Shown: positions 1 through 64,000 of the stretch, piece by piece
How positions within the stretch are numbered: position 1 is the stretch's first letter
Layout of the letters: every line of letters starts with the position of its first letter
Assembly: GCA_019913005.1 (NCBI GenBank)
Contig: JAIOHL010000105.1
Span: forward strand, 11,177-75,176
Direction: 5' to 3'
DNA: 64,000 nucleotides
Source of the DNA: Anaerolineae bacterium
Lineage (GTDB): Bacteria > Chloroflexota > Anaerolineae > Aggregatilineales > J027
The notes under the pieces: model-generated
Told to the model about the DNA's origin: nothing
The model's database searches: none
Seen by the model: the letters and a program-made list of their open reading frames with translations, nothing else
Program-made: the position numbers and the translations under genes

Positions 1-144
1 TAACAGCATCCCAATCAGGCCAGCCAACATCCATCGCTTGAACATGTTTTATCACCTAACATGAGTGCATGAATTAACTTCCAACATTGTACCGTGATTT
101 TGCCATCGAATTTGTCTTAACCCATAAACACAAACCAACCTCGC

Positions 145-173
145 TTGATTATTTATTATCTCCTTTCTACAAT
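145..173 (+). promoter_or_regulatory. Candidate sigma-70-type promoter for the 212..1837 gene
   Basis: TTGATT (145-150), 17-nt spacer, TACAAT (168-173). It lies about 40 nt upstream of the ATG at 212. Sequence match only. Confidence 0.35.
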
Positions 174-211
174 AGGCATGTTCACTGATTACGCGCATTG
201 GGGGTCAAATT

Positions 212-1837
212 ATGCCGCAGCTTTTCTCTAGAGCAGATGAAAACGGTTGGGTGACGCCTGCCGCCGCTGATGTGGGGGTCGCGCCTGCTGAAAAACCCTA
301 TGACGCCAAATATCTCTATCAACAAGCCAATCTGATTCAGCGCCGCTTTGCCGAATTAAGCACACCGGTACGTATTGTGGATGTACGTGCCTCGCCATCA
401 CATTTACGTTTCTTGCTGCGTCCGGCCATCAGTGGACAAACAGCCCAATTAGGCGGCATTACCGAAAATCTGCGCCCGGCCCTGCCCGGCTTACAACGAA
501 GCCTGAAGGCCGAATTGGTAGAACTCTACCCCGCACAGAAATCCGGTGAAGGTGCAGTGCTGTTGGTGCGGCCAGAAAACCCGATCCCACTCAGTTTGGA
601 TTATTTGTTGGGGCAAGAAAATTTCCTAAATATCGCCGAACCAACTGCCCTATCGCTGGGATTGAGCCTCAACCAGCAGACCATCGTGCGCGATTTGCGA
701 TCCATGCCCCACCTGCTAATTGTTGGCGATGCCCCCCAACGATTACATTTGATGTCGGCCTTGATTTTGCAGTTATGCCTATTTAACACGCCTGCCGAAT
801 TCCGTTTTGCCTTGATCGGGGCACGCACCGAGATCATGGATGCTCTTGCGCAAAGCCCCCATATCCTCGGCGGCACGCTGCACACCCTCAAAGAATTTCG
901 ACGTTTGTTAGATGGCCTGATTAAACATCTCGGCCAGCGCAAAAATCAATTTAATCAGCAAAACGCCAAGACGCTTGATGAATATAATGAATCGGTCAAA
1001 GGCCAGCCGCAAAAACCCTTCCCACGTTTATTGATTACGCTCGATGCCGTCTCGGTCAAAGGTTGGGGTGAGGATCGCCAAGCGTGGTTTTCTAATCTGT
1101 ATCGCTTGGTCAAAGAAGGGCCAGCGCTCGGCTTGCATATCGTGTTAGCTGTGCCTGATTTACAATCTACTACCGTGCCCTCACAGCTTTTGGAATTGAT
1201 GCCGGAGCAGATGATTTTGCGTTCGGCCTTTAATACGGTCAATTGGGCACAGCCGCCTGCCGCATTCCCTGTCGCGTTGATTGACAGCATGTATCGCGCC
1301 AATGGGACGGCCCCCCAACCCGTTGAACTGCCAGAAGTGGATAACAAACAAATCGGGCAGATTCTCAAATATTGGCGGCGTGTGGCGACCCTCCGCAACA
1401 CCGACAGCCCCGATGCAGCCCCCATTCCGCCGACAGGCTTAACCGGGTATCTGCGGCGCACAGGCCAAACGGGGGCTTTATTGGCGGCCCGGCAGCAGCG
1501 CGAAGCCGAACAAAGTGATGCCAGCCTATCCGCAGCGATATTGGCGGAAGTACCTGCCATCATCAAAGCCGAACGCGATACCAAACCCGATCTACCTGTG
1601 GTGGATGAAAATACCCCCCCCGTGCCGCGCCATTTCTTGTTATTGGAGAAAAAATATCGGCGGGCGGGGGCGTTGGCGGCCTATCTGGGTTGGTTGAGCA
1701 TCGGGCCATTGATTGATGTGTTGGAACAGTCGCCCCAAGAGTCACGTGCTACCCTCAAGGCCTTGCAGGAGGCCGGGTTATTGGAGGCGGGTGAAAGCCC
1801 CATGCTGCGGTTTATGCGCTTGAGCGAGGAAGAATAG
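212..1837 (+). CDS. Soluble FtsK/SpoIIIE-family protein with degenerate Walker A and B motifs (predicted non-catalytic)
   Basis: 541-aa ORF with a G-rich stretch before the ATG. SMPHLLIVGDAPQRLHLMSALILQL matches the FtsK motor block KMPHLL.AGTTGSGKSV..N..I.SL, but the P-loop reads GDAPQRLH. LLITLDAVS sits where hhhhDE is expected. LGLHIVLAVPD resembles AAGIHLILATQRP. There are no TM segments. The C-terminal SRATLKALQEAGLLEAGES resembles a gamma-type winged helix. Confidence 0.6.
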   Translation: MPQLFSRADENGWVTPAAADVGVAPAEKPYDAKYLYQQANLIQRRFAELSTPVRIVDVRASPSHLRFLLRPAISGQTAQLGGITENLRPALPGLQRSLKAELVELYPAQKSGEGAVLLVRPENPIPLSLDYLLGQENFLNIAEPTALSLGLSLNQQTIVRDLRSMPHLLIVGDAPQRLHLMSALILQLCLFNTPAEFRFALIGARTEIMDALAQSPHILGGTLHTLKEFRRLLDGLIKHLGQRKNQFNQQNAKTLDEYNESVKGQPQKPFPRLLITLDAVSVKGWGEDRQAWFSNLYRLVKEGPALGLHIVLAVPDLQSTTVPSQLLELMPEQMILRSAFNTVNWAQPPAAFPVALIDSMYRANGTAPQPVELPEVDNKQIGQILKYWRRVATLRNTDSPDAAPIPPTGLTGYLRRTGQTGALLAARQQREAEQSDASLSAAILAEVPAIIKAERDTKPDLPVVDENTPPVPRHFLLLEKKYRRAGALAAYLGWLSIGPLIDVLEQSPQESRATLKALQEAGLLEAGESPMLRFMRLSEEE

Positions 1838-1854
1838 GAAAAACGGTGTCAGAA

Positions 1855-3582
1855 CTACTCTGACCGCACCCATTCATCATAGGGTAGAGAATAGAAGCAA
1901 ATATTTTCCTGAGAGAAAAACTCAGTGAAATCTTCGAGAGTCTCAAATGTTGTAATATCTTCAATATCCCACTCGATTAATGTATTAGCATTGCGCGAAC
2001 GAACCACATCCCAAACTAATTCTTCTTCCAACAAAGTGGGTAGTGGGATTTCCTCTGATTGTATCCAGATATACACTTCAGAAATGGCTGTAATTTTGTC
2101 ACAAATAAATAGAGTGGAGTTATTTTCGGTAGAAAACGACGAAATATAATACATGATATAAAAGTTTTGGCTGTAATATCTAATGCTTAATGTATAACTC
2201 GTTTTCATTGGCCCCAAAGGGTAAGCAATAGTAATTTCATCTGGCTCACCATGGGTTGACAAAATACCATCAGGCATGAGGGAGGATAAGTCAAGATAGC
2301 TTTCATAAGGACGCTCAAAATGGATAGATGCTGCAACCAATTGATTTTCGTCGTCCGCCACTAATCGCAACGAAAGGGTCGTATCTTCCTCATCCCCAAA
2401 CTCTGATTCAGGAGCAATATTAAAACGATGCCAAGCCATCATGAAAGTATCATCTTGATATGTCGAAAAAGCCTGACCGAAATAACTGATTAGCCTTCTT
2501 TGGGTTGATGCTAGGTTATCTTCTCCTATTTGGAATCCCCACCAGCAGGGAAGATCACAACTCGAATCAGAAACGAGTGACTGCAAGGTATCTAATTCTT
2601 GGTCGTTTACAGGTGTGGCAGTCGGTGTCGGTGCGACAAACGGCGTATTGACAGTCTGAATTTGCAGCACCCCATCTTGGATATAGGCAATCTGACTCCC
2701 GTCGGGGCTTAATGCAAAGCGAGAATGATTCGAGATAACCGTCGGAAGTAGTTGTTGGGTACGTATATCCCAAACCATGATGCCATTACTAGAAAAACCT
2801 GCTATTGTATTTCCCTTCCAGTCAATTACAGTAAATGAACTATTATTGCTTGACAAAATAACAGGTGAGGCCTCAGGGTCTGGTTGCGAGAGATCCAAAA
2901 TATGAACTTCGTTATAGAAACCCACCTCAGATTGTCGAATTGCGATATGCTGGCTGTCATTTCCCCACGATCCCCAACCAGCGGGCAAGGCAGGTTGTAT
3001 TAAGTGTTGTAGCGTCCCTGTTAAGCCATTCCAAATAGTGACATCTCCAAAAAAGTCAACTATGCTACCACCATCAGGACTCCACTTTACGCCACTAGAG
3101 AAGTCATCAGGTTGGATAGTCCGCTCTAGGATTCCCGTATCAGCATTCCAAACACGAATTCCCACTCCACTAACGGCGACTAAGTTACTGATAGGACTCC
3201 AATCCAAATTCTCAACATCTTCCCCTTTCATTCCTTCATCTATAATCGTGCGTATTAGTGACGGGGAGGTGGGTAAACTGATATCCCAAATTTCAATCTG
3301 ACCTATAAGCATAGATTCTGGTCGGTTATGTCGAAGCAACGCTACAAAATGCCCATCCGGACTCCATGCAATGTCATCAATAAAACCCTCTGTAATTTGG
3401 TGAAAAATATCCGCCGTATATAACCATGCGCCATCAAACGAAGCCAGAGCGATTGACGCTCCATCCGGACTCCATTCAATTCCGAATATAGGGTGTTCAA
3501 AGATTGGTTGCTGCCCTGCACTTTGTCCAATCGGGGCAAGGCAGCAAATCACCAGAAGCATAATCGAAACCAGCCGTTTCAT
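1855..3582 (-). CDS. Secreted beta-propeller protein (WD40-like/PD40 WSPDG repeats) with an uncharacterised C-terminal domain
   Basis: 575-aa ORF with a signal peptide (MKRLVSIMLLVICCLAPIGQSAG). Blade motifs are EWSPDGASIALAS, AWSPDGHFVALL, DWSPISNLVAV, KWSPDGGSIV and LSPDGSQIAYI. An APTPTATP linker precedes a roughly 250-aa C-terminal region I do not recognise. GC is about 35-47%, against about 55-60% in the flanks. Confidence 0.7.
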   Translation of the reverse strand: MKRLVSIMLLVICCLAPIGQSAGQQPIFEHPIFGIEWSPDGASIALASFDGAWLYTADIFHQITEGFIDDIAWSPDGHFVALLRHNRPESMLIGQIEIWDISLPTSPSLIRTIIDEGMKGEDVENLDWSPISNLVAVSGVGIRVWNADTGILERTIQPDDFSSGVKWSPDGGSIVDFFGDVTIWNGLTGTLQHLIQPALPAGWGSWGNDSQHIAIRQSEVGFYNEVHILDLSQPDPEASPVILSSNNSSFTVIDWKGNTIAGFSSNGIMVWDIRTQQLLPTVISNHSRFALSPDGSQIAYIQDGVLQIQTVNTPFVAPTPTATPVNDQELDTLQSLVSDSSCDLPCWWGFQIGEDNLASTQRRLISYFGQAFSTYQDDTFMMAWHRFNIAPESEFGDEEDTTLSLRLVADDENQLVAASIHFERPYESYLDLSSLMPDGILSTHGEPDEITIAYPLGPMKTSYTLSIRYYSQNFYIMYYISSFSTENNSTLFICDKITAISEVYIWIQSEEIPLPTLLEEELVWDVVRSRNANTLIEWDIEDITTFETLEDFTEFFSQENICFYSLPYDEWVRSE

Positions 3583-3590
3583 AAGTCACC

Positions 3591-5135
3591 TCACGACTCA
3601 GGCGTCGGGGTCACATCCACTGGCGCACGCACATCCCGATCTACACAGGCCGAATAATTGGAGGTCAGATACACCGCAAAATCGCTTGTCCGGTTGGGGT
3701 CTGGTTGAACGATGATATTATCAGGAGGGATATTTAGAATTTCCACCAGTGTATCAAGGATACTACCTTTGTCCTCCCCGGTGTAATCAATCAAAATCGT
3801 ATCAGGACGGTCAGCATATTCGGCAGGCGGCACACCCTCGCCCATCGGTTGTGAAAGCACGCCTTCCCATAACAAACGATCCGCTGCAACGTAATCCATC
3901 TGCACGCCCAAGCCGCTATTGTCATAAATGGCGACCTGACTGCCCTCACTCGCCAAACGATTTTCCGTCGAGGGGGTCAAAAAGGCCTGAATCGTGTTGA
4001 TGATGCCGAGTTGGGGAATTTGCACGTTGCTGCCGTCGGGGGATGTCCATGATACGGTTTCAAAGCCCAGTCGGAAGAAATGGTTTTCAATCTGGTTTGG
4101 TTCAAGGCCCAGCGCAATCGGGGCAAGCTGAATCATCACATCCAGCGGGATATTGGTCTCGACCACATCCGTCAATTGGTCATACAACGCGGGGATGTCC
4201 GTTACCCAACTGCCCTGTTTCCCCTGTGCCCAGATCGCCCGCAAAATCTGCTGCTGACGGCGACCTCGGTCAAAGTCGCTGCTAGAATGGCGACTGCGGG
4301 CATAAAATAACGCGGTGATGCTGTCCATATGATGCACGCCGACGGGCAGGGTATAAAATTCAAAAATCGGCTCATTGTTGGCGTCATATTCGCCCGTAAA
4401 TTTATAGTCTTGGATGGCACAGTCTACCGCCACTGTCACCCCCCCAAGCGTATCAATCACCTGTTTAAAGCCACTGAAATCAATCATGGCGAAATAGTGG
4501 ATGCGGATGCCAAAATTGTAGAGGATGGTCTGGCGCAAAAGACCAAATCCGCCGTCCGTCCAACCCACCGCCTCGCCCCGTCCCCACGCCAAATTCAACC
4601 GCTGCATCCCCCAATCCGGGATATACACCAACAGGTCACGCGGGAGGGAAAGCATTGAAACCGTTTGGGTGGTCAGATTAACACTGACGATAATCATGGT
4701 GTCGGTACGATACACCCCGTCCGCTTGGTCAATGGATTCGCTGTCCTTGCCGAGCAGCAGGAAATTGTAGAGTTCATATTCCGTGCCTTCCCGATCACGC
4801 GCCACCAACAGCGGCATTCGGGTGGGCACCAGCGTTCCATTCGAGACAAGGCCGGGTTCGGGATTCAGCGGATACAGCACCGTCGGGGTAGCGAGGGGTG
4901 CGCTTGAGATTGGCTGAGGGGTAGACGTTGGCGGAACGGTTTCAATGGTGGGGGTCGGCGTCAAGAATGGCGCAAGTGGAAGCACATCGGAGGTGTTGGT
5001 CGGGAATGGCGTAAAATCGCCCTGCCGATGCCCGGAGGCATTTGCATTTTGTTGGGTGGCCGTGATTGCCAATAATAAACTGACCACCATCACCAACCCA
5101 CTCATTCCAAACCAAAATCGTTGCTGCCTAGCCAT
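3591..5135 (-). CDS. LytR-CpsA-Psr (LCP) family cell-wall glycopolymer ligase
   Basis: 514 aa. It has an N-terminal membrane anchor, a PT-rich linker, an LCP core (NFLLLGKDS, RTDTMIIVSVN, SLPRDL) and a LytR_C-like tail. Its stop lies 8 nt from the start of the downstream 1855..3582 gene, so the two are probably one operon. Confidence 0.85.
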   Translation of the reverse strand: MARQQRFWFGMSGLVMVVSLLLAITATQQNANASGHRQGDFTPFPTNTSDVLPLAPFLTPTPTIETVPPTSTPQPISSAPLATPTVLYPLNPEPGLVSNGTLVPTRMPLLVARDREGTEYELYNFLLLGKDSESIDQADGVYRTDTMIIVSVNLTTQTVSMLSLPRDLLVYIPDWGMQRLNLAWGRGEAVGWTDGGFGLLRQTILYNFGIRIHYFAMIDFSGFKQVIDTLGGVTVAVDCAIQDYKFTGEYDANNEPIFEFYTLPVGVHHMDSITALFYARSRHSSSDFDRGRRQQQILRAIWAQGKQGSWVTDIPALYDQLTDVVETNIPLDVMIQLAPIALGLEPNQIENHFFRLGFETVSWTSPDGSNVQIPQLGIINTIQAFLTPSTENRLASEGSQVAIYDNSGLGVQMDYVAADRLLWEGVLSQPMGEGVPPAEYADRPDTILIDYTGEDKGSILDTLVEILNIPPDNIIVQPDPNRTSDFAVYLTSNYSACVDRDVRAPVDVTPTPES

Positions 5136-5358
5136 GCGCCATCTCCCAAAACAATAAATCTTGTGTATCCAAAATCGGCAAGCAACTATAGCGCCTTCCC
5201 CAACCGCCTGCCAAGACTAGGCGACCATGCGTAGGGCAGACGCGCATAACCACCCTCCAACGTTTTTGATACCTGACTCGTACCCTAGAAGCTATTTCCT
5301 GCTCTCATGCTGTAAACACCTGTGCTATACTGACGATAAAGATTTTGTCTAGTATCCG

Positions 5359-8300
5359 TTGGAGCGCGATTTGGACACCGCCCAAGATTTTGTCAACTTG
5401 TTTGTGGATTCAACTGGCGAACTGCTCTATTTCATCGGCATCTTCGTCATCTACATGGCGGCGCTGTTTATGGCGTTGGGCCAGCGGATGCGCTCCAAAG
5501 AAGAATGGGCCGCCGGACGATATACGGTTGGGTTGTTCCTTGTCCAACTCGTTTGGGTGTCGCTGATGTTAGGGTCACTGGTTGGCATTGTCACCGATGA
5601 CGACTCCATGAAAATCCTGCCTCCCCTCGAACGCGCCGCGAATGCCCTTGTGCTGGTCTTGATCGGATGGGCACTCATCACCGCAGAAAAAGAGAAAAAA
5701 GATCGTTTCGCAGGCTTTGTGGTGTTTAGTTTATGTGCCCTGTTAATCGCTGGGCTGGCCTTTAATTATTCCGAGTGGAATCCCGACCAAGATTTTAATA
5801 CTCAATCCTTTAGTCTATCATGGACGTTTGTACCGACCATCTTGGCAATTTTTGGCTTCCTGCTGCTGATTACGCGCTACAAATTTGTCGCTGACATCCC
5901 GCTGAAACTGCTATTTTTCGTGACCATCCTTATCGGCCACATTTACACCCTCTACCAACTTGCCAATGAAAAATTGGAGGGAGACGCGGCGGGGGGTCTG
6001 CGCTGGACATTTTTAGCGGGCAGTTTGTTGGTGATGGTCGTGGTCTATCGCATGGTGATTGACCGCCTAACCAATGCGATTGACCAAGTGGCCCATTACG
6101 CCGAAAGCATTTCACGTCCATTCGCCACCATTTCACCCACCGGAGACGCTTCTTCGGGCCGTGAAATTGAGGATATGAGCCGCACCGTCACGGCTGAGAC
6201 CGCTGGCATTTCGTCATTAGGGGGACGGAACGAGGCACTTGAAATTATCAAATCACTCGGCACGATGTTGGATAAAGCCGAAACCGATGTCCTACCCCGC
6301 CAAATCGTGATGGCAGTCGCTGAAGCCGTCAAGGCGGATGTGGCGGCGTTGGTCGTTTATGAAGATGCAAATTGGGCAGATGTCATTGCGGCCTACAATC
6401 AAAGTGAGCGTGAACCGATTACGGGCATGTCGTCGCTCAATTTGGAAGAGCAGCCGACTCTCGTCAACGCGATTGAAACCCGCCGCCAGCGTGAACTCAA
6501 AATTGAGGAGCATGGCGAAGAACTGCTTGATTTATATACCCGTCTGGATGTGCCCCACATCGGGCCGACCTATTTGCAGCCCCTGATTCGCAATCAAAAA
6601 GTAGTGGGGGTGTTGATCGTCGGCACACCCTATACTCGCCGTGAACTGCGCGTCAATGATCTACGTCTGCTGGAATCTATTGGCCCACTCGCAGCGCGTC
6701 TGCTGGTCATCAGCCGCACCGCCTTTTTGAATCGGGTACAGGCCGAAGAACGCGCCATCCTCTCGATTATCGAAGGCGATACTTCCGATTCATTGGATGA
6801 AGGCAGCATGATGGCGGCCCGACAGGAAATGCAGGCCAGCCTGACGCTTGCCGAAAATCAGATTAACCACCTGACTGAACTCATCCGCGAACTGCAAATT
6901 GAATTGGATTACGAGCGCAGCCGCATCCGTGAGTTTTTGGGGGATGACCCCGACGCGCAGAGTATCACACAGCGCATTGAGGCCATTTCCAAAGAACGCC
7001 TGCAACTGCAAAGTGAGCGCCATAAACTCGCAATCGCCTTACAGGAGGCCCGTGCCACATTGGTCGGCGTGACCTCTGAGGGCGATGTTGAGATGTACGA
7101 GCGGCTGATTGAAGCCATGCGCCGCGAATTGGGTGATCTACAGACACAAAAGACCCAACTCGAGCAGCAAATTGCTGAAGTCCGCGCGGGCAAAGGCGCC
7201 CCACCTAATCAACAACTGCTGCAAATGCTCAACACGTTGACCGAAGAAAAAGTGCGGATTGCCGTCGAACGAGACAGCATCTCCAAAGAATTGGAACAGA
7301 CTCGCAGCGAACTGAATGCACGCGGGATTGAAGGCGGGGCGCTCGAACTCACCAAGCAGTTGGCCCAACTGAGCGAAGAGCGTGCCCAATACAAAACACT
7401 AGCTGAAAAGGCCATGAGCGAACGGGATGCCCTGCTCAAAGAACGGCAAAATCTCGAAACCGCCATTTCGCACGAAAACGAACGCGACAGCAAGATTAGC
7501 GCGTTGGAAGCGGAAATCGCCCGTTTGATGCAAGACCGTGAAGCTATCGCCAAAAGTCGCGGCAGCCTGAAAAATGAATATCAAACGTTGGTGCTAGAAC
7601 GGGAACAGTGGCAAGTAGACCGTGCCCGTATGATCGCCCACAACGACTCGCTGAAAATGGAATTGGATGAGACGCTGGCTCTGCTGAATAAGGCCAATGA
7701 GGAACGCCAAGAATTATCTGGCGAGCGTGTCCAATTAAATGCCGAACATGACAATCTCCGCGCTGAATTAACCCGCCTGCAAACCGAATACGACACCCTC
7801 TTGGCTCGGTTGGAAGATGACCGCGAACGACTGGAAGAACTGAATACGGAGGGGGTCGGCACGCTGACAGGCATGATCGAAGAAATCACCCGCGAACGCA
7901 CCGGCCTTGAACAGTCGCTGATAAAGGCCAATGAGGACATCGAAATCTACAAGCGCCAAATTGAAAAACTCAGCATACCGTCCGCTGTGCCCGTCACAGT
8001 GAACCCCTCCAGCACACAGGTGGAAAGCGATGCGGTGATCTCCGTCGCCCAAGAACTCCGCACCCCTCTATCGGTCATCATGGGTTATACCGATGTACTG
8101 CTCGGCGAATCGGTGGGGATTTTGGGGGCATTACAGCGTCAATTTTTGACCCGTGTCAAAGCCAATGTAGATCGGCTGGCCCGTCTGGTCGAAGATTTGA
8201 TCCGCATCTCGACTCTCGACAGTGGCAATTTACGATTGCATCCACAAAAGCTCAATCTAGTGGATTTAATTGACGATGCCATCACCAACAGCCGCTATAA

Positions 8301-8793
8301 ATTTGGCGAAAAAGGCATTGTCTTGGACATGGACATCGCTGAGGATAATCTGCCGATTGAAGCTGACCCCGAAGCCATTCAGCAGGTCATTAATCAGTTG
8401 ATCCAAAATGCCTATCTGGTATCGCCAAATGATGGCAGTGTGCGCGTGGTGGCACGGCACGAAGCCAGTGTGCCGATTCCCAGCAACAATGGTCATTCTG
8501 AAATCATTCAGGATGTGGTCTATGTTGCCATCAGTGATGAAGGTGGCGGCGTTCCTCCCGAAGAACTCAAGCGGGTGTTTAGTGGCCTCTATCGCGCCGA
8601 CAGTCCATTGATTACCGGCCTAGGTGAGACAGGGGCGGGCATGTCTATTGCACGGGCCTTAATTGAAGCGCATGGCGGCAAAATCTGGATCGAAAGCACA
8701 CAGGGGATTGGCAACACCTTCAAATTCATCCTGCCCAGCACCCATCCCTATACCAAAACAAATGTCCCAGCAGAGACAGCCAAAGCAGAATAA
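5359..8793 (+). CDS. Membrane-bound GAF, coiled-coil, HisKA-like and HATPase_c protein: a histidine-kinase homolog lacking the phospho-acceptor His
   Basis: 1144-aa ORF. It has about 6-7 N-terminal TM helices, a GAF-like region, and about 400 aa of heptad-rich E/L/R/Q coiled coil. The H-box reads VAQELRTPLSVIMGY, with CAA (Gln) at 8050-8052 where His is expected. The N, G1, F and G2 boxes look intact (LIQNAYLVSP, ISDEGGGVP, VFSGLYRAD, GETGAGMSIARAL). The start is uncertain: TTG at 5359 has no clear SD. Confidence 0.85.
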   Translation: MERDLDTAQDFVNLFVDSTGELLYFIGIFVIYMAALFMALGQRMRSKEEWAAGRYTVGLFLVQLVWVSLMLGSLVGIVTDDDSMKILPPLERAANALVLVLIGWALITAEKEKKDRFAGFVVFSLCALLIAGLAFNYSEWNPDQDFNTQSFSLSWTFVPTILAIFGFLLLITRYKFVADIPLKLLFFVTILIGHIYTLYQLANEKLEGDAAGGLRWTFLAGSLLVMVVVYRMVIDRLTNAIDQVAHYAESISRPFATISPTGDASSGREIEDMSRTVTAETAGISSLGGRNEALEIIKSLGTMLDKAETDVLPRQIVMAVAEAVKADVAALVVYEDANWADVIAAYNQSEREPITGMSSLNLEEQPTLVNAIETRRQRELKIEEHGEELLDLYTRLDVPHIGPTYLQPLIRNQKVVGVLIVGTPYTRRELRVNDLRLLESIGPLAARLLVISRTAFLNRVQAEERAILSIIEGDTSDSLDEGSMMAARQEMQASLTLAENQINHLTELIRELQIELDYERSRIREFLGDDPDAQSITQRIEAISKERLQLQSERHKLAIALQEARATLVGVTSEGDVEMYERLIEAMRRELGDLQTQKTQLEQQIAEVRAGKGAPPNQQLLQMLNTLTEEKVRIAVERDSISKELEQTRSELNARGIEGGALELTKQLAQLSEERAQYKTLAEKAMSERDALLKERQNLETAISHENERDSKISALEAEIARLMQDREAIAKSRGSLKNEYQTLVLEREQWQVDRARMIAHNDSLKMELDETLALLNKANEERQELSGERVQLNAEHDNLRAELTRLQTEYDTLLARLEDDRERLEELNTEGVGTLTGMIEEITRERTGLEQSLIKANEDIEIYKRQIEKLSIPSAVPVTVNPSSTQVESDAVISVAQELRTPLSVIMGYTDVLLGESVGILGALQRQFLTRVKANVDRLARLVEDLIRISTLDSGNLRLHPQKLNLVDLIDDAITNSRYKFGEKGIVLDMDIAEDNLPIEADPEAIQQVINQLIQNAYLVSPNDGSVRVVARHEASVPIPSNNGHSEIIQDVVYVAISDEGGGVPPEELKRVFSGLYRADSPLITGLGETGAGMSIARALIEAHGGKIWIESTQGIGNTFKFILPSTHPYTKTNVPAETAKAE

Positions 8794-8813
8794 GACATCA
8801 AGTTTTTGGCAGA

Positions 8814-8842
8814 TTGACAAACCTCACGAGGTGGCATATCGT
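8814..8842 (+). promoter_or_regulatory. Candidate promoter for the 8895..10145 gene
   Basis: TTGACA (8814-8819), 17-nt spacer, TATCGT (8837-8842). An AGGAG RBS sits at 8883-8887, upstream of the ATG at 8895. Confidence 0.35.
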
Positions 8843-8894
8843 GATAAGGATATGCAATTCCCCCTATTTCACCAACATCATAGGAGCCATCGCT

Positions 8895-10145
8895 ATGCGA
8901 ACAAGACGAACCTTAGTGATTCTCGCCTTTCTAATCGCTATAATGATTATACCCGTTCCCAAAAGTCATGCCCAAGAACCATGGGAAGTCATTTTATTTA
9001 ACAGCAATACCTTTACTGTTTCGACACTGACCCCACAAGGCATCACCTCGCAATTCACGCTGCCTAAACCGAACGTACCACAAGCATCCTTCTACAGTCC
9101 GGTCCTTTCACCCGACCACACGAAACTTGCCTTTCTTGGAAATTACACCCGTGCCGATGGTGTCACCTATCAAAATTCCATATTTGTAGCGGATTTGGTC
9201 AGTCAAACATGCTGTGTTGAACTGATTGACCCGTTGAACTCTGTGATGGATGGGGCAATCATTGGCCCATTCAGCCCGGATAGCAGCCAAATCGCCGCCA
9301 CATTGTTTAGCACCCAAGCTATGATGGGAACGGCAGATATTCCGGCCCTGCTGACGACCTTCGATGTCAACACGGGGATTGTTACCGGCAATAAATCTGT
9401 TAATGACCTCTATCCCGATTACGTCACGAGTATGAGTGTCCCAGTCGAAAGCGCGGTTTTTGGGGCGTGGAAAACGGATGGGCTTCGAGTCGCAGCGAGT
9501 TGCCTTAATTGTTATATTGGCGTGATTGAGGGCCTCTATCAAGTTTGGGATCCAGCAGCGGGCACACTCAGCGACCCTATTGAACCCTTTAACATGATTT
9601 TTCGGCGGCATGAACTGGCGGGCACGGGCGAAAGTGTGGCGGGGGTTTTTGATGAGTCCTATCCTGCCAGCGGCGCAGTTTATCCCGAAGGTGTACCGCC
9701 CAATGTAGTGTTTTATTTTGCTGACCCCACCCAAGCCGAAGGTCAATTGTTGTACCTACATCCTGATGCCCTCCCCCTCGGGTTGACGGAATGGGTCGTG
9801 AACGGTGAAGCCATCCTCGTTACGTTCTATAATTTTGGGGTACAGGAAGGGTTTGAACTGCCCATGCCAACTACCCTTGCTGGGGCGGAAGTTATTTTCC
9901 GGGATGGGACGCATCTGACGGCATCCATGACGGAAACGGAGGGCTTCATGACAGGTACACCGGATGGATGGCTCACACACAACTATCAAACCAACGAGAT
10001 TTTGTATTATCAAGTCGCCAATGGTGCGGTCACCAGCACCAGCCTCGTCATTTTGGATGAGAACGGTATGTGCTGCACTGAATTTGTGGGCATCACCCCA
10101 TCACTGGGACAAGCGATTACCCCCAGTTTCACTCTACCCCAGTAA
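8895..10145 (+). CDS. Secreted hypothetical protein with PD40-like SPD motifs
   Basis: I moved the start to ATG 8895, which follows an AGGAG and gives the signal peptide MRTRRTLVILAFLIAIMIIPVPKSHAQEP. Motifs LSPDHTKLAFLG and FSPDSSQIAA are present. I recognise no catalytic motif. Confidence 0.6.
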   Translation: MRTRRTLVILAFLIAIMIIPVPKSHAQEPWEVILFNSNTFTVSTLTPQGITSQFTLPKPNVPQASFYSPVLSPDHTKLAFLGNYTRADGVTYQNSIFVADLVSQTCCVELIDPLNSVMDGAIIGPFSPDSSQIAATLFSTQAMMGTADIPALLTTFDVNTGIVTGNKSVNDLYPDYVTSMSVPVESAVFGAWKTDGLRVAASCLNCYIGVIEGLYQVWDPAAGTLSDPIEPFNMIFRRHELAGTGESVAGVFDESYPASGAVYPEGVPPNVVFYFADPTQAEGQLLYLHPDALPLGLTEWVVNGEAILVTFYNFGVQEGFELPMPTTLAGAEVIFRDGTHLTASMTETEGFMTGTPDGWLTHNYQTNEILYYQVANGAVTSTSLVILDENGMCCTEFVGITPSLGQAITPSFTLPQ

Positions 10146-10188
10146 TCCACTCTAGCAAGCCGCCCTTGCCTTTGTTAGACTCCCTCCC

Positions 10189-10752
10189 ATGCAACTTTTT
10201 TGGGACGAGGAGTCTAACATTTCTAACCATTCATCTGATAACCACTTGGGACAGCGCATCGCCAAAAATGTTCGACGCCATCCCAAATTAACCCTCACTG
10301 CTATTTCGATCATGCGTTGGTTCCAGCCGCGTTTTACGGCGGGGGTCGTTGGGGTGCTGCTGAATAATGTGGATGAAGTCCTGCTGGTGGAGCATGTGTT
10401 TCATAGCAAAATCCCTTGGGGGTTACCGGGGGGCTGGGTCAATCGTAATGAGCTTTTGACAGCGGCGGTGGAGCGCGAATTTTTGGAGGAAACGGGGTTA
10501 AAGGTCAAAACGCTGTACCCCCTCAACACATGGTCCAGCCCTTATTGGAAAAACCATATTGATGTGGCCTTCGCGGTAGAACTGGTAGACAATACCTTGA
10601 GCCATCCACCATTAACCCTATCCCGCGAACTATTGGCCTATCAATGGTTAAGCCGCGCCGAACTCCCTCATCTTTTTAGGGAACATGTTCAGGTAATTGA
10701 CTTAGCGTTGGCATATCGTCATAGTCGAAACAGCCTCCCACCATTAAAGTAA
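10189..10752 (+). CDS. NUDIX hydrolase
   Basis: The Nudix box is GLPGGWVNRNELLTAAVEREFLEETGL (Gx5Ex7REUxEExGU). Confidence 0.85.
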   Translation: MQLFWDEESNISNHSSDNHLGQRIAKNVRRHPKLTLTAISIMRWFQPRFTAGVVGVLLNNVDEVLLVEHVFHSKIPWGLPGGWVNRNELLTAAVEREFLEETGLKVKTLYPLNTWSSPYWKNHIDVAFAVELVDNTLSHPPLTLSRELLAYQWLSRAELPHLFREHVQVIDLALAYRHSRNSLPPLK

Positions 10753-10776
10753 CCAAGATCACAGGAGGTTTAACCG

Positions 10777-12534
10777 ATGACCTTAACGGAATTACGATCC
10801 CAACAAAAACGCCGCCGTTTGCCCATTATCGAGGTTTTTTCTGGCGTCTTATTGATTATTGCCGCGATTACCTTTGGCACCAATCTGGTATCCTATAGCG
10901 ACAGTTCCAACGACCTCGGCACAGATGTCACTATTGGCGGTGTCCAAGTCGGCGGGTTGGATGCGGGTACACGCCTCGCCCGTCTCGAAGCGGTTTATAT
11001 AGATCAACCCATTGTAATGCGCTATGAAGGTAGCCCGATACTGCTGAATCCGAGTGAGGTTGGTTTCCAACTCGATACCGAAGCCATGCAAGCCGCTGCC
11101 GAACGCCAAAGTGGAACCGACGATGATTTTTGGACAGGCTTCTGGAATTATTTGTGGAATCGCCCTCAACCCGCGATTGACGTGCCATTGATTGCCAACC
11201 TATCGGAAGTTGAATTAAGCCAATATATCCAAGACCTCTCCAACCGTTATGATCGGGATGCGGCGACGGCCAGTTATGATTTGACAACAGGCACTTTCCA
11301 AAATAGCAGTTCCTATACCCGTCTTGACCAGCAGCAGACCGCCGCACTCATTCGGTCAGCCTTATACGAATCTGATCCGACCAAACGGGTGATTGAACTG
11401 CCCATCACCACTACCCCCGGTCAAGCCGCCACAATGGACACCCTGCGCCAAGCGATTATCGAATACATCGAAACTTCACGCGGCATGTTCTATAACGGCC
11501 AAAACACCGTCGTTTCGATGTATGTAATGAACCTGAACACAGGCGAGGAAATGGGCATTTTGCCGAACGCACATGTTTTGGCAAGCAGCACCATCAAAAT
11601 CGGCACCCTCATCAATTTTTTCCGCTATCAAATCACCTCTCCGACTGACGATTTGAAATATTTACTGGCGGCAGCCGTTATTTGCTCAAACAATAGCGCG
11701 GCCAACACGCTAACAATCTATACTGGGGAACAAGCGATTGTTCCCGGCTTACAAAAATTGAATGATACCTTTTGTAAGGCTGGCGCTGTCAACACAAACT
11801 TACTTAGCATGATTGATGTTGGCCCGCAGGAAACCTTGCCTATCCCTGATTATTACACTACCGTCTACCCAACACCCTGCCCCGGTGCGAGTGTTGCCAG
11901 CGCCCAAATTGACACCTCAGTCAATACTCAACTTCCGAGCAACCAAAATGTCACCACTGCCGCTGATATGGGCACGATGCTCATGATGATTTATGACTGC
12001 GCCTATAATGGTAGCGGCCTATTGAGCGTCTTCCCTGATGAAATCACCCAGACCGAATGTCGGCAAATCATCGAAATCCTGAAGGGCACACACTTTCGCC
12101 GTCTGTTGGAATTGGGTGTTCCAGAGGGTGTGACCATCGCGCATAAGGTCGGATATGTACCATCTGCTGGCGTGGTAGGGGATGTCGGTATCGTCTTTTC
12201 AGAGGGTGCGCCCTACGTCTTTGTGATGTACGTATGGGATGGCGTCAATATCAACGCCCCCGGCGTACAAGTCACCCAGGACTGGACATTGATTGAAGAC
12301 GTTTCTCGCCTTGTTTATAACTACTTCAATCCGAATGAACCCATGCTGCAAACGCGCCAACCCTATTTGGCTGATCGAGGCGCAGCGTGCGTGATGCCTT
12401 ACAGCGGAGCGGAAATTAACTTGGAAGACATCAATCAAAATCGTTTTGATATTGATGGAAATCCGCTCACATCGGCTTGTTATGATTGGCCCGATTGCAG
12501 ACCCTTTGATAACTGGGGACGCGACGCGCAATAG
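10777..12534 (+). CDS. Membrane-anchored serine hydrolase, class A beta-lactamase-like, with an N-terminal PG-binding-like region
   Basis: 585 aa with an N-terminal TM. It carries an SxxK motif (ASSTIKIG), an SDN-like motif (CSNNSAAN) and a KTG-like motif (HKVGY). Confidence 0.65.
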   Translation: MTLTELRSQQKRRRLPIIEVFSGVLLIIAAITFGTNLVSYSDSSNDLGTDVTIGGVQVGGLDAGTRLARLEAVYIDQPIVMRYEGSPILLNPSEVGFQLDTEAMQAAAERQSGTDDDFWTGFWNYLWNRPQPAIDVPLIANLSEVELSQYIQDLSNRYDRDAATASYDLTTGTFQNSSSYTRLDQQQTAALIRSALYESDPTKRVIELPITTTPGQAATMDTLRQAIIEYIETSRGMFYNGQNTVVSMYVMNLNTGEEMGILPNAHVLASSTIKIGTLINFFRYQITSPTDDLKYLLAAAVICSNNSAANTLTIYTGEQAIVPGLQKLNDTFCKAGAVNTNLLSMIDVGPQETLPIPDYYTTVYPTPCPGASVASAQIDTSVNTQLPSNQNVTTAADMGTMLMMIYDCAYNGSGLLSVFPDEITQTECRQIIEILKGTHFRRLLELGVPEGVTIAHKVGYVPSAGVVGDVGIVFSEGAPYVFVMYVWDGVNINAPGVQVTQDWTLIEDVSRLVYNYFNPNEPMLQTRQPYLADRGAACVMPYSGAEINLEDINQNRFDIDGNPLTSACYDWPDCRPFDNWGRDAQ

Positions 12535-12554
12535 GCGGATGGTCTAGGCCAATA

Positions 12555-12584
12555 TTGCCATGTATTTTAGGCCGCTGGTATAAT
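12555..12584 (+). promoter_or_regulatory. Candidate promoter (extended -10) for yebC
   Basis: TTGCCA (12555-12560), 18-nt spacer, TGgTATAAT with the hexamer at 12579-12584. It implies a 5-prime UTR of about 75 nt, with a GGAG RBS before the ATG at 12665. Confidence 0.4.
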
Positions 12585-12664
12585 TGCGTTGATATAGAGC
12601 GGTTTCTGACTAGACAATTATAAACCACCATGCAGTGGATTGAAGTGGAATTGGAGATTATACG

Positions 12665-13420
12665 ATGTCCGGTCATAGTAAATGGTCAACGATTAAACGT
12701 CGTAAGGGCGCAGAAGACGCCAAACGCGGCAAGATTTTTACCCGTATTGGGCGCGAACTGATGACGGCTGCTCGTGAAGGGGGGCCAGACCCAAACGCCA
12801 ACCCTCGGCTGCGTATCGCGGTAGATAAAGCCCGTGCTTCCAACATGCCCAAAGACAATATTGAACGGGCCATCAATAAAGGGGCAGGCATTGGCGAAGA
12901 TGCGGTAGAGTTTGAAGAAATCACCTATGAAGGCTATGCCCCTCACGGGATTGCTCTCATGGTGGATACGCTGACTGATAACCGTAATCGCACCCTTGCG
13001 GAAGTCAAACACGCCTTCACTCGCAACAATGGCACCATGGGCAGCAGTGGCGCGGTACAATGGCAGTTTAATCAAAAAGGCTATATCGAGATTTCCGCCG
13101 AAGGGGTGGACTTTGATACCCTATTTATGACAGCAGCCGAAGCAGGCGCGGAGGATGTTGAGGGGGGCGAAGAAACGATTTCCGTTTACACGACCCGCGA
13201 ACATCTCAGTCCTGTTGAACGGGCACTAGCTGAGGCAGGTTACAAGGTTACGGACAGCAAATTGATCTGGTCGCCCACCAACGAAGTCGAACTCGAACCC
13301 GATCAGGCGGTACAGGTCTTTAAGCTGATTGAAAAATTGGAAGAACTGGACGACGTGCAAACGGTATCTAGCAATCTGAAGGTCAGCGACGAAGCCATCG
13401 CCGCCTTTGAACAAAGCTAA
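12665..13420 (+). CDS. yebC: YebC/PmpR family DNA-binding regulator
   Basis: The N-terminus MSGHSKWSTIKRRKGAEDAKRGKIFTR is the family hallmark. It is 251 aa and sits upstream of ruvC, as in many bacteria. Confidence 0.95.
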   Translation: MSGHSKWSTIKRRKGAEDAKRGKIFTRIGRELMTAAREGGPDPNANPRLRIAVDKARASNMPKDNIERAINKGAGIGEDAVEFEEITYEGYAPHGIALMVDTLTDNRNRTLAEVKHAFTRNNGTMGSSGAVQWQFNQKGYIEISAEGVDFDTLFMTAAEAGAEDVEGGEETISVYTTREHLSPVERALAEAGYKVTDSKLIWSPTNEVELEPDQAVQVFKLIEKLEELDDVQTVSSNLKVSDEAIAAFEQS

Positions 13421-13446
13421 ACATGACAACCCTTGATATCTTTAAG

Positions 13447-13476
13447 CCCCTCTCTGTCATTGGGGAGGGGTGAGGT
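13447..13476 (+). repeat. G-rich intergenic hairpin element (CCCCTC...GGGGAGGGG TGAGGT), family copy 1
   Basis: CCCCTC (13447-52) pairs with GAGGGG (13465-70) and is followed by TGAGGT. The same architecture is seen at 28833-28867 and 36947-36983. Confidence 0.45.
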
Positions 13477-13484
13477 ACAACCTT

Positions 13485-13976
13485 ATGCTTGTCCTCGGTC
13501 TTGACCCCGGTACCGCACGAACAGGGTATGGCCTTGTGCGTGAACACCCTGACGGCACATTGGAAGCCATCGCCTATGGGGTTTATATCACCACGCCCGA
13601 CACCCCAACCGCCCATCGTCTGCTCTCGCTGTACCATCAACTCAACCAAACCCTCGCCAACCATCATCCGCAACAAGTCGCTATCGAAGAACTGTTTTTT
13701 GGCAAAAACGTGACCACCGGGATCAAAGTGGCCCAAGCACGCGGGGTGTTATTGTTGGCATTAGCCCAAGCCGGACTGCCGATTTACGAATACAAACCCA
13801 AAACCGCCAAAATGACCATTACAGGTTTTGGGGATGCTGATAAATATCAAATGCAAGAAATGATTCGCCAACTGCTTGGCCTCGAAAGCATCCCCAAGCC
13901 CGATGATGCCGCCGACGGCTTGGCAATCGCCATTACCCATCTCCAATCTACCCGCTTCGAGCGTCTATCGGAATAA
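13485..13976 (+). CDS. ruvC: Holliday junction resolvase RuvC
   Basis: The N-terminus is MLVLGLDPGTARTGYGLV. DDAADGLAIAITH lies near the C-terminus. ATG 13485 has a GAGG 8 nt upstream, and I prefer it over the ORF-track GTG at 13470. Confidence 0.93.
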   Translation: MLVLGLDPGTARTGYGLVREHPDGTLEAIAYGVYITTPDTPTAHRLLSLYHQLNQTLANHHPQQVAIEELFFGKNVTTGIKVAQARGVLLLALAQAGLPIYEYKPKTAKMTITGFGDADKYQMQEMIRQLLGLESIPKPDDAADGLAIAITHLQSTRFERLSE

Positions 13977-13979
13977 CCT

Positions 13980-14549
13980 ATGATTGATATTGTTTCTGGT
14001 ACTGTTGCCTCACAAGGAAAAGATCATCTGGTCGTCATGGTCGGGGGCATTGGGCTGCATATTGCCGTCACCCGAACCGTATTAGAGCGGCTTGATGGCG
14101 CTTCTGTCACCCTGTATACCCATTTGATTGTGCGTGAGGATGCCCTCAGCCTCTATGGGTTCGCCGATGAAGAAGAACGATTGTTGTTCCAAACCCTGCT
14201 AACCGTGAGTGGAGTTGGCCCCAGAATCGCGCTGACCATTTTAAGCACCATCACCCGTGAGCAGCTACAACATGCCGTTGTCCATGAAGAAGCAGATGTG
14301 CTGACTCGTGTGCCCGGCATTGGAAAAAAGACCGCCCAAAAGATCGTATTCGAATTGAAGGACAAAATTGCCACCTCCCTATCAGACCGTCCGGTGGTTA
14401 TCAGCGATGTGGACGCCGACGTATTGGCAGCACTCACCACCCTCGGTTACAGCATTGTCGAAGCCCAAAGCGCCCTGCAATCTATTCCGCGTGACGCCCC
14501 CAATGAAATCGAAGAGCGAGTTCGGTTGGCACTCCAATATTTCACCTAA
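13980..14549 (+). CDS. ruvA: Holliday junction branch-migration complex subunit RuvA
   Basis: 189 aa. It has an OB-fold N-terminus, tandem HhH motifs (LLTVSGVGPRIALTIL, LTRVPGIGKKTAQKIVFELK) and a domain III tail. It starts 3 nt after ruvC. Confidence 0.93.
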   Translation: MIDIVSGTVASQGKDHLVVMVGGIGLHIAVTRTVLERLDGASVTLYTHLIVREDALSLYGFADEEERLLFQTLLTVSGVGPRIALTILSTITREQLQHAVVHEEADVLTRVPGIGKKTAQKIVFELKDKIATSLSDRPVVISDVDADVLAALTTLGYSIVEAQSALQSIPRDAPNEIEERVRLALQYFT

Positions 14550-14640
14550 TGCCGAGCGGTCTGCATTTTGCATCAAACAGGGTTCTAAAGTTAAACTAGG
14601 GCCTAGCAATTTACATTGTTTATAAACGAAAGATTGGTTC

Positions 14641-16740
14641 ATGCTGCCGACTTCTAACCGCAATCCCCTTGTCCTTTGTGTAGATGATGACACAGGGATG
14701 CAAACGATGGTCAAAACCGTGATGGAAGCGGAAGGGTATTCCGTCATCCTTGCCGCCGACGGTGCTGAGGGAGTCTCGTTATTTGAGGAGTATCAGCCCG
14801 ACATTATCCTCATGGATTTGATGATGCCCGTGATGGATGGGCTAGAGGCCTGTGCCAGAATTCAGGCACTGCCCGGTGGTGCCCAAACCCCGGTGGTTAT
14901 CATGACGGCCTATGATGAATTTGATGCAGTCGAGCAGGCGTTTAAGGCTGGCAGCACCGATTATTTAACTAAGCCCATCAATTGGGCCGTCTTGCGCAAT
15001 CGGGTACGCCGTCTGCTTAAATCGCGCGAGCTAGAAGACAATCTTCAAGAGAAAATCCAGCAGTTGGATATTTTGCATCGTATTGACCGTGAGTTGGGCT
15101 ACACCCTCAATATTGACCGTGTATTGAATTTGGCAATTGACAGTGCGCTGCGCCGTAGTGGGGCGACGGTCTGTGGGTTAGCATGGCTGAACGAAGAAAC
15201 GTTGTTATTTGAACGGTTGGCGAGTGTGGGGAAATCGCAAATTGTTACGGGGCCAATGACACTCGACTCCCTATACAAAAACTATCCCTATACGATCAAG
15301 ATGTTTCAGGACAATACCCCCGTCGTGGATGCCCGCCCCAATGATCGCACGGGCAATTTGTTCATCCCGATGATGATGCGTGGCAAACCCGCTGGTTTTA
15401 TCGCTCTTGAAAATGTGCCCGTGAGTGAATTCACCAACAGCAGTGACTGGGAATTTTTGGTGCATCTCGCTGGACGCACCGCCGCCGCCCTCGACAAAAC
15501 CCGCATCTATCAAAAAACGCAGACGTATGCCAGTCAACTTGAAAAACTCTATCAAGTCAGCACCACCATTTCGAGCCGATTGGAGCGCCAAGATGTCAGC
15601 GAGCTATCGGCACGGGGTATTGTCACGCTGTTAGAAGGCTCAAGCGCCTGTTTCCTTGAATACGATCCACGCATCAAGGTGCTGCGGGTCAAAAACGGCT
15701 TTGTGCAGGAGAAAATGCTGGACGCCCTGCCAGACGAGGGCACGCTGTATAGTGAACAAGATTATCCCGATTTAATGCGAACGGTCAGAGAGGGACCGCG
15801 TCAATTCCGTCTGAGCGATTCGTCCGTTAATCCTCGCATCAACAGCATCATCACCGCCATGAAAGCGCAGTCCATTCTGGTTGTGCCGCTGATCTATGAA
15901 GAAGATTTATTGGGGATGCTGATCTTATGTGAAAGCCGCAATAATCGCCAATTTCAGCCTGACGAAATCAGCCTTGTGCGCAGTATGGCCCTGCAAGCAA
16001 CCGTCGCATTACAGCAAGCCACCCTCTTTGCCAATGTGCGCGAGTTGGAACAGGTCAAATCGGAAATGATTCGGATGGCCTCGCACGACTTACGTAATCC
16101 GCTGCACAGTGTCAAAGGCTATCTTGAACTGCTGTTGATGGATTTAGCCTCACGTCTTGATGCCCAACAAACCGAATTTGTGACCCGCATGAAAAACGGT
16201 CTCAATCGAATGCAGAGTTTGATGGAAGACATCTTAAACCTAGAAAAAATTGAGAGTCAGCAAGACATCAAACGCCAACCGGTCAATATGTGGATGGTAG
16301 TCAGTGAGGTCAGCGAAAGTGGACGCTCACAGGCCGACCTAAAACATCAAAACTACATCGTGAATCTGCCACCACAATCTGTCTTGGTGTCGGGCAGCGA
16401 AATTCAATTGACCCAAGCCTTCACCAATTTGGTTGGGAATGCCATCAAATACACCCCGGATGAGGGTCGGGTCGAGGTACGCAGTTGGGTAGAAAATGGG
16501 CGGTTTCAGTTCGAAGTGGAGGATAGTGGCTTTGGGATTCCACAGGATCGCCAAAATGGTTTATTCCAGCGATTCTATCGTGCCCAAGCGCCCGGGACGG
16601 AGGATATTCCCGGCACTGGCTTGGGGCTAAGTCTGGTTAAAGCGGTGATTGAACGACATGGGGGTGAGGTTTATTTTTCCAGCACCCCCGGTGTTGGCAG
16701 CACTTTTGGTTGCTGGTTGCCTCTCACGGATACCCAATAG
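14641..16740 (+). CDS. Hybrid response-regulator receiver, GAF and histidine kinase
   Basis: REC domain (LCVDDD, IILMDLMMP, YLTKP). Two GAF-like regions follow. The H-box is MASHDLRNPL and the ATP-binding boxes are GNAIKYT, VEDSGFGIP, FQRFYR and GTGLGLSLV. Confidence 0.9.
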   Translation: MLPTSNRNPLVLCVDDDTGMQTMVKTVMEAEGYSVILAADGAEGVSLFEEYQPDIILMDLMMPVMDGLEACARIQALPGGAQTPVVIMTAYDEFDAVEQAFKAGSTDYLTKPINWAVLRNRVRRLLKSRELEDNLQEKIQQLDILHRIDRELGYTLNIDRVLNLAIDSALRRSGATVCGLAWLNEETLLFERLASVGKSQIVTGPMTLDSLYKNYPYTIKMFQDNTPVVDARPNDRTGNLFIPMMMRGKPAGFIALENVPVSEFTNSSDWEFLVHLAGRTAAALDKTRIYQKTQTYASQLEKLYQVSTTISSRLERQDVSELSARGIVTLLEGSSACFLEYDPRIKVLRVKNGFVQEKMLDALPDEGTLYSEQDYPDLMRTVREGPRQFRLSDSSVNPRINSIITAMKAQSILVVPLIYEEDLLGMLILCESRNNRQFQPDEISLVRSMALQATVALQQATLFANVRELEQVKSEMIRMASHDLRNPLHSVKGYLELLLMDLASRLDAQQTEFVTRMKNGLNRMQSLMEDILNLEKIESQQDIKRQPVNMWMVVSEVSESGRSQADLKHQNYIVNLPPQSVLVSGSEIQLTQAFTNLVGNAIKYTPDEGRVEVRSWVENGRFQFEVEDSGFGIPQDRQNGLFQRFYRAQAPGTEDIPGTGLGLSLVKAVIERHGGEVYFSSTPGVGSTFGCWLPLTDTQ

Positions 16741-16746
16741 TTAATA

Positions 16747-16778
16747 AAAGAGCCGACCCACAAGATCGGCTCTTTTTT
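16747..16778. terminator. Rho-independent terminator between convergent genes (bidirectional)
   Basis: AAAGAGCCGA, a 9-nt loop, then TCGGCTCTTT, followed by a T-run to 16778 and preceded by an A-run. It lies between the stop at 16740 (+) and the stop at 16797 (-). Confidence 0.8.
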
Positions 16779-16796
16779 CTGATTTCGTTTTGGGAA

Positions 16797-17501
16797 TTAA
16801 CCATTGACGAACACTTCGTTATCAATAGCCCCGCAATCAATGACCGCACCATTTTGTTTGGCCCGCACCGACCAATAATAAGTGCCGCGCGTGGGGAAAT
16901 AATCCCCGGTGAATGTGATTTGCGTTTCGGGAATCTCGGTTGAAAATACCACGTCCCCTGCCACGTCATACAATTCCACCGCGTAGGTGACTCCTTCGGC
17001 GGTCACCGGAAACCAATAAATGGTCAAGTCGGTGTTTGCAAAATGCTGGTCAATATTTCGCTCATAGTCGGGCGCGAAACTATCACAGATCGCAGGGCGT
17101 TCGAAGGTCGGTATGACCAACGTTGGGGGAGCCACTGAGGGCGTGGTAGCGGCGCTACTGCCCGAACTGGGTGTCCATGTGGGAGGCAGGGTCGGCCCTC
17201 CGCCGCGTGTTGGGATAGGCGCTGTTTGACTGGTTGGCTGTCCAACATTACCAGATGTGGCGTTAGAATCTGGATTTCGCACATCAATCGTCGCCGGGGG
17301 AGGCAGCGTCGGATTGGTGATAATCGGGATGGTGGTTGCAGTTGGTACATCGGTAGCAGCAGTGGTCGGCAATGGGGTGCTCTCACTGCCACCACTCAAA
17401 CCCCCATTGTCTTTGTCTTTATCACCACCACACGCCGCTAAAATTAGAGCTAAGATCAGTAACCCCCACAGCGATAATCGGCGCATTAGCTTTCCCTCCA
17501 A
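16797..17501 (-). CDS. Lipoprotein with a long Pro/Thr-rich linker, function unknown
   Basis: Signal peptide plus lipobox (LILALILAACGG). About 110 aa are P/T/S-rich, followed by a roughly 100-aa globular C-terminus. Confidence 0.6.
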   Translation of the reverse strand: MEGKLMRRLSLWGLLILALILAACGGDKDKDNGGLSGGSESTPLPTTAATDVPTATTIPIITNPTLPPPATIDVRNPDSNATSGNVGQPTSQTAPIPTRGGGPTLPPTWTPSSGSSAATTPSVAPPTLVIPTFERPAICDSFAPDYERNIDQHFANTDLTIYWFPVTAEGVTYAVELYDVAGDVVFSTEIPETQITFTGDYFPTRGTYYWSVRAKQNGAVIDCGAIDNEVFVNG

Positions 17502-17507
17502 GCCATC

Positions 17508-17909
17508 TTATAGGACAAAACCAAATAATAAACTCAATATAATTTCTAGCGCAAAAATGAGAAAGACCATCACGCCAAAAACCAGCATCCAGCCAGCAGG
17601 TCGTCCTGCCACCCACTCCACGTCTGTGTCAAAGCCGACCATGGCCCACCATCCAATACCATAGGTCACTAACCAAATCACGGCCAAAATAGTGACCGGA
17701 ACGGCTGCTACCCCACCGCCTTCAACAGTATCGCTACCCGCCAATAGAAACATAATTGGCAGACCGATCAAACCAACGACTGTCAAAGAAATCAGCATGT
17801 TCACCACAATCCGCGTGGGCCGCGACATCTGGGCCACGCGACGGGTGATACTATCAATCCGGGCACTTGGCCGGGTAGGTGCTTTTGCCATACCTTTTTC
17901 TCCCCTCAC
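17508..17909 (-). CDS. Small integral membrane protein (3-4 TM)
   Basis: 133-aa hydrophobic ORF. It overlaps the glbO stop by 4 nt, which suggests translational coupling. Confidence 0.55.
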   Translation of the reverse strand: MRGEKGMAKAPTRPSARIDSITRRVAQMSRPTRIVVNMLISLTVVGLIGLPIMFLLAGSDTVEGGGVAAVPVTILAVIWLVTYGIGWWAMVGFDTDVEWVAGRPAGWMLVFGVMVFLIFALEIILSLLFGFVL

Positions 17910-18289
17910 TGAGCATTGATCAAAAATGATGCCCCATTTTCAAAATAATTCCGCATCACTGCTGCCACTTCCGGGTCAAATCCAACCTCGTCCAATGCGG
18001 CGGTCATCAGTTCGACCCAACGATTTCGCGCCGCTTGGTCAATTTTGAAAGGTGCATGACGCATCCGCAGGCGGGGATGCCCCCGTTCTTGCGAATAGGT
18101 AGTGGGGCCGCCAAAAAACTGTTCCAAGAACAATTGCAAACGACGTCGGGCCGGTTCTAAATCGTCTTCGGGATACATCGGGCGCAAAACATCATCTGTA
18201 GTGACCCGCCGATAGAACCCTGCAACCAGTTTTTCAAAGCCCACACTGCCAATAATATCGTAAACCTGACCCAGCGTAATCTCAGCCAT
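17906..18289 (-). CDS. glbO: Group II truncated hemoglobin (trHbO)
   Basis: FYRRVTTDDVLRPMYPEDDLEPARRRLQLFLEQFFGGPTTYSQERGHPRLRMRHAPFKI is a near-consensus trHbO core, as I recall it from the Mycobacterium GlbO sequence. Confidence 0.9.
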   Translation of the reverse strand: MAEITLGQVYDIIGSVGFEKLVAGFYRRVTTDDVLRPMYPEDDLEPARRRLQLFLEQFFGGPTTYSQERGHPRLRMRHAPFKIDQAARNRWVELMTAALDEVGFDPEVAAVMRNYFENGASFLINAQ

Positions 18290-18325
18290 CCATACTATTC
18301 CTGATTGAAGTATTGCATAGTGTTG

Positions 18326-18355
18326 AAAAATGCGGAGGGTTTGCTAACCCACCTC
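18326..18355 (-). terminator. Probable Rho-independent terminator of the AAA+/RF-like gene
   Basis: The minus strand reads GAGGTGGGTT-AGCA-AACCCTCCGC followed by ATTTTT. The stem is about 8 bp plus internal mismatches. Confidence 0.5.
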
Positions 18356-18375
18356 AACAAAAACTGACAAATCCT

Positions 18376-21300
18376 TTAGGAAGTTGAAGGATTGCGGTCA
18401 CGATAAACGCGGCGCTCGAACGGGAAGGTTGGCGGGAAACGGTCTTCCCATGCCACATTTTCATCTTCCTGCTGCAAATAGGCCAAAATGAAATCATCCA
18501 AGCGACCTTTTTCCATCACGTCTTTGATGCGCGTAGTACGTACCGTTGTACGTGTATCCCGTACAAAACGTTCGCCCTGTTTTTCTAACGAGTAGGTGCG
18601 AATGACAGTGAGTTTTTCGGTAGGGGGTGGTGGACGTTTGCCATCCGCAATCTCGTTTTTGATGTACTGATAATCTGAGAGCCAACGGCTGATATTGGTA
18701 CCATCAGGAATCGCAAATACCTGCACCCGACACAACTCATCCGATGCGCCATCCATCCCAACCAGTTTATGAGTGCCTCGTTCGCCTTTGAGGAAACCAA
18801 AAACATTACTGCCTTCAAAAAAGATAGCGAATTCTTCTGAGGGAGCATAACCTTCAAAACGTTTGATAAGTTCATCATAGTTCCCAGCGGTGACATGATG
18901 AAAACCCATCTTGCCGGGGCTTTTTTCATCTGGTTGCAACAAATACACCTCACGGTCATAACCCTTACGCTCCGCCCATTCCAGATACATCCGGGCGATT
19001 TTGCGCGGCCACTCCGTCGCGGCCTGTTGATCTTTCATCGGCGATTGGCCCAAGCGATTAATTAACATCATGGCTTGGTGGCGATGCGGTAGATGTCCCG
19101 TCCGCATCTCGATTTCGAGATACAGCACATTGCTATACAGTTCAGCATAATCCCGCGCCAAATCGGGCTGATAACGTAAGTCGCGCTCCCGATTGACCAG
19201 CATCGCAAAATCTTCTAGATATTCGCAGCGTTCGAGCAATTGACGCAAGCGACGGGTCAGGCGGTCAAGGAAATAGAACCGTGCCAATTTGCGGCGAGCC
19301 TCATCCCCCTTGTCCCAAAAATCCGGCTGTTGGGTGGCTGCCAAGAGTGCCGCTTTTTCAGTGTTCATCTCTTTGACCGTATCACTGTCGGCCCAATCCG
19401 CTAATTTGCGCCGCAGCATAGCGAACCCTTCCAACAACTGCCCGGTATCCATTTGCAGCTTTTGGATATCTGTGCCATCCAGCGCCGTCGAAAGGGCCAC
19501 TTGAGTTGTGGTACGTGCTTCGTCAATCGGCACGAGCTTGAGGTTGATCTGCTTGCTTTCCCGATCTACCTCAATCCGCATTAACTCAGTATCGTCCACC
19601 GATTTTTGGGCCAATTGGCGGGCCATTGGGGCGACCACCAACCGTTCAATTTCGCGTTTGAGTGGACGTGCGCCATATTGCGGGCTGTAGCCTTTTTCCA
19701 AGACTAGATCAATCACCGCATCGTCAATTTCGACCAACAAATTACGGCGGGTGATCCCATCACGCATGAGGATTTCGCCCAATTCGCGTGAGGCGATACT
19801 GCGCAGGGCCAGCGGTTCAAGTTGTTTAAACACCACCACATGGTCAATGCGATTGACAAATTCGGGCCGGAAGTATTTCTCGACCTGCTCTTTGAAATGC
19901 ACCATCAATTGGGCGTTTAGTTCGGCATAGTTGACATTCTCGCTGCCAAAACCCAAGCCTCGAAAACCGCCTGCCGACGTTCCCAGATTGCTCGTTAGGA
20001 TAATGATGCTGTTGTGGAAAAAGGTCGTGCGGCCCCCTGCGTCGGTTAAGCGCCCTTCCCCCAACACCTGCAAAAAGATGTCATAAATGCGTGGGGAGGC
20101 TTTTTCAAATTCATCCAACAGCACCACCGAGAACGGTTGGGCACGTACCTGCTTGGTCAATTCGCCTTCGCTGCCAAATGACCCAATGAGGCGCGATACC
20201 CCATCCAAATCAGCATATTCGCTCATATCAAAGCGAATCAGGCGTTTTTCGTCCCCAAACAGATAGGAGGCCAATGTTTTAGCGAGAAAGGTTTTGCCTA
20301 CCCCTGTCGGCCCAATAAACAAAAATGTGCCGAGCGGTTTGCCGGGGTCATTTAAACCTGCTTTGACCGTCGCTACTAAACTGACAATTGAACCAACCGC
20401 CTGCTCCTGACCGCGCACCCGCTCTATGAAGTATTTCTCAACTTCTGCCAGATCAAGACGCGAACGGTCATTAACAATAAATTCGGGCATCCCCGAATGG
20501 CGGGCAAAGGTATCAATCACATGCTGCCGTTTAACCACTGCCCGTTTGGGTAATCGCCGCAGCAGACTGGCCGACGTAGGAGCATCCCGCCCGTTATCCG
20601 ACTCGGACGAGTCTTTTTTTCGGGAGACATCCGCCACCGCTTCTTCCAACAAACGAATGGCCTTGCCGGGAAAAGCGCGATAGGGGGAAAATCGGCGCGA
20701 AAGCTGCGTGGCGGCTTCATTGGCACTAGGTTCAATGCGTAGGTCAAATTCCCGCTCCAAATCACGGGCCACGTTGCTCAAAACCGCGAGTGTTTCTTCC
20801 TCCGACATGGCAGGCACATCCACCCGCCGGAACAAGTTCATAAAATCCGAGCCGAGCCGTTCCCCCATCGTTACACGATCCGGCGACCCCTCCCCGATAA
20901 TCACGACCTCTCCAGAGGCGATATGAGGTTTTAGGGCTTGGGCGACGTTGGCATCACTTTTTGACCAACGACCAATTTCCAACAAACCGGGCAGATCGCT
21001 GACATACAAAATATGCTGCTTTTTGCGGCACTCATTGACCAAATCGTTGATGCGTTCTTCCCATGTGCCGATGTACTGTGCCCCTGCAATAATGCGATCC
21101 GGGGCCAGCATCCAGATTTCGCGTTCCACCAATCCTTCTGGTGCGTCTTGGGAAGCGACCCGCCGCACAATTTCATGCACAATCGAAGTTTTGCCACTTT
21201 CACTGGGGCCAGTTAGCAAAACGCTGTTATTACGCGATTGCAACAGCACCTGCATGGCCTTATCTACCACTTCTTCACGGTGATAAGCCTTGCGAAAGCG

Positions 21301-21930
21301 TTTTTCAGTCGCCTGCGCGGTCAAATTAATGCCTATTTCCTTCAAGGCCCAATGACCATCTCCACCGCCGCGCCCAAACATCCCACCGCGTTCATGGTTA
21401 TTGGATTCGCGTTCTTTGGGTTTTTTCAGCGAGACTTCAACTTCCAACGTCTCCAATGTCTCGGTACGCGCATACCGATATTCCATCAACTGATCGAGCG
21501 ACAGATTATCGAGCCAGCCTGCCAATTCGATATTGGCCTGCGTCTGCAATTCATCGGGTTGGTACACATAAAAAGCAGGCCCGTGTGGGCCAAGTTTTGG
21601 TACGGTGACATATAACTGACCGTCCTCTTGCGGCTCGACCAGTACACTGAATAACAGCTTGACCTTTTCGCGCCGTTTGTTGCGTTTCTTGCGATCAACT
21701 GGGCGGAGTTCAACCTGCACTTTTTGCAGATAAATGTGCGAATCAAACTCCAAACGATGCAGTTGGTTGGGTGGCATTTCACCAATGCGTTCCATCACGA
21801 CATCCGACAGCTCTTTTTTGATCTCCGTCATATTGATGCCGTAACTGCTGATGTCATAAAATGGCAGCACCGTCACGGTATACGTGCGGTTCCGATGTTT
21901 TTGAACGTAAAGATGAAATTTAAATTTCAT
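18376..21930 (-). CDS. Clp/Hsp100-type double AAA+ ATPase fused to a GGQ-less release-factor-2-like domain
   Basis: 1184 aa counted from ATG 21930; the ORF track starts at TTG 21945. D1 has Walker A GPSESGKT and the Walker B position reads ILYVSD. D2 has GPTGVGKT, VVLLDEFEKA and GARPLKR. The C-terminus carries RF2-like blocks: PDFWD, ARMYLEWAERKGY, GERGTHKLV, VQVFAIP and IRTYSL...DDFILAYL. There is no GGQ and no SPF. Confidence 0.85.
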   Translation of the reverse strand: MKFKFHLYVQKHRNRTYTVTVLPFYDISSYGINMTEIKKELSDVVMERIGEMPPNQLHRLEFDSHIYLQKVQVELRPVDRKKRNKRREKVKLLFSVLVEPQEDGQLYVTVPKLGPHGPAFYVYQPDELQTQANIELAGWLDNLSLDQLMEYRYARTETLETLEVEVSLKKPKERESNNHERGGMFGRGGGDGHWALKEIGINLTAQATEKRFRKAYHREEVVDKAMQVLLQSRNNSVLLTGPSESGKTSIVHEIVRRVASQDAPEGLVEREIWMLAPDRIIAGAQYIGTWEERINDLVNECRKKQHILYVSDLPGLLEIGRWSKSDANVAQALKPHIASGEVVIIGEGSPDRVTMGERLGSDFMNLFRRVDVPAMSEEETLAVLSNVARDLEREFDLRIEPSANEAATQLSRRFSPYRAFPGKAIRLLEEAVADVSRKKDSSESDNGRDAPTSASLLRRLPKRAVVKRQHVIDTFARHSGMPEFIVNDRSRLDLAEVEKYFIERVRGQEQAVGSIVSLVATVKAGLNDPGKPLGTFLFIGPTGVGKTFLAKTLASYLFGDEKRLIRFDMSEYADLDGVSRLIGSFGSEGELTKQVRAQPFSVVLLDEFEKASPRIYDIFLQVLGEGRLTDAGGRTTFFHNSIIILTSNLGTSAGGFRGLGFGSENVNYAELNAQLMVHFKEQVEKYFRPEFVNRIDHVVVFKQLEPLALRSIASRELGEILMRDGITRRNLLVEIDDAVIDLVLEKGYSPQYGARPLKREIERLVVAPMARQLAQKSVDDTELMRIEVDRESKQINLKLVPIDEARTTTQVALSTALDGTDIQKLQMDTGQLLEGFAMLRRKLADWADSDTVKEMNTEKAALLAATQQPDFWDKGDEARRKLARFYFLDRLTRRLRQLLERCEYLEDFAMLVNRERDLRYQPDLARDYAELYSNVLYLEIEMRTGHLPHRHQAMMLINRLGQSPMKDQQAATEWPRKIARMYLEWAERKGYDREVYLLQPDEKSPGKMGFHHVTAGNYDELIKRFEGYAPSEEFAIFFEGSNVFGFLKGERGTHKLVGMDGASDELCRVQVFAIPDGTNISRWLSDYQYIKNEIADGKRPPPPTEKLTVIRTYSLEKQGERFVRDTRTTVRTTRIKDVMEKGRLDDFILAYLQQEDENVAWEDRFPPTFPFERRVYRDRNPSTS

Positions 21931-22060
21931 GGTGTTCCAGTACAAATCTGCCCATTACCAAAGTTTGGAACGCACATTATAACATAATTGGGGTTGCGCC
22001 GATGGGGTGCGAAGGCCATACTTTTGGGGCGTCATTGCAGAAAAAGGAACCATTTACCGA

Positions 22061-22975
22061 ATGAAACCGAAAGCAACGATTTACACCGATGGCGGCTGTC
22101 AACCTAATCCCGGCCCCGGCGGTTGGGCAGTTTTGATTATTGATGAAAATGGGCAGGAACGCGAACTGTCGGGTGGCGAAAAAGATACCACCAACAACCG
22201 CATGGAACTGACGGCAGTGATGAATGCCCTCCTAGCCTTTGACCAGTCCCATGAAATTTACCTGTTTGTAGACAGCGAATATGTCAAAAAAGGGCTGACC
22301 GAATGGATGCCGGGGTGGATACGTAAAGATTGGCGCAGCAGCACAGGCCAGCCTGTCAAAAATCAAGATTTATGGGAACGGCTGAATGTGCTCGTTACGA
22401 AACACGACATCCATTGGAATTGGGTACGTGGTCACGCGGGGAATATCTATAACGAACGGGTAGATCGTCTAGCCGCCGCAGCCATTCCGGGCGCGAAACC
22501 TGCTGCTGAAAAAGCCCCGATTGTCATGATCGAAGCGGCATCCGGTACATTGAGCGTCTATTTTCGCGTGGTTGTGCCGAAGAATGGAGGACCGGGGGGT
22601 TGGGCAATTCGGGTGTGGGATGGCGACCAATCACAGGATTTTACAGGCCGTGTCCCCGCTGTCGAATCCACCAACAAACTCGAATTGATGATTGCCTCGC
22701 AGATTTTTAAAACCGTGCCCAAAGATGCCCCGCTGCGAATTTACTGTACCAGTGAATATGTCTTTAAGGGCATGACCGAGTGGATCAAAGGCTGGCAAAA
22801 GCGCAACTGGATGACTGCCAGCGGCACGCCTGTCAAATATGCGGAGATTTGGCGCGAACTGCAAAAATACACCTCGCAGAGTCGTCCAGTGGAATGGGCA
22901 CTTGAAGCAGGCAACCCGCTGGCATCGGCGGTGAATGGTCTCGATAAATTGGCACAGGCAGCCCTCAATAATTAG
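22061..22975 (+). CDS. rnhA: Ribonuclease HI with a second, degenerate RNase H-like domain
   Basis: Domain 1 has the full DEDD set plus His (IYTDGG, NNRMELTA, LFVDSEYV, GHAGN, NERVDRLA). Domain 2 (from about 22547) keeps GPGGWA, NKLELM and GLDKLA. The first Asp position is not acidic, and the third reads CTSEYV (Asp replaced by Thr). I chose the start at ATG 22061. Confidence 0.85.
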   Translation: MKPKATIYTDGGCQPNPGPGGWAVLIIDENGQERELSGGEKDTTNNRMELTAVMNALLAFDQSHEIYLFVDSEYVKKGLTEWMPGWIRKDWRSSTGQPVKNQDLWERLNVLVTKHDIHWNWVRGHAGNIYNERVDRLAAAAIPGAKPAAEKAPIVMIEAASGTLSVYFRVVVPKNGGPGGWAIRVWDGDQSQDFTGRVPAVESTNKLELMIASQIFKTVPKDAPLRIYCTSEYVFKGMTEWIKGWQKRNWMTASGTPVKYAEIWRELQKYTSQSRPVEWALEAGNPLASAVNGLDKLAQAALNN

Positions 22976-23050
22976 GGGATTCTGCTACCCCCTCCCACAT
23001 GTCGCGTATAATTTTTCATAGGGGAAAACAAATTTCAAGGAACTGCGCTT

Positions 23051-23875
23051 ATGAAAATTTATCGTGTACTGGTGCCTATCATGCTATTGATGGGGGCAAC
23101 ACTCGCCTGCGATCTCAGTGAGGTCGAAGATACTGTCAATGCTGTAAGCAAGGCTGTCACCCTGCTCACCGAAATCAGTGAGAGCGGGACATGGAAATAC
23201 ACCACCGAAGGCTTGGAAGCACTCGATAAAACCAATGGATTCGCCGCCGAAGCCACCATGACCTCCGGGGATACCACCGCGACGGGTGAAAGTATCACCC
23301 AAATCAATCGGCAGGTATTCTGGTCAATCAGTGCTGATGCGCAGGGCGATTCGATATTGCGAATTACACAAGGCGGCACGGTGCGCGAATATTTGACGGT
23401 AGATAAGAAACGCTATCTCATCAACGCCGATGGCACGTATTCCTGCGACGATACCACCAATGAAGATGAAATTTTCGCGGGTAATGTGGGGGATTTGTTT
23501 GTGCAATACAGTGCCACTGCCATCGGGGTGCAGGCGATTTCGGTTGCCGAACGGGAAAACACCAATGTCAGCATGAATGGCTTTACCACCACCCAATATC
23601 ATCTTGTCTCGAAATTGCAGGACGCCCTCGACATTTTGAAGGATGTGGATTCGGAAGATTTAAAGAAAGAAATCGCCGATGTGCCGCCCTTCTACATTGA
23701 CGGCACGATTTACATTGATAACGCCACCAAAGCCCTAATTCGATTTGAGGCGACCTATTCCGACCTTGAACGCCACGAAGGGAATACCTTCATTTTTAAC
23801 GTGACGGCGTTAGGCAATCAACCCGACTACACCGCCCCCGACCCCGCCAAAATTGTGAGGCAGTGCGGTTCATAA
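23051..23875 (+). CDS. Lipoprotein, function unknown
   Basis: 274 aa with a signal peptide and lipobox (LLMGATLAC). I recognise no motif. Confidence 0.55.
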   Translation: MKIYRVLVPIMLLMGATLACDLSEVEDTVNAVSKAVTLLTEISESGTWKYTTEGLEALDKTNGFAAEATMTSGDTTATGESITQINRQVFWSISADAQGDSILRITQGGTVREYLTVDKKRYLINADGTYSCDDTTNEDEIFAGNVGDLFVQYSATAIGVQAISVAERENTNVSMNGFTTTQYHLVSKLQDALDILKDVDSEDLKKEIADVPPFYIDGTIYIDNATKALIRFEATYSDLERHEGNTFIFNVTALGNQPDYTAPDPAKIVRQCGS

Positions 23876-23893
23876 ATAAATACGGCTTAAGAA

Positions 23894-23937
23894 ATTCTCG
23901 CCTTTGGAAAATGTGGTGGAAATCCAAAGGCGAGAAT
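23894..23937. terminator. 15-bp perfect inverted repeat (hairpin) between convergent genes
   Basis: ATTCTCGCCTTTGGA (23894-23908), 14-nt loop, TCCAAAGGCGAGAAT (23923-23937). There is no U-tract on either side. Confidence 0.55.
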
Positions 23938-23950
23938 CACTTCATGGGGT

Positions 23951-24496
23951 TCAATCGGCAAAGTAGATGTCGTAAATGCACATGTCATCACCTTTAAGCC
24001 GCGATGGGGAATCAGCACGCTGCACTTGAAAGGTCTGGCCTTTGTGTGCAAATTTCTTGACGGTACGATAAATAATGCCGTAGTCAAAGTCGCTGGGATA
24101 GGGATTCTCACATACCATTCGGATATGGTGGGGTTCCGCAAATTCGATGCGGTAATGACCAATCTCGCCCCCTCGGTGGTTGATATGATAGGCGGTGTCA
24201 ATACTCCCCAACGCGGTTTCGACTGAATCCACGTTCGGCGGCCACATAGCATTCTCTGGAATCTGCATTCCAATACTCATCAGGTCAACGGCTGAACTGG
24301 CAAAACTCCACCCGTCGTTGATGGACTTCAGCACATCAAGGAAGGCTTGCAAGGGATACCACTTATCAGGCCGCACATCGAAAATTTCATGTTTTTCAAG
24401 CAGCGGAACAATTTCGGCCTTCAAGTGCGCGATGGCCGCCAAAATAACCGCTCCAGAGACTTCAACATTTGGATCATACGCTATAAACTGAGCCAT
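23951..24496 (-). CDS. Hypothetical cytoplasmic protein (181 aa)
   Basis: Long ORF with coding-like composition. I can name no family. Confidence 0.55.
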   Translation of the reverse strand: MAQFIAYDPNVEVSGAVILAAIAHLKAEIVPLLEKHEIFDVRPDKWYPLQAFLDVLKSINDGWSFASSAVDLMSIGMQIPENAMWPPNVDSVETALGSIDTAYHINHRGGEIGHYRIEFAEPHHIRMVCENPYPSDFDYGIIYRTVKKFAHKGQTFQVQRADSPSRLKGDDMCIYDIYFAD

Positions 24497-24640
24497 TTTC
24501 TTTTCCTTATCTGGAAGATTAAAAACGAGGCAGTGGCGCTGCGAAGTAAGAGCGATGCTTTAATACAATGTAGTTGTAAATCAGTGTAGCGGGACTTTGA
24601 GCTAAACTCACCTAATAAAAGTCATTAATTCTGTAGGCAT

Positions 24641-25300
24641 TCATTCATCTTTTGCCGATACCAAGCCATGCTGCCATGCCAATGCCGCCGCCTGGGTGCG
24701 ATCTGTGACGTTCAACTTGGCAAAAATCGAACTGACATAATTCCGCACCGTGCCCTCCGCCAAAACAAGCCGTTCTGCAATCGCCGCGTTGCTCATCCCC
24801 CGCGCCAGCAACTGCAAAATCTCCCGTTCGCGCTCATTCAATTCGTTGGCTATCGTCGAGGTTTGAGGCATGGGTCGTGCATTGCCCCGCACCAATGCGA
24901 ACAATTTATCCGCCACAGCTGGGTCAACCGGGGTCTGGCCCGCCATCGTGTGCTGAATCGCGTTGACAATATCCTCCCGCCGTGAATCTTTCAGCAAATA
25001 CCCCGCCGCCCCTGCCTGAATCGCATCAAACACCCACTCATCCTCAACGTAGGTCGTCAGCACGAGTACACGAATATCGGGATACTGCTCCCGAATTTTG
25101 CGCGTAGCATGGATGCCATTCATTCCCGGCATTTTTAAATCCATCAGCACCAATTCTGGCTTGGTGGTGGGAACAAGTTCCAATGCCTGCGCCCCATCCT
25201 GCGCGATACCCACCACCTCAATGCCGGGGGTGGCGCTCAAAATGGCCTTTAAACCTTCGGAAACAACAATCTGGTCATCCACAATTAAAATGCGTGTCAT
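24641..25300 (-). CDS. NarL/FixJ-family response regulator (REC plus LuxR HTH)
   Basis: ILIVDDQ, LVLMDLKMPGMNG and YLLKD mark the REC domain. The HTH is EREILQLLARGMSNAAIAERLVLAEGTVRNYVSSIFAKL. It overlaps the upstream kinase gene by 4 nt. Confidence 0.92.
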   Translation of the reverse strand: MTRILIVDDQIVVSEGLKAILSATPGIEVVGIAQDGAQALELVPTTKPELVLMDLKMPGMNGIHATRKIREQYPDIRVLVLTTYVEDEWVFDAIQAGAAGYLLKDSRREDIVNAIQHTMAGQTPVDPAVADKLFALVRGNARPMPQTSTIANELNEREREILQLLARGMSNAAIAERLVLAEGTVRNYVSSIFAKLNVTDRTQAAALAWQHGLVSAKDE

Positions 25301-26532
25301 GCCGTTTTCATCATCTCCACACTAAATTCGACCCGTGTCCCCTGCCCCGGTTGGCTTTGCACATTCAATTGACCGCCACACAATGCGGCCCGTTCCTGCA
25401 TCCCCACCAAACCATAGTGTCCATTTTGTGTGGCCTTGCTAAGATCAAACCCCTCGCCGTTATCCATCACCAGCAGTTTTAGCTGACCGCCATCATAACC
25501 GAGCATCACCCCCAACGCTGACGCATTCGCATGGCGCACCACATTGTTCATGGCTTCTTCGGCAATGCGATAAATGGTCTGCTGAATGGTTGGGTGTAGT
25601 TCGCCGAGTGTTTCAGCGGTCTGCATACTCAATTGTAACCCAGCCCGTTCCGCGTTCATTTGGGCCAAGTGCCGCACCGCCAATATCAAACCTAAATCTT
25701 CTAATGGACTAGCACGTAAGGCTTTGAGGGCGCGGCGAGCTTCGGTCAGGCCATTGCGCGTCAAATCTTTGGAGAGGGTCAGCGTTTCGCGGGCTTTAAT
25801 CGGGTCAGTATCCCATAGTACATCTACCGCCTCCAACTGTACTGCTACCGCGCTTAAGGTATGGGCCAATGTGTCATGCAGTTCGCGTGCCATCCGGTTG
25901 CGTTCGCGGCTGACTGCCAACTGCTCCAATGTGGTGGCGTAATGGGCGAGGCGGGCATTCGAGAGGGCTAAGGCGCGGCGCTCTTCGCGTTGCCCATTCA
26001 TTAATTTGCTAACCAGATAGGCGAAAGGGATAAAAATGATGAGGCGAAAAAGACCCTGCTCAATCATAATTCCCAACGCAGGGCCACGTAAAATAGCGAG
26101 GGCAAGATAAAGGCTGAGTTCCGCTAAGGTCGCCCCCACAATATAGATGGTTGTCCACCGGAAGCCATATTGTACACTCACAAAAATCATTGGCACAAAC
26201 AGCCATAGCGTGGTCAATCCCGGATCAGGCCATGCCGCATTCCCTCGCGTGCCTTCGAGCATCCTCACAAAAACACTGAAGGCTTCGATCAAAATGGGAC
26301 TGGCGGTAGCCCCAAATAGTGCGATGGGTAAAAAATAGCGCCCCAGTTTCCGACGCAACAAGGGCCATGCTAGATACCCCATCAACAGGGTGGAGGCGAT
26401 CACCATCAACAAAAAGTTGACTGCCTCTTTATTATCAGACAATGCCCCACACAGTGCCAGCAGCATCACCGCCAGCCATGTGCCAACATAGAGCCTAAAT
26501 ACTTGAAGTAAGCCGGGTTCCATGTGTTTCAT
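25297..26532 (-). CDS. Sensor histidine kinase (HisKA_3 type), polytopic N-terminus
   Basis: The H-box is ARELHDTLAHTLS. The HATPase_c boxes are NNVVRHANAS, DNGEGF and GHYGLVGMQERA. The N-terminal region has about 6 TM. The start is uncertain (ATG 26532 or 26523; the ORF track extends to 26613). Confidence 0.88.
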   Translation of the reverse strand: MKHMEPGLLQVFRLYVGTWLAVMLLALCGALSDNKEAVNFLLMVIASTLLMGYLAWPLLRRKLGRYFLPIALFGATASPILIEAFSVFVRMLEGTRGNAAWPDPGLTTLWLFVPMIFVSVQYGFRWTTIYIVGATLAELSLYLALAILRGPALGIMIEQGLFRLIIFIPFAYLVSKLMNGQREERRALALSNARLAHYATTLEQLAVSRERNRMARELHDTLAHTLSAVAVQLEAVDVLWDTDPIKARETLTLSKDLTRNGLTEARRALKALRASPLEDLGLILAVRHLAQMNAERAGLQLSMQTAETLGELHPTIQQTIYRIAEEAMNNVVRHANASALGVMLGYDGGQLKLLVMDNGEGFDLSKATQNGHYGLVGMQERAALCGGQLNVQSQPGQGTRVEFSVEMMKTA

Positions 26533-26712
26533 AGTTTCAATCGTAACACACGTCAACCTGACCCGATACTGCGTTGAATCATATCCTACATGACAGGTGT
26601 CATATGACAGCATGAGCCATCTCCCACCAAGTCATGACCCCGTTGACTACATCGGATTTTCCATCCCTGCTATCGTGAAATCATCTTATGCGATTGCTCT
26701 GGAGGTAACATC

Positions 26713-27279
26713 ATGGGTATTGGGGATTCGATCTTAGCTATAAGCTGTCTCGCAGGGTTGATGTTGGCGCTGCCCGCCCTGTTGATTTTTCTAAATCTCG
26801 GGTTTTATGACACCAGCACCCGCGCCGCAACCCGTCTAGCCAAAGGCGCGATTACCCCGTTTTTTGTGGGACTGATTCCGGTGCTATTTGTGGGTGGCCC
26901 CGCCGTGTTATTCATTTCAATTGGGAGTTTTATGCAGGCGTGCGGCACCATCTTTATGCTGCTGGTGTCACTGTGGGCCTTCTGGGGATTAGCCGTCGTC
27001 GCTCGACTGATTGGGATGCGGATTGCATGGATGAATCGGCGGGATGAAAACGCACTGGTCGAATCTATCAGCGGTGCGGTGGCTCTCTCATTTGCCATTG
27101 CCTTCCCGGTCATCGGTTGGTTTATCGTGCTACCCTTTGGTTTGATAATCGGCATGGGCGCGATTGTGATCGTGATGGCAGGTCGCTTTGGGCAAATTTT
27201 TACGGGCAATCCCCGCCCCAAGCCCGTCGTTCAGCCCCAATATCAGACTACCCTTGAACCCCAACCCGCCGAAGCCTAG
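26713..27279 (+). CDS. Integral membrane protein (about 5 TM), function unknown
   Basis: 188-aa hydrophobic ORF. It lies directly upstream of the DUF1800 gene. Confidence 0.55.
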   Translation: MGIGDSILAISCLAGLMLALPALLIFLNLGFYDTSTRAATRLAKGAITPFFVGLIPVLFVGGPAVLFISIGSFMQACGTIFMLLVSLWAFWGLAVVARLIGMRIAWMNRRDENALVESISGAVALSFAIAFPVIGWFIVLPFGLIIGMGAIVIVMAGRFGQIFTGNPRPKPVVQPQYQTTLEPQPAEA

Positions 27280-27296
27280 TTATGGAGGGTGCTTCC

Positions 27297-28823
27297 ATGA
27301 AAACCCAACTTTCGCGCCGCGCTTTTCTGACAACCCTTGCCGGGGGCACACTGTTGGCGGCCTCTGGTTGCAGCAACGTCATTGATCGCCTTGCCCAGCC
27401 CGACCTGCCCAAAGAACTCTGGTTGCCATCGGGAGCAAATCGCCACCCCATCGCCCACTTACTCAATCGTGCCGCCTATGGCCCACGCCCCGGTCAGATG
27501 GAAAAAGTGCAGCAGTTGGGCCGCGAAAAATGGATCGAGCAGCAGTTGGACTATAAAGATATAGAGGATGACGCGCTCGATTGGCGGCTGCGGCGCTATG
27601 ATACCCTCAAATGGCAGGCCCAAGATTTGATGTCGCTGAGTGGCAGTGACGATTTCGGCGGTGGGGATAAAGATTTGGTTGCCTATGAACTGGCCCAAAT
27701 GACACTTGTTCGGGCAGTGTTCTCCGAACGCCAGTTGTATGAGGTCATGGTTGGCTTCTGGACAGATCATTTCAGCATTTACCAATTCAAAAACGATGTG
27801 TTGTATTTCAAAACGGTGGATGACCGCGAGGTAATTCGCCCCCATGCTCTCGGCAAATTCCGTGATCTATTAAAGGCGTCCGCCCACAGTCCGGCGATGC
27901 TGCACTATCTGGATAACACCGAGAACGAAAAAAGCCACCCCAATGAAAACTACGCCCGTGAGATTATGGAACTGCATACCCTCGGTGTGGATGGTGGCTA
28001 TACCGAACAAGACATCCAAGAAGTCGCGCGTTGCCTAACAGGTTGGGGCAAAAACGACGACGGCGAATTTGAATATCACAGTTCTTGGCACGACGACGGC
28101 GAAAAAACTGTCTTGGGTCATGTCATCCCGGCTGGTGGTGGTAAGGAAGACGGTGATAAGGTCTTGGAAATTCTGGTCAATCACCCCAGCACGCCAAAAT
28201 TCGTCTGCACCAAGCTGGTACGCCGCTTTATCGCTGACGACCCACCCCAAAAGATCATTGATGATTGTGTCAGTACATGGCAGTCCACCGATGGCGATAT
28301 TCGGGCTGTGCTGCGTACCCTCTTGAACCATCCCGATTTTGACAGCGCCCCGCCCAAACTCAAACGCCCCTTTGAACTGATGGCGTCGCTACTGCGGGCC
28401 ACCAATGCCAATTACGATGGCAACTGCGAATTGATTGATTTATTAGACCGTATGGGGCATCGTCCGTTCGCTTGGGCTACCCCAGACGGCTATCCTGATA
28501 AAGCTGTCGGTTGGGCCAACAACATGCTGCCCCGTATCAATCTGGCCCTCGACCTGTTAAATGAGGGGCTATCTGGTGTCAAAATAGACATATGGGACAT
28601 TGCCGAACGCATGGACGCCGAACGCAACGCCGAAAAATTGCTGCATAATTTTGGGCGATTAGTCTTGGCACGTGATCTGACTCTCAATGAGAGTGTCGCT
28701 TTATGGAATTTTGCGACAGGCGACTCTGGCAAAAAGCCAAACTTGAATGATGACAAGGGCCGCGACCAAATGCTGCAAACGCTCGGTCTGCTGTTGGCGA
28801 GTCCTGCTTTTCAATGGAGATAA
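27297..28823 (+). CDS. DUF1800 family protein with a Tat-like signal and lipobox-like Cys
   Basis: ATG 27297 is preceded by GGAGGG. The signal is MKTQLSRRAFLTTLAGGTLLAASGCS. The DUF1800 block is YAREIMELHTLGVDGGYTEQDIQEVARCLTGW. Confidence 0.85.
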   Translation: MKTQLSRRAFLTTLAGGTLLAASGCSNVIDRLAQPDLPKELWLPSGANRHPIAHLLNRAAYGPRPGQMEKVQQLGREKWIEQQLDYKDIEDDALDWRLRRYDTLKWQAQDLMSLSGSDDFGGGDKDLVAYELAQMTLVRAVFSERQLYEVMVGFWTDHFSIYQFKNDVLYFKTVDDREVIRPHALGKFRDLLKASAHSPAMLHYLDNTENEKSHPNENYAREIMELHTLGVDGGYTEQDIQEVARCLTGWGKNDDGEFEYHSSWHDDGEKTVLGHVIPAGGGKEDGDKVLEILVNHPSTPKFVCTKLVRRFIADDPPQKIIDDCVSTWQSTDGDIRAVLRTLLNHPDFDSAPPKLKRPFELMASLLRATNANYDGNCELIDLLDRMGHRPFAWATPDGYPDKAVGWANNMLPRINLALDLLNEGLSGVKIDIWDIAERMDAERNAEKLLHNFGRLVLARDLTLNESVALWNFATGDSGKKPNLNDDKGRDQMLQTLGLLLASPAFQWR

Positions 28824-28832
28824 ATCCCTCCT

Positions 28833-28867
28833 CCCCTCGCCATTTTGGAGAGGGTTGGGGGTGAGGT
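28833..28867 (+). repeat. G-rich intergenic hairpin element, family copy 2
   Basis: The sequence is CCCCTCgccattttGGAGAGGGTTGGGGGTGAGGT, immediately after the DUF1800 stop. Confidence 0.4.
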
Positions 28868-28888
28868 TAATTACACAGGAGATTCATC

Positions 28889-30163
28889 ATGTCTGAGAAC
28901 CGTACCCCTCTGTTATCCCGCCGTCAATGGTTGCAGGCTGCCACTGCCCTAAGCGCCATTGGAGCTACCCGCGTTCTGTGGCCTGCATGGTTGCCGCGTC
29001 TTGCTTTTGCCAGTGAGGGCGTCAAGGGCGATACCCTAGTTTGTATTTTTCTGCGCGGTGGTGCAGATGCCCTTAATATGATTGTGCCGTTTGGTGATGA
29101 CAACTACTACAAAGCCCGTCCTCTGCTTGCCATCGGTCAACCTGATAGCAGTGATGGTGTTAAGGCGTTGGCACTGGATGATTTTTTCGGCCTCAATCCC
29201 GATATGCGCCCTATCCATGAGCTTTTGATGAACGGGCACATGACGGTCATTCACGCCGCTGGCACCCCGAATGTCTCACGCAGTCATTTCGAAGCGATGG
29301 ATCTGATGGAACGCGGCACAAATGGCGCGGAAGCAGGCATCGGTTCGGGTTGGCTGGGGCGTCATCTCATGGCGACTTCAGCGGAGGGGGATTCGCCATT
29401 ACGCGCCATCGGTTGGAGCGATAAACTCCCGACCAGTCTGCGGGGTTATGTGTCCGCCAACGCCCTGCGCTCGATTGCCGATTTTCATCTACACGGCGAC
29501 ACCCGCCAGACCGACCAGATGGCCGCCACGCTTTCGGCCATGTACCAAGAAGGCGGCGCACCCCTTAATCTAAGCGCCGATGCTACCTTCCAAGCCCTCG
29601 AACTGGTCAAGCAGATTGATGTGGATAAATATCGCCCCGCCAACGGTGCCCGTTATGATGATTCCGATCTGGGACGCGGCCTTAAGCAAACAGCGGCCCT
29701 CATCAAAGCCGGTGCTGGCTTAGAGGTCGCTTGTGTGGATCATGGCAATTATGATACCCACGTCGCACAGGGTCGCAGCGACGGCCTGTTGTCTGGCCTG
29801 CTCACATCACTCAGTCAAAATCTGCGTGCTTTCCATGATGACATGCTCGACTACATGGGCAAGGTCACCATCGTGGTTATGTCCGAATTTGGACGGCGGG
29901 TACAAGAAAATGGCGGGGGTGGCACGGATCATGGGCATGGCGGCGCGATGTATATCATGAGTCCATACGTCGCCAAAACTCCGGTGATCGCCCAATGGCC
30001 CGGTCTCAATTTCGATTTTTTGGACAATGGTGATTTGCAGATCACCACTGACTACCGCGACGTGTTGAGTGAACTTTTGACCAATCGCACCGCAAGAACT
30101 GATCTCAGCCTTGTATTTCCCGGTCACACACCCAAATCCGTTGGGGCTATCCTGAAAGGCTAA
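28889..30163 (+). CDS. DUF1501 family (sulfatase-like) protein with a twin-arginine signal
   Basis: The signal is LSRRQWLQAATALSAIGA. Family blocks are MSEFGRR and GTDHGHGG. It shows the canonical pairing with DUF1800. Confidence 0.85.
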   Translation: MSENRTPLLSRRQWLQAATALSAIGATRVLWPAWLPRLAFASEGVKGDTLVCIFLRGGADALNMIVPFGDDNYYKARPLLAIGQPDSSDGVKALALDDFFGLNPDMRPIHELLMNGHMTVIHAAGTPNVSRSHFEAMDLMERGTNGAEAGIGSGWLGRHLMATSAEGDSPLRAIGWSDKLPTSLRGYVSANALRSIADFHLHGDTRQTDQMAATLSAMYQEGGAPLNLSADATFQALELVKQIDVDKYRPANGARYDDSDLGRGLKQTAALIKAGAGLEVACVDHGNYDTHVAQGRSDGLLSGLLTSLSQNLRAFHDDMLDYMGKVTIVVMSEFGRRVQENGGGGTDHGHGGAMYIMSPYVAKTPVIAQWPGLNFDFLDNGDLQITTDYRDVLSELLTNRTARTDLSLVFPGHTPKSVGAILKG

Positions 30164-30375
30164 CGGCCCATTTCAGGTCAACCTACAAGATTCCGCTCAC
30201 TAGACTTTCCCGTATTGGGGGAAGAGAGACCTTTTATTTCCAAACCCAATCTCTTTCTCCCTACCCTCTCAATGACCGACCAGATGACCCCACACAAAAT
30301 AGGCCACCTGTGCCTCATCCCTAGAGTGCAATCTTTTATGATTGAATTATGGATGATTAAGCTAAGGAGAATACA

Positions 30376-31293
30376 ATGTCTGAGACATTTGTTGGCCTAT
30401 ACAAAGATTTTAATACGGCACGCAAGGTCGTTGAAGATTTGGTGAACGCAGGGCTTGACCGCCGCACTATTAGCCTAGTTGCCAGTGACAGCGTGACCCG
30501 TTATGGCGAAAAATGGCAGATAACCGCCCCCAAAGATCAAATGGGTGGCGCAGATGGTGATGTCGAAGCTGCCGAAGGTGCTGGTTTTGGCGCAGTTGTC
30601 GGCACGCTGGTTGGGTTGGGTGTAGCCCTGATCCCCGGTGTTGGGCCGATTATCGCCGGTGGGGCTTTGGGAGCCGCTGCATTATCGGCGGGTGTCGGTG
30701 CGGCCACTGGTGCAGTCACAGGTGGCATCGCGGCCAGCCTGATGAACTTTGGTGTGCCCGAAGAAGATGCAGCCTATTACACCGAAGGTATCCGCAAAGG
30801 GGGTGCATTGGTGGGGGTAAGTGTTCACGAAACATGGGCAGACCGTGTGCGCGAAGTCATGAATCGCCACAATCCGATTGATTTGGATGTACAAAATAGC
30901 GCAGACATCAACGATGATACCGCTGATTTTTCAACGGAACAGCGGCAACAGAGTGGGGGTGTGATGGCCCAAAGCGCTTCCACACGGGGCGGCACTTACA
31001 CTTCCGAGCGTTCCGGCGTCCGCACCTACAGCCGGCCCCGTACCTTCGAGAACTATGCGCCAGAGTATCGCAATCACTACAACATGTATTACGGACATAC
31101 GGGCAACCCCTATGATTTTTACCTGCCTGCCTATCTGTATGGGTTTAATCTGGGGTCGAATAGCTACTATCGCGGCTATCAGTGGGAACAGATTGAACCC
31201 GAAGCCCGCCGTCGTTGGGAAGAAGAACGCCCCAACACATGGGATCAGATCAAAGATGCCGTTCGTAACGCATGGGATAGTCTGACCGACTAG
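30376..31293 (+). CDS. General-stress-type protein with a glycine-zipper membrane segment and a Tyr-rich tail
   Basis: An AAGGAG RBS precedes the start. The N-terminal block is FVGLYKDFNTARKVVEDLVNAGLDRRTISLV. A Gly/Ala zipper follows (GAVVGTLVGLGVALIPGVGPIIAGGALGAAA). The C-terminus is Y/N/R-rich. Confidence 0.6.
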   Translation: MSETFVGLYKDFNTARKVVEDLVNAGLDRRTISLVASDSVTRYGEKWQITAPKDQMGGADGDVEAAEGAGFGAVVGTLVGLGVALIPGVGPIIAGGALGAAALSAGVGAATGAVTGGIAASLMNFGVPEEDAAYYTEGIRKGGALVGVSVHETWADRVREVMNRHNPIDLDVQNSADINDDTADFSTEQRQQSGGVMAQSASTRGGTYTSERSGVRTYSRPRTFENYAPEYRNHYNMYYGHTGNPYDFYLPAYLYGFNLGSNSYYRGYQWEQIEPEARRRWEEERPNTWDQIKDAVRNAWDSLTD

Positions 31294-31325
31294 TAGCCAA
31301 TTTTGGAACTGGCATCCATCTAAAT

Positions 31326-31360
31326 AAAGAGGAAGTCGGATTCTTTCCGGCCTCCTCTTT
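31326..31360. terminator. Bidirectional hairpin terminator between convergent genes
   Basis: AAAGAGGAAGTCGG, loop ATTCTTT, CCGGCCTCCTCTTT. The stem is about 13 bp with one mismatch and one G-U pair, with an A-run on one side and a T-run on the other. Confidence 0.65.
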
Positions 31361-31369
31361 CCTTACTTG

Positions 31370-32323
31370 TCAGCTTTGTTGACTCAAACTCTCAATCGCT
31401 GTCCGTATCACCATCGCACTCTTACGTAACTGTTCTTCCTCCTCATCACTCAGGCTAAGTGGCAATGAGAGAGTTTCAATGACCCCGCTTCCGCCCAATA
31501 GATGGGGCAAAGCCAGCGTGACATCTCGCACACCAACCACCTCATTAACCGGAGTGCAAACACTTAGAATCGAGCGCTGATCGCTTAAAATCACATCTAC
31601 AATCCGGGCCAATGCGCTCCCAATGCCATAATAGGTCGCCTGTTTACCACTGATAATATGATAGGCCGCCCGCCGCACCTGTTCATCAATTTGCTGCTTG
31701 ATGGTTGAATCCAGTGTAATGCCGCGCCGCTCACAAAATTCTTGCAGTGGAATGCCCCCCACCGTCACCAGCGACCATGTGAGCACTTCCGAATCACCAT
31801 GTTCGCCGACCACATAACCATGTACATGCTGGGAATCCACGCCCAAAAAGCGTCCCAACAGAACCCGAAAGCGGGCGGTGTCGAGTGTCGTGCCGGAGCC
31901 AATTACCCGACTGGATGGCACACCCCGTTGAGTAGCAAATCGGGCTGTTAGGTGGGTCATAATATCCACCGGATTGGTTGCTACCACCAATACCGCGTCG
32001 GGGGCATAAGGCAAAATTTCGGGCACCACCTCTCCAAAAATCTTGGCGTTACGAGCCAATAATTGTAGACGTGTTTCGCCCGGCTGTTGATTGACACCCG
32101 CCGCCAAGATGATGACCCTCGAATTTACAAGGTCGGGATAACCGCCTGCCCGTATATTCAGCGGATTGGCGAACGGCACAGCATGAAAAATATCATTGGC
32201 CTCGGCTTCAGCGCGGGCCGTGTTCTTATCTACCAAAACAATCTCGCGCCCAATGCCCTGCATAACCAGTGCATAAGCCGCCGTCGCCCCCACAAACCCT
32301 GTTCCCACAATCCCAATTTTCAT
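31370..32323 (-). CDS. ldh: L-lactate dehydrogenase
   Basis: [14 protein letters not shown] (GxGxxG). The substrate loop [14 protein letters not shown] carries the LDH-type Gln. GEHGDSEV is present. I chose the start at ATG 32323 rather than the extended ORF. Confidence 0.9.
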
Positions 32324-32337
32324 CGTCAAAACTCCCT

Positions 32338-32736
32338 TTATTGTTGTGTTTCCAGCCACTCAAAATGCGTCGCCGTGAAAGTGATGCCAAGATAACCTGA
32401 GTAGATGTTGTGGGGAATCTCTTGGAAGAAAAATGAACCTTCGACGCCTTCCCTATCTTCCAAATTAGATTCGGGATGGTAAACAAGATGAAGAAGCTCA
32501 AATCCCCAATACTTGTCGCAAGCAAGCCCTGTGAGTTCCGGCTCAGTTTTGAAATTCTCAACTCCATGAAAAATCAGCAATCCTGTTTTGCCGAATACCT
32601 CATCTGGTTCACGGTCACCATCCCAGTCACACAAACAAATCGGTAAGATCAGACGCTTTTCCGAAGGCACAAAATAGAAAGCATCAACTGTCGAATCATG
32701 TAGGTGAAATTTATGTAGGTGTTCCGAGGTTCTCAT
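32338..32736 (-). CDS. Hypothetical protein (132 aa), low-GC
   Basis: ORF with about 40-45% GC, wedged between the CDF and ldh genes. It overlaps the CDF stop by 4 nt. I recognise no motif. Confidence 0.45.
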
Positions 32737-34133
32737 AGGCCGGGTAAATCGTCCTCCGGCTCAGTATGAATCGTCACCCGATGAATCTGCGGGAACTGCA
32801 TCCGCAAAAACAACTCGGCTTCTTCCGCGATTTGATGGGCCATTTCAATGCTGATGTCTCCCGGCAAATGGCAGTGCAGTGTCAGTGCATAGCCTGCGCG
32901 GTCACGCCGAATATTGGAATCATGCCAATCGCCCTGCGGAAATTGATGACGTAATTTGGTTAAGGCATCCACATGCAGTTTGGTGGCATCCGGTGATACC
33001 GCTGGCATGGCGCTGGCAAATTCAGCAGGTTCGATGTGCGTCACCACGTCTACGATTTCAGGCCGACCACGCAGTCGTGACTCCAATAGGTCAATTTGGC
33101 GATGGGCCTCCCGTAAGGTGACGGCTGGGGGTACTTCGACGTGCATCTCCAAAACCTTACCCTGTGGCGTCACCACCCCGCTGATTTCATGTACCCCCAA
33201 GCCCAATGCGTCGGCAGCGGCACGAGCAGCCGTGATATAGTCCAATTGGTGGCTGTGGTCAGGAATGACGTGTACCTGCACTTCCGTGATATGGGGAAAA
33301 CGCCCTGCCAATCGTTCCCGAATGCGCTCGGTGATATTGCTGGCATATTCGGTGCTGATGCTCGAATCCATCTGCACATCCAAATCTACCAGCACCGCAT
33401 CCTCCGTACCCCGGCTACGGGCACGAATCACTTTATTCACCCCCGGCGTCAATTCGGCAATTTCAGCCAATTTTTCAGGCGACAGGGGCGCCTCATCCAC
33501 CAATATTCCTCCGGTACGCCGCAAGATGCCCCACGCTGTATAACCGATCACCACCACGATCAACAATGACACCGCCGCGTCCATCCACCCCAACCCCAGT
33601 TTGACACCAATCAAGCCTGCGATGACCGAAATCGTCACCCAAACATCCGAGGTGGTATGGGCAGCATCGGCTTTCAACAATTCCGAAGTCAGTTTTTGGG
33701 CCTTATTGCGTTCATACAGCACGACCCAAAGATTAATCATCAGTGTCGCCAGCAGCACCGCAAATTGCACCTCTCCGACTTCTGGCACTTCACCGGAACG
33801 TAGTCGTTCTATGGCGACCTTGAGCACCTCCCATCCTGCCAAAAGGAGCATTCCTCCAATTCCTAGACTCGCTAGTGTTTCAAAACGCTGATGCCCATAG
33901 GGATGTGTTTCATCCGGTGGGCGGGCCGCAATCCGTTGGGCAAAGAGGGCAATGATATTGGAAGCCGAATCAATCGTACTGTGCAGGCCATCCGCGATAA
34001 TGGATACCGTGCCAGTCAAAAGGCCAACCGCAATCTTGCCAGCCGCCACCAACACATTGAGGAATAAGATTTGCCACAGCACCCGACTCACGGCTTGGGT
34101 ACGCTCATTCAATGGGTGTTCATGAACTGCCAT
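32733..34133 (-). CDS. Cation diffusion facilitator (CDF) transporter with three tandem C-terminal cytoplasmic domains
   Basis: ATG 34133 is preceded by AGGAGA. TM2 carries HSTID and TM5 carries HTTSD (HxxxD metal site A). Three ZT_dimer-like units follow, ending in VQVHVIPD, VVTHIEP and VTIHTEPED. Confidence 0.85.
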   Translation of the reverse strand: MAVHEHPLNERTQAVSRVLWQILFLNVLVAAGKIAVGLLTGTVSIIADGLHSTIDSASNIIALFAQRIAARPPDETHPYGHQRFETLASLGIGGMLLLAGWEVLKVAIERLRSGEVPEVGEVQFAVLLATLMINLWVVLYERNKAQKLTSELLKADAAHTTSDVWVTISVIAGLIGVKLGLGWMDAAVSLLIVVVIGYTAWGILRRTGGILVDEAPLSPEKLAEIAELTPGVNKVIRARSRGTEDAVLVDLDVQMDSSISTEYASNITERIRERLAGRFPHITEVQVHVIPDHSHQLDYITAARAAADALGLGVHEISGVVTPQGKVLEMHVEVPPAVTLREAHRQIDLLESRLRGRPEIVDVVTHIEPAEFASAMPAVSPDATKLHVDALTKLRHQFPQGDWHDSNIRRDRAGYALTLHCHLPGDISIEMAHQIAEEAELFLRMQFPQIHRVTIHTEPEDDLPGL

Positions 34134-34376
34134 AGATTCTCCTGTTGAAGTTTCACTGCGTGTATTGTAGCAGGCTTGGATGGCTCTTGTGGGTCTATTT
34201 TGGTACTTTTTCGGCCTACAAAATACCCAAATTTTGCTCTTCATCCACAGTGGGAGTACATTTGATAAAAGGAGGTTCGATTTTATGGAAAGGAGATAAT
34301 AGAGCTAGGGAGTACCGTTAGTTTTGGCCCCCATGAACGTGGTTACATTTATCAACAATTTGGAGATTTTTAAAAA

Positions 34377-36872
34377 ATGCGTACCAAAATAGGGTTGCTT
34401 TTAATACTCGTGCTAACCCTCGTCCCCATTTCGGCCCGTGTCAACCATCCCGCCCCCGCCCAAGCCCAAGAAGGCGAAACATTAACCCTTCCCGGTCTTG
34501 ATGCTGAGGTGTTGGTTTATTTAGATAGCTATGGAATTCCCCACATCTATGCTCAAACTTCACATGACCTCTTTATGGCACAAGGCTATATCCATGCCAG
34601 CGAACGCTTCTGGCAAATGGAATGGTCACGGCGTTTGGCATCGGGCCGCCTTGCCGAAATTGAGCCATCCTATGCCGGACAGGATGCTTTTTTTCGCACA
34701 CTCGGCCTGCGTGTCGCCGCCGAACAAGACCTTGCCATCTTTGACGCCGACGCCCTCAGCGCCCTGCAAGCCTATTCGGATGGTGTAAATGCTTATCTAG
34801 CAGATAAGACTCCAGAGCAAGTGGCCGCCGAATACAGCTATCTAGCTGAAAAAGACATCAAACCCACCATTGATCCTTGGACCCCGCTGGATACCGTCAC
34901 CTTTGGTAAGGCCCTAACCTTTACCTTTGCCGACGACTTCCAAGCAGAAATTCAGCGTTCAGTGATTGCTGAGGGTGCGGGAGCATTGGCGACGATTGCA
35001 CTGCAATTGTTCTTCCCTAAATATCCCGCCGACCACCCCCTGATTACCCAACCCGGTAGTATTGACTATACCACCGCCACGACCTCCATGACCGTGCCCG
35101 AAGGTGATACCCCCCTCACCTTTGATTTCAGCAATGTTCACACCCAACTCGTCGGGAATGTGGATTTAGATGAAATTCGCACCGTGATTGGTTACGGCAC
35201 GACGGCGATTTCCAATTCATGGACGATTAGCGGCAGCCGCACCGACACAGGTGCCCCCTATCTTGCCAACGACCCCCATATCGGGATTGCTATGCCCGGT
35301 GTATGGTATGAACAAGGACTCCACTGCGTCGAGCAGAACGCCGACTGCCCCTATAATGTGGTGGGTGTGATCTTCCCCGGTGCTCCCGGCGTGTTGATCG
35401 GCAATAATGACCATATCGCGTGGGGGCTGACTGTCGGTGGGGCCGATACCCAAGACCTCTACACGCTTACCCTCAACCCCGATAACCCCCTGCAATATCA
35501 ATATAATGGCGAATGGGTAGATTTTGATGTGCGTACTGAAACTGTCAATGTGGTCGGTGGCGATCCCATCGAGGTGCAAGTGCGGAAATCAGTCTGGGGG
35601 CCGGTTATTTCAGAAGCGCTCGGCTTTGAGCCTGTATGGGCATTGCGCTGGACAACCCTTGACCCCAGCACAATTATTGAAAGCATTCTCCATTTTGACC
35701 GTGCCACCAACTGGGAGGAGTTTTTGACGGCGGTCTCGCTGTTTGATACAGCCTGCCAAAATATCGTCTATGCGGACATTGAAGGCAACATCGGTTATAA
35801 GCTCTCCTCCAAAGTGCCCATCCGCGCCGAGGGCCACGACCCACGTATGCCTGTGGATGGCAGCACCGACCAATTTGCGTGGCAAGGGTATATCCCGTTT
35901 GAAGAAATGCCCGAAGTGTTTAATCCTGAACAAGGGTATATCACCACCGCCAACAACCGTGTTGTGGGTGATGACTTCCCCTACTATCTGCTTGAAGTGA
36001 ATGACTACGGCTATCGAGCCAAACGCATCGAAACATTATTGCAAAGTGATGCCGATGGTATTTTCACGATGGATGAACTCAAGGCTATCCAAACCGATAA
36101 TTATAATGGTAACGCCGATACAATTGTTCCCGCCCTGCAAGCCCTAACCTTTGATGATCCTGCCCTCACCGAAGCCGTGACATGGCTGGGCGAATGGGAT
36201 CACTACAATTCAGTAGACAGTCCCTACGCCGCGTTGTTCGAAACAGTCTGGATGGAAATTAACCGCCTGACCTTTAATGATGACTTTGGCGATTTTTATG
36301 GCGATGTTGGCCCCGGCAGCCCGCGCTTCTGGGAAGTGTTCCGTGTCCTGCTGGCGAACAAGGCTAACCCGATTTATGGGCAGTTGTGGGATAACGGTGA
36401 TACCGAAGATGTTGTCGAGACCCCTGATGATATTTTGAAGGCAGCTTTTGCTTCTGGCTACGCGAAAATGGTCGAGCAATATGGTGAAGATCGCAGCCAG
36501 TGGCGTTGGGGCGCACTGCACGTCACTCACAACGTGGCCGAACCACTTGGGTACAGTGGCGATCCCGAAGTCGAAGCCATTTTTAACCGTGAAATCGAGA
36601 CTCCCGGTGGCGCGTCCATCGTCAACGCGATTGGGTACTCGGATGATTCTTTTGACACGACCTACATCCCCAGCCAGCGCCAGTTGATTGATTTCAGCAA
36701 CTTCGACAACAGCCAGCGCATTTTGCCAATCGGTCAAAGTGGCAATCCCTTTAGCCCACATTATGATGACCAAATGGAGCTGTGGGCAACCGGGCAGTAT
36801 CGCAATTCGTGGTTTACCCGTGAAGCCGTCGAAGCCAATACCGAGCGGATGTTTACCTTCGTTCCCGGCTGA
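34377..36872 (+). CDS. Penicillin acylase family (Ntn-hydrolase S45) protein, secreted
   Basis: 831 aa with a signal peptide. The autoprocessing and nucleophile block is SNSWTISGSRTDTGAPYLANDPH. Confidence 0.88.
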   Translation: MRTKIGLLLILVLTLVPISARVNHPAPAQAQEGETLTLPGLDAEVLVYLDSYGIPHIYAQTSHDLFMAQGYIHASERFWQMEWSRRLASGRLAEIEPSYAGQDAFFRTLGLRVAAEQDLAIFDADALSALQAYSDGVNAYLADKTPEQVAAEYSYLAEKDIKPTIDPWTPLDTVTFGKALTFTFADDFQAEIQRSVIAEGAGALATIALQLFFPKYPADHPLITQPGSIDYTTATTSMTVPEGDTPLTFDFSNVHTQLVGNVDLDEIRTVIGYGTTAISNSWTISGSRTDTGAPYLANDPHIGIAMPGVWYEQGLHCVEQNADCPYNVVGVIFPGAPGVLIGNNDHIAWGLTVGGADTQDLYTLTLNPDNPLQYQYNGEWVDFDVRTETVNVVGGDPIEVQVRKSVWGPVISEALGFEPVWALRWTTLDPSTIIESILHFDRATNWEEFLTAVSLFDTACQNIVYADIEGNIGYKLSSKVPIRAEGHDPRMPVDGSTDQFAWQGYIPFEEMPEVFNPEQGYITTANNRVVGDDFPYYLLEVNDYGYRAKRIETLLQSDADGIFTMDELKAIQTDNYNGNADTIVPALQALTFDDPALTEAVTWLGEWDHYNSVDSPYAALFETVWMEINRLTFNDDFGDFYGDVGPGSPRFWEVFRVLLANKANPIYGQLWDNGDTEDVVETPDDILKAAFASGYAKMVEQYGEDRSQWRWGALHVTHNVAEPLGYSGDPEVEAIFNREIETPGGASIVNAIGYSDDSFDTTYIPSQRQLIDFSNFDNSQRILPIGQSGNPFSPHYDDQMELWATGQYRNSWFTREAVEANTERMFTFVPG

Positions 36873-36940
36873 TAAACTACTAAAAAGGCGGCTAGTCGAA
36901 GCTCATAAAACCCGTCCCTAGCGGTGGTTAATCTAGCCAC

Positions 36941-36983
36941 AAAAAGCCCTTCCCTGTGTTCGGGGAAGGGTTGGGGATGGGGT
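36941..36983 (-). terminator. Hairpin plus T-run terminator for the GT2 gene; also G-rich hairpin element copy 3
   Basis: CCCTTCCC (36947-54), loop, GGGAAGGG (36963-70). On the minus strand it is followed by CTTTTT. On the plus strand it is followed by TTGGGGATGGGGT, as in the other copies. Confidence 0.55.
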
Positions 36984-36988
36984 TTGTT

Positions 36989-38011
36989 TTACCGCCCCTT
37001 TAATTTTCTCCAAAAACTCACCAATCGATCACGTGTGGTAATCGGCTGATCGGAGAGTTGCCATGTCCCCCATTGAAACCAGTTCAACATATACCCCCGC
37101 GTGACGGCAGGTTTGCTTCGTTTGCGCCACATACGCCGAGCATGGGTAATCACTTTCTGTGTCATCACCCAACCGCGTTTCGGCGTGATGATAAGTCGTA
37201 CCGCACAATGAAAAACGATGAGGGGCACATTGTAGGTGAATAAATCCAACAGGAAGGCATTTTTGATAACGCTTAGATACCGATTCCCAAGCCCTTGTGC
37301 ATTCAGGGATTCACGCGGGCTGCCCCGATGATAGGCTACCGCCGTTGGTTCGTACCAGCACTTAAACCCTTGCAATCGTGCCCGCCAATCCAAGTCCGTA
37401 TCTTCTGAATAGAAAAACATATCCGCATCGAATAATTCCCCATTCGGTGCGACGGTAGTAATCAATTTTTGGCTGATAAGGACAGCCGCTCCCGGTGCGC
37501 CAAACACCTCGCGCCCTTCATCAAACTGACCAATATCCTCCAGCCCCTTACCGATATTCAGTGCATAGCCCCCGCGCAGCATGGCGTGGCCTGTACTGTA
37601 GAGTTGGCGGATCGGGCGGCCTTGCTCATCCATCTGATAGAGTTTGCCGATTCCCCAATCCGCGCCATTTTTGCGAAGCGATTCCAACAATTGTGTAACA
37701 TAATTCGAAGAAAGGACAAGATCAGCATTTAGCGCTAAATAATAATCCTCAGGGCCAAGTTGGGCCTCTGCCAAAATTTGATTATGCCCCCGCGCAAACC
37801 CCACATTGGTCGAATTCTCAATCAATTTGGCAAACCCCACATGGTCTTGAACAAATTTCACACTATCATCTTGCGAAACATTATCCAAAATAATCACTTG
37901 CAGCGATGGGTAGTCCTGCAACTCAAGGCCCAAAATAACCGCAGGTAGGTCACGCATGGAATTATAGGTAATCAGGCCCACACAAACACGCGGTAACGGT
38001 TGATTAGTCAT
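36989..38011 (-). CDS. Family 2 glycosyltransferase (rhamnosyltransferase-like)
   Basis: I chose the start at ATG 38011 (MTNQPLPRVCVGLITYNS). VIILDNVSQDDS and the SEDTDL region are typical of GT-A/GT2 enzymes. Confidence 0.85.
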   Translation of the reverse strand: MTNQPLPRVCVGLITYNSMRDLPAVILGLELQDYPSLQVIILDNVSQDDSVKFVQDHVGFAKLIENSTNVGFARGHNQILAEAQLGPEDYYLALNADLVLSSNYVTQLLESLRKNGADWGIGKLYQMDEQGRPIRQLYSTGHAMLRGGYALNIGKGLEDIGQFDEGREVFGAPGAAVLISQKLITTVAPNGELFDADMFFYSEDTDLDWRARLQGFKCWYEPTAVAYHRGSPRESLNAQGLGNRYLSVIKNAFLLDLFTYNVPLIVFHCAVRLIITPKRGWVMTQKVITHARRMWRKRSKPAVTRGYMLNWFQWGTWQLSDQPITTRDRLVSFWRKLKGR

Positions 38012-38214
38012 GTGCAAAAATATAACCCTCAAGGTGGCAAAATAGACGCGACTAATTGTACCAAGATTCGGCAATCGCCAAGAGGCGGTATATGATTGGT
38101 ATCTATAGCGTGAAGGCAGGCGAGGGTATTCCATGATACCTTGTGCAAGAAACCATCTGCCTCTAGAATGGTCTGGCGCGAGGCTCGAACAAAAAGGGAG
38201 CTATACTTAAGGCC

Positions 38215-39642
38215 ATGACACGCGGTTTTAGCGTTTCATTCATGACGTTTCTACTTAGCCTAGATTTTATTTGTGCGATGCTGGCTGTTCGGCTTGCCGC
38301 AGTAATACGTGCTGCCCTATTTGACGCTGGAATTGGCAAACCCATCCCCACCGACAACGCCTCGCCGACGCCTTGGTGGTTCTATATCGTGTTTCCGATT
38401 GCATGGCTAATCATTTTGAATGCCGTCGGAGCCTATTCCCCACGTCAAACATACCGCCTGCTGCTTGAAATCGGCGCGTTATTAAAGGGAACCTTTATCG
38501 CCATTTTTATCTTTTTTGGGATGCTTTACATGGCTTCCCGCACCTATTCGCATCTACAGGCTGTTTTGCTCGTGTCCTTTGCGGGTGGATTGACCATCGG
38601 CTATCGCACCGCCATGCGTGTCTATTTTCGGCTCACAGGCGGACGAACCTATGACAGCCGTCGCGTTTTGGTTGTGGGCACGGGTGAATTGGCCCAGCAA
38701 ATAAGCCGTCAAGTGCGAGCCTATGCGTGGACAGGAGTATTCTTGGCTGGATATGCTCAAGACGACCAATTACCCGAAGCCAGCGTGGTTACGGATGCTC
38801 CTATTTTGGGCAAAGTGTCACAAGTAGTTGAATTGCTCGATGAAAATGCCATTGATGAGGTCATTTTGGCCCTCGAAGAACCGGACTACATTCATTTACG
38901 CCAGTTGGTACAGCAGTTACACGAATGCGGGGTCGCCATTCGTTTTGCGCCCGATCTGCGCGAAATGCAGTACCTCTTTAGCACCGTTGAAGAACTGGAA
39001 AAAATGCCCCTGATTGGCCTGCGTGAACCTCGCCTCAGTTCGTCGCAGCGCCTTGTCAAACGGGTGGTGGATGTCACGCTCAGTTCCATTTTGCTCATGC
39101 TTGCCCTACCCCTCCTGCTAATCGTGGGGCTAGGGGTTATGCTCACCTCGCGTGGCCCGGTCATCTTTGCCCAAGATCGCATCGGCGAAGGAATGCGCCC
39201 TTTTAAGATGTACAAGTTTCGCACGATGGTGAAAGATGCTGAAGATCGGCAAGGTGAGGTCACGAAGATTGATGCAAACGGCAATGTCATTCACAAAGAC
39301 CCCGATGACCCACGGGTGACGCGCTTTGGCCGATTTTTGCGCCGCCTTAGCATTGATGAGCTACCCCAATTAGTAAATGTCATCAAGGGCGACATGAGTT
39401 TGGTTGGCCCGCGTCCTGAGATGCCTTGGATTGTCAGCCTTTATGAGCCATGGCAGAAAAAACGCTTCGAAATTCCGGCTGGCATGACAGGCTGGTGGCA
39501 AATCAATGGACGTGCTGGAACAATGATGCATCTCAGCACCGAAGATGATTTATACTATATTCAAAATTATTCGATTTGGTTAGATTTCGTCATTTTATTA
39601 CGCACTATCCCGGCAGTCATCAGTCGGCGTGGGGCATTTTAG
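38215..39642 (+). CDS. Polyprenyl-phosphate glycosyl-1-phosphate transferase (bacterial sugar transferase, WbaP/EpsB-like priming enzyme)
   Basis: It has N-terminal TM helices, a central VLVVGTGELAQQI Rossmann-like region, and a C-terminal block with PFKMYKFRTM and DELPQLVNVIKGDMSLVGPRPE. Confidence 0.9.
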   Translation: MTRGFSVSFMTFLLSLDFICAMLAVRLAAVIRAALFDAGIGKPIPTDNASPTPWWFYIVFPIAWLIILNAVGAYSPRQTYRLLLEIGALLKGTFIAIFIFFGMLYMASRTYSHLQAVLLVSFAGGLTIGYRTAMRVYFRLTGGRTYDSRRVLVVGTGELAQQISRQVRAYAWTGVFLAGYAQDDQLPEASVVTDAPILGKVSQVVELLDENAIDEVILALEEPDYIHLRQLVQQLHECGVAIRFAPDLREMQYLFSTVEELEKMPLIGLREPRLSSSQRLVKRVVDVTLSSILLMLALPLLLIVGLGVMLTSRGPVIFAQDRIGEGMRPFKMYKFRTMVKDAEDRQGEVTKIDANGNVIHKDPDDPRVTRFGRFLRRLSIDELPQLVNVIKGDMSLVGPRPEMPWIVSLYEPWQKKRFEIPAGMTGWWQINGRAGTMMHLSTEDDLYYIQNYSIWLDFVILLRTIPAVISRRGAF

Positions 39643-39666
39643 TGATTAGAGGAACAAACTAAATTT

Positions 39667-40461
39667 ATGGTAGAATCCAACCCGCCCGACGTTTTGAACG
39701 AGGCATCCCTAAAAGAAATCCTAAAACACCACCCTTTTCGATTTTATCCCCGTGTCAGCAGCACAATGGATATGGCCCGCGAATGGCTGGCAACCGAACC
39801 AGATTTGCCATCGGGCGCGGTAGTCATTGCTGATGAACAGGTAGCGGGTCGAGGTCGCCTCAATCGCCAGTGGCACACCCCTGCCGGACAAGCCCTTGCC
39901 ATGAGCATCATTCTGCATCCCCACTTGGCTCCCGAACACTTGCAGCGAGTTACGATGGCCGCAGGTGTCGCTGTTGCCGAATCTCTCAATCCCCTACTGA
40001 TTCCGGGTGTGATTAAACTCAAGTGGCCCAACGATGTTCATCTCGCCGGGCGCAAAGTAGCGGGCATTTTGACCGAGGCTCTTTGGCTGGGCGACCAATT
40101 GCAGGCCGTCATTGTTGGGGTTGGCATCAACGTGCGGGTGAATTTTATGGGCACGCCTTTAGCAGACGGAGCGGTCAGTCTTGAGGCGTTTACCCAAGAG
40201 GCGGTCAGTCGTGCCACCCTTGCGGCGGAGATTATCGGTCATCTGGAAAACTGGATGTACAAAATTGCCGAGCCAGTTTTATTGGACACATGGCGAACAT
40301 GGCTTTCTACCATTGGTCAAATCGTCAGCATCCAGACCGCCAGCGGAATTATTTCGGGCACTGCCGAAAACGTAGATGTGATGGGTGCGTTACTGGTCAG
40401 AGATAGTCACGACAGCGTACAACGGATTTTGGTGGGAGATGTCACTCCAGCCTCGCTTTAA
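39667..40461 (+). CDS. birA: Biotin-[acetyl-CoA-carboxylase] ligase (group I, no HTH)
   Basis: GRGRLNRQWHTPAG fits GRGRxGRxWxSPxG. KWPNDV is present. It is 264 aa. Confidence 0.88.
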   Translation: MVESNPPDVLNEASLKEILKHHPFRFYPRVSSTMDMAREWLATEPDLPSGAVVIADEQVAGRGRLNRQWHTPAGQALAMSIILHPHLAPEHLQRVTMAAGVAVAESLNPLLIPGVIKLKWPNDVHLAGRKVAGILTEALWLGDQLQAVIVGVGINVRVNFMGTPLADGAVSLEAFTQEAVSRATLAAEIIGHLENWMYKIAEPVLLDTWRTWLSTIGQIVSIQTASGIISGTAENVDVMGALLVRDSHDSVQRILVGDVTPASL

Positions 40462-40494
40462 GACAGGCGTAGGCGAATCACTGGCAAAGCACTC

Positions 40495-40523
40495 TTGACA
40501 GGCTTCCTCGAATTTCCTAGTCT
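40495..40523 (+). promoter_or_regulatory. Candidate promoter for the 40561 gene
   Basis: TTGACA (40495-40500), 17-nt spacer, TAGTCT (40518-40523). Confidence 0.3.
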
Positions 40524-40560
40524 AAGGCCCTCTTGGACTAGGTTTACTGGAACAAATTGA

Positions 40561-41979
40561 ATGGGTATTCAACTCGACTGGCAAATTGAATCGGAGCGGG
40601 CCAAACAACGGGCTACCGAAGATCCCAACGCCAAACGCTATCGGCGTCGGCAACGGCGCAACTTACTATTGGGTATGGCGGTCTTGGCTTGTCTCCTCGG
40701 CGGCATCTTGGGTGGCATTATTTGGCGGCTGCGTGCAGTAGATAATCAAGTGCGGCAGAATCTGCTGGATACGGTGGATGTCGAAATTACCGCCATCAAG
40801 GTCGGCAACCTATCCAACTATATGCAAGTTAAGCGCAGTGCCAGCGAAGATTGGCTGCAAAATCAACGCGATCTATTCAATGAATATCAGGAGCTTAAAC
40901 AAGCTGGACTACTGGAATTAACTGGCAAGGTGGTCTCCATCACCATAGATGAGCCGCGTGGACGAGTCGTCCTAGAAGAAAAAATCGCGGGTGTGCCCTA
41001 CCGGGTTGTGTGGTTCTATTGGCTCTATGAAGACAACGTCAATGGTCAAGCAGGCTGGCGGCGTGTCCCCCCGGATGTCGAATTTTGGGGCGATGAAAAA
41101 ACGATTGATAAAGGCAGCCTTAAAGTCACCTATCATGAACTTGACCGTCGCATGGCGGAGGCATTGGCAAATCAAGTAGATGGTTGGTGGGACGAAGCCT
41201 GCACCCTGCTGATTTGCTCGGCGGGTCAGGCCCAATTGACCATCGAAATCGCCCCCGAAACGCTACCCGGCCCGGAATGGGATTTGTATGAGGAATGGAA
41301 AGTCCGTCTACCCTCACCCCTATTGGTTGGACGTGCCCGTAACGACGTGCCTTTTACGCCTGAAACTGAGGCCATGCTTGCCCAACTATTAGCCGAAAAA
41401 CTCGTGACTTACAGTCGCGGGAATAACTTTCGTCCCAACGACTATAGTGATGCTGAATGGATGCAGCGAGAAGTTATGGCGTGGCTGGCGGGAGAATTTA
41501 CCTCCAATCCAGCGGACGGGTCCCGTTTTTTTACGACCTTTACCGCCGCGTTTGGAGCAAGTGCCCCCGGTCAAATTCTCAATAATCTCCGCCCCGATTC
41601 GACTTTCAGCGATTTACAGGCCGTCACAGGCAGTGTCGCCCTTCAAGATTTAGGGCTTGAGCGTCTTAATAGTTTCTATTGGAACGACTATTTCCAATGG
41701 CGCTTGGAACTTGAAAAAACGACTCTGGAAGATCAAGATCAACCCGCTTGTTATCAGTTATACGATGAAACCCCCAACGCGACGGCGGCGGCCAATGCCC
41801 GCTGTGTCAGCTATGATCCCAATCAAATCACCCCAGTAGTAAACGGAACCGTCATCACCAGCGACCCTGATGGAAATTTATTTGCCTATGTGGACGCCCT
41901 TTCTAATCCGAATGACACCAGTCAGCGCGAACAAATCATTTTCCGCTGGGTGGGATCAACGTGGAAACGCATGAACTAA
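40561..41979 (+). CDS. Single-pass membrane protein with a large extracytoplasmic domain, function unknown
   Basis: 472 aa. It has a basic N-terminus (RYRRRQRRN) and a TM segment (LLLGMAVLACLLGGILGGIIW). I recognise no motif. Confidence 0.55.
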   Translation: MGIQLDWQIESERAKQRATEDPNAKRYRRRQRRNLLLGMAVLACLLGGILGGIIWRLRAVDNQVRQNLLDTVDVEITAIKVGNLSNYMQVKRSASEDWLQNQRDLFNEYQELKQAGLLELTGKVVSITIDEPRGRVVLEEKIAGVPYRVVWFYWLYEDNVNGQAGWRRVPPDVEFWGDEKTIDKGSLKVTYHELDRRMAEALANQVDGWWDEACTLLICSAGQAQLTIEIAPETLPGPEWDLYEEWKVRLPSPLLVGRARNDVPFTPETEAMLAQLLAEKLVTYSRGNNFRPNDYSDAEWMQREVMAWLAGEFTSNPADGSRFFTTFTAAFGASAPGQILNNLRPDSTFSDLQAVTGSVALQDLGLERLNSFYWNDYFQWRLELEKTTLEDQDQPACYQLYDETPNATAAANARCVSYDPNQITPVVNGTVITSDPDGNLFAYVDALSNPNDTSQREQIIFRWVGSTWKRMN

Positions 41980-41997
41980 AAATTTTGGAGTAGTAGG

Positions 41998-43395
41998 ATG
42001 GATCGAGGCCACCCTATCCCCCGTCTACAAACCGTAGACCAGTGGGAACATGAAGAAGGCAGCAACTGGTCAGGCCGTTTGGCATGGCTAATTTTCGGCT
42101 TTAACGTTGGCTTTGTCGTGCCAATTTTGTTGGTTTTTATTGTGCTGCCCGTTGTCCTACCAGAATTCCATTTTCGACGGGCCGAGTCTACCTCACCCAA
42201 GCGTGTGGTGGCCTATCAAGTCATCACGCATACCCCTGCCCCTACCCTAACACCAACCAATACCCTGCCACCCAGCCTAACCCCCACTCCATCCGTAACG
42301 CCTACGATTGATAATGGGGCAACGCTGGAATCTATTTTTGTGGCCCAAACGCAAACCGCCTTTGTTTTGACCGCTGCTGCACCCACCCTGCCGCCGACTA
42401 TCCCACCAAGCCCAACGCCGATTCCGCCTACCCCGACGCCACTGCCCCCACCGCAAGCCTATACACTGGAAGGGGTCAAGTTTTTTCGACAGGGCTGGAA
42501 CAATTGTGGGCCTGCAAATTTAGCGATGGGTCTCTCCTATTTCAATTGGCAGGGCACACAGGATGATACGGCTTCATATTTAAAACCAGACCGGGAAGAC
42601 AAAAATGTTACGCCCCAGCAAATGGTGGACTACGTCAACCGCTTCACCAATCTAAAAGCCATTTGGCGCATGGCGGGTTCACTCGACCAAATCCGCTGGT
42701 TGATTGCCAATCGTTTTGTAGTGATTGTTGAATCGGGCTATGAGCCTGCGGGGGAAGGCTGGTTTGGGCATTATGAAACTGTCATCGCCTATGACACCAC
42801 TGCCGACACAATTACCGTCTATGATTCCTATTTAGGGCGTGATAGCCGCCCAACCGTCACCTATCCGAGCACCAAATTTGATAGCCAGTGGCAGTCTTTT
42901 AATCGCAACTTCATCGTCATCTACGAGCCAGAGCGCGAGAGTGAATTAGCGGCCTTTTTGGGGTCGGATTGGGTCGAAAACCTCAATCGTCAAAAAGCCA
43001 CCCAAGTCGCCCAACAAGAAGCCGCCAGCGACCCCGAAAATCCCTATGCGTGGTCAAATTTGGGGACATCCCTAACCTCCATTGGTCGCTACCCCGAAGC
43101 CGTGACCGCTTATCAACAAGCCCTTGATCTCGGCCTACCCTATCGGTTTTTCTGGTATCAATATGGGGTATTCGAAGCTCTGCTGCAAACCAGCCGTCTT
43201 GAAGATGTGCTGACCCTAGTCAACAGCACCCTCAAGACGACTTCTTATGTCGAAGAGATGTATTACTACTTGGGGCGCGTCTATGAAATTCAGGGCAATT
43301 ACGCGCTGGCCCAAACGGAATATCAAGAGGCCCTCCAGCGCAATCCCAATTATGAACTCGCCACGATTGCGTTACGGCGCATCGGGGGTACTTAG
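41998..43395 (+). CDS. Membrane-anchored peptidase C39-like domain protein with C-terminal TPR repeats
   Basis: It has a TM anchor and a long PT-rich linker. The Cys block is GWNNCGPANLAMG and the His block is GHYETVIAYD. The C-terminus carries TPR-like repeats (AYQQALDLG, YQEALQRNPNY). Confidence 0.65.
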   Translation: MDRGHPIPRLQTVDQWEHEEGSNWSGRLAWLIFGFNVGFVVPILLVFIVLPVVLPEFHFRRAESTSPKRVVAYQVITHTPAPTLTPTNTLPPSLTPTPSVTPTIDNGATLESIFVAQTQTAFVLTAAAPTLPPTIPPSPTPIPPTPTPLPPPQAYTLEGVKFFRQGWNNCGPANLAMGLSYFNWQGTQDDTASYLKPDREDKNVTPQQMVDYVNRFTNLKAIWRMAGSLDQIRWLIANRFVVIVESGYEPAGEGWFGHYETVIAYDTTADTITVYDSYLGRDSRPTVTYPSTKFDSQWQSFNRNFIVIYEPERESELAAFLGSDWVENLNRQKATQVAQQEAASDPENPYAWSNLGTSLTSIGRYPEAVTAYQQALDLGLPYRFFWYQYGVFEALLQTSRLEDVLTLVNSTLKTTSYVEEMYYYLGRVYEIQGNYALAQTEYQEALQRNPNYELATIALRRIGGT

Positions 43396-44268
43396 CATAA
43401 GGGGTTCGGATTGTACCTCCGGCCCTGTCTCGGATACTGGATCGGGTGGTGCTGTTGCTGGCGTCGCCTCCGGTGTGGGATTGAGGGTCGGCAGGATTTC
43501 GGTTTCATAAATCATCTGGTGATATTTCTCCATCACCTCTTTGGTATCCCCATCCATCATCATGCGGCCTTTATGCAGCCAAATCGCCCGATCACACAGT
43601 CTCATCACTTGGGCGGTTTGGTGGGTCACAATGAGCATCGTCAGTCCGCTGGCCTTCATCTCCAAAATCCGCTCGATGCACTTATCCTGAAATGCCACGT
43701 CCCCCACTGCCAAAATTTCATCAACAAACAATATTTCGGGCTTCAGATGCACCGCGATACTAAAGCCAAGTCGGGCATACATTCCGCTGGAATATCGCTT
43801 CACGGGTAGGTCAATAAACTGGCCCAATTCTGCAAACTCTATAATGTCATGAATCGCGTTTTCAATCTCACGGGGGGAAACCCCTTGAATAGCCGCGCTT
43901 AGGTAGATATTCTCCCGCCCACTGCGCTCCTGATTAAAACCCGCCCCCAACGCGATCAACGTTGAGAAACGACCACGCACAGACACATGCCCTTCCGTCG
44001 GGCGGGTAATCCCACACAGAGTACGAAACAGAGTGCTTTTGCCGGACCCATTACGCCCTACAATGCCAACAGTCTGCCCGGCTGGAACAGCAAACGATAC
44101 ATCCCGCAGTGCCCAAAATGGCTCGACGGGTTTGCGGGCAATGGACTGCTTTAAGAACCGCTTGGCAATGTCATTAAATTCATGCCGTAAGCTGGTGCGA
44201 CTTTCATTTTGGGCATACCGTTTAGAAACGTGTTCAGCCACGATAATCGGTTCAATTGGTGAAGTCAT
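43372..44268 (-). CDS. Polysaccharide/teichoic-acid-type ABC exporter, ATP-binding subunit (Wzt/TagH-like)
   Basis: Walker A GRNGSGKST, signature YSSGMYARL, Walker B ILFVDEILAVGD, H-loop VTHQ. It has a PT-rich C-terminal tail instead of a glycan-binding domain. Its 3-prime end overlaps the convergent gene by 24 nt. Confidence 0.9.
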   Translation of the reverse strand: MTSPIEPIIVAEHVSKRYAQNESRTSLRHEFNDIAKRFLKQSIARKPVEPFWALRDVSFAVPAGQTVGIVGRNGSGKSTLFRTLCGITRPTEGHVSVRGRFSTLIALGAGFNQERSGRENIYLSAAIQGVSPREIENAIHDIIEFAELGQFIDLPVKRYSSGMYARLGFSIAVHLKPEILFVDEILAVGDVAFQDKCIERILEMKASGLTMLIVTHQTAQVMRLCDRAIWLHKGRMMMDGDTKEVMEKYHQMIYETEILPTLNPTPEATPATAPPDPVSETGPEVQSEPLMLSTPDAP

Positions 44269-45419
44269 AGACGATCCGCAAAACCATCTTCTCTGGATTT
44301 AAAATAGACATAGCCCATAAATAACACGATGATCGAAACGACCAACGGAAAATACAGGGTTGAAAAATCGGGTGTCTTGGCATATACAATCACATCCCGA
44401 TAGGCTTGGAATAAGGGCACCAATGGGTTGATTGCCAAAATAAACCGATAGCGCTCCGGGATAAATGAGGCCGGATACAAAATGGGCGACATATAAAACA
44501 AAAGCTGCATCACTACCCCAACTAATTGGGGGATGTCACGCACTATTACACTCAGCGACCCCAAAAATAGCATCAGGCCCAACATAAATAGAGCCTGAAT
44601 CAAAATCAACAGTGGCAGATAGAGATAGAACCAATTCGGCCATACCCCACTGATCGCATTGATCAGCAGCATAGCGAGGAACATAAAAAACACATCTACT
44701 AGTGCCTCACCCAACGTAATCAAGATCAAAATCTCACGTGGGAAATAGACCTGAATAATCAACCCAATCTGGTTAAAGATGCTGGTCGAGCCTTTGGTAA
44801 TGCTCTGTTGAAATAACGTCCATGGAACCAATGCCGCCAAAAAGAACGTCACAAAGGGAACATCGGACGTGGTTACACCAATTCGCAAAAATTCCGAAAA
44901 AACAAATGCCAACACCCCGGAGGTCGCAAGGGGCAGTAAGATAATCCACAATATCCCCAATGTCGCTTGGCTATAACGGGCCAAAATGTTATAGCGTAGC
45001 CAAATGAGCAACAGAACCCGATAGCTCCAAAGTTTGGCAAGATGGAATGAGATAGGCTCGCCATCAGAACCTTTCCACATGGCCGGAATGACCGTGACAC
45101 ATGGCGCAAAAAGCACGGCAGCCCCCGCAAAGTAGGCCAACTGAAGTTGAGACAATGCTGGAATGAACAGCCATGCCAATCCTGTAGTGGCGACGGTTGC
45201 CAGCCACAAAATCAACAACTGACGTAGGGCAACCGTCAATTTTAGCCCTACACGAACGAGTATCAAGATGATAAAGTTAGCCACCACAACCGAAAGCGCC
45301 ATCAAAAGATAGAGGCCAATCGGGTGGGCCTGATAATCTTCACCCAATGGTTTGCCATAGGTATATTTAAGGCGGGTCTGCACAGCAACCAACATCGCTC
45401 CCACCAATACCGCCAGCAT
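44265..45419 (-). CDS. ABC-2 type exporter permease (Wzm/TagG-like) with extra N-terminal TM helices
   Basis: The ABC-2 membrane core starts near YRVLLLIWLRYNILARYSQATLGILWIILLPL. It overlaps the ATPase gene by 4 nt. The start is uncertain; I prefer ATG 45419 over 45503 or 45521, which would overlap the divergent gene. Confidence 0.8.
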   Translation of the reverse strand: MLAVLVGAMLVAVQTRLKYTYGKPLGEDYQAHPIGLYLLMALSVVVANFIILILVRVGLKLTVALRQLLILWLATVATTGLAWLFIPALSQLQLAYFAGAAVLFAPCVTVIPAMWKGSDGEPISFHLAKLWSYRVLLLIWLRYNILARYSQATLGILWIILLPLATSGVLAFVFSEFLRIGVTTSDVPFVTFFLAALVPWTLFQQSITKGSTSIFNQIGLIIQVYFPREILILITLGEALVDVFFMFLAMLLINAISGVWPNWFYLYLPLLILIQALFMLGLMLFLGSLSVIVRDIPQLVGVVMQLLFYMSPILYPASFIPERYRFILAINPLVPLFQAYRDVIVYAKTPDFSTLYFPLVVSIIVLFMGYVYFKSREDGFADRL

Positions 45420-45501
45420 TTTGAGAGATGACAAGAGTGTATAAACGCGAATTTGGCTTTTAATCAAGAATTTCTTATCCAAGTCAGTAGTCACAAAACA
45501 C

Positions 45502-47922
45502 ATGAACCAACACCATAACAAAAAACTATTGCTTGGCTTGGCCCTCTGGTTGATATTAACCGGGACTTACATCTTTAGCTATAGTGGATTACCGCTAAGT
45601 TCGGACGAGTATATCATTTTTGACAGCACTCAAAGCCTTGTCTTAAACGGCACAATGGCTCGAACGATTGGTTATAATGTTGATCCCAGCATCCAAGAAG
45701 ACGGTACTCCTTGGCCCCAACAAAAATATGAACCCCTTCAAGTGATAATTGCCGCCCCATTATTCTGGCTGGGTCATCAACTGCCAGACATTGGGCGACT
45801 GCATACTGTTTTTACTCTAAATATTTTCATCATGGCGCTTACAGCACTCAGCTTATATATCATTGCCCTACAACGCGGGCATCGTCTTGCGGTTGCATGG
45901 TGGGGAGCGCTCATCTTTGGGGTTGCCACCGCCGCATGGCCCTACAGCCGGTGGATCTTTCGTGAACCTGTGATGAGCCTTTTTGTGGTATGGGCGTTTC
46001 ACTTTGGTACCCAAGTTCACCAACGTATGGAACAGCACCAGTCGGTTTGGCGACAGGCCCTCCTTGCAGCCTTAGCCATTGTCGCGGCGATCCTGACCAA
46101 ACAAATCGGTTGGTTAATCCTACCCGCCGTTTTAATTTCCCTTTTCCCTTCACGAGTCATTTGGCGACACGCCTTGCCTGCCATCGTGATTCTGGTACTT
46201 ATTTTGGGGACGCTTATCTCGGTGGTTCTTTTCCTCCAACCCGATGTGGAAGAAGGTCGTTATTCAGTTACCCGCTGGACAGACCTCGATACCCTCACAT
46301 GGAATTCAGTTCCAGAGAGTCTGCTCGGTTATCATGTTAGCCCCTCTCGTAGTTTATGGCTGTTTTCGCCAATTCTAGCAGCAGGCTGGATCGGCGCGGT
46401 GATGTTGTGGCGGCGTGGCGAATGGCGCATAGTGCTTGGTCCAGCACTCGCGTTGATGGTGGTCAGCGCTAGTTATGGTGTCACTCGTCAAAGCACGGTT
46501 TGGAATGGGGGATGGGGATGGGGGCCGCGTTATATGGTGCCATTTCTACCCGTCCTAATGATCTGGGTGCTGCCTGTACTTGAATGGCTTTTTCGCAAGC
46601 CGACGACCCTCAAGCAATACACCGGATGGCTGGTCTTTATTCTGCTTTTGATTGTCAGTGTTGGGATGCAGTGGCTTGGTCTCGGTGTCCCGTATACCAA
46701 TTACTACACTGAACTTCAATTTAGCCTCTTTGATGACCCAACCCGTTTTGATGAATGGCAAAAATGGGCGGATTATAATTGGGTTTGGAGCGAGTCACAG
46801 ATTCCCTATCATTGGCATCATTTTAGCGGCGACCAATTGCAACCTGCATGGACAATTGTAGAGCAAGAATGGTTAATGCCGCTATTGACGCTCATGATGC
46901 TACTTATCGGCGTTGGCCTGTGTGCATGGGTCATATTTGCCAAGCATGGCCCTTCCTTAAATACCCCTCTGAAGACGGCCATCACAGCCGTTGTGGTCTT
47001 GTCGCCCATCCTCCCTCTCGGCGAAGGCATCTATCAACTGCGCGACGATGAACGTTATATCAGCGACCAATCCGATGTATTTGAACTCATCAACATACTC
47101 AATCAAGAAGTTCAACCCGACGATATTGTATTGATTGAACGTGGTGAGTATTCGCGCCTGTTCATGAATTATTTTAAAGCCGACGCGGTGTTAATGACCC
47201 TTCCTCTGCCGCTACGTGGCGGTTATGCACCGGGTGAACCCGAAATCCGCGATGACGAACTCTACCCCGCCCTCGGCCCCTATGCGAGTTATGCGCTCGA
47301 TTGGGCACCGGATCATTATCGTCGTCTATGGTTTGTAGCTGCGTCCGGGCCATTTATCACGGATGCGATTCGCCCTGCCGAACGGCTACTGACGATTCGT
47401 TACTTTCCCGTCCGTGAATACACCGTCAGCCAAACAGCACGCGCCATTTTGTATGACACGGTGGATGTTCCAAGTGTCCCAGCCGTCTACCGTACAAATT
47501 TTATTTTTGGCGAACTCTTAGGGCTGTTAGGTTTTGATCTGCCACGCGGCACCACTTATCAGCCGGGGGATGTTGTCCCTATTTCGATTGTTTGGCTGGC
47601 CCTGCAACCGATGGTTACTGATTATAACGTCAGCGTTCGCATCTCCGACGCCACTCATCGTCCTGTTGTCCAACAAGACGGGTTGCCTATTGCCACTTTT
47701 GGTCATACTTCGCACTGGGAGATAGGTCACACCCTCCGTGACAATCATGGCCTCGAACTACCTGCCAATCTGCCGTCGGGTGAGTATTATCTTGAAGTCA
47801 CAGTCTACAACTATGTCACAGGTGAAAATTTAGCGGTGCGTAACCCAGATTTGGGCGCGGTTCCCAGCAATCGCATTGCCACACTCCTCCCCATTACGGT
47901 GCAGGAGAACTCGCATGATTGA
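45502..47922 (+). CDS. GT-C fold membrane glycosyltransferase (GT39/GT83-like, PMT/ArnT type) with a large C-terminal soluble domain
   Basis: 806 aa with at least 10 TM. The first-loop acidic motif is [11 protein letters not shown]. About 300 aa at the C-terminus are non-membrane. Confidence 0.7.
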
Positions 47923-48721
47923 TCACGGCAAGTACAATGTCTTAGGTGTCGAGATCAACGCCATTGACTATGCTGCGGCTGTCGAACGCATTATTTCGGC
48001 GGCCCGAACTCAACAACCGCTGACGGTCACTGCTCTTGCTGTGCATGGTGTCATGACGGGTGTCCTTGATAAAACCCACCGCTATCGCCTCAATCGTTTA
48101 GACCTCGTTACTCCCGACGGCCAGCCAGTGCGATGGGCACTCAACTGGTTACATAAAACGGGCCTGATGGATCGTGTCTATGGCCCAACGCTGACCCTTA
48201 AACTATGCGAACGGGTCGCTTCCGAAAACCTGCCCATTTATCTTTATGGCAGTCAGCCTGAAACACTAAATCAACTAGCCCAAAATTTGACCCGCCAATT
48301 CCCCGGTTTGAAAATTGCCGGGATGCAACCCTCATTTTTTCGTCAGGTCACCGCCGATGAAAAGCTGCAAATCGCCACGAAAATCCAAGCCAGTGGCGCA
48401 AAAATGGTCTTTGTCGGGTTGGGCTGCCCACGTCAAGAAACATGGGTCTATGAATACCGTGATCTGCTGTCCATGCCCTTACTAGCAGTAGGGGCCGCTT
48501 TCGACTTTCACGCCGGAACGCTTTCTCAAGCCCCCGCATGGATGCAAAAACGTGGCCTTGAATGGTTCTATCGCCTGACCCGCGAACCCACCCGCCTCTG
48601 GAAACGCTACCTGCTGCTGAATCCACTCTATCTGTGGTTGTTATTTCTCCAAGTCACCCGCCTCAGAATCAATGATCCCGCCGATGCCACAGCCCCTACC
48701 GAAGAAATGCGTTACGGATAA
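47915..48721 (+). CDS. WecB/TagA/CpsF family (GT26) glycosyltransferase
   Basis: ATG 47915 follows AGGAG and overlaps the upstream stop (ATGATTGA). Family blocks are [31 protein letters not shown] and [16 protein letters not shown]. Confidence 0.88.
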
Positions 48722-48767
48722 AAAAGGAACCACAAGGACTAGCCCTGTAGTTCCCAATAACTGGCTG

Positions 48768-49046
48768 TTACGTCATCAGAAATTTGCTCAACTCGTCGTT
48801 TTTACGCTTGGCCTTCTCTTTTGGTTGGGCCGGCATCACCACCCATAGGATGCCATAAATCACCATGACGGTCTCAAGATTTACGACGAACAGGGCTACG
48901 GTAATGAACACCAGCCGAACCAACGTGGGGTCTATCTTGAGAAATTCGGCAATTCCCCCACAGACGCCTGTGAGCATCCGATTTTCAGCCGAACAATAGA
49001 GACGCTTTTGGAAATTCACTGTGCCTCCTCTTTTTCGCATCCACAT
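48768..49046 (-). CDS. PspC-domain membrane protein
   Basis: KRLYCSAENRMLTGVCGGIAEFLKIDPTLVRLVFI is the PspC domain signature, followed by one TM. The start is uncertain and overlaps the upstream gene by about 25-31 nt. Confidence 0.75.
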   Translation of the reverse strand: MWMRKRGGTVNFQKRLYCSAENRMLTGVCGGIAEFLKIDPTLVRLVFITVALFVVNLETVMVIYGILWVVMPAQPKEKAKRKNDELSKFLMT

Positions 49047-49273
49047 CCCTCAAACTTGAGGCCGCCTTGCTTCCGTCTGTCCACAAATTCATCTAGCTTG
49101 GAGGCCGCCCCTTGTCGCACCATCTTGCCAACTTCGATGGCTTCCGTGATTTCTTGTTCATCGGCTCCGCTTTCCAAAGCCTTCGTGACATTCGTTTGCA
49201 AACACGGCTGACAATTGGCACTCACCGAGGCCCCAACCGCAATGAGCCGTAATGTCCGATTATCCAATTTCAA
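49016..49273 (-). CDS. Carboxymuconolactone decarboxylase/AhpD-like family protein (CxxC)
   Basis: LDNRTLRLIAVGASVSANCQPCL contains a CxxC motif. The C-terminal tail reads GCGCEKE. Confidence 0.78.
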   Translation of the reverse strand: MKLDNRTLRLIAVGASVSANCQPCLQTNVTKALESGADEQEITEAIEVGKMVRQGAASKLDEFVDRRKQGGLKFEGCGCEKEEAQ

Positions 49274-49512
49274 GGATTCACCTCCAGTGGACTGCCTTTC
49301 CTCTTCTCAAGGGTCGAGATACCAAAAGGCACATACAAAATACAGAAGCCGCTGACTGCTGTCGTCAACATAAACCCGCCAAAGGCAGCAGCAACCACCC
49401 CATTGAGATCACCATGCACGCCTCCCAAAAGGAACATGCCGACCAGCAGAATCAATACTCCCGCGACAAACCGCACGGCCCGATCCACCGTTCCACAATT
49501 CTGTCGAAACAT
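49270..49512 (-). CDS. DUF2892 (YgaP-like) small membrane protein
   Basis: The N-terminus is MFRQNCGTVDRAVRFVAGVLIL, followed by two TM helices. It overlaps the downstream gene by 4 nt. Confidence 0.72.
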   Translation of the reverse strand: MFRQNCGTVDRAVRFVAGVLILLVGMFLLGGVHGDLNGVVAAAFGGFMLTTAVSGFCILYVPFGISTLEKRKGSPLEVNP

Positions 49513-49574
49513 CGTTTCACCTCCTTTCTAATTTCTATAGACGGAGGCGAATCGAAAAGGATACAGTGAAATTT

Positions 49575-50180
49575 TTAATGTTTCTTGCGATATTGCTCAA
49601 AGACAGCCTTTAGGTTGGGCACAAACTCATTTTCTTCGACCCAGTACGCTTCGCAATGGACCTCTAATTCATGCCGAAGTTTTGCTCTGGCCCGGTGCAA
49701 GCGAATTTTCACCGTATCCAGTGTGATGCCAAGAATAGTGGCGATTTCTTGGTTTTTAATCCCCTCCAACTCGCTCAGGATAAGCACTGTTCGATAGTCA
49801 TCAGGCAGTTGGTGAATAAAATTTCGAATGCAATCGTTCATTTGTTGCCGGACAAGCTGCTGCTCCACCGAAAGCGCCCTTTCGCCAGTCCACATCTCCC
49901 GGTCTTCGATTTCGATCAAATCGTCCGATAGCTCAATCGTGTCGCCTTGAGGAATAGGGCACTCCCGCAGCCGATCTATCGCTGTGTTGGTCGCAATACG
50001 ATAAATCCAAGTGGAAAGCTGCGACTCCCCTCTGAATTCTTCCAACCCGCGATTGACCTTCACGAAAACCTCTTGGGTCAAGTCTTCGGCCTCAGCTTCA
50101 CCTGCTAAGCGAGCCATGTAGCGCAATATCTTGGGGTGAAACTCGTCATAGATTCGCTGGAAATTGAGTGGATCGTCCAT
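49575..50180 (-). CDS. ECF-type sigma-70 family RNA polymerase sigma factor
   Basis: Region 2 is DLTQEVFVKV...STWIYRIATNTAIDRLR. Region 4 is YRTVLILSELEGIKNQEIATILGITLDTVKIRLHRARAKL. There is a long sigma2-sigma4 linker and a roughly 28-aa C-terminal extension. Confidence 0.9.
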   Translation of the reverse strand: MDDPLNFQRIYDEFHPKILRYMARLAGEAEAEDLTQEVFVKVNRGLEEFRGESQLSTWIYRIATNTAIDRLRECPIPQGDTIELSDDLIEIEDREMWTGERALSVEQQLVRQQMNDCIRNFIHQLPDDYRTVLILSELEGIKNQEIATILGITLDTVKIRLHRARAKLRHELEVHCEAYWVEENEFVPNLKAVFEQYRKKH

Positions 50181-50192
50181 GAAACTCCTCCG

Positions 50193-51149
50193 TCAAAACC
50201 ACTGGCGTAAATCGCGCCATTCGACTTTGCGCCCTGCCTGAATAACACGCCGTTTTGCTATCATGCGCTTGCGAAGCTGCCACACCGACCCAAATGCCCG
50301 CAAGGAAGCACGTTCCTTTAACAAAATGAACCCCAAAATTTTCAGGTCATACCACAGAATGGCCGGGGCATCGCGCCAAAAATGCGGCATAATCTCATTT
50401 TTCATCATCAGCAAATAACGATTCCGCACCCCTAAAAGGCGCATATCCGCTGAGACCCGTTCACGCTGACCGGGCCGAAATCCGCGAATATGATGCCCCA
50501 CCGCCTCCGGTACGTACACCGACTGCCAACCGCGCAGTTGTGCCCGCCAGCACACATCCACATCTTCCTTGTGCATAAAAAAATCTTCGTCAAACACCTC
50601 GCCATTAATCGCAATATCTTCCAGCATGGCCCGCCGATAAATCGCTGCTGCGCCATCCGGCCCAAACACCGCATCGGACTGCATTGGCGTCTCATCAATT
50701 GGATCACCACTGTTTCGCAATAGTTGACGGCGCGAACGACTCATCAACAAGCCCGTGCTATCCATCCATTGCGGCGTCTCACCCAATTTTTCTACACGCA
50801 GCAATAACCCCGCTGCCGAACCAAGTTTTGGATTTTCATCAAGGGCCGCCAGCATCGTCGCCAGGTACCCCGGTGCCAACCACACATCCGGGTTGAGCGT
50901 CAGTACATAGTCGCTTTGGGTGCGGCTGATGGCTAAATTATGCGCCGCCGAATATCCCAGATTTTCCGTGTTACCTATGACCTCAACGCCCTTTTTCTGC
51001 ACCCGCGCCACCGTATCATCAGTGGAGGCGTTATCCACCACCAGCACCCCAAAATCTACCCCCTGCTGACCCAACAATGAATCGAGGCACATTTCGATAT
51101 GATCGGCGCTGTTATAGGTCACGAGATGCACCGAAATTTTTATCGTCAC
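50193..51149 (-). CDS. Family 2 glycosyltransferase
   Basis: GTG start with a GGAG 8 nt upstream. Family blocks are ISVHLVTYNS, VVDNASTDDT and HKEDVDVCWR. Confidence 0.88.
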   Translation of the reverse strand: MTIKISVHLVTYNSADHIEMCLDSLLGQQGVDFGVLVVDNASTDDTVARVQKKGVEVIGNTENLGYSAAHNLAISRTQSDYVLTLNPDVWLAPGYLATMLAALDENPKLGSAAGLLLRVEKLGETPQWMDSTGLLMSRSRRQLLRNSGDPIDETPMQSDAVFGPDGAAAIYRRAMLEDIAINGEVFDEDFFMHKEDVDVCWRAQLRGWQSVYVPEAVGHHIRGFRPGQRERVSADMRLLGVRNRYLLMMKNEIMPHFWRDAPAILWYDLKILGFILLKERASLRAFGSVWQLRKRMIAKRRVIQAGRKVEWRDLRQWF

Positions 51150-51208
51150 GGATATACTCCATTTTAAATTCCCACTAAAGCACTACTCTACCCCGCTTTT
51201 CACAAATG

Positions 51209-51242
51209 CTGACAGCAACCTGACGGAATCTTGACATATAAT
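51209..51242 (+). promoter_or_regulatory. Three phased YTGACR direct repeats abutting a consensus TATAAT
   Basis: CTGACA (51209), CTGACG (51220) and TTGACA (51231) are spaced exactly 11 bp apart. TATAAT (51237-51242) follows immediately. The array lies in the divergent spacer between the GT2 gene and the S8 protease gene. Confidence 0.4.
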
Positions 51243-51286
51243 GAAAATGAATCTTCGCCATACCCTAGAGAAAATGGAGTTCCCCT

Positions 51287-54200
51287 GTGTCAAGATTAGC
51301 CAATCGGCGCATTTTTTCAGGTGCCTTGATCTTTATCTTTCTGATAGCAGGTATTATACTGTCCGCCCAGCCCACACCGGCTCGTTCGGATGATGGCCCC
51401 GTTGGACGATTAATCGAATCGGATGATCCCCTCGTCCAGCAATCGGGCAGTTGGACAAAACAAGCCGCCGCCGGAGCCAGTGGGGGAAGCTACCTCTACA
51501 GCGGCAAAAGCGTAGACGATACGCTGACACTGGAATTTGTCGGCCCGCGTATCGAAATCGTCTATGTGCAAAATCCGGCATTGGGGGCACTCGCCATTGA
51601 AGTAGACGGCACCGTTCTGCGTACCGTCATGACCGATGGCACGACCCCCCAATTTGGCAACCGCGCCATTGTAGATTATTTGGAAAACGGCCCGCATACC
51701 CTCAAGGTCTATCCACAAGAAGGCACGATTATCGGGGTAGATGCTTTTTATATTCCAGCACCGCCGCCTGTTGAACCCACCCCAACCGAGACCGCGCCTG
51801 TCGCTTCAACCCCCATTCCGCGTGGTGTGAATACCGACAAACTCGATGAAACGGTCATGGCCGCCGCCCAAAGTGAAGGTCAAATCCGGGTCATTGTGCA
51901 ACTGCGTACCCCCTCGATTGGTTTTGGCCGTGTGCCATTTAACACCCGCCTCAATGCCGACATGCAAAATGAGGTCTTGGCAAGTGCAGGCAAATTTGAA
52001 GTCCGCCATAAATATTCCCACCTGCCAGCCTTTGCGGGGTATGCCGACTTTGCCACCCTTATCCAATTGCAAGCTGACCCATTGGTGGAATCCATCGTCA
52101 TTGACGAACCCAGCACCATGCACACGGATGTGAGCGTACCCGCCATCCAAGCCGACATCGCCCGCAACACTTACGGCCTACGTGGGCGCGGTGTTACGAT
52201 TGCCGTGTTGGACTCTGGTGTTGAAACCAATCATCCCGATTTGAGCGACGATATTATTGCCCAACACTGTGAAACGGCGGGCAATTGCCCACCAAGCAAC
52301 ACCACTAGTGGGATCAGTGCCGAAGATGCCAATGGGCATGGCACAAATGTCAGCGGCGTCATTACTTCCAACGGCGTCGTTGCGCCCATTGGGTTTGCGC
52401 CGGATGTCAAAATTGTTGCTGTTCGTGTGTTATCTTCTGCTGGTAGTGGTTTCGTCTCAGACTGGGTAGACGGCCTAAATTGGATTATCGCCAATCAAGC
52501 CACCCTTAATGTAGATATCATTAACATGAGTCTCGGCACCAACGCCCTCTATGTTCTTGCTCCAGTACCACCAGAACAAACATGCCAAGTTGCACAACCA
52601 ACTGTAGAAACAGCAGTTTCAACCCTAATTAACACTTATGGCATCACAATTTTTGCTTCAAGTGGTAATCAAGGAAGTGGATCCGGAATGGCATCACCTG
52701 CATGTAATACAGGTGTAGTCTCGGTTGGCGCAACTTATGACAGCAATCTAGGCGCGGAACCTGATAGCGGAACATATCAAACGCTTTTTGGTGGCTCATG
52801 GCCCGCTTGTGCCGATGCCTCCACCAGCGCGACGGTCATCACTTGCTTTACCAACAGCAATGCCGAACTCGACTTGCTGGCCCCCGGCGCACGCATTACT
52901 TCCGCAGGCTACACTTCACTTCCTACCCCGGGTACTACTAGTACCTATCGTGGTACCTCCCAAGCCTCACCCACAGTGGCAGCAGTCGCGGCCTTGATGT
53001 TAGAAGCCAATCCCACTCTGACTCCGGCCCAAATTCAAAGCACGCTGTACAGCACCGGGGTTAATGTGACGGATTCCAAGAATGGCTTTACCTTCCGACG
53101 TATCAATGCCCTCGCCGCCGTTCAAGCCGTTTTGCCAGATGAAGCCGCCGGAGCGCCAGCCAACGACTTGTTTGCCAACGCGACTGTCGTTTCTTCCCTA
53201 CCCTATCGGCGCAATCAAGAGGTCTTTCAAGCCACCACGACTGGCACTGATCCATCTGGCGCAACTCTATGTAATGTTGCGACCCGTTCAGATACAGTTT
53301 GGTATCAGTATACGCCACTATCCGCTGGACTAGTCTCGGTCAGCACGGAAGGCAGCACCTACGACACGGTAATCGGCGTCTACAGAGGGACAGAAGGTTC
53401 ATTGATATTTGAGGGGTGCAATGATGACGTAGACGCCCTCCACGCCATCCGTACCTCTGCCCTAAATTTCAGTGCGACAGGCGGCGTAACCTATCGCATC
53501 ATGATTGCAAAATATGGGACAGCCGCAACGGGCACCAGTGTCCTGCGTCTGAGCGTCAGCAATATTCCAGTCGGCGATACCATTGCGGTGTTCAACAACA
53601 GCGCCAACTATGCGGGCCTTGTGGACACCCTCCAAACATCACCCCCCCCGGTCAACTATGCCACCTACCCCACTGGTGGGCCTCAAACGGGTGGTCAATG
53701 GGTCATGGGTGACTGGAACGGCGATGGGCAAAAAACGCCGGGGCTGTATGCGCCCAATGGCGTGTTCTATTACACCAACAACATCGGCTACGAGGCGGCT
53801 AATCCTTGGGCAGGCTTCTGGATTGGCCTATTCAATCGGCCTCTGGTGGTTGGCAAATTTAGTGGGGCCACCAACGATTGTGTGGGCGCGGTGGACAGTG
53901 GCAACTTCCCCCCCTATGGCACCGCGTTTGCGCTCTATTTCACCTGCAACTATGCGGGCAATCCCAATCCGCCTTTGACCTTCCAATGGTTAAGCGTCGT
54001 GCTGAGTGATAGCGCGGGCTTTGCTGGGCTGGGCGATCATCAGTTTGTATCAGGGGATTGGAATAATGACGGTCTAGATTCGGTTGCCGTGCGGCGTGGG
54101 CCATTTATCGCCTTTACCAACATCGTTCCCGGTACAGGTCATGCCGAGTTCAATCTGGCCCAATACATCGGCGCACCAAGTTCTGTCAATTACGGCCTAT

Positions 54201-54373
54201 TGGTGGCGGGTGACTGGGACAGCAACAACATAGACAGTTTTGGCCTTGTCTATAACAATGGCGATTTCTACCGTCGCAACGATCTGGACTGGAATTCAGG
54301 GGCCTATATCTACCAATATATCGGCCTGCCGACTGGCATCATCCACAGTGCTGCATCTTGGCGTCAACGGTAA
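51287..54373 (+). CDS. Secreted multidomain subtilisin (S8) protease: jelly-roll-like N-domain, I9 propeptide, S8, PPC-like domain, shared FG-GAP-like module
   Basis: GTG start 7 nt after a GGAG, with a signal peptide. The catalytic triad is IAVLDSGV (Asp), NGHGTNVSG (His) and GTSQASP (Ser). The PPC-like region runs PANDLFANAT...TYRIMIAKYG. The C-terminal 266 aa is the shared module. Confidence 0.9.
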   Translation: MSRLANRRIFSGALIFIFLIAGIILSAQPTPARSDDGPVGRLIESDDPLVQQSGSWTKQAAAGASGGSYLYSGKSVDDTLTLEFVGPRIEIVYVQNPALGALAIEVDGTVLRTVMTDGTTPQFGNRAIVDYLENGPHTLKVYPQEGTIIGVDAFYIPAPPPVEPTPTETAPVASTPIPRGVNTDKLDETVMAAAQSEGQIRVIVQLRTPSIGFGRVPFNTRLNADMQNEVLASAGKFEVRHKYSHLPAFAGYADFATLIQLQADPLVESIVIDEPSTMHTDVSVPAIQADIARNTYGLRGRGVTIAVLDSGVETNHPDLSDDIIAQHCETAGNCPPSNTTSGISAEDANGHGTNVSGVITSNGVVAPIGFAPDVKIVAVRVLSSAGSGFVSDWVDGLNWIIANQATLNVDIINMSLGTNALYVLAPVPPEQTCQVAQPTVETAVSTLINTYGITIFASSGNQGSGSGMASPACNTGVVSVGATYDSNLGAEPDSGTYQTLFGGSWPACADASTSATVITCFTNSNAELDLLAPGARITSAGYTSLPTPGTTSTYRGTSQASPTVAAVAALMLEANPTLTPAQIQSTLYSTGVNVTDSKNGFTFRRINALAAVQAVLPDEAAGAPANDLFANATVVSSLPYRRNQEVFQATTTGTDPSGATLCNVATRSDTVWYQYTPLSAGLVSVSTEGSTYDTVIGVYRGTEGSLIFEGCNDDVDALHAIRTSALNFSATGGVTYRIMIAKYGTAATGTSVLRLSVSNIPVGDTIAVFNNSANYAGLVDTLQTSPPPVNYATYPTGGPQTGGQWVMGDWNGDGQKTPGLYAPNGVFYYTNNIGYEAANPWAGFWIGLFNRPLVVGKFSGATNDCVGAVDSGNFPPYGTAFALYFTCNYAGNPNPPLTFQWLSVVLSDSAGFAGLGDHQFVSGDWNNDGLDSVAVRRGPFIAFTNIVPGTGHAEFNLAQYIGAPSSVNYGLLVAGDWDSNNIDSFGLVYNNGDFYRRNDLDWNSGAYIYQYIGLPTGIIHSAASWRQR
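53573..54370 (+). repeat. Shared roughly 260-aa module, copy A (paralogous coding repeat)
   Basis: GQWVMGDWNGDGQKTPGLY...NDCVGAVDSG...YFTCN...PPLTFQWLSVVL...GDWNNDGLDSVAVRRGPFIAFTN...GDWDSNNIDSFGLVY...SWR. By eye it is about 80% nucleotide identity to copy B over long stretches. Confidence 0.9.
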
Positions 54374-54451
54374 ATTAAATCCCCTCTAATAAGCCTTATC
54401 CCCCTTTTCCTCTAGGTTCATCACATGAATCGAGCGGAGAGGGGGGTAACA

Positions 54452-54480
54452 TTGCAAAAGAATCGAGACTTTACTATACT
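54452..54480 (+). promoter_or_regulatory. Candidate promoter for the metalloprotease gene
   Basis: TTGCAA (54452-57), 17-nt spacer, TATACT (54475-80). A second hexamer, TATAAT, sits at 54481-86. The spacer is AT-rich. Confidence 0.35.
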
Positions 54481-54567
54481 TATAATCGGTTCTTAATTCT
54501 GATTTCATTTTTAATTATCAGACCAAGAACTCACTTCAATCAAGTATAGGGAGAAATACAGCCGTCT

Positions 54568-57234
54568 ATGTTACCCAAACGATGGTTGATAATCGCCGTC
54601 CTTGTCCTAATTAGCCTCGTCGAAGGCCTAAGCGTCACCTTCTTACTCACCGACAGTTCGTCCGCCGCGCCCCATCGTCAAGGAATGATTACCCTTGTCG
54701 GTAAACTCGGCGTTTTGCATCACGACCCCGGCCCGGGTTCCGATCTTGCTTACCACTACGATGTCACCCTAGTGGATCAGACCGGGAATGTCACACCTCT
54801 ACTCCTCGATATTTCCACCGCCTCTCGCCTGCAAGACAAAACCGTGAAGGTCAGTGGGTATGAGGTCGAAGGTGGCGGAGCAGGTGCGGATGGGGATAGC
54901 CCAGCGATCAAGGTGGGGACGATTAGCATTGTTGAAGAAGGCGACACCCAAGCGCAGTCGGCCCGTATCGGTGGCAGTTATCCATTTGTCAATATTCTGT
55001 GTCGTGTTTCCAATGGCAGTGCCTCCAACGAACAGCCGATTTCCTATTTTACGGGTCTGTTCAGTGCTTCCTACCCCGGCATCAACCACTATTGGCAGCA
55101 AATGTCGGGTGGCTTGTTTAATGTCACCGGATCAGCGACATTTGGTTGGTTTAACCTTTCGGGCACTTCTTCAACGTATAATCTTACAACCAGTGCCGGA
55201 CGCCAAGCCCTCTATAATGAATGTACGGGCCTTGCCGATGCTCAAGTCAATTTTGCCAACTATTCCGGTGTCAACCTGATTATCAATCACTCCATGCAAA
55301 ACGTGGCCTATGGCGGCTATGGCGGCTATCCCCTCAATCGAGATGGGGTGTCATGGTATCGTTATACATGGCTGCCCAATTGGGCGTGGCAAAACGAATC
55401 GCCGTTTGTGCATGAAATGGGTCATGCAATTGGAATGCCACATTCATCCGGTGCGTATGGTGCGTCTTATGATTCGCAGTGGGATGTCATGAGCGACACT
55501 TGGGGCAGTTGTGGACGACCCGGCGCGGATGATCTAACCTATGGTTGTTTGCCACAGGGGACGAACTCGTTCCACCTTGATACCTTATTGGGTTGGATTC
55601 CCGGAGCCTCCAAAGTGACCGTCAGCCCCGGTCAAAGCCAAACTGTCACACTCGAACGGCTTAATCAACCCTACACAACCGGCTATCGTATGGTGCAGGT
55701 GCCCTTTTATGGCGTATCCAATCGTTTTTATGTAGTCGAAGTCCGCCGTACCACCAGCACTCCGCCCCCCTCTCAATATTACGATGCCATCCTGCCCGGT
55801 AACGCCGTGATCCTGCACGATGTTTTGAATAACGGCAGCCGCAGCCAACCTGCCCAAGTCGTGGATGTTGACAATAACAGCAACCCCAACGACGCAGCAG
55901 CCCAATGGACACCCGGCGAAGTTTTCACCGATAACACCAATGGCATCACCATGCGTGTCCTATCCCAAACCAACACGGGTTATACCGTGCAGGTCAGCAA
56001 TGTCTATGGCGATACATTGGCCCGCTTTAACAACACCAATGGCAATGTCAGTCTTGTCAACTCCTTGCTAGACAACCCCAGTTCCTATACCAACTTTCCG
56101 GGGGGTGCGCCTGTCACAGGTCAGTGGGTCATGGGTGACTGGAATGGCGACGGTCTCAAAACGCCCGGTCTCTATGGGTCAAATGGGGTGTTCTATTTTA
56201 CCAACAGCAACGCCACCACCGGCACTTGGGGGGGCATCTGGGTCGGCTTATTTGGTCGGCCCGCTGTTGCAGGTCGTTTTACCGGCGCTGCTAACGATTG
56301 TCTCGGCGTCGTGGACAGCGGCTATTATGCAGGCTACGGGACTGCCTTCGCCCTTTATTTCACCTGCAATTTCACCAGCGGGCCTACTCCACCCCTGACC
56401 TTCCAATGGTTAAGTGTGGTGCTTGGTGATGCTGCGGGTTTTGGTGGATTGGGAGCACATCAATTTGCGACCGGGGATTTCAACGGCGATGGAATAGACA
56501 CCATTGCGGTGCGGCGCGGCCCGTATGTTGCTTTTACCAATGTCGCACCTACCACCCTTGAAGCAGCGTTCAATCTCGCGCAGTATTTTGGCACACCCAG
56601 TACCAATGACTATGGCATTTTCCTATCCGGCGACTGGAACAATGACGCGATTGACAGTTTCGGCGTTTATTACAGCAATGGATATTTTTACCGTCGCAAT
56701 GATGTCCAATGGAATACGGGCCAATACAGTCTGCAACGGGTTTCAACCTCCATCGGCACCTCATCCTTAAGTGTTACCTCTTGGCGATCCGGTGGCGCAG
56801 GAAGTGGCAGCGGTCAAACCGACATCCCCCCATCCCAAACATCGACCACTAGCACTGTCGAATCGAATGATCCAATTGTCCGCCAAGACGGGTTATGGCA
56901 GTTGGTGAATTCGCCTGAATCAAGCGGCGGGGGATATTTAGTGACCGCTTCGGCGGAACAGAGCCTTGAATACAGTTTCAATGGCAGTTCAGTGGAGGTC
57001 ATCTACGCCCACGTGGGAGCACCCGCCTCATTCACCATTTTGGTTGATGATGTCGCCGTCCGTACCATCATTCTCCCAGATTCCACCACTGCTTATCGCC
57101 AAAGCAGCCTCATCAATTATTTGGAACCCGGTGAGCACACACTCCGCATTGTATCACTGAGTGGGTCAGTAGCGATTGACGCTTTCAGCATTGGCACAGA
57201 CGTAAATGCTAATGAGGGACAAACAACTCCCTGA
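54568..57234 (+). CDS. Secreted zinc metalloprotease (HExxHxxGxxH, metzincin-type motif) with the shared FG-GAP-like module and a C-terminal jelly-roll-like domain
   Basis: It has a signal or anchor peptide. The zinc motif is HEMGHAIGMPH, with a downstream Met (WDVMSD) that could be a Met-turn. The shared module occupies residues 481-740, followed by a GSG/ST linker and a roughly 115-aa domain homologous to the N-domain of the S8 protein. Confidence 0.75.
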   Translation: MLPKRWLIIAVLVLISLVEGLSVTFLLTDSSSAAPHRQGMITLVGKLGVLHHDPGPGSDLAYHYDVTLVDQTGNVTPLLLDISTASRLQDKTVKVSGYEVEGGGAGADGDSPAIKVGTISIVEEGDTQAQSARIGGSYPFVNILCRVSNGSASNEQPISYFTGLFSASYPGINHYWQQMSGGLFNVTGSATFGWFNLSGTSSTYNLTTSAGRQALYNECTGLADAQVNFANYSGVNLIINHSMQNVAYGGYGGYPLNRDGVSWYRYTWLPNWAWQNESPFVHEMGHAIGMPHSSGAYGASYDSQWDVMSDTWGSCGRPGADDLTYGCLPQGTNSFHLDTLLGWIPGASKVTVSPGQSQTVTLERLNQPYTTGYRMVQVPFYGVSNRFYVVEVRRTTSTPPPSQYYDAILPGNAVILHDVLNNGSRSQPAQVVDVDNNSNPNDAAAQWTPGEVFTDNTNGITMRVLSQTNTGYTVQVSNVYGDTLARFNNTNGNVSLVNSLLDNPSSYTNFPGGAPVTGQWVMGDWNGDGLKTPGLYGSNGVFYFTNSNATTGTWGGIWVGLFGRPAVAGRFTGAANDCLGVVDSGYYAGYGTAFALYFTCNFTSGPTPPLTFQWLSVVLGDAAGFGGLGAHQFATGDFNGDGIDTIAVRRGPYVAFTNVAPTTLEAAFNLAQYFGTPSTNDYGIFLSGDWNNDAIDSFGVYYSNGYFYRRNDVQWNTGQYSLQRVSTSIGTSSLSVTSWRSGGAGSGSGQTDIPPSQTSTTSTVESNDPIVRQDGLWQLVNSPESSGGGYLVTASAEQSLEYSFNGSSVEVIYAHVGAPASFTILVDDVAVRTIILPDSTTAYRQSSLINYLEPGEHTLRIVSLSGSVAIDAFSIGTDVNANEGQTTP
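56008..56787 (+). repeat. Shared roughly 260-aa module, copy B
   Basis: GQWVMGDWNGDGLKTPGLY...NDCLGVVDSG...YFTCN...PPLTFQWLSVVL...GDFNGDGIDTIAVRRGPYVAFTN...GDWNNDAIDSFGVYY...SWR. Confidence 0.9.
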
Positions 57235-57270
57235 CAGACTCTAACAATTTCAATTTGCTAACTTTCTACA

Positions 57271-57316
57271 GATTCCAGTGATTTTTGATTTACAATTAAG
57301 AAGAGTTACTGGAATC
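57271..57316. other. 9-bp perfect inverted repeat in the AT-rich spacer (terminator or operator candidate)
   Basis: GATTCCAGT (57271-79), 28 nt, ACTGGAATC (57308-16). It lies between the metalloprotease stop and the PD40 gene start. Confidence 0.4.
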
Positions 57317-57441
57317 TATTCTACCATTTAGAAAATATGCGGATTGGGCCAATTTAAGGCATAAACTGGATTTATGACAATCTCTCAATAAAATTAACAT
57401 AACATTGAGACCCTAGTTGTTGGGTGATCGGAAAGATAAGC

Positions 57442-59943
57442 ATGAGAAATAAGTCTCTCCTCAGAAAAAGATGGTTTACCCTCCTCATCCTCGGCTGGAT
57501 GGTGGTGATTGGCGTCTTGCCAGAACACGCCCCCCCCGTCGCGCTTGCTCAAGGGTGTGCAACGGGTGCCATGTATCGTGTATCTATCAGCGACAATGGC
57601 ACCAATGTCGGCAATGGTAATTCTGACCCAGCCCGTATTTCAAGTGATGGGCGATTTATCGTATTCGCCTCAGACTCGGACAACTTGGTGGCAAACGATA
57701 CCAATGGTGTCACCGATATTTTTGTACACGACCAGTTGAATTGCACGACTAGACGCATTTCATTATCGAGTGCAGGAGTACAGGCCACTGGGGGCCCCTC
57801 AACCAATCCGCAAATCTCGAACGACGGGCGCTATGTTGTCTACCAATCATTAGCCAACAACCTCGTGTCGGGGGACTCTAATGATGCGGAAGACATTTTC
57901 TTGCGTGACCGCGCAACCAACACCACCACTCGTGTTTCGGTCACCAGTGGAGGTGTACAAGGCGGGCTGAATCTCCATTCATTTAATCCGGTCATTTCTG
58001 GCGACGGACGTTTTGTGGCCTTTGAATCCGGGGCCAATTTCGTCGGCGGCACAGATGCAAATGGTGGGCTGTCCGACATCTATCTACGTGACCTCAGTGC
58101 AGGTACCACCACCCTCCTCTCGGTCAGCACTGCCGGACAGCAAGGGAATAATGAGTCACGCGAACCCTCCATTTCTGGGGATGGAAGCGTGGTAGCATAT
58201 ATGTCGTTCTCGTCCAACCTTGTCGCTGGCGATACCTTAGACCCAGATATTTTCGTCCGCGATCTCATCAACAATACGACGACCCTTGCCTCGGTTACGT
58301 CAAATGGTGCCCAAGTGCCTGACAACTTTGCCGAAGCGGGGCCAGAAATTTCAGCAGATGGGCGTTTTGTGGTTTTTGTTTCAACCGCCTCGTTTGACCC
58401 GATAGATGACAATGGCATCAACGATATTTATGTACGTGACCGTGTGACAAGCATCACTGAATTGGTTTCGTTGGCTTTTAACGGTACCAGCGCGTCTGAT
58501 GGGGAATCGTCGAACCCATCAATCTCAACCGATGGTACCCTCGTTACTTTTGAGTCGCACGCCACGAACCTGACCAACAACGATACCGAAAATCAACTGG
58601 ATATTTTTCTGCGCAATCGCACGACAGACGCAACCTCGCGCATTTCACAAAACACTACTGGCGCAGGCGGCACCCTCCCCTCATTCCGAGCAAGCATTTC
58701 AACCGATGGGCGTTACATTGCGTTCACGTCGGATGCCGACAATTTACTTGGAACAGGTGGTGACCTGAACTCCCGTACTGACGTCTTCATTTTCGACCGT
58801 TCACCAGGGTCTGGTGCATTCTTTGCCCCCGCAAACCTAGTCGTGACGCCCGTTTCGCGCAGCCAAATCAACCTCGTATGGGTTGACAATGCCACCAATG
58901 AAACCGGCTTTAGCATTGAACGTTCCGAAAATGGCGTAGATGGCTGGCAAATTATTCACGCGACTGCCCCCAACACCGCCACCTATGCAAGCGCTGGTTT
59001 GATATGCAGTGCCCGCTTCTACTACCGAGTACGTGGTTTTGTAGATGGTGATGGTATCCCTCCCTATGATACGGTCTCGGCCTATACCAATCCAGCCAAT
59101 GCCAGTACCTTCTCCTGCGCAGACGACAAATTAGCCGTTTTCCAATACCAAGCGGGTCAAGCCAGTCAATGGCTAAACTTCAACAGCCCCGCGACAACCT
59201 TTGATCGCAGTACCTTCACCATGGGCGCTCCGGCGGCTACCATAGGCGGCGCGTGGGTCATGGGTGACTGGAACACAGACTCGGTCAAGACTCCCGGCGT
59301 CATGGCGACCAATGGTATTTTCTACTATACCAACACCAGTGGGCCGTCCTCACAGTGGCTTGGGATATGGATTGGTTTTCAAGGCGGTGGGCGACCTGTT
59401 GTCGCGGGCCGCTTCGACTTCCGCAGCATGAATGATTGTATCGGCGTTGTAGACAGTGGCCCCTTCCCGCCTTGGGGCACGGCCTTCGCGCTCTACTACT
59501 CCTGCGACCTCACCAACGGGACGGCACCGCCACTGGGCGTGCAGTGGTTAAGCACGATGCTGCCCGATAATCAAGGGTTTACAGGCACCCATCAATTCTG
59601 CGCAGGCAACTTTAACAATGACCGCATTGATTCGGTAGCCATTCGGCGCGGCGCGTTTGTCGCATTCACAGACCGTGCCCCCTATCCGCCTGAACCCGGT
59701 CTCTCGATCAGTTACTCGGCCTTCGATCGCGCCCAATATCTTGGCACACCCGAAGCCCCTGAAGGTTTGTTTACCTGCGGCGACTGGAACCACAATTTAC
59801 AAGATAGTTTCGGCCTCTATTATGCGGGCACTGGTAACTTCTGGTACCGCCAAGACCTCGACTGGAATTCTGGCCTATGGACAACCCAACAAGCGGGTAA
59901 TCCACTGGGCACAACCCTGATTGCCGCAGGCTCGTGGCGCTAA
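57442..59943 (+). CDS. Secreted 7-bladed PD40/TolB-like beta-propeller, fibronectin-III-like domain and shared FG-GAP-like module
   Basis: ATG 57442 gives a signal peptide. There are seven repeats of IS.DGR.V.F.S.A.NLV..D.N...DIF.RD. An Fn3-like stretch follows (PANLVVTPVSRSQINLVWVDNATNETGFSIERS). The C-terminal 273 aa is the shared module. Confidence 0.82.
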   Translation: MRNKSLLRKRWFTLLILGWMVVIGVLPEHAPPVALAQGCATGAMYRVSISDNGTNVGNGNSDPARISSDGRFIVFASDSDNLVANDTNGVTDIFVHDQLNCTTRRISLSSAGVQATGGPSTNPQISNDGRYVVYQSLANNLVSGDSNDAEDIFLRDRATNTTTRVSVTSGGVQGGLNLHSFNPVISGDGRFVAFESGANFVGGTDANGGLSDIYLRDLSAGTTTLLSVSTAGQQGNNESREPSISGDGSVVAYMSFSSNLVAGDTLDPDIFVRDLINNTTTLASVTSNGAQVPDNFAEAGPEISADGRFVVFVSTASFDPIDDNGINDIYVRDRVTSITELVSLAFNGTSASDGESSNPSISTDGTLVTFESHATNLTNNDTENQLDIFLRNRTTDATSRISQNTTGAGGTLPSFRASISTDGRYIAFTSDADNLLGTGGDLNSRTDVFIFDRSPGSGAFFAPANLVVTPVSRSQINLVWVDNATNETGFSIERSENGVDGWQIIHATAPNTATYASAGLICSARFYYRVRGFVDGDGIPPYDTVSAYTNPANASTFSCADDKLAVFQYQAGQASQWLNFNSPATTFDRSTFTMGAPAATIGGAWVMGDWNTDSVKTPGVMATNGIFYYTNTSGPSSQWLGIWIGFQGGGRPVVAGRFDFRSMNDCIGVVDSGPFPPWGTAFALYYSCDLTNGTAPPLGVQWLSTMLPDNQGFTGTHQFCAGNFNNDRIDSVAIRRGAFVAFTDRAPYPPEPGLSISYSAFDRAQYLGTPEAPEGLFTCGDWNHNLQDSFGLYYAGTGNFWYRQDLDWNSGLWTTQQAGNPLGTTLIAAGSWR
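59122..59940 (+). repeat. Shared roughly 260-aa module, copy C (more diverged)
   Basis: GAWVMGDWNTDSVKTPGVM...NDCIGVVDSG...YYSCD...PPLGVQWLSTML...GNFNNDRIDSVAIRRGAFVAFTD...GDWNHNLQDSFGLYY...SWR, then the stop. Confidence 0.85.
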
Positions 59944-59968
59944 TCGTCCAACCCGCTGTAACCACTCT

Positions 59969-59996
59969 GGGCAGGTGCTTCAACCTGCCCTTTTTT
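59969..59996 (+). terminator. Rho-independent terminator after the three-gene secreted-protein block
   Basis: GGGCAGG, 8-nt loop, CCTGCCC, then TTTTTT. Confidence 0.8.
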
Positions 59997-60118
59997 ATGT
60001 CTAGTAACTTTTGCCAATAACGCAGAAAGGGATTGAGCAACCTCTAAAATTAGGTTAAGATGAACGGCTGAATTTGATTGGAGCCATACTTCTTGGAGTA
60101 GTCATTTTAAATATACTT

Positions 60119-62920
60119 ATGACCAATACAATTCCACCCAACGCGACCATCGCCTGCACCATCATCTCAAAAAATTATCTTGCGGCGGCCCGCACATTGG
60201 TGAATTCGCTACGGCAGTTCCATGACAACATTTATCCTGTGGTGTTGTTGGTGGATATTATTGATGGCGATTTTGACCCTGCTGCCGAGAATTTCCAGAC
60301 GATGTTGGCGCAAGATTTGGGCATCCCACGCTGGTCTCATTTCGCCATGAAGTATGACATCATGGAACTCAATACAGCGGTCAAACCCTATCTATTGGAA
60401 GTCCTTTTTGACCGTTTTGAAGCCCAAAAAGTCATCTATTTCGACCCTGACATCGTGATTTATCATCAATTAGATGAACTTCTTAGTCTGTTAGATGAGC
60501 ATGGGGTCGTATTGACACCTCATTTGCTTGACCCGCTCGATGATGACTTTTCCCCATCCGAACTCAACATTTTGCAGGCCGGAACATTCAATCTTGGTTT
60601 CATCGCCCTTGCCCGCAAATATCAATGGCGCGAACTACTCCAATGGTGGCAAAAACGTCTCTATAACAATTGCACCCGTGAAATTGACAAAGGCATGTTT
60701 GTAGATCAGCATTGGGCCGATCTGATGCCAAGTCTTTATGACGGGGTCTATATTTTACGCAACCCCGGCTACAACCTTGCCTATTGGAATTTCAAGACAC
60801 GCGATTTACAACATGGCCCTGACGGATATTACGTAGATAGTCCCGAAAATCCTCTTATCTTTTTCCATTTCAGCGGCTTTTCGGTGGACAACCTCGATGC
60901 GGTTTCCAAACATCAAGATCGTTTTGTAATGTCCCAACTCAACACAGCCTATCACCAAATTTTTGCTGACTATCGCCAGCGCCTGCTTGATAATGATTAT
61001 CACAATACGCGCAAACTGCCCTATTTTTACGGCAAATTTAGCGATGGGGTTCCAATCCCGGATATTTTGCGAATCTGTTTGCGGATGCAGGACATTGATG
61101 GTCAACGTTGGCCCGACCCTTACGATATTGAGTCACCCCAAAACTTCCGTGAATGGGCCACCTCACCGACACCCAACGGCTATGTGTCGCCCTATCTTCT
61201 GACCCTGCGTGAGGTCGCAACCTATCTTAAAGAAGCCTTCCCTAGCCTCTCAGAAATCAACGAGATCGCCTACGCCAATTGGTTTGTAATGAATGAAAGC
61301 ACCGAGGCGATTTTCCACCCCTTCTATCGTGCACCGATCAAAGCCGCTCTCAAAAAAGTGAAGCGGGCCGAGCAATTCAGCATTTCAGAAACTGTGATCG
61401 AGGCCAACAACGGACGCCATATCCTATCAACCGGTATCCTTTCGCCGCACCTTGCCCCGTCTGGCATGGGAGGGCGCTGGACACAAACTGTGCGCTACTA
61501 TCGCCGTTTCCCCGCCAGCGTAAAACCATTTCTACCGCCAAATCTTCTGGATGCCCCGCCTGCTATCTATACCGGGCCGGGTGGGTTCTATGGGACAATT
61601 CGCCGCCAGCTTTTGCAGATGGGGGTACTCAATCAGGTGCGCCGCATGGTCGGCCTGCGTCTCATCATGACGGCTCGTTTTTATGCCCAATTCCCGCGCA
61701 TGAACACCATTGCCAGCGGTTTCCAATATCCGAATAAGCCACCACTCCAACCTGCCTCTCCGCATCTCTTAGCACCAAGCAGCAAACCGCCGGACGACCT
61801 TGAAATCAAAGAGGGCACCAATATTGTTGGTTTTATTCGCTCCGAAACAGGCATTGGTCAAATCGCCCGCAATCTCATGAAATCTCTTGAAGCGGTGAAT
61901 TTTCCAATCGCGGCTTTGCCCGTCGAAGCCTATGATCCAGCCCGCAAAGAAGATTTCACGGCTGATCAATATCACCAAGGCACCCCCTACACTGTCAACG
62001 TGTTCCAAGTTAATGCCGACATGACCTTCCCTGTCCGCGATGTTCTCCCCCAGCATGTCTATGAAAGGCATTACAACATTGGCTATTGGGCGTGGGAACT
62101 CGATCATTTTCCAGACGATTGGCAGCATTGTTTTGATGTGTATAACGAAATTTGGGTATTTAGCGGCTTTGTGCAGCGAGCCATTGCCAAAAGTGCGCCT
62201 GTGCCCGTTGTACTCATGCCTGTCTCGTTTCCAATCGAACTGCCTAAAGTAATCAGTCGAGCCAAATTCGGCCTACCTGAAGATGCCTTTCTCGCGCTGT
62301 TCGTTTTTAATGCCGACAGCATCATCGAGCGCAAAAATCCTTGGGCCACTATCCGCGCCTTTGCCGAAGCCTTCACCCCTGAAGAACGCAAAGAAAAAGC
62401 CCGTCTGGTCATCAAGGTCAATCGCATTGGAAACTTCCCGGCAGAGGCCGCCCGCCTACGGGAAGAGCTAAGTCAGGTCAATGGAATTTTGCTAGAAGAT
62501 TATCTCTCGCGTGAAGACACCTATGCCCTTATCAAAACCTGCGATGTCTATATCTCCCTCCATCGTTCCGAAGGGTATGGCATGACATTGGCCGAGGCCA
62601 TGACAATGGGGCGTCCCGTCATCGGTACGGCCTATTCCGGCAATATGGACTTTATGAACATCAACACGAGCTACCTGATCCCATACGACCTTGTGACGAT
62701 TACCGAAAATTATCATCCCTATCGTGCCGGGAATGTGTGGGCAGAACCCGATATTCATGCCGCTGCCAGAGCACTGCGCGAAGTCTATGAACATCCTGAA
62801 ATCGCGGCGGAAAAAGGCCGTGCGGCGGCTGAATACATGCGGCGGTTTCACAACCCACAGGTGGTCGGCGAAGCTACCGCCAATCGCATCCGTTATATTC
62901 TGAAGAGGCTTTCAAAATGA
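60119..62920 (+). CDS. Large fused glycosyltransferase: N-terminal GT-A-like region plus C-terminal GT4 (GT-B) domain
   Basis: I chose the start at ATG 60119. The N-terminus has ACTIISKNYLAAARTLVNSL and a DxD-like motif, YFDPDIVIY. The C-terminus has the Ex7E motif (SEGYGMTLAEAM) followed by GRPVIGT. Confidence 0.75.
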   Translation: MTNTIPPNATIACTIISKNYLAAARTLVNSLRQFHDNIYPVVLLVDIIDGDFDPAAENFQTMLAQDLGIPRWSHFAMKYDIMELNTAVKPYLLEVLFDRFEAQKVIYFDPDIVIYHQLDELLSLLDEHGVVLTPHLLDPLDDDFSPSELNILQAGTFNLGFIALARKYQWRELLQWWQKRLYNNCTREIDKGMFVDQHWADLMPSLYDGVYILRNPGYNLAYWNFKTRDLQHGPDGYYVDSPENPLIFFHFSGFSVDNLDAVSKHQDRFVMSQLNTAYHQIFADYRQRLLDNDYHNTRKLPYFYGKFSDGVPIPDILRICLRMQDIDGQRWPDPYDIESPQNFREWATSPTPNGYVSPYLLTLREVATYLKEAFPSLSEINEIAYANWFVMNESTEAIFHPFYRAPIKAALKKVKRAEQFSISETVIEANNGRHILSTGILSPHLAPSGMGGRWTQTVRYYRRFPASVKPFLPPNLLDAPPAIYTGPGGFYGTIRRQLLQMGVLNQVRRMVGLRLIMTARFYAQFPRMNTIASGFQYPNKPPLQPASPHLLAPSSKPPDDLEIKEGTNIVGFIRSETGIGQIARNLMKSLEAVNFPIAALPVEAYDPARKEDFTADQYHQGTPYTVNVFQVNADMTFPVRDVLPQHVYERHYNIGYWAWELDHFPDDWQHCFDVYNEIWVFSGFVQRAIAKSAPVPVVLMPVSFPIELPKVISRAKFGLPEDAFLALFVFNADSIIERKNPWATIRAFAEAFTPEERKEKARLVIKVNRIGNFPAEAARLREELSQVNGILLEDYLSREDTYALIKTCDVYISLHRSEGYGMTLAEAMTMGRPVIGTAYSGNMDFMNINTSYLIPYDLVTITENYHPYRAGNVWAEPDIHAAARALREVYEHPEIAAEKGRAAAEYMRRFHNPQVVGEATANRIRYILKRLSK

Positions 62921-63711
62921 CCAAAGCGCCCATTTCTGCGCCTATCACTGATAAGAACCAAATCAAATCCATGATTGAGGGATTCAGCCCTTGGTATCAT
63001 CGCATTAAGCTACCCGGCAATATCATCACGCCCGGTCTGAACAATTCGGACGAGATGCTCTCGCATTTAGATATGTTGGGTCTGCCCCGCAATGCCAAAG
63101 GGATGCGTGTTTTGGATATTGGATGTCGGGACGGCTATTTTATGTTCGAACTGGAACGACGCGGCGCTGAGGTCGTTGGGATTGACTATGCCCTCCCCAC
63201 CACCACTGGCTACTCGATTGTCAGCAAAATCCTCGGCAGCAAAACGACCTTTATGGTCGAAAACGTCTATGATCTATCTCCCGAAAAACTTGGGCGATTT
63301 GACCTGATCCTGTTTCTAGGGGTGCTCTATCACCTGCGTCATCCCATGTTGGCGCTCGACAAAATTCGATCTGTTTCCCGACCGGGGGCATTATTATTTA
63401 CCGAAACCCACTTGATTGATAACTATTTCCAACTCAAAGACGGCTCTTTCCTCCCAATGGGCAAGCTCTCGATGAGCCTGATTGATACACCCTTGATGCA
63501 ATATTATCCACAGGACAGCTTGGGGGGAGATGCCACCAACAAATTCGCCCCCAATATGAGCGCTCTACGGGCCATGACTCATGATGCCGAATTTGAGGTC
63601 TTGGCAGACTACGTGGTCGGCTCACGCGGGTATGTCAAAGCACGTGCAATTGAGGATTATAGTATCAGTCGCTTCCGTCGGATGGATGGGTCAACGGAAT
63701 CAAATCGCTAG
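62917..63711 (+). CDS. Class I SAM-dependent methyltransferase (DUF1698/CmoB-like architecture)
   Basis: WYHRIKLPGNIITPG is present. Motif I is MRVLDIGCRDGYF. Further blocks are DLILFLGVLYHLRHP. It overlaps the upstream GT by 4 nt (ATGA). Confidence 0.8.
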   Translation: MTKAPISAPITDKNQIKSMIEGFSPWYHRIKLPGNIITPGLNNSDEMLSHLDMLGLPRNAKGMRVLDIGCRDGYFMFELERRGAEVVGIDYALPTTTGYSIVSKILGSKTTFMVENVYDLSPEKLGRFDLILFLGVLYHLRHPMLALDKIRSVSRPGALLFTETHLIDNYFQLKDGSFLPMGKLSMSLIDTPLMQYYPQDSLGGDATNKFAPNMSALRAMTHDAEFEVLADYVVGSRGYVKARAIEDYSISRFRRMDGSTESNR

Positions 63712-63749
63712 AGTCCGCAAAATCATCCTGTGTACTCAGAAAGCCACAC

Positions 63750-64000
63750 ATGCAGCTCAAATATCTGTTGAATGACCTCACCGATGACATGACGCCAGAG
63801 GAGCGTTATTGGTGGGATACCACTCGTAAATCATTCCGCCAATATCCAAAAGATATACTCTTTTGGCTTTCCCAACTGCCACAAGGCGGTACTCCGCCCA
63901 TGCCACCGCCCCATTTGCGCTATCGGGTCGCGGGGGGCTATGACGTCAAGCGCTTTAATCGCACAGGGAAAGAATCGCGCCGTGACTTTGAGGCCGCCCT
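63750..64000 (+). CDS. Partial CDS (N-terminal 83 codons, runs off the window), possibly another methyltransferase-associated protein
   Basis: The frame is open from ATG 63750 to the window end (MQLKYLLNDLTDDMTPEERYWWDTTRK...LRYRVAGGYDVKRFNRTGKESRRDFEAAL). It is absent from the ORF track because it is incomplete. The function is a guess. Confidence 0.45.
   Translation, partial: MQLKYLLNDLTDDMTPEERYWWDTTRKSFRQYPKDILFWLSQLPQGGTPPMPPPHLRYRVAGGYDVKRFNRTGKESRRDFEAA

Follow-up and report, generated by a model that had tools for sequence, protein, structure and literature searches.

Why should a Clp-type ATPase carry the scaffold of a class-I release factor (RF), and what could such a protein do once the factor has been stripped of its termination elements? 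These questions are raised by a gene in the window, the 64,000-nucleotide stretch of Anaerolineae DNA that was analysed, whose product the first-pass annotation described as a double AAA+ protein of Clp type, fused to an RF2 module without domain 3 or SPF. That description is supported by profiles, structure prediction and family comparison. From N- to C-terminus the protein consists of a novel N-domain, a hydrolysis-impaired D1, a catalytically canonical D2 and, on a flexible linker, an RF2-derived module; Pfam places AAA_lid_9 at aa 376-444, AAA_2 at 531-697 (E 2e-40), ClpB_D2-small at 708-782 and PCRF at 858-1057. No published description of a Clp-RF fusion was found in the literature, and the exact protein is MBZ0316387.1, which databases name only 'AAA family ATPase'. 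It founds a class of Clp/Hsp100 ATPases that had not been described. The gene and its flanking signals are as follows.

18376..21930, minus strand: complete Clp-RF fusion gene, 1184 codons plus stop (uninterrupted ORF with orthologue-conserved N-terminus)
21976..21984, minus strand: extended -10 promoter-like element TGTTATAAT, about 46 nt 5' of the ATG (direct sequence reading)
18326..18355, minus strand: weak terminator-like bulged hairpin, then U5 (folding, z = -1.0)

The single open frame of 1184 aa is present as first reported. It can be read from a TTG (18376..21945) or from an ATG (18376..21930), and the ATG is the real start because the N-terminus MKFKFHLYVQKH is kept in about 20 orthologues. 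The promoter-like element is not among the calls of a two-hexamer promoter scan. As for the terminator that had been proposed, the hairpin and its U5 tract exist, but a consensus terminator scan made no call there and the folding energy is ordinary. The suggestion that the gene is monocistronic is doubtful, with the next gene beginning 2-40 bp past the stop codon in three relatives.

Could the fusion simply be an artefact, whether an assembly chimera, a frameshifted pseudogene or an RF2 that lost its GGQ through sequencing error? This is highly improbable. About 20 independent MAGs of Chloroflexota, assembled in different studies, encode the fusion at 1143-1184 aa, as do 17 near-identical cluster members; diverged metagenomic relatives have it at full length too, which argues against a chimera. 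Orthologue indels preserve the reading frame, and tblastn finds no hidden GGQ domain in any frame of the window, in neighbouring genes or in related loci. All four parts are seen in the roughly 20 genomic orthologues of full length, and likewise in six of the seven distant representatives that are complete, P0052 being a doubtful case. The Clp-RF fusion is thus a small undescribed bacterial family, mainly of Chloroflexota. Because neither the RF module, never found alone or in another architecture, nor the N-domain occurs elsewhere, these parts and the Clp body form one working unit. Among the loci compared, the genes conserved beside the fusion encode a truncated globin, a small membrane protein and a protein resembling lipoproteins; no clpP, translation or rescue gene is conserved there. 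Some database entries are fragmented or split (P0010 and P0025 lie on one contig, and L025 comprises pieces of 998 and 123 aa); they show that assembly errors do occur in the family, and nothing else favours an artefact.

The N-domain and the AAA+ body contain the following features.

21376..21930, minus strand: family-specific N-terminal domain, aa 1-185, in the Clp_N position (profile search)
21667..21705, minus strand: invariant Arg/Lys cluster RPVDRKKRNKRRE, N-domain aa 76-88 (family comparison)
20596..21375, minus strand: D1 AAA+ module, aa 186-445 (domain search and motif alignment)
21187-21210, minus strand: D1 Walker A, GPSESGKT
21052-21087, minus strand: D1 pore loop AGAQYIGTWEER
20995-21012, minus strand: D1 degenerate Walker B, ILYVSD
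20431..20595, minus strand: short, probably disordered D1-D2 linker, aa 446-500, in the M-domain position of ClpB/ClpC
19561..20430, minus strand: D2 AAA+ module including D2-small, aa 501-790 (domain search and motif alignment)
20290-20313, minus strand: D2 Walker A
20164-20190, minus strand: D2 shortened pore loop, LIGSFGSEG
20110-20127, minus strand: D2 Walker B, VVLLDE
19945..19959, minus strand: GLGFG loop after D2 sensor 1, with LGF as candidate ClpP-docking tripeptide

The N-domain has no Pfam match and no sequence relative in the PDB, and its AF2 model reaches a pLDDT of only 34.5. A search of 1.84 billion proteins with its profile returned just 34, each of this architecture and with the match at residue 1; the domain occurred in no other architecture in that search. 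The Arg/Lys cluster would be consistent with binding to RNA, and the most diverged members have it as GRRRKTK, GRKRRDR or GRRRRTK. In D1 the two Walker motifs are as first described, and across the whole family the second reads hhhh-x-D-L, the catalytic Glu being absent while the P-loop and the pore-loop Tyr are retained. With this combination D1 is probably ATP-binding and non-hydrolysing, the bound nucleotide probably serving assembly and substrate grip. The absence of an M-domain coiled coil is borne out by alignment, in which ClpB residues 413-531 have no counterpart.

D2 contains Walker A, Walker B, sensor 1, Arg finger and sensor 2 and, with all catalytic motifs present, is the predicted motor of the fusion protein. 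To call the ring canonical is correct for these motifs but not for its pore-1 loop, which is 6 residues shorter and misses the Tyr of GYVG, with no aromatic residue there in distant members. This truncation weakens both 'canonical D2' and 'unfoldase' as descriptions, and processive threading by D2 is not assured. The GLGFG loop lies where it had been reported; its rating as weak evidence for ClpP docking, however, was too low, since it matches the GLGF of M. tuberculosis ClpC1 at every position of the alignment and is kept in distant members. Family-wide the tripeptide reads xGF, IGF, IGL or LGL, the last three in highly diverged members, although position 1 is often Pro in the core clade (PGF) and P0036 reads PSL. 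The best PDB matches of the loop region are ClpC1 and ClpC, ranked before ClpB. The earlier label 'ClpA/B-like', given to D1, needs correction: the body is a ClpC/ClpA-type double ring without Clp_N and without an M-domain.

Does the motor then work with ClpP at all? It is doubtful that the protein is a ribosome-directed remodeller independent of ClpP, non-degradative in the manner of ClpB, ClpV or NSF, which might take idle or hibernating ribosomes apart or remove a factor bound to them and whose GF loop would be a ClpC relic. The truncated and, in distant members, non-aromatic D2 pore loop argues against efficient threading, and this alternative also fits with ClpB as the best whole-protein NCBIfam match (below its cut-off), the atypical PGF of many core members, the PSL of P0036 and the lack of a clpP nearby. 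A relic is nevertheless hard to explain because G[FL] is maintained where RF-module identity is only about 26-40%, with textbook IGF/IGL in the most diverged members; the ranking of ClpC1/ClpC before ClpB for the loop also speaks against it.

The C-terminal third of the protein is laid out as follows.

19447..19560, minus strand: flexible linker from D2-small to the RF module, aa 791-828, about 40 residues (pLDDT and sequence variability)
19099..19446, minus strand: RF2-like domain 1, helical bundle with PDFWD, aa 829-944 (alignment, model and Foldseek)
18706..19098, minus strand: RF2-like domain 2, aa 945-1075, with ARMYLEWAERKGY, an insertion of about 35 aa, GFLKGERGTHKLV, GMDGAS and VQVFAIP
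18607..18705, minus strand: domain 3 remnant, aa 1076-1108, one helix SRWLSDYQYIKNEIAD and the Pro-rich linker GKRPPPPTEK
18463..18606, minus strand: RF2-like domain 4, aa 1109-1156, with IRTYSL, VRDTRT and GRLDDFILAYL
18379..18462, minus strand: C-terminal tail with conserved W-EDR-F-PPTFPF, aa 1157-1184

Its kinship with RF2 is apparent at every level of comparison. The PCRF match reaches 40.3 bits where the cut-off is 24 (E 4e-10), the NCBIfam prfB profile matches in three collinear stretches (E 3e-20), and a phmmer search of the PDB with the RF region returns RF2 as sole match (6szs_z, E 7e-7). The blocks recognised in the first-pass annotation, PDFWD, ARMYLEWAERKGY, GERGTHKLV and IRTYSL...GRLDDFILAYL, all recur in the alignments. 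The AlphaFold2 model of aa 801-1184 has a pLDDT of 82.9 and a pTM of 0.81, falling below a pLDDT of 50 in its residues 1-25, within the linker, whose sequence is also variable among relatives. In a Foldseek search of the PDB its best 46 matches are all RF2/RF1 (E down to 3e-12), and the highest TM-scores belong to free closed RF crystals (1gqe 0.51, 2ihr 0.47, 1rq0 0.44). In this model domains 1, 2 and 4 are present and packed compactly as in closed RF2, and the remnant stands where RF2 has its GGQ subdomain and switch loop. The motif in the tail forms the protein end in most core-clade members. The class-I RF scaffold motifs W..L..MYL.WA..KGY, G.L.GE.G.H, R.Y, RD.RT and G.LD.FILAYL are retained and strongly constrained across deep divergence, including members at 26-30% identity.

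What has been lost is equally consistent. Domain searches of the 1184-aa protein find no RF-1/GGQ domain, in the alignments every family member lacks GGQ at the position of domain 3, and SPF is replaced by GMDGAS, as first claimed. The GGQ domain, the SPF loop, the GGTE tip of helix alpha5 and the switch loop are missing in every member. The recognition-loop region differs by subclade (GMDGAS, RPSGER or KLPGEEIE), and a 30-50 aa insertion is carried by the domain 2 hairpin across the family, at a site that in closed RF2 is the domain 2/3 interface and not obviously 30S-facing (PMC7530605). As read from its sequence, the module cannot release peptides and cannot read stop codons. The claim that the decoding-centre-binding part is retained holds for the domain 1/2/4 scaffold but not for the specific elements, since the alpha5 tip, SPF, the switch loop and the residues of the RRHTSF strand (R213/H215-type) are gone or variable.

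A look-alike of RF2 incapable of catalysis could also act as bait for RF2-binding proteins, such as ArfA/BrfA-like recruiters, toxins or phage factors, which the ATPase would remove or degrade; such a decoy or guard, with a regulatory or defensive function, is improbable. ArfA and BrfA bind the domain 2 beta-sheet of RF2 beside the SPF loop, as is known also from 5mdw, 5u4j and 6szs, judged by their PDB titles, which are among the Foldseek matches. The SPF-side docking region of ArfA is, however, unconserved in the family, PADLOC yields generic AAA+ core matches only, and the gene lies in a chromosomal housekeeping setting that shows partial vertical synteny and is no defence island.

Rather unlikely, though less so than the alternatives above, is that the RF2 scaffold was exapted for a non-ribosomal task and serves a ClpC-like protease or chaperone in protein-protein interaction, oligomerisation or autoregulation, for instance as a built-in adaptor for particular substrates or a ring-gating lid, its ancestry being uninformative on function. 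Clp ATPases often diversify by accessory-domain swaps (ClpA, B, C, E, L, V, G and K). All elements specific to termination and to the decoding centre are lost or variable, the subclade-dependent recognition loop is as expected without a common ligand such as mRNA, and translation-related neighbours are absent. On the other side, the motifs that do not vary are the very ones fixed in every genuine class-I RF, what survives is not one interaction surface but the complete three-domain arrangement, with domain 1, and the neighbouring genes offer no candidate partner.

Targeting to the ribosome, proposed from homology, is the likeliest reading, tentative and a little short of even confidence. Without reading any codon, the RF2 mimic would bind in the A site or the factor-binding site of the ribosome, thereby tethering a hexameric, probably ClpP-coupled remodelling and degradation motor to A-site-free ribosomes, for example stalled, non-stop, idle or damaged ones. 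The motor may then pull out or degrade some protein associated with the ribosome, be it a nascent chain, a bound factor or a ribosomal protein. We count for this reading the RF2 homology, the family-wide loss of termination-specific elements, the constrained scaffold motifs in diverged members, the fixed four-part architecture, the N-domain cluster, the closed-RF TM matches, the position of the insertion, the ClpC1-like loop, and the intact D2 motifs beside the degenerate D1 Walker B. Against these stand the altered decoding-centre contacts, which could leave a structural core only, an insertion that could clash with the 30S subunit, a shortened pore-1 loop, without an aromatic residue in distant members, which is not what one usually finds in a motor that threads processively into ClpP, the Pro or PSL variants of the tripeptide, and the lack of a clpP, translation or rescue gene as conserved neighbour. 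Direct extraction of a nascent chain is moreover not straightforward, because the A site is distant from the exit tunnel.

How does the fusion compare with known systems? With ClpC, ClpC1 and ClpA it has two AAA+ modules in common and strongly similar D2 large and small domains (PDB E ~1e-87 to 1e-90); the post-sensor-1 GLGF loop of ClpC1 aligns exactly with its own, and ClpA likewise has no M-domain, its NCBIfam profile being matched in one stretch with scores far under the ClpA and ClpB equivalog cut-offs. Unlike ClpC and ClpA, it has the novel N-domain instead of Clp_N, a D1 Walker B without catalytic Glu, a D2 pore loop shorter by 6 residues without the GYVG Tyr, and an additional C-terminal RF2-like module of about 355 aa. 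RF2 itself (prfB) is homologous in domains 1, 2 and 4 by sequence and predicted fold and has the universal RF scaffold motifs in common, whereas the fusion module is without the GGQ/RF-1 domain, switch loop, SPF and alpha5 GGTE tip and has the extra domain 2 insertion and an attached ATPase. ClpI of Actinomycetota is another recently recognised Clp class, defined bioinformatically by divergent accessory regions (PMC10149685); it is not known to have an RF-like module, and it belongs to a different phylum.

The specialised class-I RF derivatives ArfB/YaeJ, ICT1, C12orf65/mtRF-R and PrfH have a known or presumed role on ribosomes that are stalled or damaged (PMC6514570). These GGQ-only paralogues are a mirror image of the fusion module, having kept GGQ and lost or replaced the codon-reading domains, whereas the fusion has lost GGQ and kept domains 1, 2 and 4; PrfH is a marginal Foldseek match to the module (E 0.02). 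The survey of RF paralogues, anchored on the catalytic domain, does not mention a Clp-RF architecture (PMC6514570). In ribosome-associated quality control (RQC), Vms1/ANKZF1 with Cdc48/p97 provides an RF-like A-site ligand that works with a double-ring AAA+ unfoldase, and Dom34/Pelota, which lacks the catalytic Gln, mimics an RF and recognises ribosomes that have stalled (PMC6514570). The fusion protein may share a concept with both, by analogy and not homology, the Vms1/Dom34 fold (eRF1 superfamily) being unrelated to the bacterial RF fold of the module. Vms1, moreover, is catalytically active and associates with Cdc48 non-covalently, whereas the fusion module is GGQ-less and covalently joined to its ATPase.

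The Clp-RF protein is encoded on the minus strand at 18376..21930 by a single reading frame of 1184 codons that runs without interruption, just as the first-pass annotation described it. An in-frame TTG lies five codons upstream of the ATG and would give 1189 codons; the ATG at 21930 is taken as the start because about 20 full-length orthologues open with the same N-terminus, MKFKFHLYVQKH. The exact protein is present in NCBI as MBZ0316387.1, where it is labelled "AAA family ATPase", and its cluster mates are labelled "hypothetical protein" or "PCRF domain-containing protein, partial". The following domains of the chain are recognised by Pfam:

aa 376-444, AAA_lid_9
aa 531-697, AAA_2 (E 2e-40)
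aa 708-782, ClpB_D2-small
aa 858-1057, PCRF (PF03462; 40.3 bits, gathering cut-off 24)

What kind of protein is this? It falls below the NCBIfam equivalog thresholds of ClpA, ClpB and RF2, and it is missing the features that define either parent, these being Clp_N, the M-domain and the catalytic Glu of D1 on the Clp side, and GGQ and SPF on the release factor side. It thus belongs to the Clp/Hsp100 superfamily but to no named class within it, and it is derived from RF2 without being a release factor.

The body of the protein displays the features of a double-ring Clp ATPase, with two tandem AAA+ modules that contain P-loops, together with AAA_lid_9 and ClpB_D2-small, and it matches ClpB and ClpC in the PDB with E values of around 1e-90 to 1e-97. 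It differs from ClpB/Hsp104 in that it scores 402 bits against the TIGR03346 cut-off of 1232, and in that both the M-domain, whose absence had been proposed and is seen in ClpB 413-531 finding no counterpart, and Clp_N, for which Pfam returned no match, are missing. It differs from ClpA/ClpC/ClpE in scoring 379 bits against the TIGR02639 (ClpA) cut-off of 993 and, again, in having no Clp_N. Within D1 the P-loop GPSESGKT is kept, the pore loop is ClpB-like (AGAQYIGTWEER) with its Tyr kept in most members, and of the two Arg-finger residues only one never varies. The Walker B segment reads ILYVSD-L in the window, the catalytic Glu being missing, and the pattern hhhh-x-D-[LVIS] is found in all 27 of the 27 members examined, where x is S, E, P, N, T, D, R or A. 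With the P-loop kept and the catalytic Glu absent, D1 probably binds ATP and hydrolyses it poorly, in agreement with the earlier suggestion.

The description of D2 as a canonical ring survives in part. Walker A and B, sensor 1, the Arg finger and sensor 2 are invariant (GPTGVGKT, LLDEFEKA, TSNLG, RPEF.NR and GARPLKR), and the part that does not stand is the pore-1 loop, which has six residues fewer than that of ClpB, ClpC or ClpA, with GAPPGYVGYEEGG giving way to GS-FG-SE-G. The loop contains a Phe in the core clade of Chloroflexota orthologues and is devoid of any aromatic residue in the distant members, which are highly diverged metagenomic relatives (GAPGSEEEG and GVPGSSKEGG, for example). 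This shortening, which the first-pass annotation had overlooked, weakens a simple "processive unfoldase" reading. The two rings may share their labour in an unusual manner, in which D1 would grip without hydrolysis and D2 would hydrolyse with a truncated pore loop.

The segment after sensor 1 of D2 has as its best PDB match Mycobacterium tuberculosis ClpC1, with GLGF aligned to GLGF. In ClpC1 these residues carry the LGF loop that docks ClpP1P2, the counterpart of IGL in ClpA and of IGF in ClpX. Of 20 genomic orthologues 19 keep the G-[FL] pair, and among the highly diverged members the loop is IGF in two, IGL in one and LGL in two, with PSL in P0036, a metagenomic relative. Because of the alignment to ClpC1 and the conservation of the pair, the AAA+ body can be described, at the level of sequence, as ClpC/ClpA-like, with coupling to ClpP moderately well supported; the docking-type GLGFG loop first noticed in D2 has to that extent been confirmed. 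The truncated pore loop favours a variant in which the protein is a remodeller that operates independently of ClpP, which in the face of this conserved loop appears quite improbable. A search with an approximate E. coli ClpP query found no clpP in the window or related loci.

The evidence that the C-terminal third is RF2-like, as originally proposed, comes from several directions. The PCRF match stands above its cut-off and rises to 44.3 bits for the C-terminal third by itself, and the NCBIfam prfB profile matches in three collinear stretches with an E value of 3e-20, the TIGR00020 (RF2) score being 72.5 bits against an equivalog cut-off of 370 bits. When aa 801-1184 are compared with all PDB sequences by phmmer, only RF2 chains are returned (best 6szs_z, E 7e-7), and the alignment takes in domain 1 and the start of domain 2, the GVHRLV strand and the C-terminal LD.FI.AYL helix, with some 60 query residues opposite RF2 residues ~200-326. 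An AlphaFold2 model of the same segment, built from a family alignment of 19 sequences, is confident (pLDDT 82.9, pTM 0.81), and release factors of class I, RF2 or RF1, account for all of its best 46 Foldseek matches in the PDB, with E values down to 3e-12 and a probability of 1.00; the next match is PrfH (9mor_A), which is marginal at E 0.02. The highest TM-scores belong to free, closed crystal forms (1gqe 0.51, 2ihr 0.47 and 1rq0 0.44) and the smallest E value to pre-accommodated RF2 (5mdw). Near-invariant over deep divergence are W..L..MYL.WA..KGY, G.L.GE.G.H, R.Y, RD.RT and G.LD.FILAYL, and the motifs that are kept are those common to all class-I release factors.

Alignment with genuine RF2 also reveals what has been replaced. 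The alpha5 tip GAGGTE has become a variable loop of low pLDDT, and SPF...RRHTSF has become GMDGAS...DELCRV, with other subclades differing again, so that the reported loss of SPF is borne out. The GGQ alpha/beta subdomain, of about 75 aa, is cleanly deleted in every member, leaving as a remnant of domain 3 a single helix (SRWLSDYQYIKNEIAD) in which a Trp is conserved; at the position expected of the switch loop there is a Pro-rich linker, G.RP.PP.E[KR], which is also conserved. Pfam detects no RF-1 (PF00472) match in the whole protein or in the C-terminal third alone, and tblastn with RF2 domain 3 returns nothing in any frame of the window and related loci, and supply of a GGQ domain in trans or from another frame at these loci is rejected. 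Identity as a rescue factor of the ArfB/ICT1/PrfH type is rejected in turn, the GGQ catalytic domain being missing.

GGQ tripeptides do occur, by chance, in four orthologous loci (L006, L012, L017 and L010). That of L010 is located in a D2 loop, and the other three are in an insertion in domain 2, within the pattern PGG-x-[SA]F, where x may be Q, K, R or C and where the window protein has KMG; PGGQSF or PGGQMF is seen in these three and also in the metagenomic protein P0006. As the Q position is not conserved, PGGQ is rejected as a functional, catalytic GGQ. The insertion itself, of 30-50 aa that form one strand and one helix, lies at the tip of the domain 2 hairpin near RF2 E167-K177. The hairpin is described in PMC7530605 as the interface between domains 2 and 3 in closed RF2, and for this reason the insertion plausibly occupies the room left by domain 3; that the best TM-scores are to closed crystal forms is in line with such an arrangement.

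Since every element with a known specific role at the decoding centre has gone, a serious case can be made that only the scaffold has been exapted and that the module now binds something else. This is the main rival to ribosome docking, and we consider it somewhat doubtful.

The two extremities of the protein are more enigmatic. The N-domain (aa 1-185) has no Pfam match and its profile finds no significant relative in the PDB (best E 0.45), and the AlphaFold2 model, from a 7-sequence alignment, is unusable at pLDDT 34.5. By eye, residues 1-50 resemble a HicB/UPF0150-like beta-beta-alpha pattern, a relationship that we do not claim. Among 1.84 billion representative proteins the N-domain profile has only 34 matches, all beginning at residue 1, and the complete proteins are of 1029-1182 aa. 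The domain is not basic overall. An Arg/Lys cluster at aa 76-88, RP.DRK.R.KRRE, is invariant in the core clade and persists as GRRRKTK, GRKRRDR or GRRRRTK in members that can barely be aligned, making it a candidate nucleic-acid-binding or regulatory element; in the window the cluster (RPVDRKKRNKRRE; 21667-21705, minus strand) falls between two predicted strands. At the other end, core-clade members share a conserved motif, W-EDR-[FY]-PPTFP[FY], at their extreme C-terminus (window 18379-18462, minus strand; aa 1157-1184), which could be a docking peptide. This motif is the end of the protein in most orthologues, is followed by 13 extra residues in the window protein (ERRVYRDRNPSTS), and is not present in the distant members.

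Is the fusion genuine? The full architecture, of 1143-1184 aa, is encoded at about 20 loci, and the RF module is never found outside the Clp fusion. The possibility of an assembly chimera, pseudogene or sequencing error consequently has next to no probability, and the fusion first reported can be accepted as real. A peptide pattern scan of 185,579 species-representative genomes gave 26 family loci, all in Chloroflexota and mostly in Anaerolineae, plus Aggregatilineales, Ardenticatenia and one member of the Chloroflexaceae, the other matches being ordinary RF2 of no more than 31% identity; the window is 99% identical to the Anaerolineae MAGs DTUCFX7 and CFX5. The scan employed just one peptide pattern, to which the distant members do not conform. 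Confinement to Chloroflexota holds for the core clade alone. The distant members come from GCA_964418185, GCA_012517255, GCA_041156685, GCA_024224665 and one JGI sample. On the JGI contig of P0036 the neighbours carry a PEP-CTERM sorting domain and N_methyl/SBP_bac_10, which are typical of Planctomycetota- and Verrucomicrobiota-type genomes, a hint that the family also occurs outside Chloroflexota.

Searching by N-domain led to diverged full-length proteins (P0026, P0030, P0036, P0040, P0044 and P0051) that also have an RF-like tail, recognised in three by Pfam PCRF, in P0040 by hhalign (probability 99.9%, E 5e-35) and in the others by motif inspection; the tail of a further relative, P0052, is shorter and its RF profile match marginal (E 0.009, probability 4.7%). 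A broad RF-module profile run against 5.8 billion proteins recovered the family at E ≤1e-37, followed by a clean gap before true RF2 (PCRF plus RF-1) from E 6e-22 onward. No RF module lacking domain 3 was found there alone or in another architecture. The family matches are all Clp-fused, fragments from short contigs or split genes, and stand-alone or otherwise fused modules are rejected since the short matches are such fragments; the four parts of the protein (N-domain, D1, D2 and RF module) behave as indivisible. Genes split into at least two reading frames are seen at locus L025 (7525-10521 plus an adjacent 123-aa frame), in P0010 and P0025 on one 122-kb ENA contig, and in P0077 on a 4.18-Mb contig. 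They probably reflect long-read frameshift errors or real pseudogenisation, and they yield misleading entries such as "release factor A/B" or "PCRF domain".

The gene is flanked in the window by the following:

22007-22975, plus strand, two-domain RNase H gene (PF00075 twice, E 9e-61), likely true start ATG 22061
17906-18289, minus strand, truncated globin (PF01152), downstream on the same strand, conserved at 4 of 23 loci
17508-17909, minus strand, 133-aa multi-pass membrane protein, downstream, conserved at 9 of 23 loci
16797-17501, minus strand, 234-aa lipoprotein-like protein, downstream, conserved at 11 of 23 loci

The tandem RNase H gene is upstream and divergent across a shared spacer of about 130 bp, as had been noted, and has a homologue nearby upstream at 7 of 23 related loci. 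Some 46 nt upstream of the Clp-RF ATG there is an extended -10 element, TGTTATAAT. After the stop codon comes an 86-bp gap with a bulged hairpin and U5, which the consensus scan does not call and whose fold z-score is -1.0, leaving the terminator claimed in the first-pass annotation without endorsement. Nor is monocistronic organisation a trait of the family: at three loci (L008, L009 and L010) the globin gene starts only 2-40 bp past the stop, which suggests co-transcription with the Clp-RF gene. The membrane protein gene overlaps the globin stop codon by 4 nt, and adjoining the downstream trio is a hybrid sensor (14641-16740, plus strand) with an N-terminal receiver, two GAF domains, HisKA and HATPase_c, a homologue of which occupies the same position in L004 and L009. 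No functional link of the trio to the Clp-RF gene is apparent. No rescue-factor or translation gene was a neighbour at any locus examined, and ARAGORN detected neither tRNA nor tmRNA genes anywhere in the 64-kb window; with none of the conserved neighbours translation-related, and those of the distant members unrelated, the neighbourhood is set aside as uninformative. A role in anti-phage defence is likewise rejected, as the PADLOC matches are limited to residues ~490-650, which make up the generic AAA+ core, and the surrounding genes have housekeeping or metabolic roles.

How might such a protein operate? We infer, tentatively and with a little less than even confidence, that the RF2 mimic, compact, codon-blind and without GGQ, binds the ribosome at its A site or its factor-binding site. 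Ribosomes whose A site is accessible would in this way be tethered to a motor that is hexameric and probably coupled to ClpP, by linkers of about 40 residues of which each ring has six, and the motor would then remodel or degrade ribosome-associated protein. A more specific version, which we regard as unlikely, is that the protein accomplishes in bacteria, within one polypeptide, what RQC extraction (Vms1-Cdc48) or Dom34-type surveillance does in eukaryotes; here the dead mimic would recognise ribosomes with an accessible A site and the ribosome or stuck protein would be delivered to the ClpP-coupled AAA+ motor. A decoy or guard role has slight support and is very improbable.

Literature searches returned no published description of the fusion, and the most comprehensive survey of release factor evolution (PMC6514570) does not mention it. 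As judged from sequence, the family would represent a new class of Clp protein whose targeting module is without precedent. If the mimic does bind ribosomes, the family would offer the first bacterial example of molecular mimicry bringing an AAA+ unfoldase or protease to the A site, and it would provide a natural A-site-targeting domain with which to dissect codon-independent ribosome recognition; were the RQC-like version true, it would add a previously unknown bacterial route of ribosome-associated quality control or ribosome turnover. If it does not bind ribosomes, the family would be a clean case of a translation-factor fold exapted to serve a Clp ATPase as an accessory domain, and the Clp/Hsp100 family would still gain a new class.

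To our knowledge, all specialised bacterial release factor derivatives described earlier, including ArfB, ICT1 and PrfH, retain GGQ and discard the decoding domains. The Clp-RF family reverses this pattern, with the decoding-side scaffold kept, the catalytic domain deleted and a ClpC-like motor covalently attached, such that it forms the mirror image of ArfB, ICT1, C12orf65 and PrfH. The closest functional analogies are with the eukaryotic Vms1-Cdc48 and Dom34, which are not homologous to the Clp-RF protein and whose logic, if the mimic binds ribosomes, would have been invented independently in bacteria.

Follow-up and report, generated by a model that had tools for sequence, protein, structure and literature searches.

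A new module family on secreted proteins of Anaerolineae, predicted to fold as a propeller and possibly acting in lectin-type surface targeting

Why should three adjacent genes encode exported proteins with unrelated heads that all carry one and the same module? The question is raised by a locus in the window, by which we mean the whole 64-kb stretch of Anaerolineae DNA analysed here (GC about 51%). An earlier note, made from the letters alone, had described the trio, placed it inside a surface-glycopolymer locus and proposed that the module anchors or targets different proteins at the cell surface. We take up these points in turn, beginning with the genes themselves.

Three secreted proteins and their genomic setting

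The three open reading frames lie in tandem on the forward strand, and reading frames, Pfam matches and motifs all agree with the S8, HExxHxxGxxH and PD40 heads that had been described.

51287-54373, forward strand: gene 1, secreted S8 subtilase (open reading frame and Pfam)
51413-51754, forward strand: predicted jelly-roll copy 1, residues 43-156 of the S8 protein (alignment with copy 2, from whose model the fold is taken)
52184-53065, forward strand: S8 catalytic domain (Pfam PF00082, E 2.1e-42)
53573-54370, forward strand: propeller module copy A, residues 763-1028 of the S8 protein (pairwise alignment, AF2, Foldseek)
54568-57234, forward strand: gene 2, secreted metzincin-type metalloprotease (open reading frame and zinc motif)
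56008-56787, forward strand: propeller module copy B, residues 481-740 of the metalloprotease, with Cys578/Cys600
56857-57192, forward strand: predicted jelly-roll copy 2, residues 764-875 of the metalloprotease (weak Pfam match, AF2, Foldseek)
57424-59943, forward strand: gene 3, secreted PD40 protein (open reading frame and Pfam; alternative ATG start at 57442)
59122-59940, forward strand: propeller module copy C, residues 567-839 of the PD40 protein, with Cys672/Cys694

The product of gene 1 opens with a hydrophobic, signal-peptide-like N-terminus, visible on direct reading of the sequence, and continues through the jelly-roll, the S8 domain and a PPC-like spacer to the propeller module. 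Its Peptidase_S8 match spans residues 300-593 (145.8 bits against a cut-off of 21.8), with the triad D308/H351/S558 present in the canonical motifs LDSG308, HGT351 and GTSQASP556. In gene 2 a signal-like N-terminus precedes the head, which is followed by the propeller module, an S/T/G-rich linker and the jelly-roll; the zinc motif reads HEMGHAIGMPH (residues 282-292, positions 55411-55443), and the head matches the M6 domain TIGR03296 (E 4.7e-9, 36.6 bits against a cut-off of 110.8) and M66 (15.4 bits against 20.6) only weakly. Gene 3 encodes seven PD40 repeats (about 57637-58803; Pfam E 7.8e-17) with a period of about 59 residues, beginning at residues 72, 131, 191, 250, 309, 367 and 425, then an Fn3-like spacer and the module. 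The seven repeats had been recognised before; the Fn3 domain named with them was not detected by Pfam at E<=0.1. A lipoprotein reading of gene 3, suggested by 'LAQGC', was rejected on inspection for want of a canonical lipobox. Linkers rich in S, T and P are visible in the S8 protein and the metalloprotease. Neither SLH, CWB2, LysM nor any other named wall-binding module was found in the three proteins by Pfam and NCBIfam at E<=0.1, and a trypsin-family match was absent from both libraries' results.

The surroundings bear out the glycan setting, with the following genes assigned by Pfam and two putative expression signals.

36989-38134, reverse strand: GT2
38215-39642: WbaP-type transferase (Bac_transf)
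41998-43395: C39-like/TPR protein
43372-44268, reverse strand: ABC ATPase, Wzt-type
44265-45521, reverse strand: ABC-2 permease, Wzm-type
45502-47922: PMT-like GT-C
47876-48721: WecG/TagA, GT26
49575-50180, reverse strand: ECF sigma factor
50193-51149, reverse strand: GT2
54452-54480, forward strand: promoter-like site upstream of gene 2, TTGCAA-17-TATACT (consensus match only)
59969-59990, forward strand: intrinsic-terminator-like hairpin after the trio, 8-bp stem with 6 GC pairs, then TTTTTTAT (T-run)
60074-62920, forward strand: large GT4 protein, downstream of the trio
62917-63711, forward strand: methyltransferase, downstream of the trio

An LCP ligase gene is also present in the window. 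In five genomes the trio remains embedded in the glycan locus, the upstream block (36989-51149) and the downstream block (60074-63711) being syntenic in L001-L005. This part of the argument from location holds; its extension to the module at large does not. A general association between module and glycan locus was rejected for the 35 dispersed module loci, which are flanked by housekeeping genes with no recurring glycosyltransferase family beside them, and only one further, anecdotal case of a module near glycan genes was found. Because those 35 loci do not lie beside glycan genes, the locus argument comes down to one conserved arrangement and one anecdote.

The hairpin at 59969-59990 is the terminator that had been placed at 59969, and its region is kept in L001, L002 and L004. 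The promoter-like site ahead of gene 2 lies inside a block conserved out to L003, and given this putative promoter the trio may not be one operon. No common promoter or ECF-type motif was found upstream of the three genes, whose longest shared k-mers are 8 nt, and an Rfam scan of the whole window gave no match.

The module and its family

The module is about 260 residues long and occurs once in each trio protein, exactly where it had been delimited; a search of the window at E<=10 revealed no fourth copy. Copies A, B and C share 49-59% of their residues, with pairwise BLASTP E-values (3e-105, 1.6e-71 and 4.5e-71) far above chance similarity. Common to all three are the motif PPL..QWLS, a terminal SWR and two cysteines, C103 and C125 in module numbering (Cys865/Cys887 of copy A, codons 53879-53881 and 53945-53947). 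Across 89 family modules, 41 positions are at least 90% conserved, among them seven Trp and both Cys.

The earlier note had judged copies A and B to be about 80% identical in DNA over long runs, and had read this as recent duplication or gene conversion. Measured over the module, DNA identity is 68% for A-B, 67% for B-C and 63% for A-C; no 100-nt window but the best one reaches 80%, and exact matches extend over 20-21 nt at most. The triplication is old, since each copy has its own 1:1 orthologue in five species-level genomes, which together with the 68% identity contradicts a recent event. Of the S8 module there are two divergent alleles, although the loci around them are nearly identical.

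No named domain could be assigned to the module, as had been said of it before. In Pfam, even at E<=10, PF01839 matched none of the copies and PF13517 was not reached by copies B and C, while the match of copy A to PF13517 (11 bits, E 0.67) lies below the gathering threshold of 26.9 bits. Profile searches with family alignments left the module unmatched in NCBIfam and in PDB sequences, and neither Pfam nor PDB sequences tied it to a lectin or to PF13517 at the sequence level. By sequence comparison, the module is a new domain family.

That family comprises about 100 clusters at 50% identity, matched over the full module in one stretch before a sharp drop in score. All its named sources are Anaerolineae/Chloroflexota, and judged from sequence matches it is found so far only in Anaerolineae-type Chloroflexota. 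Each genome holds at least 11-16 copies, one per protein, and the carriers have signal peptides and heads of many kinds; of the 83 family proteins that start with Met, 64 have a hydrophobic N-terminus. Among 88 complete cases the module is C-terminal in 60, further domains lie beyond it in 28, and the jelly-roll follows it in 13. In a census of 95 members the heads were led by PD40 (31), S8 (12) and WD40 (8), with fn3, DUF11, beta-helix, Calx-beta and Big_9 heads also represented; about a third of the heads are non-enzymatic PD40/WD40 propellers. Glycoside hydrolases were not among the recurrent heads of these 95 members, nor were the trypsin family, SLH, CWB2 or LysM among their recurrent or top families. 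In six MAGs, 62 module genes occupy 40 loci, 71% of them with a jelly-roll, and stand-alone open reading frames of about 335-340 residues carry the module only. The module is promiscuous, and the earlier proposal of a common module decorating different proteins is upheld to this extent: unrelated heads, on signal-peptide proteins, many times per genome.

More distant relatives in actinobacteria are matched by the module profile at 1e-10 to 1e-20. They share with it, and with PF13517, the loop motif GD(W/F)(D/N)GDGxD, here within repeats of about 47 residues ('FxFGxPGDxPxxGDWxGDGxDT'), and they too occur on secreted proteins, including wall enzymes with M23, NlpC/P60 and YkuD heads. In contrast to the family proper, they match repeat by repeat only, in shuffled order, and have no fixed five-blade unit, no PPL..QWLS insert and no terminal SWR strand. 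The M23, NlpC/P60 and YkuD fusions were rejected as direct family members once domain mapping had placed the similarity in individual repeats; sharing single repeats and not the whole module, they provide superfamily-level context only. Ten of the 67 repeat-level relatives reach PF13517, which makes the module FG-GAP-like only transitively; the FG-GAP relation claimed for it stands in this form, the module itself staying below threshold.

Predicted folds of the propeller and of its jelly-roll companion

The AF2 model of copy A (pLDDT 92.3, pTM 0.89) contains 20 strands in five groups of four, and as far as can be inferred from this strand pattern the module is a five-bladed propeller. Four FG-GAP-like units had been proposed earlier. 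Units 1, 3 and 4 are indeed mutually related (hhalign 97-98%, E 1e-10 to 1e-14), but the relation of unit 2 to the others is marginal (E 2e-3 to 8e-3), the N-terminal segment gave no repeat signal in hhalign, and the strand count points to five blades. Blades 1, 3 and 4 are clear FG-GAP-like repeats of about 50-60 residues with a Dx(D/N)xDG calcium-type loop, in common (V/A)GD(W/F)(D/N)xDGxD(S/T), and by their motif these loops would bind calcium. A further blade is a degenerate repeat, its long hairpin probably stapled by the conserved cysteines, which are cross-strand partners in the hairpin E103-112/E116-124 of the AF2 strand pattern. The closing blade would combine non-repeat N-terminal strands with the C-terminal 'SWR' strand.

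All top Foldseek matches of the module are propellers, at probability 1.0. The first is 9oee_A, UmbA4 bound to teichuronic acid (E 2.5e-6, TMq 0.55), followed by the GlcNAc lectins AAL2, PVL and PAL and the fucose lectins PHL and PLL; protein-binding propellers (integrin alpha5, KICSTOR, BBSome, Ski8) are nearly as good, at E 3e-4 to 1e-3, and similarity is modest overall (TMq 0.40-0.55). The best PDB fold matches included no glycoside-hydrolase-type propeller, and a search of the viral fold library BFVD gave no match at E<=0.001.

UmbA4 is a component of a Streptomyces umbrella toxin and ends in a propeller lectin; this domain has conserved calcium-type loops and binds the wall glycopolymer teichuronic acid (PMC13274773). 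The likeness extends beyond a propeller of degenerate repeats with such loops: both propellers follow a protease-fold domain within a secreted protein, and both are accompanied by a second domain of lectin type. We would also mark the differences: UmbA4 has six blades where five are inferred here, identity is 17% and sequence homology not detectable, and the inactive-trypsin head and the UmbB/UmbC partners of UmbA are absent, the trio's heads being S8, metzincin-type and PD40. A sequence bridge to UmbA4 through the repeat-level relative P0027 was tried and rejected, only M23 structures being matched. PVL, PAL, AAL2 and PHL/PLL likewise resemble the module in fold (E 1e-4 to 5e-3) and in FG-GAP-type blades with calcium-type loops, and they bind GlcNAc or fucose in pockets between blades, a feature that carries over to the module only by analogy. 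These known lectins, however, are seven-bladed, match at a TMq of only about 0.4 with 11-14% identity, have neither a Cys-stapled hairpin nor a non-repeat closing blade, and stand alone instead of being attached to enzymes.

We note that the trio has a second shared module, the jelly-roll, which the earlier note had missed. Copies 1 and 2 are 33% identical (BLASTP E 2.7e-17). Among Pfam CBM_6, CBM35 and CE2_N none matched above cut-off; CE2_N alone matched copy 2, sub-threshold, with 23.2 bits against 27.9. The AF2 model of copy 2 (pLDDT 89.4) finds 2waa (CE2-N), 7ay3, 2w1w, 8j3x and 1ux7 in Foldseek, that is CBM36, CBM35 and CBM6 structures, at TMq 0.60-0.70 and E about 1e-6, and in this model the fold is CBM6/35/36-like. 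It shares with CBM6, CBM35, CBM36 and the CE2 N-terminal domain the beta-jelly-roll and the weak CE2_N signal, yet it is only 11-20% identical to them, and it is attached to proteases and propellers where the known domains sit on CAZymes. The jelly-roll is almost always found together with the propeller module; a homologue search in a word-indexed database returned a single match.

What the module may do

We suggest, with a probability of roughly 0.45, that the propeller represents a new family of lectin-type surface-targeting modules that bind glycan, most likely the polymer of the producer's own envelope or sheath. A signal peptide would take the module out of the cell at the C-terminal end of many proteins that have little else in common (proteases, PD40/WD40 propellers, beta-helix, Ig-like and DUF11 proteins), mostly with the jelly-roll as a partner. 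By binding glycan non-covalently, the two domains would keep the head to which they are joined at a surface rich in glycan. By analogy with its structural neighbours, it is probably a sugar-binding tag for diverse proteins. Self-anchoring is plausible, the likeliest surface being the producer's own, and for the trio the obvious candidate ligand would be whatever polymer the flanking Wzm/Wzt-WecG-GT-C locus produces. The 41 strongly conserved positions fit one common ligand and not diversifying specificities.

In some Firmicutes, SLH- or CWB2-anchored proteins are encoded beside the genes that make the polymer they bind, and a TagA/WecG-type enzyme takes part in its synthesis. Like SLH and CWB2, the module is present in many copies on diverse secreted proteins of one genome; the folds are unrelated and there is no Pfam match, so that the likeness is one of function, proposed for the module by analogy. 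We would go further only tentatively, and lean against the wider claim that propeller and jelly-roll are the general non-covalent surface anchor of a filamentous Anaerolineae clade, with the ligand supplied by the Wzm/Wzt-WecG-GT-C locus, a functional counterpart of SLH and its wall polymer on an unrelated lectin fold. If true, this would establish how a phylum with a little-understood envelope displays part of its surface proteome.

One point against self-anchoring is that UmbA4, the closest structural analogue, targets the cells of other species and not the producer, binding their teichuronic acid. The propeller and jelly-roll might accordingly bind foreign glycans, in the biofilm or EPS matrix, on glycoproteins or in the walls of other bacteria, and so concentrate their heads where food or prey is, in the manner of CBMs on CAZymes or UmbA lectins on umbrella toxins. 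The resemblance of the jelly-roll to CBMs of polysaccharide-degrading enzymes, the proteases that make up two of the three trio heads and the stand-alone module-only reading frames all favour such a role, and the two divergent S8 alleles in near-identical loci would fit a switch of specificity. We nevertheless consider it unlikely, since UmbA lectins, aimed at other species, have diversified, whereas the module is strongly conserved among the paralogues of one genome and across lineages; non-enzymatic PD40/WD40 heads are common, glycoside hydrolases do not recur, and toxin or Umb components are absent. That the propeller binds no carbohydrate and instead docks its heads on a protein of S-layer or sheath type, or oligomerises, we regard as distinctly unlikely. 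Chloroflexota envelopes include proteinaceous layers, no lectin family is matched by sequence, and integrin alpha5, a KICSTOR subunit and the BBSome appear among the fold matches; against this, UmbA4, a glycopolymer-binding lectin, leads the protein-binding propellers by about 50-fold in E-value and is followed by sugar-bound lectins, the module is tightly coupled to a CBM-fold domain, and its repeat-level superfamily is fused to peptidoglycan hydrolases.

It would be compatible with any of these readings, if improbable, that the trio proteins are substrates of an S-layer-glycan-type pathway (WbaP-type transferase, Wzm/Wzt, GT-C, terminal methyltransferase), with the module serving as the element that is recognised or glycosylated, or having nothing to do with the polymer. 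In composition the locus is like glycan pathways that depend on an ABC transporter and include a GT-C enzyme and a methyltransferase, its synteny is kept, and the S/T/P-rich linkers of the S8 protein and the metalloprotease are the likely sites of modification; but these linkers are not the compact propeller, the genes of most family members lie far away from loci of this kind, and the lectin-like and CBM-like folds would be left unexplained. Five-bladed propellers also include glycoside hydrolase families, and the module's place at the extreme C-terminus of most complete representatives recalls sorting signals of the T9SS CTD, LPXTG or PEP-CTERM kind. We give very little credence to a secretion or sorting signal, or to a glycosidase of GH43/32/68 type: a domain of 260 structured residues far exceeds known sorting signals in size, the cases with domains past the module speak against one, NCBIfam CTERM models gave no match, and on the enzyme side the top PDB folds hold no GH-type propeller and the repeats are FG-GAP-like and non-catalytic.

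Filamentous Chloroflexota, whose envelopes are atypical, abound in wastewater, anammox biomass and sediments. Marking so many exported proteins per genome, proteases included, the module makes their surface and extracellular proteome accessible from sequence. Binding to an envelope glycopolymer would make it a new anchoring module, perhaps usable as a tag for surface display; binding to foreign glycans would suggest that lectins guide proteolysis in biofilms. The envelopes in question are multilayered, built of polysaccharide and protein (PMC13319060). A domain-family definition is warranted in either case, given that Pfam and NCBIfam leave about 260 residues of propeller and about 115 of jelly-roll unannotated.

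Three tandem genes and their shared modules

The three + strand ORFs that the earlier note had described were borne out by an ORF check, and they carry two kinds of shared module, a propeller module of about 260 aa with two cysteines (copies A, B and C) and a jelly-roll of about 115 aa:

51287-54373, +, gene 1, S8 subtilase, ORF of 1028 aa
51413-51754, jelly-roll copy 1, by homology, N-terminal in gene 1 (residues 43-156)
53573-54370, +, propeller module copy A, by end-to-end alignment
54568-57234, +, gene 2, metalloprotease, ORF of 888 aa
56008-56787, +, propeller module copy B, by end-to-end alignment
56857-57192, jelly-roll copy 2, by homology, C-terminal in gene 2 (residues 764-875)
57424/57442-59943, +, gene 3, PD40 protein, ORF of 839 aa
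59122-59940, +, propeller module copy C, by end-to-end alignment

The proposed heads were likewise all found. The sequence of gene 1 is that of a genuine S8 subtilase (Peptidase_S8, 145.8 bits; Asp308, His351 and Ser558 in the usual motif places). Gene 2 has the HExxHxxGxxH motif as HEMGHAIGMPH at residue 282, with M66 and M6 profile matches below cut-off, and gene 3 contains seven PD40-type repeats spaced about 59 aa apart. A signal-peptide-like N-terminus, basic and then hydrophobic, can be read in all three. The clear terminator claimed after the trio is present as a hairpin at 59969-59990, the sole strong terminator-like site of the region. The inter-gene spacers (54374-54567 and 57235-57423, about 190-200 nt) are conserved among close relatives, and the one ahead of gene 2 holds a promoter-like TTGCAA-17-TATACT (54452-54480) in a block conserved out to L003, a syntenic copy of the locus, which suggests that the trio may form separate transcription units instead of a single operon.

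That each protein carries one homologous propeller module is agreed upon by alignment (end-to-end aa identity 59% for A-B and 49% for A-C), BLASTP (E values among the copies of 1e-71 to 1e-105) and a six-frame profile search of the window, which returned exactly these three copies. The jelly-roll copies are homologous to each other (33% identity, E 2.7e-17). The AF2 model of copy 2 is a beta-jelly-roll (pLDDT 89.4), which in fold comes nearest to the CE2 N-terminal domain and to numerous CBM36, CBM35 and CBM6 domains (TMq 0.60-0.70, E about 1e-6); by sequence the only match is a sub-threshold CE2_N.

Predicted fold and known relatives of the propeller module

For copy A, AlphaFold2 (19 homologues; pLDDT 92.3, pTM 0.89) predicts an all-beta structure whose 20 strands fall into five groups of four. 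The last strand, bearing the conserved SWR, comes after four complete four-strand groups, and the N-terminal segment gives just three strands. From this pattern, and because the best fold matches are all propellers, we infer a five-bladed propeller closed by the N- and C-terminal strands. The four FG-GAP-like units of the earlier note hold for blades 1, 3 and 4, which are true repeats in profile-profile comparison (97-98% probability) with the common motif hGD(W/F)(D/N)xDGxD(S/T)hh...G.F..(T/R)N, but the similarity of blade 2 to the other blades is marginal (E about 2e-3 to 8e-3). This comparison gave no repeat signal for the N-terminal segment. In the long hairpin of blade 2 (strands 103-112 and 116-124), Cys103 and Cys125 occupy cross-strand partner positions (i+j = 228), which, given protein export, would fit a disulfide. 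In 89 near-complete modules, drawn from 50%-identity clusters, conservation is 90% or more at 41 positions, both cysteines and seven tryptophans among them.

As the earlier note had anticipated, no named domain could be assigned by sequence: neither Pfam (where FG-GAP_3 scored highest, at 11 bits) nor NCBIfam nor the PDB gave a match to the module, and literature searches found no earlier description of the family. The weaker matches of the first homologue search (P0018-P0084) have only individual repeats in common with it, in shuffled order. These proteins (alignment A7) make up a large actinobacterial-type family of ~47-aa repeats, with 4-5 units per protein, mostly Pfam-unannotated, and the consensus F.FG.PGD.P..GDW.GDG.DT.G..R....FY.RN..T.G.AD. 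PF13517 is reached by 10/67 of them, and since only these repeat-level relatives reach it, the module is FG-GAP-like in a transitive sense, though outside the family by Pfam's criterion. The ~47-aa repeats, which may serve Actinobacteria as a wall-targeting propeller, are fused to M23 (5 cases), NlpC/P60, YkuD, C39-like, S8, Excalibur and C-type lectin domains, with M23, NlpC/P60, YkuD or C39-like heads in eight proteins. One of them, P0021 (Propionibacteriaceae), joins a C39-like peptidase to FG-GAP-like repeats; a protein with a Peptidase_C39_2-like domain and TPR repeats lies within the glycan locus of the window (41998-43395, +).

The best fold match of the module is the complex of UmbA4, a Streptomyces umbrella-toxin protein, with teichuronic acid (9oee_A, E 2.5e-6, TMq 0.55), and it probably falls on the UmbA4 propeller domain. 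It is followed by the fungal GlcNAc lectins AAL2, PVL and PAL and by Photorhabdus fucose lectins. In the UmbA4 propeller the Ca-type loops are conserved, and its ligand is the teichuronic acid of the target Streptomyces; UmbA proteins further make use of five-bladed propellers from twelve families (PMC13274773). The module represents a genuine, clearly bounded domain family that has not been annotated until now; its predicted fold is confident, and it is coupled to a second module. Precedents are known for its kind, FG-GAP-like propellers that are joined to secreted enzymes and whose fold relatives are lectin-like.

Distribution and age of the module family

The module belongs to a discrete family. 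A profile search run exhaustively over 1.84 billion representatives gave 108 proteins at E<=1e-30, and in about 100 the match is a single stretch over the complete module (1e-43 to 1e-121). Below these there is a sharp drop, and then multi-stretch repeat-level matches only. All named sources are Anaerolineae or Chloroflexota. Every member has exactly one module, which in untruncated representatives is C-terminal (60/88), followed by a jelly-roll (13/88) or followed by something else (15/88). The jelly-roll occurs in 42/96 members, just after the signal peptide in 29 and just after the propeller in 13, and both arrangements also occur within the window. Heads in 95 representatives include PD40 (31), S8 (12) and WD40 (8), as well as fn3, DUF11, beta-helix/NosD, Calx-beta and Big_9.

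A pattern-limited genome scan found 62 module genes in 40 loci of six MAGs, many in tandem pairs or trios, which gives at least 11-16 per genome. The jelly-roll is present in 71% of these genes and hardly ever without the propeller in those loci. Head-less proteins consisting of signal peptide, jelly-roll and propeller exist (P0016 and P0017, 430 aa), as do ORFs of ~335-340 aa that are barely more than the propeller (L007 10835-11854, L030 14148-15164, L032 2204-3217, L036 10904-11902), directly downstream of another module gene in 3/4 loci. In syntenic genomes one more gene with both module and jelly-roll (~1020-1037 aa) follows ~29 kb downstream of copy A (L017, L016 and L015, sharing contigs with L001, L003 and L004); the equivalent site would be ~19 kb past the window end.

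Copies A and B had been thought about 80% identical in DNA over long runs and recently duplicated, and neither point held. DNA identity between the copies is 63-68%, and just one 100-nt window, the best, comes up to 80%. The triplication is old: synteny extends over the complete locus in five species-level MAGs (76-91% nt identity), and separate orthologues of A, B and C are present in 5/5.

The S8 module exists in two alleles. The L004 copy is 84% identical to that of L005 and only 67% to those of the window, L001 and L002 (L004 7742-10786 and L005 7751-10786), whereas the rest of L004 tracks the window (S8 head 86%, other two modules 94% and 89%, flanking DNA ~88-91%). The blastn alignment break falls exactly within copy A (window about 53733-54149). 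This looks like module replacement by recombination, and the sampled paralogues include no donor above 68% identity.

Glycan locus and proposed role

The trio does lie within a glycan biosynthesis and export locus, flanked by genes for a GT2, a WbaP-type transferase, a Wzm/Wzt-type ABC exporter, a PMT-like GT-C, WecG/TagA, GT2, GT4 and a methyltransferase, and its place between GT2 and GT4 is kept in five genomes. A more distant Anaerolineae contig has two module genes beside an ECF sigma gene, an ABC ATPase gene and a GT4-methyltransferase gene. The association proposed for the module at large did not extend further: at 35 other module loci, tblastn found no glycan genes like the trio's, the 125 genes closest to them are housekeeping genes (E1 dehydrogenase, GH4, PfkB, ADH, response regulators, KaiC, amidohydrolases) with no glycosyltransferase family among the recurrent ones, and the context of P0016 is unrelated to glycan synthesis. 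The association is therefore specific to the trio and does not characterise the family as a whole. Because SLH genes too are dispersed, scattered module loci are compatible with a general anchor, but they lend it no independent support.

The best-supported reading, each step of which we infer, is that of a lectin-type targeting module: propeller and CBM-like jelly-roll would bind glycan and so keep the variable head on a surface rich in glycans. One main rival is a lectin aimed at foreign glycans, and the UmbA4 propeller binds such a ligand. As the surface, an envelope or sheath polymer of the producer itself is favoured, because conservation of the module is strong across its many paralogues, suggesting a single common ligand, because the heads resemble a surface proteome and not a CAZyme set, and because three clients sit in a conserved glycopolymer locus. 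The window also encodes a LytR-CpsA-Psr (LCP) family protein (3594-5135, -, ~46 kb from the trio), of an enzyme class that ligates wall glycopolymers to peptidoglycan, and this points the same way. So do the envelopes of filamentous Chloroflexota, which are multilayered and built of polysaccharide and protein (PMC13319060).

A protein-protein docking propeller is the second main rival, and protein-binding propellers (integrin alpha5, KICSTOR, BBSome, Ski8) are also among the fold matches, at E 3e-4 to 1e-3. The third is that the trio proteins are glycosylation substrates of the glycan locus. Should the lectin-type targeting module prove to be the surface-anchoring system of this Chloroflexota clade, its interest would rise.

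Two further features of the region were observed. An ECF sigma gene (49575-50180, -) lies between WecG and GT2 in the window and at the same position in L002, L004 and L005, and is absent from L001 and L003; the distant module cluster L042 is also near an ECF sigma gene. At 18379-21945 (-), a 1189-aa protein unusually combines a ClpB-like AAA+ region (AAA_2, ClpB_D2-small, AAA_lid_9) with a C-terminal PCRF, a peptide-chain-release-factor domain.
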